A stretch of 32,000 nt of DNA. Origin: Desulfocapsa sulfexigens DSM 10523. Lineage in GTDB: Bacteria; Desulfobacterota; Desulfobulbia; Desulfobulbales; Desulfocapsaceae. The position numbers were made by a program, and so were the translations under genes. Position 1 is the first letter of the stretch. The number at the start of each line of letters is the position of its first letter. The stretch is from assembly GCF_000341395.1 (NCBI RefSeq), contig NC_020304.1:390001-422000 (forward strand), given 5' to 3'. The notes under the pieces are model-generated. The model was not told where the DNA came from. It saw nothing but the letters and a program-made list of their open reading frames with translations, and made no database searches. Of the stretch, positions 1 through 32,000 are shown in pieces.

Positions 1-1
1 C

Positions 2-460
2 ATGCTCGAAGCATTTCAGGCAAAAACCACCCCTAATTTTGTTAACAGTATCGGATTCATTGACGGCCATCTCACCCACGATGGCCGACTCCACCCTCTT
101 TTCAAAGGTTTTGATCCAACATTTTCTCTTTTCAAATGGCATACCCATGCCATCCAGACACCGGTGCCACCAAATTACATCCTGCTTGCCACTTCAAGCG
201 ACTGCGTTGTTGAAGCATTCACCATTAAGGGCAGGCCACATATTATTGGATTGCAGTTCGACAATCATGCCGCACACCCCGATGATATTCGCCGCTGGTT
301 ACAGAGCGACAAGGACTGGCTGAACAGTTTGTCCCTAGGCAAAACGTACGGTGACGAGCTCTTAAAAGACGCAGAACGCTCTCGTAAAAAAAATCAGCAA
401 ATATTCACCAAACTAATCAGTAATTTTATATCACAGATCAAGGACACAAAGAGAAATTGA
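2..460 (+). CDS. Class I glutamine amidotransferase-like protein, C-terminal part (5' end outside window)
   Basis: The ORF is open at the window start. The stretch WHTHAIQ...LATSSDCVVEAFTIKGRPHIIGLQFDNH resembles the C-terminal half of GuaA-like GATase1 proteins (WH.D ... G.QFHPE region), but the usual HPE reads DNH here. The family call is by eye only. Confidence 0.4.
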   Translation: MLEAFQAKTTPNFVNSIGFIDGHLTHDGRLHPLFKGFDPTFSLFKWHTHAIQTPVPPNYILLATSSDCVVEAFTIKGRPHIIGLQFDNHAAHPDDIRRWLQSDKDWLNSLSLGKTYGDELLKDAERSRKKNQQIFTKLISNFISQIKDTKRN

Positions 461-503
461 GCAGTATTGACTGTGTATCCAAAAGCTAATCAAAATTATT
501 ACG

Positions 504-1637
504 ATGAACAAAAGCAAGCGAAAGCCAACAAAGATAATCGACACAACACTGAGAGAAGGAGAACAAACCCCTGGCGTTTATTTTGATCTCAGCGTGAAGA
601 AGCAGATAACCAGAGGACTTGCAGACATTGGTGTTGACGAGATCGAAATTGGCATTGCCAACAAAGCAAACACTGACCTCGGAGCACTTGCAGAATTCAT
701 TCGTACCACATACCCACATCAGTCCTTTTCTCTGTGGGCCCGATGCATGGAAGCAGATATTGACCATGGAGCCTCTCTGCGCCCGAGCTGCCTTTCTTTA
801 TCTATTCCGGCATCGGATCTTCATCTCAATAAAAAACTCGGCAAAGACAGGACATGGGCTCTAAAACAACTGAAACGCTCCATCCAACAGGCGCTATCAG
901 CAGGAGTACCAAAAGTCGCGCTGGGTCTTGAAGATGCCAGCCGGGCGGATATTTCCTTCCTCAGGGAACTGGCACAGGCAGCAGAGGAAGCCGGAGCTTT
1001 CCGTCTGCGCCTCGCTGACACGGTGGGTATCTGCACCCCTAGCACTATTGTCCAACTGCTTGAGGTGATGAGTGGACTGAAGCTGGAGTTGGCTGTGCAC
1101 TGTCATAACGATTTCGGAATGGCTACGGCCAATACAATTACAGCCCTGGAGAATGGGGCCATCTGGGGAGATACCACCCTGCTGGGACTTGGTGAGCGAG
1201 CTGGAAACAGCCGTCTCGAAGAAGTTATTGCCTTTTTTGTTCTGCAAAAAAAAACAGGGCATTACAATCTTGCAGGCCTTTCCGAATTAAGCAGGATGGT
1301 GGCCAGGGAGAGCGGACAGGAGATACCACCATTTCGTCCTATTATTGGGAATGCTCTTTTCTTCTGCGAAACCGGTATTCATCTCCAGGGAATTTTCGCA
1401 GACCCAACCACCTATGAACCTTTTTCCCCTGAGACCATCGGTGCCTCGCGCACACTTCTCATCGGCCGCCAGGCAGGGCGACGCAGCATTCTTGCCACTC
1501 TCAGCAGGCTTGGTCTGACAGCGCCCGACGAACCCGAACTTGCTCGCCTTACTCAGCAAATACGTTCACTGGCCATCAGCCGGAGACGCCCCCTGGGAGA
1601 CCACGAAATTTTAGAGTTGCTGAATTCTCAAGCCTGA
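504..1637 (+). CDS. nifV: Homocitrate synthase NifV
   Basis: 377 aa with HMGL-like/DRE-TIM motifs (IIDTTLREGEQTPGV, HCHNDFGMATANTITALENGA, GLGERAGN). It lacks the LeuA C-terminal regulatory domain and sits in a nif cluster. An AT-rich leader with an ATG follows the upstream stop by 43 nt. Confidence 0.85.
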   Translation: MNKSKRKPTKIIDTTLREGEQTPGVYFDLSVKKQITRGLADIGVDEIEIGIANKANTDLGALAEFIRTTYPHQSFSLWARCMEADIDHGASLRPSCLSLSIPASDLHLNKKLGKDRTWALKQLKRSIQQALSAGVPKVALGLEDASRADISFLRELAQAAEEAGAFRLRLADTVGICTPSTIVQLLEVMSGLKLELAVHCHNDFGMATANTITALENGAIWGDTTLLGLGERAGNSRLEEVIAFFVLQKKTGHYNLAGLSELSRMVARESGQEIPPFRPIIGNALFFCETGIHLQGIFADPTTYEPFSPETIGASRTLLIGRQAGRRSILATLSRLGLTAPDEPELARLTQQIRSLAISRRRPLGDHEILELLNSQA

Positions 1638-1673
1638 GCCAGCTCTTCAGGACGGAGGCTTTTCCACTTTTTG

Positions 1674-1892
1674 TTATTTTTTGGCGGCAATTTTCCGTGG
1701 AAGCGTGCCAGCCAGTTGGTGCACAGGAGCACCGTTTTTCATCTGGGCGTAGAGCTTCCCAGATGAGCCAAATACGGACTGGATTCTGACATTACATTTT
1801 GCTGTAAATTGAGGCGCTCTTACCTCAAGAGCATTAATGAAATTTGCCGCCACCGCCACTTGCAGAGATGGGGAATTTTCGGCCAATAGCAA
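1674..1892 (-). pseudogene. Relic N-terminal fragment of a ModA-like periplasmic molybdate-binding protein
   Basis: The 72-codon frame reads ...LQVAVAANFINALEVRAPQFTAKCNVRIQSVFGSSGKLYAQMKNGAP. This matches the ModA N-terminal signature (FGSSG.L..QI..GAP). A signal-peptide-like stretch (KIRILIVFLLFYPSLLLA) lies in frame upstream but has no ATG. After GAP the frame diverges and stops, and neither of the other two frames continues ModA-like sequence. Full-length ModA is about 250 aa. Confidence 0.45.
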
Positions 1893-1957
1893 AGAGGGAT
1901 AGAAAAGAAGAAAAACAATGAGAATTCTGATCTTGAAAAACCTCGTGTGGCCACTCT

Positions 1958-3565
1958 TTATTCTGCCTGAGCGAAAGCGGGTTTTGATAGGTTGAATTTT
2001 TTAATACGATACCCCATCTGGCGCTGGGTGAGACCAAGCTCCCTTGCTGCCCGCGCCTGTACCCAGCCGTTTCGGCGAAGCGAGGCCTCGATTTCCAATC
2101 GCTCCAGATCTTTCAGTGAATTGTGAGTTGATAGTGGCTTCCCTGCCGGCTTTGTGAGAACTCCTCTCGCCTGCGGGCTGGGTGCGGACAACCCTATCAA
2201 ATGCACATTAAGAGCTTCTGGCTGTATGGTCTCTTTGTCGGCCAGTATCACCAGCCTCTCGATCAGATTTTGCAATTCTCGAACATTCCCTGGCCATTCA
2301 TAGGTTGTGAGAAAGTCGAGGGAAGCATCTGCAAGTTTCACCTTCCTGTTATTTCTCTCATTACTTGAACGGAGAAAGTGATCGATAAGCAGCGGTATGT
2401 CGTGTCGTCTTTCACGAAGCGCTGGAAGCTGAATGGGCACAACGTTTAACCGATAATAAAGGTCGGCACGGAACAGCCCCTGGTCTACGCTACTCTGGAG
2501 GTCAACGTTGGTGGCGGCAATAATCCTGACATCAACGGCGAGTGTGCGGGTGCCACCGATTCGCTCAAACTTCTGTTCCTGTAACACCCGTAGCAGTTTT
2601 GCCTGAAGGAGAATGGGAAGTTCACCGATCTCGTCAAGAAAAATAGTGCCGCCATCGGCCAGTTCAAACCTGCCGGGTTTTGCTGTCGTAGCTCCGGTAA
2701 AGGCCCCCTTGTCGTGTCCCAGGAGTTCGCTTTCCAGAAGATTTTCAGGAAGCGCAGCACAGTTGACCTTGATATAGGGTTTGTCTCTTCGTGTACTGGT
2801 TTCATGGAGGGCACGTGCTACCAACTCTTTTCCGGTGCCAGATTCTCCAAGGAGGAGAACTGTGGCCCGACTGGGTGCTATTTTCTCAACAAGTCGGTAA
2901 ACTTCCTGCATGGCAGGCGAATTGCCAATAATGTAATGACGATTAAAACGACTGTGCAACTCAGCCTTCAGAGATTTGTTTTCTTCGACCAGTTTTTCTT
3001 CTTTTTGGGAAATGGCGTGGTGGAGCATCAAAAACTGGCCGATGAGGGTGGCCAGAATTTCAAGAAAGCTCATATCTTCCTCAAAAGAGACATCGGGCCC
3101 GAAGAGGTGATCCACAGTGAGCACACCAACGGTGTTTTTTTCAACCTTGACAGGCACCCCGAGAAAGGAGAGCTTCTCTTTTCTGATCTGGCTCCTGGCT
3201 CCGGTGCGATTCAGAAACAGGGGTTCACTGTCAATGTCGGGCACGACACATGGAGAGCCGGACTGAAAAATCTGCCCGCATATCCCTTCAGAAAGACCAT
3301 ATATGCCTCGACGCTCTTCTTCTATACTGAGGCCATAAGAGGCTCTGATGGATAATCGCTGCCTGTTGGGGTCAAGAAGAACAAGGGTGGCCCGCTCCAT
3401 GTGGAGAATATCGTGAAGTACCTTCAGGATTCTACTGAGAGTGGTGTCAAAATGGACTGCGTCACCAATAAGCTTACAGACCTCCGAGAGGGCTCGAATC
3501 TTCAGGATCTCCAGGTGGCATGTTACTGGTGGCGCCGCATCTTTAAATGTCTTCTCCATGTGCAA
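1958..3565 (-). CDS. nifA: Sigma-54-dependent transcriptional activator NifA (GAF - AAA+ - Fis-type HTH)
   Basis: 535 aa. It has an N-terminal GAF-like domain, Walker A GESGTGKE, the sigma-54 contact motif GAFTGA (HDKGAFTGA), [13 protein letters not shown], and a C-terminal HTH ([18 protein letters not shown]). TGT-N10-ACA sites lie upstream of sigma-54 promoters elsewhere in the window. Confidence 0.85.
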
Positions 3566-3633
3566 CCTCTTGTATTGGCCGTAATACGAATCTTGCTGTT
3601 TACTGCCTGGACAGTATATTTTTTACATTGAAT

Positions 3634-3649
3634 TGCAAAAAACATACCA
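3634..3649 (-). promoter_or_regulatory. Candidate sigma-54 (-24/-12) promoter upstream of nifA
   Basis: The minus strand reads TGGTATGTTTTTTGCA, with GG-N10-GC spacing, about 70 nt upstream of the nifA ATG at 3565. The -24 element is degenerate (TGGTAT against TGGCAC). Confidence 0.3.
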
Positions 3650-3753
3650 TGCTGAAAATGCGCTCTTTCACGGGCCGCTTTGTAGGAAAAGTTACAAAAT
3701 TGAACACTAGCTACTTTTTGTTTGCACGGATTTGTTAATTGTTTACCCCTCAG

Positions 3754-4593
3754 TCATGATGCGGTAACGCTCAGCTCGAGGTTGGATACCATCATGCTCT
3801 TCCCCTCACCACGAAAGCTTCCTGAAACCGGAGCTGCAGAGTCGGCCCTTGGCCCCGCAGCCAGTGCCACGTGACGATCAGCTATTGCAAGTCCAACGGT
3901 GGGATCAAAGCCCTTCCAGCCGGCTCCGGGTAAGTAAACCTCAGCCCAGGCATGCAGGTAATTTTTACTATTTGGAAAACCTTCATGATAGCCGCTGACA
4001 AAGCGGGATCCAATCCCCTGGCTACGGCAACATGCCATGAACAGCCAGGTCAGGTCACGGCAGGCCCCCCTGCGTTCACGCAGTGTCTTTGAAGGTTCAT
4101 ACGGAGGACCTTCCTCGCGTAAAATCACCACGCATGTTGCGTAAAGCCGTTCGTTGAGTAACTGGAGGAAAGTCAGGGTGTCCCAGTTCGCTTCAGCAGC
4201 AATCTGATTGGAAAAAGTTGCCACCTCAGGCTCAGTGGTATCGGAAAGATATGGTTTAACAGTTGACAGGCATCTCCCTTCCCTGCTCAGCGGTAGGCGA
4301 GTCGCCTCCTCTTTGAGAAGAAATGCGAACGGATTGGTACAAAAGGTGACCACTTTGCTGTTCACCGTAACTACAAAACAATCAGTCATACCATTAAACC
4401 AGGCAACATGTTCCATATTGCCATCAAGGTCACGGCACTCAGTTAATCCGGCCGGATGCGGGCTGATATCAATGGTAAAATTAAGCAGCTGCTGCATTCC
4501 ATTGGTTCGCGGTTTGAGTCTGATGGTCTGAGGTTCAAGAAAAACAGGGTTCTCGTATCGATATGTTGTAGTGTGGGTTGCGGAAAATATCAT
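3754..4593 (-). CDS. Transglutaminase-like family protein (Bact_transglu_N + transglutaminase core)
   Basis: 279 aa. The N-terminus THTTTYRYENPVFLEPQTIRLKPR is typical of the bacterial transglutaminase N-domain. A Cys-His-Asp core is present: GACRDLTWLFMACCRSQGIGSRFVSGY ... HAWAEVYLPGAGWKGFDPT. An AGGAGA RBS precedes the ATG. Confidence 0.8.
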   Translation of the reverse strand: MIFSATHTTTYRYENPVFLEPQTIRLKPRTNGMQQLLNFTIDISPHPAGLTECRDLDGNMEHVAWFNGMTDCFVVTVNSKVVTFCTNPFAFLLKEEATRLPLSREGRCLSTVKPYLSDTTEPEVATFSNQIAAEANWDTLTFLQLLNERLYATCVVILREEGPPYEPSKTLRERRGACRDLTWLFMACCRSQGIGSRFVSGYHEGFPNSKNYLHAWAEVYLPGAGWKGFDPTVGLAIADRHVALAAGPRADSAAPVSGSFRGEGKSMMVSNLELSVTAS

Positions 4594-4703
4594 ATCAGTT
4601 CTCCTGGTTCATTATACATATCGGTCAGTGGATGCAGAGACAGTTCAACCATGCACTTGCCTTGAGTGGGAAAGAGTTCTACTACAGGCACTCCTCGACG
4701 TCA

Positions 4704-5534
4704 TCACAGTCCGGCCAGCCAGGCCAGAAGCACCTTTTTTTTAATTCTGACGTGAAGATCCGCCCTGATCTTGGCCTCCATACTTTCCCGTGTCAGTTTT
4801 TCAGCCGCTATAATTTTTTCACAGCGCAACACATGAAACCCCATATTAGACTCAACTATCTCGCTTATCTCTCCAGCTTCCATTTTAAAAAGAGTCTCCT
4901 CCAGGCTGGGATAAATTTGGCCTCGAGAGACTGGACTAATACTTCCCCCCTTCAAGGCTGAAGGACACTCGGAATAGCGCAGTGCCAGTTCACTGAAATC
5001 CACATCTGAAGACAGGGCTTTCTCACGTACTTTTGTTATTCTCACCAGGGCTGCCCGGCGGCTGTTATCAGGAAACTGGTCATTAATGGTTACCAGGATA
5101 TGACGCAGGCACCTTTGTTCCGGTTTTTCATCAACTGCAGATGTAAGTATTTCGGCTACCTGTTCCTTACCAGGAGGTTCAGCACGATCTGCAACCAGAG
5201 ACATGGTCGCGTCTACGGCAAGGTCTGCCTCAAGGGCCTTGGCCATGGTTTCATTATCCAGATTATTTATCCTCAGATCCTGCTCAAAAGCATCAACTGA
5301 TTCATAGCGACTGGCAATTTTTGCCATTGCCTCCTTAATGGATCTTGCTGGGACAACCACCTCCATACCTTCTTTGCTTTTTAAAATCTTTTTCTGCAGA
5401 GTGCACTCATCTTCTGCCCGTTTTCTCACAGCTCTCAAGGAATGAGAATCGAGTTTGTGGGGTGCACAGTGAAACATCTGCAGGGAAAATTTAAGCATAC
5501 TATAAGAGAGTAATGGCTGTACCATAAATATCAC
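4704..5534 (-). CDS. nifM: NifM-like parvulin-type peptidyl-prolyl cis-trans isomerase
   Basis: 276 aa. The C-terminal parvulin domain carries the NifM-like pattern RHILVTI ... FSELALRYSECPSALKGGSISPVSRGQIYPSLEETLF ... ESNMGFHVLRCEKI. The gene is divergent from nifH and has its own sigma-54-like promoter. Confidence 0.65.
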   Translation of the reverse strand: MIFMVQPLLSYSMLKFSLQMFHCAPHKLDSHSLRAVRKRAEDECTLQKKILKSKEGMEVVVPARSIKEAMAKIASRYESVDAFEQDLRINNLDNETMAKALEADLAVDATMSLVADRAEPPGKEQVAEILTSAVDEKPEQRCLRHILVTINDQFPDNSRRAALVRITKVREKALSSDVDFSELALRYSECPSALKGGSISPVSRGQIYPSLEETLFKMEAGEISEIVESNMGFHVLRCEKIIAAEKLTRESMEAKIRADLHVRIKKKVLLAWLAGL

Positions 5535-5578
5535 CTTGCAATGGAAATGGTTGTGTATCTACCTGTTTGTATCACTAT

Positions 5579-5593
5579 GCAAGATTGTGACCA
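5579..5593 (-). promoter_or_regulatory. Candidate sigma-54 promoter for the nifM-like gene
   Basis: The minus strand reads TGGTCACAATCTTGC (GG-N10-GC), about 45 nt upstream of the ATG at 5534. A perfect TGT-N10-ACA site lies about 96 bp further upstream on that strand. Confidence 0.4.
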
Positions 5594-5679
5594 TCTGTTT
5601 TAATCTCTTTCACCCACCTCCACTCCCTTTCCCTTTTCAACAGGTGTTATTTGTCAATTTTCGCTGTCATGAGGGGCGT

Positions 5680-5695
5680 TGTCCACACAGGGACA
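5680..5695. promoter_or_regulatory. NifA upstream activator sequence (TGT-N10-ACA)
   Basis: TGTCCACACAGGGACA is an exact match to the TGT-N10-ACA consensus. Its centre is about 96 bp from the -24 GG of the minus-strand promoter and about 218 bp from the nifH -24 GG. Confidence 0.55.
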
Positions 5696-5799
5696 CGCTG
5701 TTCAGCAGCTAGCCTTTTTATATCACATCGAAAAAATGCCCCTGCCATTGTTTTACCAAGCGTCGAAGGTACTACCATTTTGTAGAGTTTTTTCCAAAA

Positions 5800-5815
5800 T
5801 GTAAACAACCTCACC
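5800..5815. promoter_or_regulatory. Degenerate NifA UAS-like site upstream of nifH (TGT-N10-ACC)
   Basis: TGTAAACAACCTCACC has one mismatch to the consensus. Its centre is about 98 bp upstream of the nifH -24 GG, the same spacing as the perfect sites at the nifE and nifM-like promoters. Confidence 0.3.
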
Positions 5816-5903
5816 AAAAAGGTAGCTTCTCCCTTGAAGAGAACCCTTCCCTCCTCCTAGCATAACCACCTGTTATCAAGGAACATAAATGAATTTAATT
5901 TTC

Positions 5904-5918
5904 TGGCACACGCTTTGA
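5904..5918 (+). promoter_or_regulatory. Sigma-54 (-24/-12) promoter of the nifH operon
   Basis: TGGCACACGCTTTGA: the -24 TGGCAC is exact, the spacing is right, and the -12 is TTGA instead of TTGC. It lies about 120 nt upstream of the nifH ATG. Confidence 0.65.
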
Positions 5919-6016
5919 ATAGTCATCACTGAAACGAATCAACTACGGGGAGGACTTTAAAGACCAGCCTCGAATAAATAATACGGCTGTTGTTGCACAA
6001 GAAGCCAGCCGGCTAA

Positions 6017-6868
<852 letters not shown>

Positions 6869-6951
6869 GGCGTCTCAGAAAAAACACTTTTAAAAATTAT
6901 TAAAACATACCGGCATGATACGAGAGATGCCGAAAAGTTGGAGATACAGTT

Positions 6952-7308
6952 ATGATGATAATGATTCGCTCAATTATTCGACCTGAAAAAGCAGATGCCG
7001 TTATGGCGGCACTCATGGATGCAGGCTTTCCTGCAGTTACAAAATATGCAGTGGCGGGCCGTGGAAAACAGCGCGGTATCAAAATTGGTGACATCACCTA
7101 TGACGAACTCCCCAAGGTGATGTTGATGAGTGTGGTGAATGCAGAAGAAAAGGAATTCGTCATTGATACCATCATGAACACAGCACGTTCAAAGGGCAAG
7201 GGTGCCTTTGGTGACGGGAAGATTTTTGTAAGTGATGTGGAGGAGTCCTACACTATCAGTTCCGGTACAAAAGAAACTGCAGCCGCATCTGAGGGGGTAC
7301 CGGCATGA
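6952..7308 (+). CDS. nifI1: PII-like nitrogenase regulator NifI1
   Basis: GlnB-family fold (IRSIIRPEKADAVMAALMDAGFPAVTKYAVAGRGKQRG T-loop). It sits in the canonical position directly after nifH. The start among the ATGATGATAATG cluster is uncertain by a few codons. Confidence 0.85.
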   Translation: MMIMIRSIIRPEKADAVMAALMDAGFPAVTKYAVAGRGKQRGIKIGDITYDELPKVMLMSVVNAEEKEFVIDTIMNTARSKGKGAFGDGKIFVSDVEESYTISSGTKETAAASEGVPA

Positions 7309-7679
7309 AAGAGGTAATCGCTATTGTGCGTATAAATATGATGAATCAGACAAAGCGGGCTCTCACTGATTGTGGTGTCGACGCCTTCTTTGCCCATGAG
7401 GCCCATGGCCGAGGGAAGGGATTCGTTAATCCCAGGATTCTCGAAGGAGTAGAGCATGGCTACGAGGAAGCCGCCTCCCTCCTCGGAGAAAAAGGGAAAC
7501 TCTATCCCAAACGTTTACTCACGGCCGTGGTGGAAGACAGCATGGTTGGCTGTGTGGTGGACACGATCATCAACACAAATCAGACCGGCATGCCCGGTGA
7601 CGGGAAAGTGTTTGTTTTGCCCCTTAAAAATGCTATCCGGGTACGAACAGGTGAGACGGGCGAAAAAGCCATTGTTTGA
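7305..7679 (+). CDS. nifI2: PII-like nitrogenase regulator NifI2
   Basis: Second GlnB-like paralogue (EVIAIVRINMMNQTKRAL ... GRGKG ... PGDGKVFVLPL) with the longer T-loop typical of NifI2. Its ATGA start overlaps the nifI1 stop. Confidence 0.85.
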   Translation: MKEVIAIVRINMMNQTKRALTDCGVDAFFAHEAHGRGKGFVNPRILEGVEHGYEEAASLLGEKGKLYPKRLLTAVVEDSMVGCVVDTIINTNQTGMPGDGKVFVLPLKNAIRVRTGETGEKAIV

Positions 7680-7735
7680 TTTCAGGCTTTTCAAATAATA
7701 AACAACAAGAAAGCCTAACCAGAAGGAGTGCTGAA

Positions 7736-9376
7736 ATGGTAACAGCGACTAAGAAAAAAATGGTGCAGTGGGATCCTGCCGATGTCAAAGCGGAATTGAT
7801 TAAAAAGTATCCGCCCAAGGTAGCCCGTAAACGCGCCAAGCAAATAATGATTAACGAGGCATTGGAGAACGAAACGCCTGAAATTACGGCTAATGTCCGC
7901 ACAACTCCAGGTATTATCACTATGCGTGGCTGTACCTATGCCGGGTGCAAGGGCGTTATCATGGGTCCAACTCGGGATATCGTCAACCTGGTACATGGCC
8001 CCATCGGGTGCAGTTTTTATGCCTGGCTGACCCGCCGCAACCAGACCGATGCAGGTCCGGATGGAGACAACTTTATAAATTATTGTTTTTCAACTGACAT
8101 GCAGGAGCAGGACATCATCTTTGGTGGGGAAAAGAAGCTGGCAGCAGCAGTGCAGGAGATTTATGACCTCATGCATCCTAAATCCATAGCAATATTTGCA
8201 ACCTGCCCCGTGGGTTTGATCGGTGATGATATTCACACCGTAGCCAAGAACATGAAGGATAAGTTGGGTGACTGTAATGTCTACGCCTTTTCCTGTGAAG
8301 GCTACAAAGGGGTGAGCCAGTCTGCAGGTCACCACATTGCCAACAACCAGGTGTTCAGACACATTGTCGGTGAAAATGATACCCCAACAGAAGGCGAGTT
8401 TAAAATTAACCTTTTAGGTGAATACAATATCGGTGGCGATGGCTTTGAGATTGACCGTATCTTTAAAAAATGCGGTATCACTAACATTGCAACCTTTTCC
8501 GGTAACTCAACCTATGACCAGTTTGCCACGGCTCATCAGGCTGATCTGAACGCGGTGATGTGTCATCGCTCCATTAACTACGTAGCGGATATGCTGGAAA
8601 CCAAATTCGGTATTCCATGGATAAAAGTAAACTTTATAGGGGCGAATGCCACAGCCAAATCTCTGAGAAAAATTGCTGCCTATTTTGAAGACCAGGCGCT
8701 CATAGACCGGGTTGAAGCAGTGATCAAGGAAGAAATGCCCGAGGTTGAGACTGCTGTTGCCGATATACGAAGTCGTACGGAAGGCAAAACCGCCATGCTT
8801 TTTGTTGGTGGTTCCAGGGCTCACCATTACCAGGAACTTTTCAAGGAAGTGGGGATGAAAATCATTTCAGCCGGTTACGAATTTGCCCACCGCGATGATT
8901 ATGAAGGACGCCAAGTACTACCAAATCTGAAGGTAGATGCAGACAGTAGGAATATTGAAGAAATTGAGGTTGAGGCTGATGCAACCCGCTTTAAGCCACG
9001 CAAAACACCTGTGCAACTGGTAGCGCTGGAAGATGCCGGAGTGAAGTTCAAGCATTATGACGGACTGGCACCTGATATGGAAGAAGGCACTCTGATTATC
9101 GATGACCTGAATCAGTATGAGGCCGAAAAACTGGTGGAGATCATGAAACCGGATATTTTCTGTGCCGGAATCAAAGAAAAGTTTTCCATTATGAAACTGG
9201 GTGTGCCGATGAAACAACTGCACAGCTACGACTCCGGCGGCCCCTATGCCGGATTCCAGGGCGCCATTAACTTCTATCATGAGATTGACAGGCTGACCAG
9301 CTCCAAAGTCTGGACCTACCTGAAAGCTCCCTGGCAGGAGAGCCCCGAACTCACTGCCGCCTACGTATGGGAATAA
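7736..9376 (+). CDS. nifD: Nitrogenase MoFe protein alpha chain NifD (anaerobe type with about 50-aa insertion)
   Basis: P-cluster and FeMo-co ligand contexts are present: CTYAGCKGV, HGPIGC, TCPVGLIGDD, SQSAGHHIAN, MCHRSINY, LHSYD. The start is placed at ATG 7736, which follows GAAGGAG. The longer ORF from 7676 has no RBS and overlaps nifI2. Confidence 0.95.
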   Translation: MVTATKKKMVQWDPADVKAELIKKYPPKVARKRAKQIMINEALENETPEITANVRTTPGIITMRGCTYAGCKGVIMGPTRDIVNLVHGPIGCSFYAWLTRRNQTDAGPDGDNFINYCFSTDMQEQDIIFGGEKKLAAAVQEIYDLMHPKSIAIFATCPVGLIGDDIHTVAKNMKDKLGDCNVYAFSCEGYKGVSQSAGHHIANNQVFRHIVGENDTPTEGEFKINLLGEYNIGGDGFEIDRIFKKCGITNIATFSGNSTYDQFATAHQADLNAVMCHRSINYVADMLETKFGIPWIKVNFIGANATAKSLRKIAAYFEDQALIDRVEAVIKEEMPEVETAVADIRSRTEGKTAMLFVGGSRAHHYQELFKEVGMKIISAGYEFAHRDDYEGRQVLPNLKVDADSRNIEEIEVEADATRFKPRKTPVQLVALEDAGVKFKHYDGLAPDMEEGTLIIDDLNQYEAEKLVEIMKPDIFCAGIKEKFSIMKLGVPMKQLHSYDSGGPYAGFQGAINFYHEIDRLTSSKVWTYLKAPWQESPELTAAYVWE

Positions 9377-9488
9377 ACTGAGACTGAAGGTGGAAGGTGC
9401 ACAGGCTGAAGGGGAACAGACAAAAGATCTGTCCAGCATTCAGTCTTCACTCTTCAGCCGGATCACCTACTCTAAGAGGTATAAACAA

Positions 9489-10862
9489 ATGCTATTACGT
9501 CACACACGAAAAGAAATAGGGGAGCGCAAGGCCGTCAGTATCAACCCTGCAAAAACCTGCCAGCCCATCGGAGCCATGTATGCGGCTCTCGGCATTCATG
9601 GCTGTCTGCCCCACAGTCACGGTTCCCAGGGGTGCTGTGCCTATCACCGATCGGCTCTGACCCGTCATTACAAAGAGCCCATTTCGGCAGCCACTTCCTC
9701 CTTCACAGAAGGGGCCTCAGTCTTTGGCGGCCAGGCCAATCTCCTCCAGGGGATTAATAATATTTTCTCTGTTTATGAGCCGGATGTAATTGCCGTTCAT
9801 ACCACCTGTCTTTCAGAAACCATTGGCGACGATTTGCCCCAGATCAGGAAAAAGGCCCAGACAGAGGGAAAAATACCTGAAGGAAAATATGTGATAGGAG
9901 CCTCCACTCCGAGCTATGTGGGGTCGCATGTCACCGGTTTTTCCAACATGGTTAAATCCATGATTGAATTTTCGGAAAAAACAGGCAGGAAAAACGGCAA
10001 AATCAATATTATCCCAGGCTGGGTAGAACCCTGCGACATGGAAGAAATCAAGCGTATGGCCAAACTCACGGGAGTGGAAACAATTATGTTTCCTGACACC
10101 TCAGGTGTTTTAAATGCTCCCATGACCGGCGAGTACAAAATGTTCCCGGATGGTGGCACAACCATAGCGGAACTGAAATCCACAGGAGATTCTACCGGTA
10201 CCCTTGCACTCGGCGAATGGTGTTCAGCTGATGCAGCCAGAGTGCTTGACAAGAAATGTAAGGTTCCTTGCAGGGTGCTGGACATGCCCTTTGGTCTCAA
10301 GGCCACCGATCGTTTTGTCGATGCCATGAGAACCATCGCAGGGGTTTCCGTTTCAGACGAACTGGCTGTTGAACGTGGACAGTTGGTGGATATGATCACT
10401 GATATGCACCAGTATTTTTATAAGAAAAAAGTCGCCATTGCCGGTGATCCGGATCAGGTCATCGCCATGGTTGAGTTTCTCGTTTCAATTGACATGTGTC
10501 CGGTTCACGTGGTCACCGGAACACCTGGCAAGAAGTTTGAAAAACGGATTAAAGAAATCACAAAAGATAAAGGTTTTGAAGTGAATGTAAAAGCCAGAGG
10601 TGATCTCTTTCTTCTCCATCAGTGGATACAGAACGAACCGGTGGATCTTCTGATCTGCAATACCTACGGTAAGTACATTGCACGGGATGAGGATATTCCC
10701 TTTTTGCGGTGGGGATTCCCAATACTTGATCGCCAGGGCCATCAGTACTTTCCCACTGTTGGATATAAGGGTGGATTGCGTCTGCTGGAAAAAATTCTTG
10801 GTCTGCTTCTTGATCGCAAGGATCGGGATGATCCTGAAGAGTCATTCGAACTGGTTCTGTAA
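9489..10862 (+). CDS. nifK: Nitrogenase MoFe protein beta chain NifK (short N-terminus)
   Basis: Motifs CQPIGAMYA, HGSQGCCAYHR, TTCLSETIGDD and STPSYVGSH are present. The start is placed at ATG 9489, preceded by AAGAGG. The ORF-track start at 9390 is a GTG inside a structured spacer. Confidence 0.95.
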   Translation: MLLRHTRKEIGERKAVSINPAKTCQPIGAMYAALGIHGCLPHSHGSQGCCAYHRSALTRHYKEPISAATSSFTEGASVFGGQANLLQGINNIFSVYEPDVIAVHTTCLSETIGDDLPQIRKKAQTEGKIPEGKYVIGASTPSYVGSHVTGFSNMVKSMIEFSEKTGRKNGKINIIPGWVEPCDMEEIKRMAKLTGVETIMFPDTSGVLNAPMTGEYKMFPDGGTTIAELKSTGDSTGTLALGEWCSADAARVLDKKCKVPCRVLDMPFGLKATDRFVDAMRTIAGVSVSDELAVERGQLVDMITDMHQYFYKKKVAIAGDPDQVIAMVEFLVSIDMCPVHVVTGTPGKKFEKRIKEITKDKGFEVNVKARGDLFLLHQWIQNEPVDLLICNTYGKYIARDEDIPFLRWGFPILDRQGHQYFPTVGYKGGLRLLEKILGLLLDRKDRDDPEESFELVL

Positions 10863-10873
10863 GGAGTACAGCC

Positions 10874-11965
10874 ATGTATGATGGAACTTACACAGACCAT
10901 ATGGCGCTGCATGTCAAGCTGCCCATTGCTCCCCAGGCCAATCATCGACTAAGCGGGGCTGCAGATAGTAAAATAGATTCCACGTCCCTGGTTCCCGCCG
11001 AGGCCGTGGCCTGGGTGCAGGCACTCCGCAAAGGAGGGAAAAAAATTCAATCTATTGAACTCTGTGGCCCTGGTGATGTTCTGGCTTCGGTTCCGACTAC
11101 TTTGAATTGTCTGGAGCTTCTCCAGCCTGAAATTCATGATGCTGAACTTTCTTTGACCACTATCGGCCTGGGAGCCGCATCATTGGCCTCCACTCTGGCT
11201 CATTTTGGCGTAAAAACAGTGAACCTGCTGGTGGATACCGTCTCAGCTGAAACAGCAATGAAACGGTATGTATGGATCCGTCCTGCCAAAAAGAACGTCC
11301 CGATAACCCAGGCGTCCAGAATACTTATCAGTGCCCAGGCCGAGGCTGTACAGGCCTTAAAAGATGCTGGCATCAGAGTGATTGTACGATGCACTCTGGC
11401 TGCCGGAGTCAATGATGGAGAAGTTGCAGCCATTGCAAAAAAAATGGCAGGTCTGGGCGCCGGGGCTATGGAAATTGATGGAGAAGATGGCACCTACCTG
11501 GAAAAACTGTCCGGACTGGCTTCTACCTATCTGCCTGCGGCAGTCTACCAGGCTGCACCGGAGCTTCCACCTCCGGGAACACCAAACTCGTGTGCGGATA
11601 TCAGCATGCCTAAACCAACAGAAGGACGGCCGAATGTCGCTGTGGTCAGTACCAATGGAATGGATGTTGATATGCATCTTGGCCAGGCACCACAGGTACT
11701 GATCTACGGCCCCCGAGACGATGGTTTGGCCTGTCTCCTGATGGCCCGGCAGACACCAGGCACTGGCGGTGGTCCCAATCGCTGGAAGATCCTGGCTGAA
11801 GAGTGTCTCCACGACTGCTTTGCCCTTCTGGCAACCCATGCCGGTGATACACCCCGAAAAGAACTTGCCGAGCTTGGGATCCAGGTGATTCTCACTGAAG
11901 ACAATGTGGAAGGCCTGGTGGATGTCCTTTACGGCGGTGGTAAAAAAAAGAAATGTAAAAAATAG
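10874..11965 (+). CDS. NifB-like protein lacking the radical-SAM CX3CX2C motif, with C-terminal NifX/NifB-type (dinitrogenase FeMo-cofactor-binding) domain
   Basis: 363 aa, collinear by eye with the true NifB at 18882-20165, but the SAM-cluster cysteines are replaced (KLPIAPQANHRLSGA against [15 protein letters not shown]). The C-terminal domain NVAVVSTNGMDVDMHLGQAPQVLIYG...LLATHAGDTPRKELAELGIQV is NifX-like. An AAGGAG RBS lies 11 nt after the nifK stop. Confidence 0.7.
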   Translation: MYDGTYTDHMALHVKLPIAPQANHRLSGAADSKIDSTSLVPAEAVAWVQALRKGGKKIQSIELCGPGDVLASVPTTLNCLELLQPEIHDAELSLTTIGLGAASLASTLAHFGVKTVNLLVDTVSAETAMKRYVWIRPAKKNVPITQASRILISAQAEAVQALKDAGIRVIVRCTLAAGVNDGEVAAIAKKMAGLGAGAMEIDGEDGTYLEKLSGLASTYLPAAVYQAAPELPPPGTPNSCADISMPKPTEGRPNVAVVSTNGMDVDMHLGQAPQVLIYGPRDDGLACLLMARQTPGTGGGPNRWKILAEECLHDCFALLATHAGDTPRKELAELGIQVILTEDNVEGLVDVLYGGGKKKKCKK

Positions 11966-11977
11966 AGGAGAAGTACA

Positions 11978-12280
11978 ATGGCTTTACCGGAAAGAATGAT
12001 CCTTGTCTGCCAGTCGTTTCGTGTGGTTGGGGACAAGAAGGGAATCTGCCATAAGGGTACCGACGGGTTTCTGCAATACATTGAAGAAGAGGTGCTGGAT
12101 CGTGGGCTTGATTGTCTCGTCACCGCCACCACCTGCCTCAAGCAGTGCGACAACGGCCCCATCATGGTTATCCAGCCAGAAAACTGGTGGTTTAAAGGGG
12201 TTTCCAGTGAAGAGGCAATTGATGCCATCCTCGATGGCCTGGAAGATGGTGAGCCCGCGTCGGAATATCTGATTGGATAA
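11978..12280 (+). CDS. Thioredoxin-like [2Fe-2S] ferredoxin
   Basis: 100 aa with Cys11, Cys24 and the C53-x3-C57 pair (MILVCQS...GICHK...TTCLKQCDNGP). This is the same ligand pattern as the Clostridium pasteurianum/Aquifex thioredoxin-like 2Fe ferredoxins. A GGAG RBS is present. Confidence 0.75.
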   Translation: MALPERMILVCQSFRVVGDKKGICHKGTDGFLQYIEEEVLDRGLDCLVTATTCLKQCDNGPIMVIQPENWWFKGVSSEEAIDAILDGLEDGEPASEYLIG

Positions 12281-12287
12281 AAACAAT

Positions 12288-12321
12288 ACCTGATTACCAT
12301 CGAAACTCAGCTTTGCAACCC
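12288..12321. repeat. 34-nt exact repeat, copy 1 (left-half copy of the element at 20233-20322)
   Basis: ACCTGATTACCATCGAAACTCAGCTTTGCAACCC is identical to 20234-20267. It lies in the 92-nt gap between the ferredoxin and the ArsC-like gene. Confidence 0.9.
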
Positions 12322-12372
12322 AGAGTTGTTCCGTGTCGATTATATGGGACGCCATAAGGACTGAAGAAAACA

Positions 12373-12807
12373 ATGGCCGACATCATCTTTTATGAAAAGC
12401 CCGGATGTATCAATGGTGAGAAACAGAAAGCCATACTCCGGGCCGGGGGACACTCTTTACATTGCCTGGACATCCTCAATTTTCCGTGGACACGTGAAAA
12501 ACTTCTGGCCTTTGTAATGGGAAAGAATCCTGTGGAAATGATAAATCAGACCGCCCCGGCGATAAAGCGTGGTGAAATCGTACCAAAACAGCTCACATTT
12601 AATGAAGCCGTCGACATGATGTTGCTGGATCCCATCCTAATCAAAAGACCTCTTATTGAGGTGGATGGTATGGCTATTCAAGGCTTTATGGACTCGCGTC
12701 TCACCCCCTACCTGGGAGACTGGGACAACAGTGTCGATGTGGTAACCTGTCCCAATCTGCAGGGCATTTCCTGTGATGAACAGAAGAGGGAAACCAATGA
12801 CATTTAA
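12373..12807 (+). CDS. ArsC/Spx-family 'nitrogenase-associated protein'
   Basis: 144 aa. IIFYEKPGCINGEKQKAILRAGGH ... APAIKRGEI ... DPILIKRPLIEVDG...QGF follows the ArsC-like, thioredoxin-fold nitrogenase-associated family pattern as I recall it. Confidence 0.7.
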   Translation: MADIIFYEKPGCINGEKQKAILRAGGHSLHCLDILNFPWTREKLLAFVMGKNPVEMINQTAPAIKRGEIVPKQLTFNEAVDMMLLDPILIKRPLIEVDGMAIQGFMDSRLTPYLGDWDNSVDVVTCPNLQGISCDEQKRETNDI

Positions 12808-12982
12808 GTCACACCTTGAATCCCGTGGAGAACGATGTCCGAAATGTGATTCCAGGGCAATAAAAACCAGTGATACACCGAAAAAGATACGTACTGACAC
12901 GGTACATGTTGCCATGTTCTGTGCCACCTGTGGTGCCAGATGGCGAAATATTTATACTCTCAGCAAATCCGAAGAATTGTAG
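12797..12982 (+). CDS. Zinc-ribbon miniprotein (CxxC...CxxC), function unknown
   Basis: 61 aa counted from ATG 12797, which overlaps the upstream stop by 11 nt. Two CxxC pairs are present: CPKCDS ... CATCGARW. The ORF-track start at 12773 would lie deeper inside the upstream gene. Confidence 0.5.
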   Translation: MTFKSHLESRGERCPKCDSRAIKTSDTPKKIRTDTVHVAMFCATCGARWRNIYTLSKSEEL

Positions 12983-12984
12983 AA

Positions 12985-13476
12985 ATGATCAACTCATCCA
13001 TTGCAGGTATGTGTGTGCGTCAGGCCAGGAAAGCCGATCTTGATGAGCTGGCTGGCCTGCTTCAGCAGCTTTTTACAATTGAGGAAGATTTCCGTTTCGA
13101 TGCCGCCCGGCAACACCGGGGACTCGAAATGCTGCTTGATCGTGATGGTGCTGTTGTTCTCGTTGCCGAAAAAGAGAACAACGTTATCGGCATGTGTACC
13201 GGGCAACTTATGATATCCACTGCCGAGGGTGGGCATTCCCTGCTTGTTGAAGATGTGGTGGTGGATGAGCAATGGCGAGGGAGAGGTATCGGCACCGGAC
13301 TGCTCAAGGCTTTGGAAGATTGGGGAGAAAAAAAGAAAGTATCCCGTTACCAGCTTCTGGCAGATAAGTCGAATGATGCGGGGATCAGATTTTACCGTAA
13401 ACACAACTGGCAGCAAACAGAACTTATCTGTCTGCGTAAACACCCATTGATGGGTACCAGCAAAGGAAAGGGATAA
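12985..13476 (+). CDS. GNAT-family N-acetyltransferase
   Basis: 163 aa counted from ATG 12985, 2 nt after the previous stop. It has the acetyl-CoA motif A (VVVDEQWRGRGIGTGLLKAL) and the C-terminal ...AGIRFYRKHNW. Confidence 0.8.
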   Translation: MINSSIAGMCVRQARKADLDELAGLLQQLFTIEEDFRFDAARQHRGLEMLLDRDGAVVLVAEKENNVIGMCTGQLMISTAEGGHSLLVEDVVVDEQWRGRGIGTGLLKALEDWGEKKKVSRYQLLADKSNDAGIRFYRKHNWQQTELICLRKHPLMGTSKGKG

Positions 13477-13483
13477 AGAGATC

Positions 13484-13954
13484 ATGAACAATACAAAGGT
13501 GGCAACACCCCCCTCCATGGTGGGATTTGGCGATATCAAGGGTAAACCGGAACCTATCGATGATTGGGATATTTTTCTCCATGATGGCGATGCCTTTTTG
13601 AAAACGGGCCTTGCTGCCCACACAAAAGGAAAAAAGGCCTTTACTCCTGAGATCCTTTACAACATCGTTGCCATGGCCATTGAAAAATTTGTAATGGCCG
13701 CCCTTATGCAGCGTGGTGCTCTGCCATACAACCATACTATGGGGGATCTGGTTGAGGCCATGGATGAAGTATTTCCTGATGCCATGGGCGATCTGAAAAA
13801 TAGTCTCCTTGATCTTGACCGTTACCAGGAGATTTGCGATGTGGATACCTTTACTGTCATCCCTCCTGCTTTTGAGGAAATCCCAAAGATGCTGACTCTG
13901 GCAGAGAGGATGCAAACTCTGGCATACCAAACAACAGGGGAGATAGAAAAATGA
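13484..13954 (+). CDS. HEPN-like domain protein (tentative)
   Basis: 156 aa. The helical segment ILYNIVAMAIEKFVMAALMQRGALPYNHTMGDLVEAM resembles the HEPN core (..A.EK.lKAll...R-x6-H..dL). The family call is tentative and made by eye. Confidence 0.4.
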   Translation: MNNTKVATPPSMVGFGDIKGKPEPIDDWDIFLHDGDAFLKTGLAAHTKGKKAFTPEILYNIVAMAIEKFVMAALMQRGALPYNHTMGDLVEAMDEVFPDAMGDLKNSLLDLDRYQEICDVDTFTVIPPAFEEIPKMLTLAERMQTLAYQTTGEIEK

Positions 13955-14268
13955 CGCTGAGACCACTGGGTACTGTGAGGGAAATTCTTGAATCTGCAGG
14001 AATGGGACTCTCCTACGCATACGAAGATCTGGTTTTCCTGGAACACAACGGCTTCCTGCTTCAGTTTACCGACAGGTCGCAGGAAGTACTGATACACATC
14101 AATGAAGAAGCAAAAGAAGAAGACCTGGCTTTTTCCCTGACACTGTTACAGGGGAAGGCTAAAGAAAACAGGATGGTTTTTAGCAGAGGGAGTTATTACC
14201 GGTTGAGCCAGGCTGATGAGGAAAATATCCGAATCGAGTTTTTACCAACTGAAAAATCTGTGAACTAA
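13951..14268 (+). CDS. Hypothetical protein, translationally coupled to the HEPN-like gene
   Basis: 105 aa. Its ATGA start overlaps the upstream stop. No motif was recognised. Coding is supported by the tight operon packing and by composition similar to the neighbouring genes. Confidence 0.5.
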   Translation: MTLRPLGTVREILESAGMGLSYAYEDLVFLEHNGFLLQFTDRSQEVLIHINEEAKEEDLAFSLTLLQGKAKENRMVFSRGSYYRLSQADEENIRIEFLPTEKSVN

Positions 14269-14278
14269 GGAGAATACA

Positions 14279-14500
14279 ATGGCCAGAGAAGATGTTGAGA
14301 AGTTGTTAATCGCCGGTGGAGAAGACAAACACCTGCGGGCAAAATATGATGTACCGGCAACCAGGGAGGAGTTTGTTGAGCTGGCTGCCAGTGAGGGGTA
14401 TGAGTTTACTGTCGAAGAACTTGACGCTATTCTTAAAGAGTCCGGAGATGTCTTCGAAAAAAATGGAAATCCCCCAAAACGCTCAATCTGGTGGACATAG
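14279..14500 (+). CDS. Nif11-family protein
   Basis: 73 aa. The N-terminus VEKLLIAGGEDKHLRAKYDVPATREEFVELAASEGYEFTVEELDAILK follows the Nif11 domain pattern (..L...d..L..kl.......e.v.lA.e.Gy.ft.eEl). An AAGGAG RBS is present. Confidence 0.7.
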   Translation: MAREDVEKLLIAGGEDKHLRAKYDVPATREEFVELAASEGYEFTVEELDAILKESGDVFEKNGNPPKRSIWWT

Positions 14501-14640
14501 ATAGTATTTAGGGGAGCCTCGAAAGACAGCTTTTCAAGGTCCTTTTAAAGGGTGTACTTGCAATAGACAGTAGTGTAATGGTTTGTTTTTTTAAATATCA
14601 GACCTGATTACTGGCCATTTATGATAGAGGTGGAATGGAA

Positions 14641-14680
14641 AAAGCAGAATCAACTGAATGATTCTGCTTTTCTCGTTTTT
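14641..14680. terminator. Bidirectional intrinsic terminator between the nif operon and the convergent usp gene
   Basis: A perfect 12-bp stem AAAGCAGAATCA / TGATTCTGCTTT with a 6-nt loop. It is followed by TCTCGTTTTT on the plus strand and by a T-run on the minus strand. Confidence 0.6.
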
Positions 14681-14753
14681 GTTACTTCAGACCTTAGCTT
14701 GGTACAGGTGCCCATGCCCCTCCACACACAATCTTGCATCACTTGAATAACAG

Positions 14754-15182
14754 CTATGGAACTACAAGGACAGGGCAATACATAGTACTCAAAACCTTAT
14801 GCGTGACACTCCCAAGGAAAAGGCCAGAAATATCCGAATGACCCTGTGATCCCATAATTATCAGATCATATTCTTTAGATTTTGAAATATCGGCTAATAT
14901 TTTACCAGGTAATCCACGAATCGGTTTAAGGGTATAATCTACACCCCTATCTCTGAAAATTTCTTCTGCAACTTTCAGGATATTTTCGGATTTGCTTTTA
15001 CATATCTCCTCTAGATCACATAGTAATGGACTTGGTACTTCCATTATACTTGGATTCAAGTCATAACAATTAATAATTGTTACATGGGAGCCCATTTGTT
15101 TTGCAATAGAAAGTGCGCAATGAGCTGCATTTATTGAATAGGTAGAATCATCAAAAGGAAGGAGGATTTTTTCGAATTTCAT
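14754..15182 (-). CDS. Universal stress protein (UspA family)
   Basis: 142 aa. KILLPFDDS..S..A..., LIIMGSQGHSDISGLFLGSVTHKVLSTMYCPVLVV is the classic Usp ATP-binding C-terminus. Codon usage is visibly AT-richer than in the nif genes. Confidence 0.85.
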   Translation of the reverse strand: MKFEKILLPFDDSTYSINAAHCALSIAKQMGSHVTIINCYDLNPSIMEVPSPLLCDLEEICKSKSENILKVAEEIFRDRGVDYTLKPIRGLPGKILADISKSKEYDLIIMGSQGHSDISGLFLGSVTHKVLSTMYCPVLVVP

Positions 15183-15303
15183 TACAATGGTTCCTTGGGA
15201 GGTGAAAGTAGCATTTGTTATGCTTGGTGCACATGCAATGAATTGTATCTCTGTAAAAAGGATAGCATTTCGATCGGAAAAATCAAACTATAAAATCCAA
15301 GAC

Positions 15304-15450
15304 TAAGATGTCAAACCCTTTTGTGCACTCAATACTCCAAGTACACCTCCATAGGTGATAGAGCTAATAGCCAGTGGCGTATTTGCTACCGCACCTTTAT
15401 ACAGGCTCGTGTAATCTAATCTCAGTACTCTAGTTGCTATACTATTCATA
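15304..15450 (-). pseudogene. Relic N-terminal fragment of an AzlC-like branched-chain amino acid permease
   Basis: The 48-codon frame MNSIATRVLRLDYTSLYKGAVANTPLAISSITYGGVLGVLSAQKGLTS* resembles the first roughly 50 residues of AzlC proteins (..G....P...g....G..fGvla...Gls) and then stops. It is too short to be functional. Confidence 0.35.
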
Positions 15451-15618
15451 ATAAAATGATCAGTGCTGTCTCATAGTTGAATATGTACTTAACTTGACAG
15501 GAGAAGAGATATTTGATGAACGAAAACTGCAGGTGATTTACATTATCGCCTACCCTTGGCGACATAGCTAACCAGTCGGCCCCGAACTTGCGACAAGAAA
15601 CACCGCACTGTACCTAAT

Positions 15619-15780
15619 TAGCCATTATCAAGTGATACATTGAGCCATTCAAGAGCTTCAGCGAAACTTCTAAAAACTTCAGTGTTTACATCTGCACCTT
15701 CAATAAGTGTCTGGTGTACACGCGAAGATCCGTATGTAAGGTCAACTGGAGATACAAAAGTACATTTTTCTTCTCGCAAT
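15619..15780 (-). pseudogene. Orphan C-terminal gene fragment (family not identified)
   Basis: A 53-codon open frame (...FVSPVDLTYGSSRVHQTLIEGADVNTEVFRSFAEALEWLNVSLDNG*) begins directly after a stop codon. It has no plausible start or RBS, so it looks like the tail of a truncated gene. Confidence 0.25.
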
Positions 15781-15891
15781 TATCTGTAAAATATCTCCAT
15801 GGCTACGGTTTGCGCCTTCTGTCTTTATCGAATAATTCACTAAAGCCTTTATTCATTTTTCTGTGACAAAAAAGAAGTCACTCTTCTTTTT

Positions 15892-15907
15892 TGTCAACTT
15901 TCCTACA
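15892..15907. promoter_or_regulatory. NifA upstream activator sequence (TGT-N10-ACA) for nifENB
   Basis: TGTCAACTTTCCTACA is an exact consensus match. Its centre is about 99 bp upstream of the -24 GG of the nifE promoter. Confidence 0.55.
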
Positions 15908-15996
15908 TTCTGTGTAGTTCGGCATATGGTTTTCTGTCAAACAGGATCACCTTCTATCTCCCCTGAATAAAAGAGTATAGTTCGCTTTTATTCTTC

Positions 15997-16012
15997 TGGC
16001 ACAATCGTTGCT
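15997..16012 (+). promoter_or_regulatory. Sigma-54 (-24/-12) promoter of nifENB
   Basis: TGGCACAATCGTTGCT is a perfect TGGCAC-N5-TTGC, about 45 nt upstream of the nifE ATG. Confidence 0.8.
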
Positions 16013-16054
16013 TTTCTTGAATCAAAGAAACCATCAACTATTGAAGGGAAAAGC

Positions 16055-17398
16055 ATGGAACTCTTAAAAGAACGAGAAGAACAGATTCATCGAACAGGTG
16101 AACAACCTTTCACTCTGACATGTAATAAAGACTCTCTGGCTGGAGCTGTGAGTCAACGGGCCTGTGTGTTCTGTGGCTCACGGGTGGTGCTTTATCCCAT
16201 CGCCGATGCCCTGCATCTGGTTCACGGTCCAATCGGCTGTGCTGTTTATACCTGGGACATCCGGGGAGCGCTGTCTTCGGGTCCCGAACTGCATCGTCTT
16301 TCATTTTCAACGGATCTTCAGGAAATAGATGTCATCTTCGGAGGCGAAAAGAAACTGACAAACGCCCTCTTTGAACTCATCGAACGCCATAGTCCCAAGG
16401 CCGCTTTTGTCTATTCCACCTGTATTGTTGGAATCATTGGCGATGATCTCGAAGCTGTGTGCAGAAATGTGCAAAAAGAGGTGAACATCCCGGTAATCCC
16501 TGTGAAATCAGAAGGCTTCAAGGGAAACAAACGTGCAGGCTACACCGCTGCCTGCAATGCCATGGCTCGTCTTATCGGTACCGGCGATACCACGGGAATA
16601 TCTCCCTACTCCATTAATATTCTGGGTGATTTCAATCTGGCGGGTGAGATCTGGATGATCCGTGAATATTTCGAACGTATAGGGGTTGAGGTGGTGGCCA
16701 ATATCACCGGAGATGGACGAATAGCGGATATTCAGCGTGCCCATGGTGCCGCCCTCAATGTTGTGCAGTGTTCCGGATCAACTATGGATCTGGCCAAAGT
16801 GATGGAGGATGAATATGGGATTCCTTCCATGCGGGTATCCTATTTCGGTGTCGAAGATATGGCCCAGGCCCTCTATGACGTGGCCGGACATTTCAACAAC
16901 CCGGAAATCATGGCGAAAACACAAGCGCTTGTAAAAGAAGAACTGCAGGAACTGCTGCCAAAACTTGAGTTTTACAAAAAAGCATTGACCGGCAAAAAAG
17001 CAGCTATCTATGTGGGTGGCTCTTTCAAGGCTTTTTCTCTGGTCAAGGCTTTTCGTCTGCTGGGTATGGATGTGGTCATGGTGGGCAGCCAGACAGGTAC
17101 CGAACAGGAGTATCGTGAACTCGCCGAAATCACTGACCCTGGCACCATCATTGTTGACGACACCAACCCCCTTGAACTTACCAGTTTTCTAGAAGAAAAA
17201 ACTGTGGATATCTTCGTCGGCGGAGTCAAGGAACGCCCCATTGCCTACAAACTCGGCGTTGGTTTTTGTGATCATAACCACGAACGTAAAGAGGCCCTGG
17301 CTGGATTTGTCGGGATGCTCAATTTTGCCGAAGAAGTGTACTCCTCTGTGATGAGTCCGGTCTGGCGCTTCACCTACCAGAAAGCAGAGAAAAAATAA
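16055..17398 (+). CDS. nifE: Nitrogenase FeMo-cofactor biosynthesis scaffold NifE
   Basis: 447 aa, NifD-like without the insertion. Motifs HGPIGCAVYTWD, STCIVGIIGDD, VVQCSGS and FCDHNHER are present. It directly precedes nifN. Confidence 0.93.
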   Translation: MELLKEREEQIHRTGEQPFTLTCNKDSLAGAVSQRACVFCGSRVVLYPIADALHLVHGPIGCAVYTWDIRGALSSGPELHRLSFSTDLQEIDVIFGGEKKLTNALFELIERHSPKAAFVYSTCIVGIIGDDLEAVCRNVQKEVNIPVIPVKSEGFKGNKRAGYTAACNAMARLIGTGDTTGISPYSINILGDFNLAGEIWMIREYFERIGVEVVANITGDGRIADIQRAHGAALNVVQCSGSTMDLAKVMEDEYGIPSMRVSYFGVEDMAQALYDVAGHFNNPEIMAKTQALVKEELQELLPKLEFYKKALTGKKAAIYVGGSFKAFSLVKAFRLLGMDVVMVGSQTGTEQEYRELAEITDPGTIIVDDTNPLELTSFLEEKTVDIFVGGVKERPIAYKLGVGFCDHNHERKEALAGFVGMLNFAEEVYSSVMSPVWRFTYQKAEKK

Positions 17399-17451
17399 CA
17401 CTGAGCAGGAAAGCACTGTCTCATTAAACAGTTGTATAAATGAGGGACATT

Positions 17452-18813
17452 ATGTCTAAAAATCCTCCCAATTACATTTCAACCACCAATGCCTGTAAAC
17501 TTTGCACTCCTTTAGGCGCAGCAATTGCCTTTAAAGGGATTGAAGGTGCGGTTCCCTACCTCCATGGTTCCCAGGGCTGTGCCACCTATATGCGGCGCTA
17601 TATCATCAGCCATTTTAACGAGCCCATCGATATTGCTTCGTCTTCACTTTCGGAAAAGCATGCAGTCTATGGCGGAGGTGCTAACCTCAAGCTTGGTTTG
17701 ATAAATGTCACAAAAAAATATCGTCCCCAGCTTATCGGAATTGCCACCACCTGTCTCACCGAGACCATAGGCGACGATGTAAAGATGTTTCTCAACCAGT
17801 ATGAGCAGGAAGTGAAAGGTGAAAAACCGACCATGGTTGAAGTGGGTACTCCGAGTTACAACGGCACTCACATGGAAGGCTTTCATAATGCTGTGGCTTC
17901 TGTGGTCGACGCGCTTGCTGGGAAAAAAGACGGCGGAGCCGAAGGAACTCCAGTGAATATTTTACCAGGATTTGTCTCTCCTGCGGATATCCGTTACCTG
18001 AAGGAAATCACAGAAGATTTTTCCCTTAACCCCACGATTTTGCCGGACATCTCGGACACCATGGATGGCCAGGCCGCCAAGACCTACGAAAAGATACAAC
18101 CAGGTGGAACTCCGATTTCAGCCATAGCTACCATGGGCAATGCCCTGGCCAGCGTGGAATTTGGTCACACCATGAGCGAGAAGAGCGGTGGTGCTATTCT
18201 TGCTGAAAAGTTTGCTGTGGAAAATATCAGAATATCTCAGCCCGTGGGGATTCGTGCTTCGGATCGTTTTTTTGATCACCTGGTAAAACTCTCCGGTTTG
18301 CCAATTCCTGAGAAACATCGGGCAGAGCGTGGTCGTCTAGTGGATTCCTATGTAGATGGGCACAAATATATCTACGGTAAGAAAGCCATAGTTTACGGAG
18401 AAGAAGACATGGTCGTCGGGCTTACAGCCTTTCTGGCCGAGATAGGCGTAATTCCCATACTTTGTGCCTCTGGTGGAAAGAGCAGGAAATTTGCCGAGAA
18501 AATCGCTGAAGCCACCGGGGATCTGCTGCCCGAACAGCCCCAGGTCCATGAAGGCATGGACTTCTATGACATCAGTGAGCTTGCCGAAAGCTTAGAGCCT
18601 GATCTTCTGGTGGGACATTCCAAGGGATATCCTCTGGCCCAGAAACTTTCCATACCACTTATAAGGGTGGGTTTTCCAATCCACGATCGCATGGGCGGGC
18701 AACGTATCCTTCACCTCGGTTACCGGGGGGCACAACAACTGTTCGATCTGATAGTGAACGCCTGCATTGCTAAAAAACAGAGCGATTCACCGATCGGTTA
18801 TTCGTACATGTGA
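17452..18813 (+). CDS. nifN: Nitrogenase FeMo-cofactor biosynthesis scaffold NifN
   Basis: NifK-like: LGAAIAFKGIEGAVPYLHGSQGCATYMRR, TTCLTETIGDD. ATG 17452 follows GAGGGA. ATG 17440 is an alternative start 4 codons upstream. Confidence 0.9.
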   Translation: MSKNPPNYISTTNACKLCTPLGAAIAFKGIEGAVPYLHGSQGCATYMRRYIISHFNEPIDIASSSLSEKHAVYGGGANLKLGLINVTKKYRPQLIGIATTCLTETIGDDVKMFLNQYEQEVKGEKPTMVEVGTPSYNGTHMEGFHNAVASVVDALAGKKDGGAEGTPVNILPGFVSPADIRYLKEITEDFSLNPTILPDISDTMDGQAAKTYEKIQPGGTPISAIATMGNALASVEFGHTMSEKSGGAILAEKFAVENIRISQPVGIRASDRFFDHLVKLSGLPIPEKHRAERGRLVDSYVDGHKYIYGKKAIVYGEEDMVVGLTAFLAEIGVIPILCASGGKSRKFAEKIAEATGDLLPEQPQVHEGMDFYDISELAESLEPDLLVGHSKGYPLAQKLSIPLIRVGFPIHDRMGGQRILHLGYRGAQQLFDLIVNACIAKKQSDSPIGYSYM

Positions 18814-18881
18814 CTTTAATGGCTGGAGGCCTGAGCCCTGCAGTCATAGAGATATTAGTAGTTATAAAAAAGGAGATTCAA

Positions 18882-20165
18882 ATGAAGACAACCGCTTCCA
18901 CCCCTGATTATTCCCGCCATCCATGCTTTAATGCTGAGGTCAAAGGAAAATTTGGCCGAGTGCATCTTCCCGTGGCACCAAAGTGCAATATTCAGTGTAA
19001 TTATTGTAACCGCAAGTATGACTGTGTAAACGAATCCCGGCCAGGTGTCACTTCCACCATTCTGTCACCGGAACAGGCTCTTGTCTACATGGATAAGGTC
19101 CTGACTGCTGAACCCCGCATCAGTGTCGCAGGTATTGCAGGTCCCGGCGATCCATTTGCCAATGCCAATGAGACCCTTGGCACCATGCAGCTTTTACGGA
19201 GACACTATCCGGATCTCATCCTCTGCCTCTCCAGCAATGGTTTGGGTTTGACTCCTCATGTGGATGAGGTTGCCGATATCGGTGTTTCCCATGTCACCGT
19301 GACAGTGAATGGCATCGATCCGGAAGTGACAAAGAATATATACAGCTTTGTCCGCGATGGGAAAATCATCTATCGCGGCTTGCAAGCTGCTGAACTTCTT
19401 CTAGCCAGACAGATGGCAGCTATTGAAAAGCTGAAATCCCGCGGTGTAACCGTAAAAATCAATTTTATCACCATTCCCGGAATCAATGATCATCACGCTG
19501 AAGCCACAGCAGAAACCATGGCAAAAATGGGGGTAGATCTTTTTAACTGCATGGCCATGCTCCCCAATGCAGATACACCTTTTGCAGATGTGGTGGAACC
19601 AACCAAGGCCACTATGAATGCACTGAGGAACGGCTGTGAGAGACATCTTCCTCAGATGCGCCACTGTAAGCGGTGCCGTGCTGATGCTGTTGGTTTACTT
19701 GGGAATGACAGATCAGGTGAAATGGCTGGCTGCCTCAATGCCTGTGCCACCATGCCCGCCACTCCTCCAAAGGTACGACCTTACGTCGCAGTGGCCAGCA
19801 TGGAAGGAATGCTTGTCAATCAGCACCTCGGTGAAACAACCAAGTTTCTTATCTATGGAAAAGAAGATAACGGCTATACACTCGTCGAGGAACGCAAGGC
19901 TCCACCCGTTGGTGGAGGGATTGGGCGCTGGGAGGCACTTACCAGATTACTCTATGATTGTCGGGCCGTTATTGTCAGTGACATGGGAGAATCTCCCAGG
20001 GAAGTCTTTAAGAGGGCTGGCATCGATCCTATTACCATGTCCGGTTTTATTGAAGCGGGACTGGAGGCTGTTTATACGGGAAAAAATTTAGCTCCCTTGA
20101 AAAGAAGGGCCAAGAAAAGTTGTGGCAGCGGTGCTTGTCTAGGTACTGGCACCGGCTGTGGTTGA
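18882..20165 (+). CDS. nifB: Radical SAM FeMo-cofactor biosynthesis protein NifB (radical SAM + NifX-like domain)
   Basis: Contains HPCFN...HLPVAPKCNIQCNYCNRKYDC (CX3CX2C), GPGDPFAN, SSNGL, HCKRCRADAVG and a C-terminal NifX-like domain. ATG 18882 is preceded by AAAAGGAG. The ORF-track start at 18810 overlaps nifN and lacks an RBS. Confidence 0.93.
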   Translation: MKTTASTPDYSRHPCFNAEVKGKFGRVHLPVAPKCNIQCNYCNRKYDCVNESRPGVTSTILSPEQALVYMDKVLTAEPRISVAGIAGPGDPFANANETLGTMQLLRRHYPDLILCLSSNGLGLTPHVDEVADIGVSHVTVTVNGIDPEVTKNIYSFVRDGKIIYRGLQAAELLLARQMAAIEKLKSRGVTVKINFITIPGINDHHAEATAETMAKMGVDLFNCMAMLPNADTPFADVVEPTKATMNALRNGCERHLPQMRHCKRCRADAVGLLGNDRSGEMAGCLNACATMPATPPKVRPYVAVASMEGMLVNQHLGETTKFLIYGKEDNGYTLVEERKAPPVGGGIGRWEALTRLLYDCRAVIVSDMGESPREVFKRAGIDPITMSGFIEAGLEAVYTGKNLAPLKRRAKKSCGSGACLGTGTGCG

Positions 20166-20192
20166 GTACCATTTGTATCGGACTAAAGAACA

Positions 20193-20232
20193 TGAGGGGA
20201 GAGGGCTGACCACTCTCCTCAGTTCTTTTTTT
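20193..20232 (+). terminator. Intrinsic terminator after nifB
   Basis: GC-rich stem TGAGG(G)GAGAG / CTCTCCTCA with a 9-nt loop, followed by GTTCTTTTTTT. Confidence 0.6.
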
Positions 20233-20322
20233 AACCTGATTACCATCGAAACTCAGCTTTGCAACCCGAAACAACTCCTCCTCAGGCGGTTAGGCTGAGG
20301 ATCAGTGGTAATCAGGTTTTTT
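20233..20322. repeat. Long inverted-repeat element (13-bp arms, inner 7-bp hairpin, 3' T-tract) containing copy 2 of the 34-nt repeat
   Basis: The arms AACCTGATTACCA (20233-20245) and TGGTAATCAGGTT (20306-20318) are perfect reverse complements. An inner hairpin is formed by TCCTCAG / CTGAGGA, and TTTT follows the right arm. Positions 20234-20267 are identical to 12288-12321. Confidence 0.6.
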
Positions 20323-20410
20323 AATGTTGCCTCATGTACGATTACCCGGAAAAAGAGGAAACAAAAGCTTACATTTCTCCCCCCCAAAAGAACTGCATAA
20401 AACCTGGATT

Positions 20411-20974
20411 CTACGCCAGTAGCGTATGCTCCAGCAGTATTTTACACCCAATAGTAATCAGGACAAGACCGCCTGCCAGCTCAACCTTCTCTTCAAAGAT
20501 ATGTCCCAGAGATGCTCCAATGTGGGCTCCCGCCAGGGAAAAAAGAAAGGTAACACATCCGATGATAAGTATCGGTTCAACGATGGCAATATCAAGAAAG
20601 GAAAATGTAAAGCCGACCACCAGGGCATCAATACTTGTTGCGATTGACAACGAAACAAGAATATAGAGTTTAAGAGGATTGGCCGTATTCTCCCCTTCTT
20701 TCAGAATGCGGGACTCATAAATCATCTTTCCTCCAATGAGGCACAGAAGAACGAAGGCAATCCAGTGATCCAGGGCGCGAAAGCTGTCATTGGCAATACT
20801 GCCAATGCTCCAGCCAACCAGTGGCATAAGCGCCTGAAAAAAGCTGAAAAAAAGAGCGATGCGCATGGCGTGGTGAAATCGCATCTTGTCAATTATCGCG
20901 CCACTGCTGACCGACACTGCAAAGGAATCAGCAGCAAGTCCTGCTGCAATAAAAACAATCTCAGCCAGATTCAT
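20411..20974 (-). CDS. mntP: Manganese efflux pump MntP family
   Basis: 187 aa polytopic membrane protein. The N-terminus IAAGLAADSFAVSVSSG and a duplicated DUF204-like half (SLSIATSIDALVVGFTFS) are typical of MntP. Confidence 0.75.
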   Translation of the reverse strand: MNLAEIVFIAAGLAADSFAVSVSSGAIIDKMRFHHAMRIALFFSFFQALMPLVGWSIGSIANDSFRALDHWIAFVLLCLIGGKMIYESRILKEGENTANPLKLYILVSLSIATSIDALVVGFTFSFLDIAIVEPILIIGCVTFLFSLAGAHIGASLGHIFEEKVELAGGLVLITIGCKILLEHTLLA

Positions 20975-21018
20975 ATCTTCCTATCCCACATTTCTAATAG
21001 GCCAATGAGAAAAATATT

Positions 21019-21465
21019 TCACCCCAAACTCCCGACGGTAACGGCAGCAATAAAGGCATAACGGGCAAACTTTCCAATAAAGACGAGTACTGCAAAGAGA
21101 AAGAAGTTACATCGCAGGGAACCGGCGACCAGACAGAGTGGATCACCAATTATCGGAACCCAGGAGAGCAGGAGTGCCCAGGAACCATACCTGCGAAAGA
21201 ACGCAGCAGCCCTTTCAGTCTGCTCCATATTCACCCGTAGAACCTTCTGCAGCAAGAAAGCCGAACCCCATATACCGACCCCATAGGTAGTACAAGCCCC
21301 GAGGAAATTTCCTACCGTGGCAACCGTCACCGCACTGCCCGGATCAAAAAGCTTGAGGATCAGAGCAACCAGCAGCCACTCGGAGCCCAGGGGCAGAACC
21401 GTGGCAGCAAGAAAACTCAGGACAAAAAGGGCCGGAAGGCCATTATTAAGGAGAAACAATTCCAT
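21019..21465 (-). CDS. YqaA/DedA-like small membrane protein
   Basis: 148 aa with 4 predicted TM segments. FLAATVLPLGSEWLLVALI ... RYGSWALLLSWVPIIGDPLCLVAG matches the YqaA (SNARE-associated/DedA-like) pattern. Confidence 0.65.
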   Translation of the reverse strand: MELFLLNNGLPALFVLSFLAATVLPLGSEWLLVALILKLFDPGSAVTVATVGNFLGACTTYGVGIWGSAFLLQKVLRVNMEQTERAAAFFRRYGSWALLLSWVPIIGDPLCLVAGSLRCNFFLFAVLVFIGKFARYAFIAAVTVGSLG

Positions 21466-21479
21466 TTCAGCCCCTTCTC

Positions 21480-22190
21480 TTACTTCTTCGCCTGCTGTGA
21501 CAGTTCCCCAATGGCCTGTTTCACAAAGGGATATACTGTTTCTGCAATTATTGCATGTCCCTTCTCATTGGGATGAATGGTGTCAGCCTGATTGAGAGCA
21601 GCTTCACCGGCAACCTGCTGCAGGAAAAAGGGTATCAGGAGACACCCCTGTTCATGAGCAACGGATGGATAGATCTCAGCAAACTCTCTGGTATAGTCCG
21701 CACCAAGGTTCTGAACGATCTGCATGCCGGCAAGCAGTACGGTAATATCAGCTTCCTGGAGGATCTGCACGGCCTTACTGATATTCTGCCGCACCACAAC
21801 GGGAGGAATACCTCGAAAGCCGTCATTGGCACCCGTTTCCAAAATAACAATTTCAGGTTTCTGAGCGACGATCCATTGCATCCGCGAGAGGGCACCGCTG
21901 CTTGTCTCACCACTGATCCCTGCATTGATCACCTGCCAGTGATATCCACCCCTGTGAAGTTTTTTCTCCATGATAGCAGGCCATGCATCCTCTTCCATCA
22001 CCCCCAGTCCTGCTGTAAGACTGTCACCAACAGCAATGATAGTGCCCTTATAGCGGACAACAACAGCTGGCTTCCCGGTGTCCGTTGGATTTTCCTGCTG
22101 ATCGCAACCAAGGAGGAGAAAAACACAAAACAGCCAGAAAATCATTCCGAAAATATTCCCGGCTTTGTACTTTAGTCTTATTTTCTTCAT
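21480..22190 (-). CDS. SGNH/GDSL hydrolase, TesA-like arylesterase/lysophospholipase; predicted lipoprotein
   Basis: SGNH blocks are present: IIAVGDSLTAG, NAGISGETS, LETGANDGFRG, DTIHPNEKGH. The N-terminal signal carries the lipobox LLLGC. Confidence 0.8.
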   Translation of the reverse strand: MKKIRLKYKAGNIFGMIFWLFCVFLLLGCDQQENPTDTGKPAVVVRYKGTIIAVGDSLTAGLGVMEEDAWPAIMEKKLHRGGYHWQVINAGISGETSSGALSRMQWIVAQKPEIVILETGANDGFRGIPPVVVRQNISKAVQILQEADITVLLAGMQIVQNLGADYTREFAEIYPSVAHEQGCLLIPFFLQQVAGEAALNQADTIHPNEKGHAIIAETVYPFVKQAIGELSQQAKK

Positions 22191-22193
22191 CGC

Positions 22194-24725
22194 TTACTCT
22201 TCCTTCTCGTCTCGAAGATAGGCAATCGGTTTCTGCTGTATAATTGAAACAGAGGCTCCAAGACCCACCGCAATAACCAGCACAAGGGTCGCTGTAATCA
22301 TAAACAGGGTGCTGCCTGGTAAGAACTGGTAGCTAATGTCAAGAACCCGGCGGCAGATAAACCAGCTACCGACATGAGAAATCAGAGCTGCAAGCAGGGC
22401 ACTTAGCAGTGCAATAATCAGATTTTCATAGCTGAACACCCTGAGGACAAAGGATCCCTTCGCACCTAGAATCTTAAAATAAACAGCCTCACGAATCCTG
22501 GTGAGACGGGTTGCGAAAATGGAGCTTATAAGGATCAGTACTCCGGCAACAATTGAAAATGAAGTAAAAAACTGAATAATAGATGACATTTTATGCATTA
22601 TTCCACCAAGAAGTTTCACCGTGGAGCCAATATCAATAACGCTGATATTGGGTAATCTGCCAGCAAGGGTATTCTGCAACGTGCTCAGCACATCCTGCTC
22701 TATTCTGACAGCAGAGAAGATGGTCTGGGGAGCATCCTTAAGAGATCCGTCCGGAAAGACAAAGTAGAAAAATGGTCGCACCTTTGACTCGGTTCGAGTC
22801 CGCATACTTGTAACCCGCGCTTTCAAAGGAATACCCTGCACCCTGAAATGCAGCAGATCGCCAATCCGAATATTTCCATTCCTGGCAACGGTATCCAGCA
22901 CAGAAACGGGCAACTCTCCACGTGCCGACAGTTCATTCACTGCAGTACCAAAAAGGCTTTTCCCCTCAAACAGCTGCTCGTCCTGAAGGAGTACGTTACG
23001 ATAGGTGAGATTAAATTCACGACTCATGCTGTCCCCCCGTTTTCGTTCCCTGTCCTTCTCTCTATTGATGGCCTGATCATTGATGGCAGCAAGCCTGGCC
23101 CTGATGATCGGAAAATACTCTGCCTCTCTTCCAAGGATTTCAGCAAACTCGTTTTTCTGCTCTGACTGGATATCCAGAAAATAAGCATTGGGCAGATCAG
23201 CAGGATAAGAATCTATAAATGTGGCCCTGAGATTCTGATCGATCAGGTATATGGAAAAGATAACGGCAAGCGAAGTACTGAGGGTAACAACAAGGGCCCG
23301 GGTTGCGTTGTTTGGTCTGAACAAACCGCGCAGGGCCTGGCGGAGTGACAGCGATCGCGGTCTGCTCTTCTTCATACAAAAGAGCAGACCCTGTGTAAAG
23401 AGAGATGCCAGGCCAATAAGGATACAGATCCCCATGATGAAATACAAACCGATCTTCACCTCCTCAAGCTGCCAGATAACCAGCCCTGCAAAGAAGACAA
23501 CAATCAATGCGATTATGCTGTAGTGAAGGATTCCACGCCCTCCCCTGTCAATCTCCCTGCGAAAGATATAGGCAGGTTTTAAATTTCTGAGACGCAGCAG
23601 GGGAAGAAGGGAAAACAGGGTCACAACAACCATCCCGAGGGCAAGGCCCTCAAGGACAGCACTCCAGGAAATCGTCAGACTGACGCTGGCCGGCAGTATG
23701 CCTCCAAAGAGAATGGGGAAGTAAAGTTGCAGCAGGGAGCTCAGGGTAAGGCCCACAAGCGTCCCCGCTGTGCCGAGCAGCATAACCATGGCCGTAAAGT
23801 GGCTGATAATAAAGCGGTTTGTTGCACCAACTGACTTCATTATTGCAATGGTATACTCACTGTCACGAAACACTGCATACAGTGATGTCTGGATACCTAT
23901 ACCGGCCAACACCAAAGTAAAGAGGCCGACAAGGTTGAGGAAGAAGAGGAGGTTGCTGAAAAAACGCTTAATTCGTGAATTATCGGTCTTGAAGGTTGTA
24001 ACGCTTTCCTGGGGAACAAGCGCTTTTTCTGTAAATTCCCCAACAAGCTTCTCAACCCGAGCAGCATCAGCCACTTTCAGCAGATACTTGAACTGTATTC
24101 TGCTGCCTTTTTTGATAAGATCAAGCTTTTCCAGGTCGGCAGCGGCTATAAAGATCCGCGGTCCAAAGGAAAAAAAAGAAACCGGTCGGTCCGGCTCATG
24201 GGTGATCACATCAGCAATCTTGAGCGTGGCGGAACCTATCTGGAGACTCTCTCCGATTTCCACCTGGAGACGATCCAGGAGCAGCTGTTCGACGATGATT
24301 AATCCTTCACGGAGCACCGTTGAAAACTCCCGCCCCGAGAGCAGTTCCACCCTGCCATAAAAGGGGTATCCCTTTTCAACCACCTTCAGGCCACTGAGAA
24401 CAGATTTTTCTGATCGTTGACTGCTGGCCATACTGTAAAAGGTGTTCACCAGGGCAGCCTGCAGAACTCCCTGTTCCTCATAGTCGTCTACAGCATCAAG
24501 CAGTACTTTGGAAAGGGGATAATGGGACTCCAGCCTGATATCAGCCCCATGGAGTTGCCGGGCATCGTTGAGCATCGAGCGACGGACACTGCCACTGAAT
24601 CCTCCCAGCGAAGTCAGGATTAACAGGGACAGAGCAACACAGGCCACAAAGATAAGGGACTGTTTGCGAGAACTATTAATCTGCCTGAGAATGAAACGAA
24701 GATGCAGCATCAGCTCAGTCTTCAT
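22194..24725 (-). CDS. ABC transporter permease with duplicated FtsX domains (YbbP-like)
   Basis: 843 aa. Two FtsX/MacB-type 4-TM modules are each preceded by a large extracytoplasmic loop. It overlaps the upstream ATPase gene by 11 nt. Confidence 0.85.
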   Translation of the reverse strand: MKTELMLHLRFILRQINSSRKQSLIFVACVALSLLILTSLGGFSGSVRRSMLNDARQLHGADIRLESHYPLSKVLLDAVDDYEEQGVLQAALVNTFYSMASSQRSEKSVLSGLKVVEKGYPFYGRVELLSGREFSTVLREGLIIVEQLLLDRLQVEIGESLQIGSATLKIADVITHEPDRPVSFFSFGPRIFIAAADLEKLDLIKKGSRIQFKYLLKVADAARVEKLVGEFTEKALVPQESVTTFKTDNSRIKRFFSNLLFFLNLVGLFTLVLAGIGIQTSLYAVFRDSEYTIAIMKSVGATNRFIISHFTAMVMLLGTAGTLVGLTLSSLLQLYFPILFGGILPASVSLTISWSAVLEGLALGMVVVTLFSLLPLLRLRNLKPAYIFRREIDRGGRGILHYSIIALIVVFFAGLVIWQLEEVKIGLYFIMGICILIGLASLFTQGLLFCMKKSRPRSLSLRQALRGLFRPNNATRALVVTLSTSLAVIFSIYLIDQNLRATFIDSYPADLPNAYFLDIQSEQKNEFAEILGREAEYFPIIRARLAAINDQAINREKDRERKRGDSMSREFNLTYRNVLLQDEQLFEGKSLFGTAVNELSARGELPVSVLDTVARNGNIRIGDLLHFRVQGIPLKARVTSMRTRTESKVRPFFYFVFPDGSLKDAPQTIFSAVRIEQDVLSTLQNTLAGRLPNISVIDIGSTVKLLGGIMHKMSSIIQFFTSFSIVAGVLILISSIFATRLTRIREAVYFKILGAKGSFVLRVFSYENLIIALLSALLAALISHVGSWFICRRVLDISYQFLPGSTLFMITATLVLVIAVGLGASVSIIQQKPIAYLRDEKEE

Positions 24726-25428
24726 CCTCTTGAGAGTGGATCATCCTGCCATCTAGCAGCCGAAAGACATGATCCGCCTGGCGGCTTATCTCGCTACTGT
24801 GGGTAGCCAGCACCAGTGTCGTTTTGAACTCCCGGCGCAGTTCGAGCAGGAGTTCCATAATGTTTTTGCCATTTGCCGAATCCAGATTCCCGGTGGGTTC
24901 GTCGGCAAAGACGATCTGCGGCTTGTTGATCAAAGCCCGGCAGATAGCAATCCGCTGCTTTTCTCCTCCGGAAAGCTGGTGGGGGAAATTATTCTTTCTC
25001 TGGCTCAGTCCCACCCTATGCAGTAACTCTTCTGCCTTCTGAACAGCCTGCGGATCCCGGTTTAATTCGGCGGGGAAGGCAATATTCTCTATGGCAGTGA
25101 GGGAAGGAACAAGGTGGAAAGACTGGAAGACATAACCGATTGTCCGGTTCCGAAAGGGAGCAAGTGCATCCTCACTTAAATTGGTAATGTCGGTTCCCGA
25201 AAGACCTATTGTCCCCGAATCCGGTCTGTCCAGTCCTGAAAGAAGACTCAACAGCGTTGATTTCCCGCTGCCGCTTTTTCCTTCAACAACGACAAAACCG
25301 CCGATTTGAACGGTAAGGCTGACATCATCAAGGACAAGAATTTTCCTGGAGCCAACAATGTAGGACTTACACAGATGAAAAGCTTCGAGCCCTTTACTGG
25401 ACATAGTATTTTTCCCATTCCAATTCAT
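24715..25428 (-). CDS. ABC transporter ATP-binding protein (YbbA/LolD-like)
   Basis: Walker A GKSGSGKST, Q-loop, signature LSGGEKQR, Walker B IVFADEPTGNLD, and H-loop ATHS. Its ATG overlaps the GGDEF gene stop (ATGA). Confidence 0.9.
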   Translation of the reverse strand: MNWNGKNTMSSKGLEAFHLCKSYIVGSRKILVLDDVSLTVQIGGFVVVEGKSGSGKSTLLSLLSGLDRPDSGTIGLSGTDITNLSEDALAPFRNRTIGYVFQSFHLVPSLTAIENIAFPAELNRDPQAVQKAEELLHRVGLSQRKNNFPHQLSGGEKQRIAICRALINKPQIVFADEPTGNLDSANGKNIMELLLELRREFKTTLVLATHSSEISRQADHVFRLLDGRMIHSQEDED

Positions 25429-27017
25429 ATACTTCCTACAACAACTCGGTTTTTGCCCGATCTTTTTGCCTGATAGAGTGCCCTGTCGGCCCGTTTTAGC
25501 AGTTCGCTCTTCCCAAGCCCCCCGGCAAACTGAGCGATCCCGAAACTGCTTGTTACCTTCAGCCTTGCAGCCGCTGTAACAATCACAGCATCCTGAAGGA
25601 CACAGCGTATTTTTTCACAGAGGTGGAGGGCCTGTTCCACGGAGGTATCGGGCAGGAGTATGGTAAACTCCTCTCCACCCCACCTGGCCACAAAATCCTG
25701 TTCTCTGGTGTTACGCTGCAGGAGTTCTGCAAGCGACTTTAGAACCTCGTCGCCAGCATCATGGCCATGGGTATCATTCACCTCTTTAAAATTGTCGACA
25801 TCAAGCAATACCAGAGAAAATGGCTCTTTTCTTCTTCTTGCCTCCCTGGTGATCTGGTTAAAAATAAGATCAAAGTGCTGACGATTCGCCAATCCGGTCA
25901 GGCGGTCGGTCATGGCCATATCTTCATAACGAGCCTTTGTTTTCTCCTGTCGAAAATAGACATACCCACCAACCATAAAACAGGCCGCAACTACAAGGAC
26001 TCCAAACATTACCTTTGAAAGCCGCTGTTGGGAGTCACTTAAGGTCTGGTCGGCCCGGTAACTGACAAAATAGGCAGCAGTATCCCCTTTTATATTTTCC
26101 ACGGGTAGAAAAGTGGCTATCAGAGTCTTCTTTTCCTTAGGAACAGAGGCGACAACGGAGAAGGCCTCACCATCCTGAAGCCTTGAGTCAATTTTCTCAC
26201 GAAGCTGGCTGTTTATTTTTTTCAAGGTGGCAAAGGAAACAATATTCAGGGCGGGCAGGGCCTCCCTGGTCCGACTCACCACCTCTTTCAGCTTCACATG
26301 ATATGAAGAAACCCTGCACTGTTCATAATACGAGCGGGCACTGTCCAAAATCGTTTTATCAATAATATCTGACCGTATCATAAAGGAATAGATGGCTGGA
26401 AATATGCGGGTGGCAAGGTTTCTAATGGCCAGAAACGGAAAAGAGATTTCCACACTTCCGACAAATTCACCGCGATAATACAGGGGATAGACATTGCGAA
26501 ATCCATAAATAACAACCCCTTCCTCAAAGCCGTTTATGGCCTTGCCGGTTTCATTCACCAGGCCAATAGAGTACCGTACACCTTCCAATGAATCGCCGAA
26601 GAGAGCTGGTTTATGAAAGCGAAGAAAACTGATGCTGCCAGGCAGATGGAAGTGCAGGATACTTTTACCACCCTGTCCCTGTAGATTTCGGTACAGTGGC
26701 AGCAGCTTGTAATAGAGGGCTTCCCGCTTGCGTTGCTGTTCCATGGCAGAACCCTTGCTGGCTGTTGCCATGGTGGAAAGTATGTCCTCCTTATTGATAA
26801 TATTGCTAAAGAGGGCATCTGCCAGGCTATTCAGAGAATAGATAAGAGCCTTCAGCTGATACTCCTGCTGGATCGTCGCGTTTTCCAGATAGTTAGATTC
26901 CCGTTCTTTTTTTTGAAAATAGAGGAAACTGAGTACTAGAGACGTAAAAATGGTTACGAGAAGCACATGATACAAAAATTTGTTTTTGATTTCTGCCATA
27001 AAGATAGACGCTCTCAT
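25425..27017 (-). CDS. Membrane diguanylate cyclase (periplasmic sensor domain + GGDEF)
   Basis: 530 aa. Two TM segments flank a roughly 300-aa extracytoplasmic domain. The C-terminal GGDEF domain has the active site GGEEF and an RxxD I-site (REQDFVARWGGEEF). Confidence 0.85.
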   Translation of the reverse strand: MRASIFMAEIKNKFLYHVLLVTIFTSLVLSFLYFQKKERESNYLENATIQQEYQLKALIYSLNSLADALFSNIINKEDILSTMATASKGSAMEQQRKREALYYKLLPLYRNLQGQGGKSILHFHLPGSISFLRFHKPALFGDSLEGVRYSIGLVNETGKAINGFEEGVVIYGFRNVYPLYYRGEFVGSVEISFPFLAIRNLATRIFPAIYSFMIRSDIIDKTILDSARSYYEQCRVSSYHVKLKEVVSRTREALPALNIVSFATLKKINSQLREKIDSRLQDGEAFSVVASVPKEKKTLIATFLPVENIKGDTAAYFVSYRADQTLSDSQQRLSKVMFGVLVVAACFMVGGYVYFRQEKTKARYEDMAMTDRLTGLANRQHFDLIFNQITREARRRKEPFSLVLLDVDNFKEVNDTHGHDAGDEVLKSLAELLQRNTREQDFVARWGGEEFTILLPDTSVEQALHLCEKIRCVLQDAVIVTAAARLKVTSSFGIAQFAGGLGKSELLKRADRALYQAKRSGKNRVVVGSI

Positions 27018-27053
27018 CCAATTTCTCAGTTCTAGCGGTAAAGAAGCACCCCG

Positions 27054-29090
27054 TTACTGTTCCTGGGAAAGTACGGGCAACAGCACTCGGACGGTTGTTC
27101 CCCTGCCAACAGTACTCTCGACCAGTATGGCACCATGGTGGGCCTGCAGGATCCCTACAATCAAGGTAAGCCCAAGTCCTCTTCCTACAAATCTGGTGGA
27201 ATAAAAAGGTTCAAAAATCCGGGACAGATTCTCCGGACTGATACCATGGCCACTATCCCTTATCTGGCAAAATACGTACTGCCCGGCTTTTATGCCTGCT
27301 CCCTGGAAGATCACCGGAAAGGCACTTGCTGTAAAAAATTTGCTTCCAAAGGATACCTCGATCTCTCCTGCTTTGTCATCAAGAGACTCGACTGCATTGT
27401 CAACTATATTCTTAATGACATCCTTCATCTGCTGTGGATCCAGAAAACAGGAAAGTGGCTGATCCGCGGCAATAAAGTTGAGTGTAACTGAAGAGGGCAG
27501 GTCAACTTTCAGCAGCGAAACAATGCCCTTGACAATATCTGGAAGTGATTGCTGTTCAAGCCTGGAGGAATGCTGTCCCACATAGTTCAGCATCATCGAG
27601 CCAATCTGTGAAGCATCTTTTGCGGCCTGAACTGCACTCGAGGCCATTTCCTGCTGATCTGATCCCTCAGGCAGCGTATAAAGCATCATATTCAGATTAC
27701 CGAGCACTGCCGTCATGGTATTGTTAAAGCGATGGGCAATAGCTCCTGCCATTGTTTTCAGACTGGCAAGTTTTTTAAGTTCCTCTACCTGACGGCTTGT
27801 CTCTATTCGTTGTTCCTGAAGTTCTTTTTCTTTCGTGATATCACGAATTATCTCCATACAGGATATTGTACCGTCATGATTATCTATCGGTGTTGCCACA
27901 ACTTCAAAGATGCTTCCGTCACTCCGTTTAACCTCATAGTTCATCATTTTCTTCTGTTCAATCACCTCTTCCAGCTTGCAGAAGGAGCAGGGATCCCCCT
28001 GTTCCATAATGACACTATGGCAGGGCTGGCCGGGCCGACTTCCAAACCATTCAATCATCGTTTTATTCCGACTGTGGACACGATGATCTGAATCGATCAC
28101 ACACAGGCCAATACCGAGATTATCAATGGCTGTGATATACCTTTGCAGCTCCACGGTCCGCCTGGAAATCAACCCCTCAAGGTCATTTTGATGATTCCTC
28201 AGTTCCCTTTCCACCTCATAACGTTTCTGAATTGTTTGGTGAAAAGCGAGTGTGGCCGTTGCCAGATCTTTAAATTCGCCAATTCCCTTTTCCTCCATTC
28301 GAACCATCTCGGGCAATGGCAAGGGTGTCCCCCTTGTTTGAGCCAGAATATTTAAGGAACTGGCTACTTTTCCCAGCCAACGAGTCAATGTTTTTGCCAG
28401 GAGAATGGATAACAGCAGCATTACCATTAAAAACAGAGCTGTCCACAGCATCAAGCGACTCACAACATCATGGTAGGACTCCCTGCTCACCCTGTTCTGA
28501 GTAGTGGCATGGCTGGTCAGGCTCACAGAAATACTTTGCCGCTGGCTGAGCATTTCCATAAACAGATTCTGGGCATTTTTAATATGTTGCCCTGCCCGTT
28601 GCGGATCAATGGCTACAATATCTGTAGCCATGATAATAAAGGCTTGATACTTCTGGTAGCTTGAAAGCATGCTCTGGACATTCGCAGAAGTTGGCAGCAC
28701 CGTGCTCAGTCCCTCGACCAGAACCTTCAATTCTTCACCAAGATTCGCCAGATCATCAACGACGGCTGAGTGGATACGGTACAAATCAGCCTCATCCATG
28801 ACACCCTTTTCTGCATTGGCCAGGCTTCCTGCAACCATCTGATGGATTGCAACCATCTGCTGGTCCAGCCTGGTAATATCCGAAAGAAAGAGAAGATCCT
28901 GTTGTGCTGCTCTGAAACGCTCCCGGTTCTCTTTGTCGAGGGTATGCAGTGTCCAGAAAGCCAGAGATGCGGAAAATATGGCAACCAGAAACACAGGCAC
29001 AAGAAAGAGCCAGAAGAAGGTCCGTCCCTGTTTTCTCATATTCGGTTTCTGGCCCTTAATGCTACTGGAATGCGAAGAAGAAGTACTCAT
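27054..29090 (-). CDS. Sensor histidine kinase (TM - helical sensor/HAMP-like - PAS - HisKA - HATPase_c)
   Basis: 678 aa. H-box AHRFNNTMTAVLGNL and ATPase blocks DNAVESL, IRDSGHGI, GRGLGL are present. The PAS segment contains C-x12-C-x2-C (GQPCHSVIMEQGDPCSFCK). Confidence 0.85.
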   Translation of the reverse strand: MSTSSSHSSSIKGQKPNMRKQGRTFFWLFLVPVFLVAIFSASLAFWTLHTLDKENRERFRAAQQDLLFLSDITRLDQQMVAIHQMVAGSLANAEKGVMDEADLYRIHSAVVDDLANLGEELKVLVEGLSTVLPTSANVQSMLSSYQKYQAFIIMATDIVAIDPQRAGQHIKNAQNLFMEMLSQRQSISVSLTSHATTQNRVSRESYHDVVSRLMLWTALFLMVMLLLSILLAKTLTRWLGKVASSLNILAQTRGTPLPLPEMVRMEEKGIGEFKDLATATLAFHQTIQKRYEVERELRNHQNDLEGLISRRTVELQRYITAIDNLGIGLCVIDSDHRVHSRNKTMIEWFGSRPGQPCHSVIMEQGDPCSFCKLEEVIEQKKMMNYEVKRSDGSIFEVVATPIDNHDGTISCMEIIRDITKEKELQEQRIETSRQVEELKKLASLKTMAGAIAHRFNNTMTAVLGNLNMMLYTLPEGSDQQEMASSAVQAAKDASQIGSMMLNYVGQHSSRLEQQSLPDIVKGIVSLLKVDLPSSVTLNFIAADQPLSCFLDPQQMKDVIKNIVDNAVESLDDKAGEIEVSFGSKFFTASAFPVIFQGAGIKAGQYVFCQIRDSGHGISPENLSRIFEPFYSTRFVGRGLGLTLIVGILQAHHGAILVESTVGRGTTVRVLLPVLSQEQ

Positions 29091-29100
29091 CAGGAACAGA

Positions 29101-29760
29101 TCATAAATTTTTCAGGAGTTCCTGCCACTGTTGCGGTTCTATGCTGGCGACATATTCAAAGCCCTGTCCCCCAAGCGGCCTGAAAACCACAACAATTCCT
29201 TCCGGTGTCGGGAAATACCCCATTACATCCATCAGATTCGGTGCATGGGCAACAAGAACCAGATTTGTCCCTTCAGGCACCGGAGCTGAGAGCAAGCGCT
29301 TCGTATTGGCTATTCTGGGTACTTTTTCTCTGCTTGTCAGATTAGAGGTATACATCAGATATTCATTTGTAATAAACTCTGTCCCGAACGCTGCCATGGC
29401 AGTTTCCTTAGTCCTGCACATGGGACTGCTCTGGATCTCGCCAACCGGAATACCAGCCCGACGGATCGCCTCACCCACCTGCATAGAAATTTTCAGCCCC
29501 TCATCGGATAGCGGTCGCTGGGTTGAACAGTCATTCAGATCAACTCCTGGCACCAGGTCCGGACGTGATGTATCAGTGGGACCATGACGCATATACAGAA
29601 CATATCCTCCCTCCTGCAATTGCCTTATCGTCTCCACCGTTGCCGCCTTTCGTTCAAAGACGGGAAAATCTGCGGCGCTCACCACCTGGAAAGGAACGAT
29701 CAGTAAAAACACTCCGGCAAGGAAGCATTGCAGTTGACAGTTATACATATGTTTTTGCAT
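29101..29760 (-). CDS. Secreted histidine phosphatase family protein (phosphoglycerate-mutase-like)
   Basis: 219 aa with an N-terminal signal peptide (..LLIVPFQVVSA/ADF), the RHG motif (YVLYMRHGPTD) and a downstream LVAHAPN. Its stop is 10 nt before the kinase start. Confidence 0.7.
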   Translation of the reverse strand: MQKHMYNCQLQCFLAGVFLLIVPFQVVSAADFPVFERKAATVETIRQLQEGGYVLYMRHGPTDTSRPDLVPGVDLNDCSTQRPLSDEGLKISMQVGEAIRRAGIPVGEIQSSPMCRTKETAMAAFGTEFITNEYLMYTSNLTSREKVPRIANTKRLLSAPVPEGTNLVLVAHAPNLMDVMGYFPTPEGIVVVFRPLGGQGFEYVASIEPQQWQELLKNL

Positions 29761-30022
29761 GGGCAGTCCTCATGTGTAAAAAAAACTCAATGTAAAACGA
29801 CAGCTAATCATAAGCTATTACCCATAACTTTCCAGTCAAATCGTGTTGTTCAGCGGAATTTTCTTCGGAAAAGAATCACAAAAGTGAGGGCAAGGTGTGG
29901 AGAGAATCTACAAAAAAATCAATTTACGGATCAGTAAACTGCTGTTTGATGTTTAGCCACAAATGGTCACGTAACCATACTGACTTCAGTCTATTTGGTA
30001 GAGCTGATTTCATATTCGGATT

Positions 30023-32000
30023 TTAACCGCTTGTGCCATTCAAACCTTTTTTCAAAATATTCTGCAGCTGATCCATGATGTAGGAGGCTTCTTTTTTCAG
30101 ATTCTTAAACAGCTGTTCACAGCCACCAAGGTTTCCTTCTCTTCCCTGCGTCTCCAGAGTATTGCAAATTTCGGACATCATGACGGCCCCCACTGCGCCG
30201 TTCATTGATTTCATAGTATGGGCCGCCTGGTGTAAGGCTTCGACATCCTGATTGCTGATTGCATCAGCCAGGGACTGCATTAAGATTGGAGCTCTCTCAA
30301 AATAGCTTTCAATAATACCCCTGATAATGTCAGGTCCGCCCTGTTGTTGTATTTGGAGGTAACTCTGCAACATTTGAACATCAAAGCGCATTTTTTCAGA
30401 TGGCAGATCATCCCCCTCATCATTCTCCCTGACGGTTCCACTCGTCTCCTGCTCCCATCCAGATGCCCATCTACTGAGGACAGAGTGAAGGTCCTTCTGA
30501 CATAGAGGTTTGCTCAAATAGTCATCCATTCCGGCTGCAAGACAGCGTTCACGGTCACCACTCAACGCGTGGGCTGTCAGGGCTATTATAGGAGTACGAG
30601 AGCTTCCGTTCTGTTTTTCGAACCTTCGTATTTCATCAGTTGCCATATAGCCATCAAGCTCGGGCATCTGGCAGTCCATGAAAATCAGATCATATTTCTT
30701 CCGTTTAACTGCTTCAACTGCCTCTCTGCCATTTACGACCAGATCTACCCTGCAGCCAAAAAATTTCAGCATCGCCTCGGCAACAATCTGATTGGTCCGG
30801 TTATCCTCGGCAAGGAGTACCTGGTAGTCATATATCCGGTTCTCCAGCACCTGTTCCTCCTCCTGGTATTCTGACAGAGCAGTGTCCTGATCTTGAGGGA
30901 TCTGCAAAAGAATGGAAAACCAGAAAACCGAACCTTTCCCGGGTTCACTTTCCACATCAATTGTTCCCTCCATCATTTCCACCAGTTGCCGTGAAATTGT
31001 CAGCCCCAGACCAGTCCCCCCATATTTTCGTGTTGTACTGCTATCTGCCTGGGAAAAGGTGTCAAAGACAGTTTTTATCTGTTCTCTAGCAATCCCGATT
31101 CCGGTATCACGCACCTCAAAACGCAACAGGCATGCCCCATCCCGCAGTTCTACAAGTAAGGCATTAACATTCACACTGCCGTGATTGGTAAATTTAATTG
31201 CATTACCAATGAGGTTAATAAGAATCTGACGTAATCGTGCCGGATCGCCATAGACGATTCTGGGAACACCTTCTTCAACACTAGTGGTCAGGGATAATTT
31301 TTTTTCATTGGCTGCCTGGGAAAACAAATCATAAACGGATTCGATCATCTCCCTGAGATCAAAATTGATTCTATCAAGTTCAAACCTCCCCGCCTCGATC
31401 TTTGAAAAATCAAGAAGCTCGTTGATTACATACAGAAGGTCTTTTCCGGAAGCGTGAATGGTTTGAACAAGCTGTCTGTGTTTCTCTGGCAGGTCTGCAT
31501 GAAGGAGCAAATCAGCCACCCCGAGAACCCCGTTCATTGGCGTTCTGATCTCGTGACTCATGTTGGCAAGAAATTCACTTTTGGCACGATTGGCTGCCTC
31601 AGCAGCGTCCTTTGCTGCGAGCAGTTGAACGGTCCGGTCTGCAACTTTTTGCTCAAGGGTCTGCTGGTATTGTTTAACTTCTTTTTGCGAAGTGCGCAGC
31701 CTGTCTGTCATCATGTTGAAATTCTCAGCCAAAACAGAGAGTTCAAGTCCACCTTCTATTTCAATACGACCAGTCAGATCACCTGTAGCGATTTTCTGGG
31801 TCGCCTTCGTCAGTGTTTTAATAGGGTTCGTGATTTTTCTGGTCAGGAACAGGGTTGCAAGTATGGCCAGGGTAAGAATACTGAAGGTAAGGGTAAAAAT
31901 TGCCCGTATGGCGTCATTAATCTGCTGACGCATGGGCTGTTTTGAGAGAATTAGACGGACGTAGCCGATCACTTCCGGCAAACCACTCTCCAGAGTACCA
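30023..32000 (-). CDS. Hybrid sensor histidine kinase/response regulator (HAMP - HisKA - HATPase_c - REC - HPt), 5' end outside window
   Basis: Contains H-box [32 protein letters not shown] ([14 protein letters not shown]...[14 protein letters not shown]...ALTAHA) and HPt ([16 protein letters not shown]). The reading frame stays open to the window edge; the listed start is a TTG. Confidence 0.85.

Follow-up and report, generated by a model that had tools for sequence, protein, structure and literature searches.

A NifB paralogue without cluster ligands, encoded between nifK and a [2Fe-2S] ferredoxin gene in Desulfocapsa sulfexigens, is a candidate nitrogenase cofactor carrier

The trafficking of FeMo-co has been worked out almost wholly in Azotobacter and Klebsiella, by way of NifX, NafY and NifY, and nifX, nafY and nifY are usually missing from anaerobic nifI1I2-type clusters. 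In nifHDKTY operons nifY directly follows the structural genes. Cryo-EM has shown that NifX, which chaperones NifB-co to NifEN, ligates its cargo through His35, and the same cofactor histidine in NafY, the FeMo-co insertase for apo-NifDK, is His121 (PMC13128457). The roles of the ligands that NifB devotes to its radical-SAM (RS), K1 and K2 clusters and to its plug loop have likewise been described (PMC6053413, PMC10114646), and within the same pathway NifEN offers a precedent for a duplicated catalytic nitrogenase component becoming an assembly scaffold that does not reduce N2 (PMC8399215). Proteins annotated as NifB and lacking the Cx3Cx2C motif were discarded as mis-annotated NifX in a 2017 NifB survey (PMC5715403). 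Here we describe such a protein, dNifB, encoded in a 32-kb stretch of DNA (the window) from Desulfocapsa sulfexigens DSM 10523, a proven diazotroph (PMC3739170).

The dNifB gene opens with an ATG preceded, 8 nt 5', by a GGAG sequence, runs for 363 codons plus a stop, and lies 11 nt after the nifK stop and 12 nt ahead of a [2Fe-2S] ferredoxin gene, exactly the 363-aa frame between these two genes that an earlier note on this DNA had described (Table 1). The deposited protein of the strain has 100% the same sequence, and gene order assigns it the locus UWK_00338; the genome paper lists the genes around it and skips dNifB itself (PMC3739170). The gene apparently belongs to the nifHDK transcription unit. 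Matches to the sigma-54 -24/-12 pattern number 8 in the window against 2.8 expected and fall, near the cluster, upstream of nifH and nifE only, with no promoter-like site of this type between nifK and dNifB; together with the narrow gaps and a first strong terminator-like hairpin at 14640, this pattern supports the co-transcription with the structural genes that the earlier note had suggested. Further downstream, the ArsC-fold gene (TIGR01616) is found in some relatives only, and orf156 and orf105 have no match in Pfam, NCBIfam or PDB. For nifD and nifK the starts given in the ORF list are probably too far upstream, because the homologues measure ~546 and 457 aa, respectively. Stand-alone nifX and nafY genes had been said to be lacking from the cluster, and indeed no NifX/NafY-type ORF of this kind occurs among the ORFs of the 32-kb window.

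Table 1. Features of the nif cluster and of dNifB (positions are those of the window; residues are those of dNifB)
Feature	Position	Strand	Basis or remark
Sigma-54 type -24/-12 promoter-like site, TGGCACACGCTTTGA	5904..5918	+	1 mismatch; upstream of nifH; presumed transcription-unit start
nifH	6038..6868	+	TIGR01287, 442.7 bits, above cutoff
nifI1 (6952-7308) and nifI2 (7305-7679), P-II family regulators	6952..7679	+	
nifD	7676..9376	+	TIGR01282, 662 bits
nifK	9390..10862	+	TIGR01286, 444.9 bits
dNifB, cysteine-ligand-less NifB paralogue, 363 aa	10874..11965	+	This study
Residues 1-205, degenerate NifB-type radical-SAM (beta/alpha)6 partial barrel	10874..11488	+	AF2 secondary structure, Foldseek, conservation
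Residues 16-29, LPIAPQANHRLSGA, remnant of the LPVAPxCNxxCxYC radical-SAM cluster loop	10919..10960	+	Alignment
Residues 206-250, poorly conserved linker in place of the NifB K2 CxxC stretch	11489..11623	+	Alignment
Residues 251-352, NifX/NafY-type cofactor-binding domain (Pfam Nitro_FeMo-Co)	11624..11929	+	PF02579, Foldseek, conservation
Residues 353-363, conserved glycine-rich polybasic tail YGGGKKKKCKK	11930..11962	+	Consensus of A1 and A2
Thioredoxin-like [2Fe-2S] ferredoxin, Clostridium pasteurianum type	11978..12280	+	NF041612 E 1.4e-14, below cutoff; synteny
ArsC-fold 'nitrogenase-associated protein', TIGR01616	12373..12807	+	114.5 bits vs cutoff 109
GNAT acetyltransferase, conserved module member	12940..13476	+	Profile match, synteny
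orf156 (13484-13954) and orf105 (13951-14268), travelling with dNifB	13484..14268	+	Synteny
Nif11-domain ORF, 73 aa, last module gene	14279..14500	+	PF07862 E 2.4e-15; orthologue in L019
Strongest + strand terminator-like hairpin, 13-bp stem and T-run	14640..14681	+	Presumed transcription-unit end
Sigma-54 site ahead of nifE/nifN/nifB	15997-16011		Perfect match
nifE	16055-17398		
nifN	17440-18813		
True, catalytically complete nifB (reference paralogue), 3' of nifE and nifN	18882..20165	+	TIGR01290, 394.6 bits, above cutoff 343.65

Profile, BLASTP and fold comparisons agree that the whole of dNifB is NifB-derived, and so uphold the paralogue assignment first made by eye. Against the NifB model TIGR01290 the protein scores 100.2 bits (E 1.1e-28, best stretch residues 34-196), with the MoaA model reaching E 4e-3 only in the same search; this score lies under the equivalog cutoff of 343.65, and other family members score 105-192 bits. 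BLASTP aligns dNifB with the true NifB of the window over both domains (133 bits, E 1e-39, 28% identity; the barrel alone 28%, the NifX-like domain 38%), so that the claimed collinearity is real. A profile of the family matches the NifB chains 7bi7, 7jmb, 7jma and 6y1x of the PDB with E-values between 8e-28 and 5e-24 across positions 8-233 of the profile; MoaA, at E 1e-3, is the next-best family. The AlphaFold (AF2) model of dNifB (pLDDT 89.7, pTM 0.80) presents a predicted NifB-type partial (beta/alpha)6 barrel and returns NifB 6y1x, 7jma and 7bi7 as its top Foldseek matches (E 5e-16 to 1e-14; target-normalised TM-scores 0.71-0.88), with other radical-SAM enzymes trailing by roughly nine orders of magnitude. 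The Pfam Radical_SAM model PF04055 reaches 21.7 bits (E 2.5e-4, residues 35-189), below its gathering threshold of 29.5, and some dNifB homologues carry a precomputed match to it. These results bear directly on the possibility that dNifB belongs to the NifX family, its N-terminal part being an unrelated extension, as the precomputed Pfam annotation of many family members, which shows the Nitro_FeMo-Co domain alone, might be taken to mean. The N-terminal ~230 residues, on which the earlier note had staked its case, are homologous to NifB by themselves, and the NifB-specific match of residues 1-233, by profile (E 8e-28) as well as by fold (E 5e-16), refutes that possibility and leaves it practically no probability; the dismissal in PMC5715403 as mis-annotated NifX is incorrect for the dNifB family.

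In its two-domain architecture dNifB resembles NifB (TIGR01290; 6Y1X, 7JMA/7JMB, 7BI7) over the full length more closely than any other match in sequence and fold, and the two share the LPxAP, GPGD, YxW/FxR, Q and N signatures together with the HxG and DC motifs of the NifX domain. They differ in that the dNifB gene follows nifK instead of nifEN, with a complete nifB in the same cluster, and in that dNifB has lost the CX3CX2C motif, the K1 ligands, the plug loop, the K2 CxxC stretch and the Cys-rich C-terminal tail. None of the nine conserved NifB cysteines survives in dNifB, and the K1 histidine and plug loop have likewise been substituted or lost. The RS cysteines C35, C39 and C42 of NifB correspond to A22, L26 and A29, precisely the A, L and A substitutions reported from inspection of the sequence, and the absence of the HPC and C-terminal C-x2-C cysteines was read equally correctly: C15 of the former stands opposite a gap, and the K2 ligands C262 and C265, part of a C-x9-C-x2-C arrangement, are Q226 and P229, in a shorter linker with pLDDT 65-76 and a dN/dS of 0.25. 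Among the K1 ligands H28 has become K15 and C115 has become S93, and the plug loop (YDCVNESRPG) is shortened or deleted together with its C48. CX3CX2C is missing, with the same ligand losses, in 120 of the 120 closest clusters, which excludes sequencing error, and no conserved alternative cysteine triad was found in the barrel, where Cys64, Cys79 and Cys173 are not conserved. With its RS, K1 and K2 ligands all gone, dNifB is predicted to lack SAM-dependent NifB-co synthesis and so to be unable to make NifB-co, in support of the earlier description of the protein as catalytically dead.

The barrel nevertheless retains GPGD, YxWxRP, Q155 and N180, of which GPGD is invariant and stands where radical-SAM enzymes have their 'GGE' motif. 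The retention of GPGD, Q155 and N180 is what would be expected if the barrel, though free of a cluster, bound a small ligand such as SAM, SAH, 5'-deoxyadenosine or some other nucleotide and dNifB acted as a sensor or a non-radical enzyme. We regard this as very unlikely: enzymes of the radical-SAM superfamily need the unique iron of their RS cluster to bind SAM, and dNifB has no such cluster; the Asn of the T/S-N-G strand, found in 97% of live NifB, is Leu or Ile in the RS-less family; and the sub-threshold PF04055 score points the same way.

A second alternative, that dNifB is a decaying, functionless leftover of a duplicated nifB gene or an artefact of annotation or sequencing, could draw on the loss of every catalytic ligand and on the absence of the gene from some close relatives of these clusters. 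We consider it extremely improbable in light of the family's conservation. In total 309 full-length RS-less homologues were tabulated, more than 300 clusters from at least two orders carry an uninterrupted frame, synteny, ribosome-binding site and tight gene spacing are conserved, and the predicted fold is of high confidence; dN/dS against the relative L001 is ~0.14 overall, 0.17 in the barrel and 0.05-0.06 in the NifX domain. The pseudogene reading is thus effectively refuted by the conservation data, and the barrel is a folded module under purifying selection.

Two observations on the family go beyond the earlier note. Members from the Desulfovibrionales keep a K1 Cys-His-Cys site, predicted to hold a K1-like [4Fe-4S] cluster, and a few orthologues at the same gene position keep CX3CX2C and lack the K ligands; in a family whose ligand loss is graded, the dNifB of the window marks the most degenerate end. 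The K1-type site hints that the function of the family may involve the barrel cavity in a manner closed to the window's dNifB, which counts against the carrier function proposed below. Every named cluster member, few being named, comes from the Desulfobacterota, and a tblastn search of PLSDB plasmids matched only true nifB genes and no dNifB. A first neighbour-joining tree gave no clean split between dead and live sequences because of three outliers, namely a divergent sequence and two real NifBs truncated at the N terminus. In a revised tree, from which the two truncated fragments were removed, an RS-less clan of 57 was recovered with a bootstrap of 69/200, which rises to 129/200 once four low-Cys RS-intact relatives join the clan; with support this modest, a single origin of the RS-less clan is likely, not proven.

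The most conserved features of dNifB lie in its C-terminal domain. The protein scores 32.9 bits against PF02579 (residues 262-347), above the gathering threshold of 26.3, with no match to the NifX equivalog TIGR02663 at E up to 0.1, and Foldseek places the domain with NifX 9ian_F (E 7e-7) and NafY 1p90 (E 2e-4). His268 (codon 11675-11677), in an HxG motif, aligns His-on-His with the NafY core domain 1p90 and is equivalent to His35 of NifX and His121 of NafY. It is kept in 308 of the 309 RS-less homologues and Cys315 (codon 11816-11818) in 307, and these two are the only family-wide conserved Cys/His candidates. The polybasic tail that follows has low pLDDT.

Because this NifX-type cofactor histidine is so nearly universal, a carrier function gains in strength, and on balance we infer that dNifB is a non-catalytic NifB-co/FeMo-co chaperone. 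Its origin would lie in duplication of the whole two-domain nifB, barrel and NifX-like domain alike. Produced together with NifHDK under NifA/sigma-54 control, dNifB would use His268 of its NifX-like domain to bind NifB-co or FeMo-co, a cofactor already complete or close to completion, with the dead barrel and the polybasic tail serving as a docking adaptor that carries the bound cofactor to a partner in nitrogenase assembly. Most likely that partner would be apo-NifDK, in which case dNifB would be an insertase resembling NafY/NifY (gamma-protein), its gene standing in the same place as nifY; alternatively it would be NifEN, in which case dNifB would be NifX-like. Several considerations count against a carrier, among them two that concern NifB and NifX themselves: the true NifB of the cluster has its own NifX-like domain with the histidine, so that such a function would be partly redundant, and NifX is dispensable in A. 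vinelandii (PMC13128457). The earlier note knew of no described function for such a protein; our literature search likewise turned up neither a published account of the family nor expression data for it.

With NifX (9IAN chain F), dNifB shares the C-terminal fold, the HxG histidine (PMC13128457) and a flexible charged tail after the domain; it differs in the 250-residue NifB-derived barrel in front, in being encoded with nifHDK and not nifEN, and in its tail, which is polybasic, whereas that of NifX docks on a positively charged patch of NifE (PMC13128457). With NafY/NifY (1P90 core) it shares the arrangement of an N-terminal non-cofactor domain followed by a NifX-type domain with the histidine. 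Its N-terminal part is, however, a dead radical-SAM barrel unrelated to the small NafY N-domain, residues 1-250 matching NifB/radical-SAM models only, and dNifB is only marginally similar to NafY in sequence (E 0.02); the protein may work like NafY without being a member of the NafY/NifY family. HemW, a paralogue of the radical-SAM protein HemN that acts as a haem chaperone, is a conceptual parallel, a radical-SAM paralogue from cofactor biosynthesis turned to cofactor trafficking; it differs in keeping its [4Fe-4S] cluster and SAM binding where the cluster site of dNifB is gone, and in serving another cofactor from another lineage of the superfamily. The diversity of HemN-like proteins has been reviewed (PMC10114718). 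The NifEN precedent involves a different protein family, which keeps clusters and assembly chemistry, whereas no chemistry is predicted for dNifB.

The loci of relatives bear on what dNifB works with. The order nifH-I1-I2-D-K-dNifB-ferredoxin is shared by 15 genome loci as well as L017, L018, L020 and L023, L018 being from Pseudodesulfovibrio mercurii ND132, and recurs, with the [2Fe-2S] ferredoxin, in both Desulfobulbales and Desulfovibrionales; the ferredoxin gene lies immediately 3' of dNifB in every examined related locus that extends past it. In Ca. Electrothrix laxa dNifB and the intact downstream module adjoin amtB-glnK and not nifHDK, which weakens a strict link between dNifB and NifDK. 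A homologous ferredoxin, that of C. pasteurianum, binds the MoFe protein according to a passage of PMC8561814 that cites Golinelli 1997. Such evidence would suit a ferredoxin-centred module (dNifB, ferredoxin, GNAT, the two ORFs and Nif11) serving MoFe electron delivery, protection, regulation or a general nitrogen-limitation task, the NifX-like domain then binding a simple Fe-S species or a protein. We think this quite unlikely, since the invariant histidine is the NifB-co/FeMo-co residue of NifX and NafY (PMC13128457) and the ferredoxin is not dependent on dNifB: in the stretch examined of the pDV-type cluster of Nitratidesulfovibrio vulgaris, a comparison not made in the earlier note, the ferredoxin directly follows nifK in the same nifH-I1-I2-D-K-ferredoxin-nifE-N-B core, with neither dNifB nor a stand-alone nifX/nafY. 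It follows from this core that dNifB is not universally required, and the same core bears on the suggestion of the earlier note that dNifB may stand in for nifX/nafY.

A true nifB accompanies dNifB wherever the examined stretch extends far enough past nifEN, and dead paralogues that activate live relatives are a common pattern. Together with a NifB-specific barrel held under purifying selection and with its retained non-ligand signatures (GPGD, YxWxR, Q155, N180), this would be compatible with a pseudoenzyme partner of the true NifB, one that would pair with the catalytic protein to make it more stable, to gate the plug loop or the C-terminal stretch, or to receive NifB-co directly at the mouth of the active site, and that would tune NifB-co output instead of serving NifDK. 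Such a role appears unlikely to us, given that dNifB is grouped with nifHDK while nifENB has its own sigma-54 site, and that the histidine and cysteine of the NifX domain, the most conserved features of the protein, would be left unexplained.

Returning to the carrier reading, dNifB is a concrete candidate for the missing carrier in nifI1I2-type clusters and could prove useful as an added component when minimal nitrogenase pathways are rebuilt in heterologous hosts. It is possible, although we hold it doubtful, that the nifK-adjacent NifB paralogues of the Desulfobacterota constitute an unrecognised class of cofactor-trafficking proteins, in which a gutted barrel mimics the NifB docking surface and lets the protein pick up NifB-co/FeMo-co at one assembly station for delivery to apo-NifDK, replacing the NifX and NafY/NifY of aerobic model diazotrophs. 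Were this so, the RS-intact K-less, RS-less K1-retaining and ligand-less states would record the stepwise conversion of a radical-SAM enzyme into a chaperone. The family is in any event a natural series of partial ligand losses from radical-SAM enzyme to pseudoenzyme. Public databases currently list its members under 'radical SAM protein' or 'nitrogen fixation protein NifB'; with such names, nifB may be overcounted, and predictions of diazotrophy that rely on nifHDKENB may be led astray.

The cysteine-ligand-less NifB paralogue encoded between nifK and a ferredoxin gene, here called dNifB, is identical to a deposited D. sulfexigens DSM 10523 protein named 'molybdenum cofactor biosynthesis enzyme'. 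BLASTP aligns it with the complete NifB of its own cluster (E 1e-39, 28% identity), collinearly over both domains as the earlier note had judged by eye; the NifX-like domain, at 38% identity, is closer than the barrel, at 28%. In the profile searches proposed there, the NifB equivalog model TIGR01290 matches with E 1.1e-28, but the 100 bits scored fall short of the 343.65 cutoff, which the real NifB passes with 394.6 bits. MoaA is the next-best family (E 4e-3). In Pfam, Nitro_FeMo-Co scores above threshold, which makes dNifB part of this NifX/NafY domain family, and Radical_SAM scores below threshold. A profile of 62 family members matches four NifB crystal-structure sequences over profile positions 8-233 (E 8e-28 to 5e-24), and its C-terminal part matches the NafY core domain. 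The AlphaFold2 model built on the alignment of these members is of high confidence (pLDDT 89.7, pTM 0.80); in it a partial TIM barrel, recognisable by its beta/alpha repeats, precedes a beta2(beta-alpha)3-type domain. In a Foldseek search with this model NifB structures come out on top (E 5e-16 to 1e-14), with other radical-SAM enzymes trailing by about nine orders of magnitude; the C-terminal domain matches NafY and, at E 7e-7, the NifX chain from the 2026 cryo-EM work on NifEN-NifX. The earlier note had staked its claim on NifB homology in the first 230 residues, which profile and fold searches both recover; that dNifB is 'just NifX' is effectively excluded by this match.

In NifB, the radical-SAM [4Fe-4S] (RS) cluster is held by CxxxCxxC, the substrate cluster K1 by an N-terminal cysteine, a strand histidine, a strand cysteine and a plug-loop Cys/Glu, and the substrate cluster K2 by C-terminal cysteines (Rettberg et al. 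2018, PMC6053413; structural review PMC10114646). Read from a 90-sequence alignment, the RS positions of dNifB are A22, L26 and A29, the HPC cysteine falls in a gap, the K1 histidine and strand cysteine are K15 and S93, the plug-loop cysteine is deleted, the K2 CxxC positions are Q226 and P229, and YGGGKKKKCKK stands in place of NifB's Cys-rich C-terminal tail. The replacement of the CX3CX2C cysteines by A, L and A and the absence of the HPC and CxxC cysteines, as first reported, are thus borne out, and neither family conservation nor the alignment reveals a substitute conserved cysteine triad in the barrel. Judged from these residues, dNifB cannot hold any of the three NifB clusters via known ligands; it is not NifB in the functional sense, four defining features having been looked for and found lacking, and its description as a NifB-derived protein without catalytic clusters stands.

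This condition is shared by a whole family. CX3CX2C is absent from all 120 closest 90%-identity clusters, which include Desulfocapsa, Desulforhopalus, Desulfolithobacter and the cable bacteria Ca. Electrothrix and Ca. Electronema. HMMER over 1.84 billion representatives gave 548 matches; the best ~60 are nearly all RS-less (without CX3CX2C) and 350-430 aa long, the few others being fragments, and only after them does the first CX3CX2C-bearing sequence appear. A profile of divergent members brought in 1143 further clusters; the best 119 of them without exception lack CX3CX2C and come largely from Desulfovibrionales such as Pseudodesulfovibrio, Maridesulfovibrio and Desulfocurvus. All named family members are Desulfobacterota. 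A neighbour-joining tree places 57 of 60 RS-less representatives in one clan with modest bootstrap support; two N-terminally shortened real NifBs and a single divergent sequence fall outside it. Comparison with the closest relative (dS 0.88) gives a dN/dS of 0.14 overall, 0.17 in the barrel, 0.25 in the linker and 0.06 in the NifX-like domain, and both domains are therefore under purifying selection. A relic or artefact is effectively excluded by the RS-less family and this selection. Alignment and model together identify dNifB as a NifB-derived, folded protein under selection that lacks cluster ligands and keeps a NifX-type domain with its cofactor histidine.

A tally over 309 RS-less full-length sequences adds a graded degeneration to the earlier sequence-only view. 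No K1 or K2 ligand is kept in 129, dNifB among them; 55, including Electrothrix, keep the N-terminal cysteine only; and 88, essentially Desulfovibrionales, keep the full K1 triad (HPC Cys, strand His, strand Cys) and one K2 cysteine, without the RS cysteines, plug-loop cysteine or other K2 cysteine. Unlike dNifB, these Desulfovibrionales members may, by their residues, still hold an Fe-S cluster. The Pseudodesulfovibrio mercurii protein has an HPCF motif, the strand His, the strand Cys and one K2 Cys, and no RS motif. A few orthologues in the equivalent genomic position carry CX3CX2C and no K1/K2 ligands (P0199, P0192 and P0241; see table), a loss complementary to that in Desulfovibrionales; the P0241 locus also has a normal nifB after nifEN. 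Among the tabulated sequences only P0182 and, more loosely, P0226 are RS-intact with most K ligands inside the clan, and no other clan member examined has a full ligand set for NifB-co synthesis. The NifX-domain histidine (308/309) and cysteine (307/309) are near-universal in the RS-less family.

His268 of dNifB lies within an HxG motif and aligns residue for residue with the NafY core-domain histidine, His121, the FeMo-co ligand. Because this invariant residue is the NifX/NafY cofactor-histidine equivalent, a NifX/NafY-type cofactor chaperone appears the only plausible ligand-binding function left; that dNifB is a cluster-free ligand sensor we consider very improbable. As a chaperone, dNifB would bind NifB-co or FeMo-co through His268, with Cys315 and two conserved arginines, Arg292 and Arg303, possibly contributing. 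Its dead barrel and basic tail would form a docking adaptor, and its place would be in the maturation of nitrogenase, where handing FeMo-co to apo-NifDK is the most likely task. It may thus work like NafY/NifY or NifX, although by architecture and equivalog models it is neither. Conceptual precedents are HemW, which is a radical-SAM paralogue that became a haem chaperone, and NifEN, the scaffold paralogue of NifDK. In NifX, the residue equivalent to His268, His35, binds one apical Fe of NifB-co while the cofactor is passed on to NifE (2026 cryo-EM, PMC13128457). A protein of NifB descent could also be a pseudoenzyme partner of NifB, a reading we find improbable beside the chaperone role.

The window is the nif region of D. 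sulfexigens, which grows on N2 and reduces acetylene; the genome paper lists UWK_00333-337 (nifH to nifK), UWK_00340 and UWK_00347-349, leaving the gene between nifK and the ferredoxin unmentioned (PMC3739170). The forward strand carries nifH, nifI1, nifI2, nifD, nifK, dNifB, a thioredoxin-like [2Fe-2S] ferredoxin, an ArsC-fold protein, a GNAT acetyltransferase, two ORFs and a Nif11 ORF, then, past a reverse-strand universal stress protein gene, nifE, nifN and the complete nifB. The placement of dNifB between nifK and the ferredoxin holds well beyond this genome: nifH-I1-I2-D-K-dNifB-ferredoxin, usually followed by GNAT-orf-orf-Nif11, is kept in 15 genome loci, Desulfovibrio and Halodesulfovibrio MAGs included, and also in loci L017, L018 (P. 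mercurii) and L020. Around the cluster, sequences matching the sigma-54 -24/-12 consensus occur only upstream of nifH and nifE, the perfect consensus before nifE indicating a putative separate nifENB transcription unit. A GGAG ribosome-binding site precedes the dNifB ORF, which lies 11-12 nt from either neighbour, and the strongest forward terminator-like hairpin in the window lies 3' of the Nif11 ORF; on these grounds the proposed co-transcription with nifHDK is likely, spacing, promoter sites and hairpin all fitting it.

Directly behind the structural genes is also where nifY sits in enterobacterial and Azotobacter nifHDKTY operons. The neighbouring ferredoxin is of the thioredoxin-like type, whose C. 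pasteurianum member binds the MoFe protein (PMC8561814). By analogy, gene position and ferredoxin type favour apo-NifDK as the client. The cluster does lack a stand-alone nifX/nafY, the only NifX-type ORF in the 32-kb window besides dNifB being that in the real NifB. Two arrangements speak against a strict requirement. The nif cluster of Nitratidesulfovibrio vulgaris DP4 reads nifH-I1-I2-D-K-ferredoxin-nifENB and lacks the gene; some sister clusters at least can dispense with it. In Ca. Electrothrix laxa the module is found beside amtB-glnK, and the 10 kb upstream contain no nifHDK; its linkage to the structural genes is therefore not obligatory. Cable bacteria encode NifHDK (PMC10030654). That dNifB belongs to an accessory module built around the ferredoxin and performing another task is, in our view, slightly less probable still than the NifB-partner reading. 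Directly 3' of nifB in the N. vulgaris cluster is a gene annotated as a Drt2 antiviral reverse transcriptase.

Coordinates of features in the window and in related loci
Feature	Location	Strand	Remarks
nifV		+	start of window gene order
nifA		-	start of window gene order
Transglutaminase-like ORF	3754-4593	-	between nifA and nifH
NifM-like PPIase (peptidyl-prolyl isomerase)	4704-5534	-	TIGR02933, 166.4 bits, just below 168.2 cutoff
Sigma-54 site, nifH	5904		
nifD	7676-9376	+	mechanical start TTG, 566 aa (homologues ~546 aa)
nifK	9390-10862	+	mechanical start GTG, 490 aa (homologues ~457 aa)
dNifB	10874-11965	+	363 aa
ArsC-fold 'nitrogenase-associated protein'	12373-12807	+	TIGR01616 above cutoff
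156-aa ORF	13484-13954	+	
105-aa ORF	13951-14268	+	
Nif11-domain ORF	14279-14500	+	73 aa, PF07862 E 2.4e-15
Terminator-like hairpin	14640	+	
Sigma-54 site, nifE	15997-16011	+	TGGCAC-N5-TTGC, 44 nt upstream of nifE start
Complete nifB	18882-20165	+	
N. vulgaris DP4 nif cluster	L016, NC_008741.1, 6538-18776		megaplasmid pDVUL01; without dNifB, GNAT, unknown ORFs
P. mercurii member	L018, CP003220.1, 10001-11176		
Ca. Electrothrix laxa module	L019, OW818652.1, 10001-13079		dNifB-ferredoxin-GNAT-orf144-orf103-Nif11; amtB-glnK divergently oriented
P0199	L021, 1408-2610		nifK-X-ferredoxin; CX3CX2C kept, K1/K2 ligands lost
P0192	L022, 139-1353		nifK-adjacent, before ferredoxin; CX3CX2C kept, K1/K2 ligands lost
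P0241	L023, 10001-11296		nifH-I1-I2-D-K-X-ferredoxin-nifENB; CX3CX2C kept, K1/K2 ligands lost

The family has no dedicated NCBIfam model and goes under the labels 'radical SAM protein', 'NifB/NifX family molybdenum-iron cluster-binding protein' and 'nitrogen fixation protein NifB'. A 2017 study of NifB diversity excluded 28% of annotated NifBs, mostly for want of Cx3Cx2C, and took them as NifX (PMC5715403), an assumption that is wrong for the dNifB family. We found no published description of the family in the literature, and dNifB is a real, conserved and apparently undescribed NifB/NifX-family variant whose putative chaperone role is plausible. Cofactor carriers with NifX domains are an established concept in general, but the finding corrects an annotation problem and would interest nitrogenase-assembly specialists.

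Several neighbours merit mention. The 156-aa and 105-aa ORFs have no match in Pfam, NCBIfam or PDB and accompany dNifB-ferredoxin-GNAT in all examined Desulfobulbales loci reaching that far (60% and 51% identity, respectively, to the Ca. Electrothrix laxa counterparts); they are conserved module members of no assigned family. The Nif11 ORF, just before the hairpin and below the 80-aa minimum of the ORF list, has small equivalents closing the module in L017, L019 and L020. The ArsC-fold gene stands between ferredoxin and GNAT only in the window and two related loci (L001 and L008), and is absent from the others. The transglutaminase-like ORF is matched in one related locus only (L007), while the NifM-like gene, whose presence would not be expected in a strict anaerobe carrying a nifI1I2-type cluster, is kept in Desulfocapsa and Desulforhopalus relatives. 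Since the nifD and nifK ORFs exceed their homologues in length, their true starts probably lie downstream of the mechanical ones.
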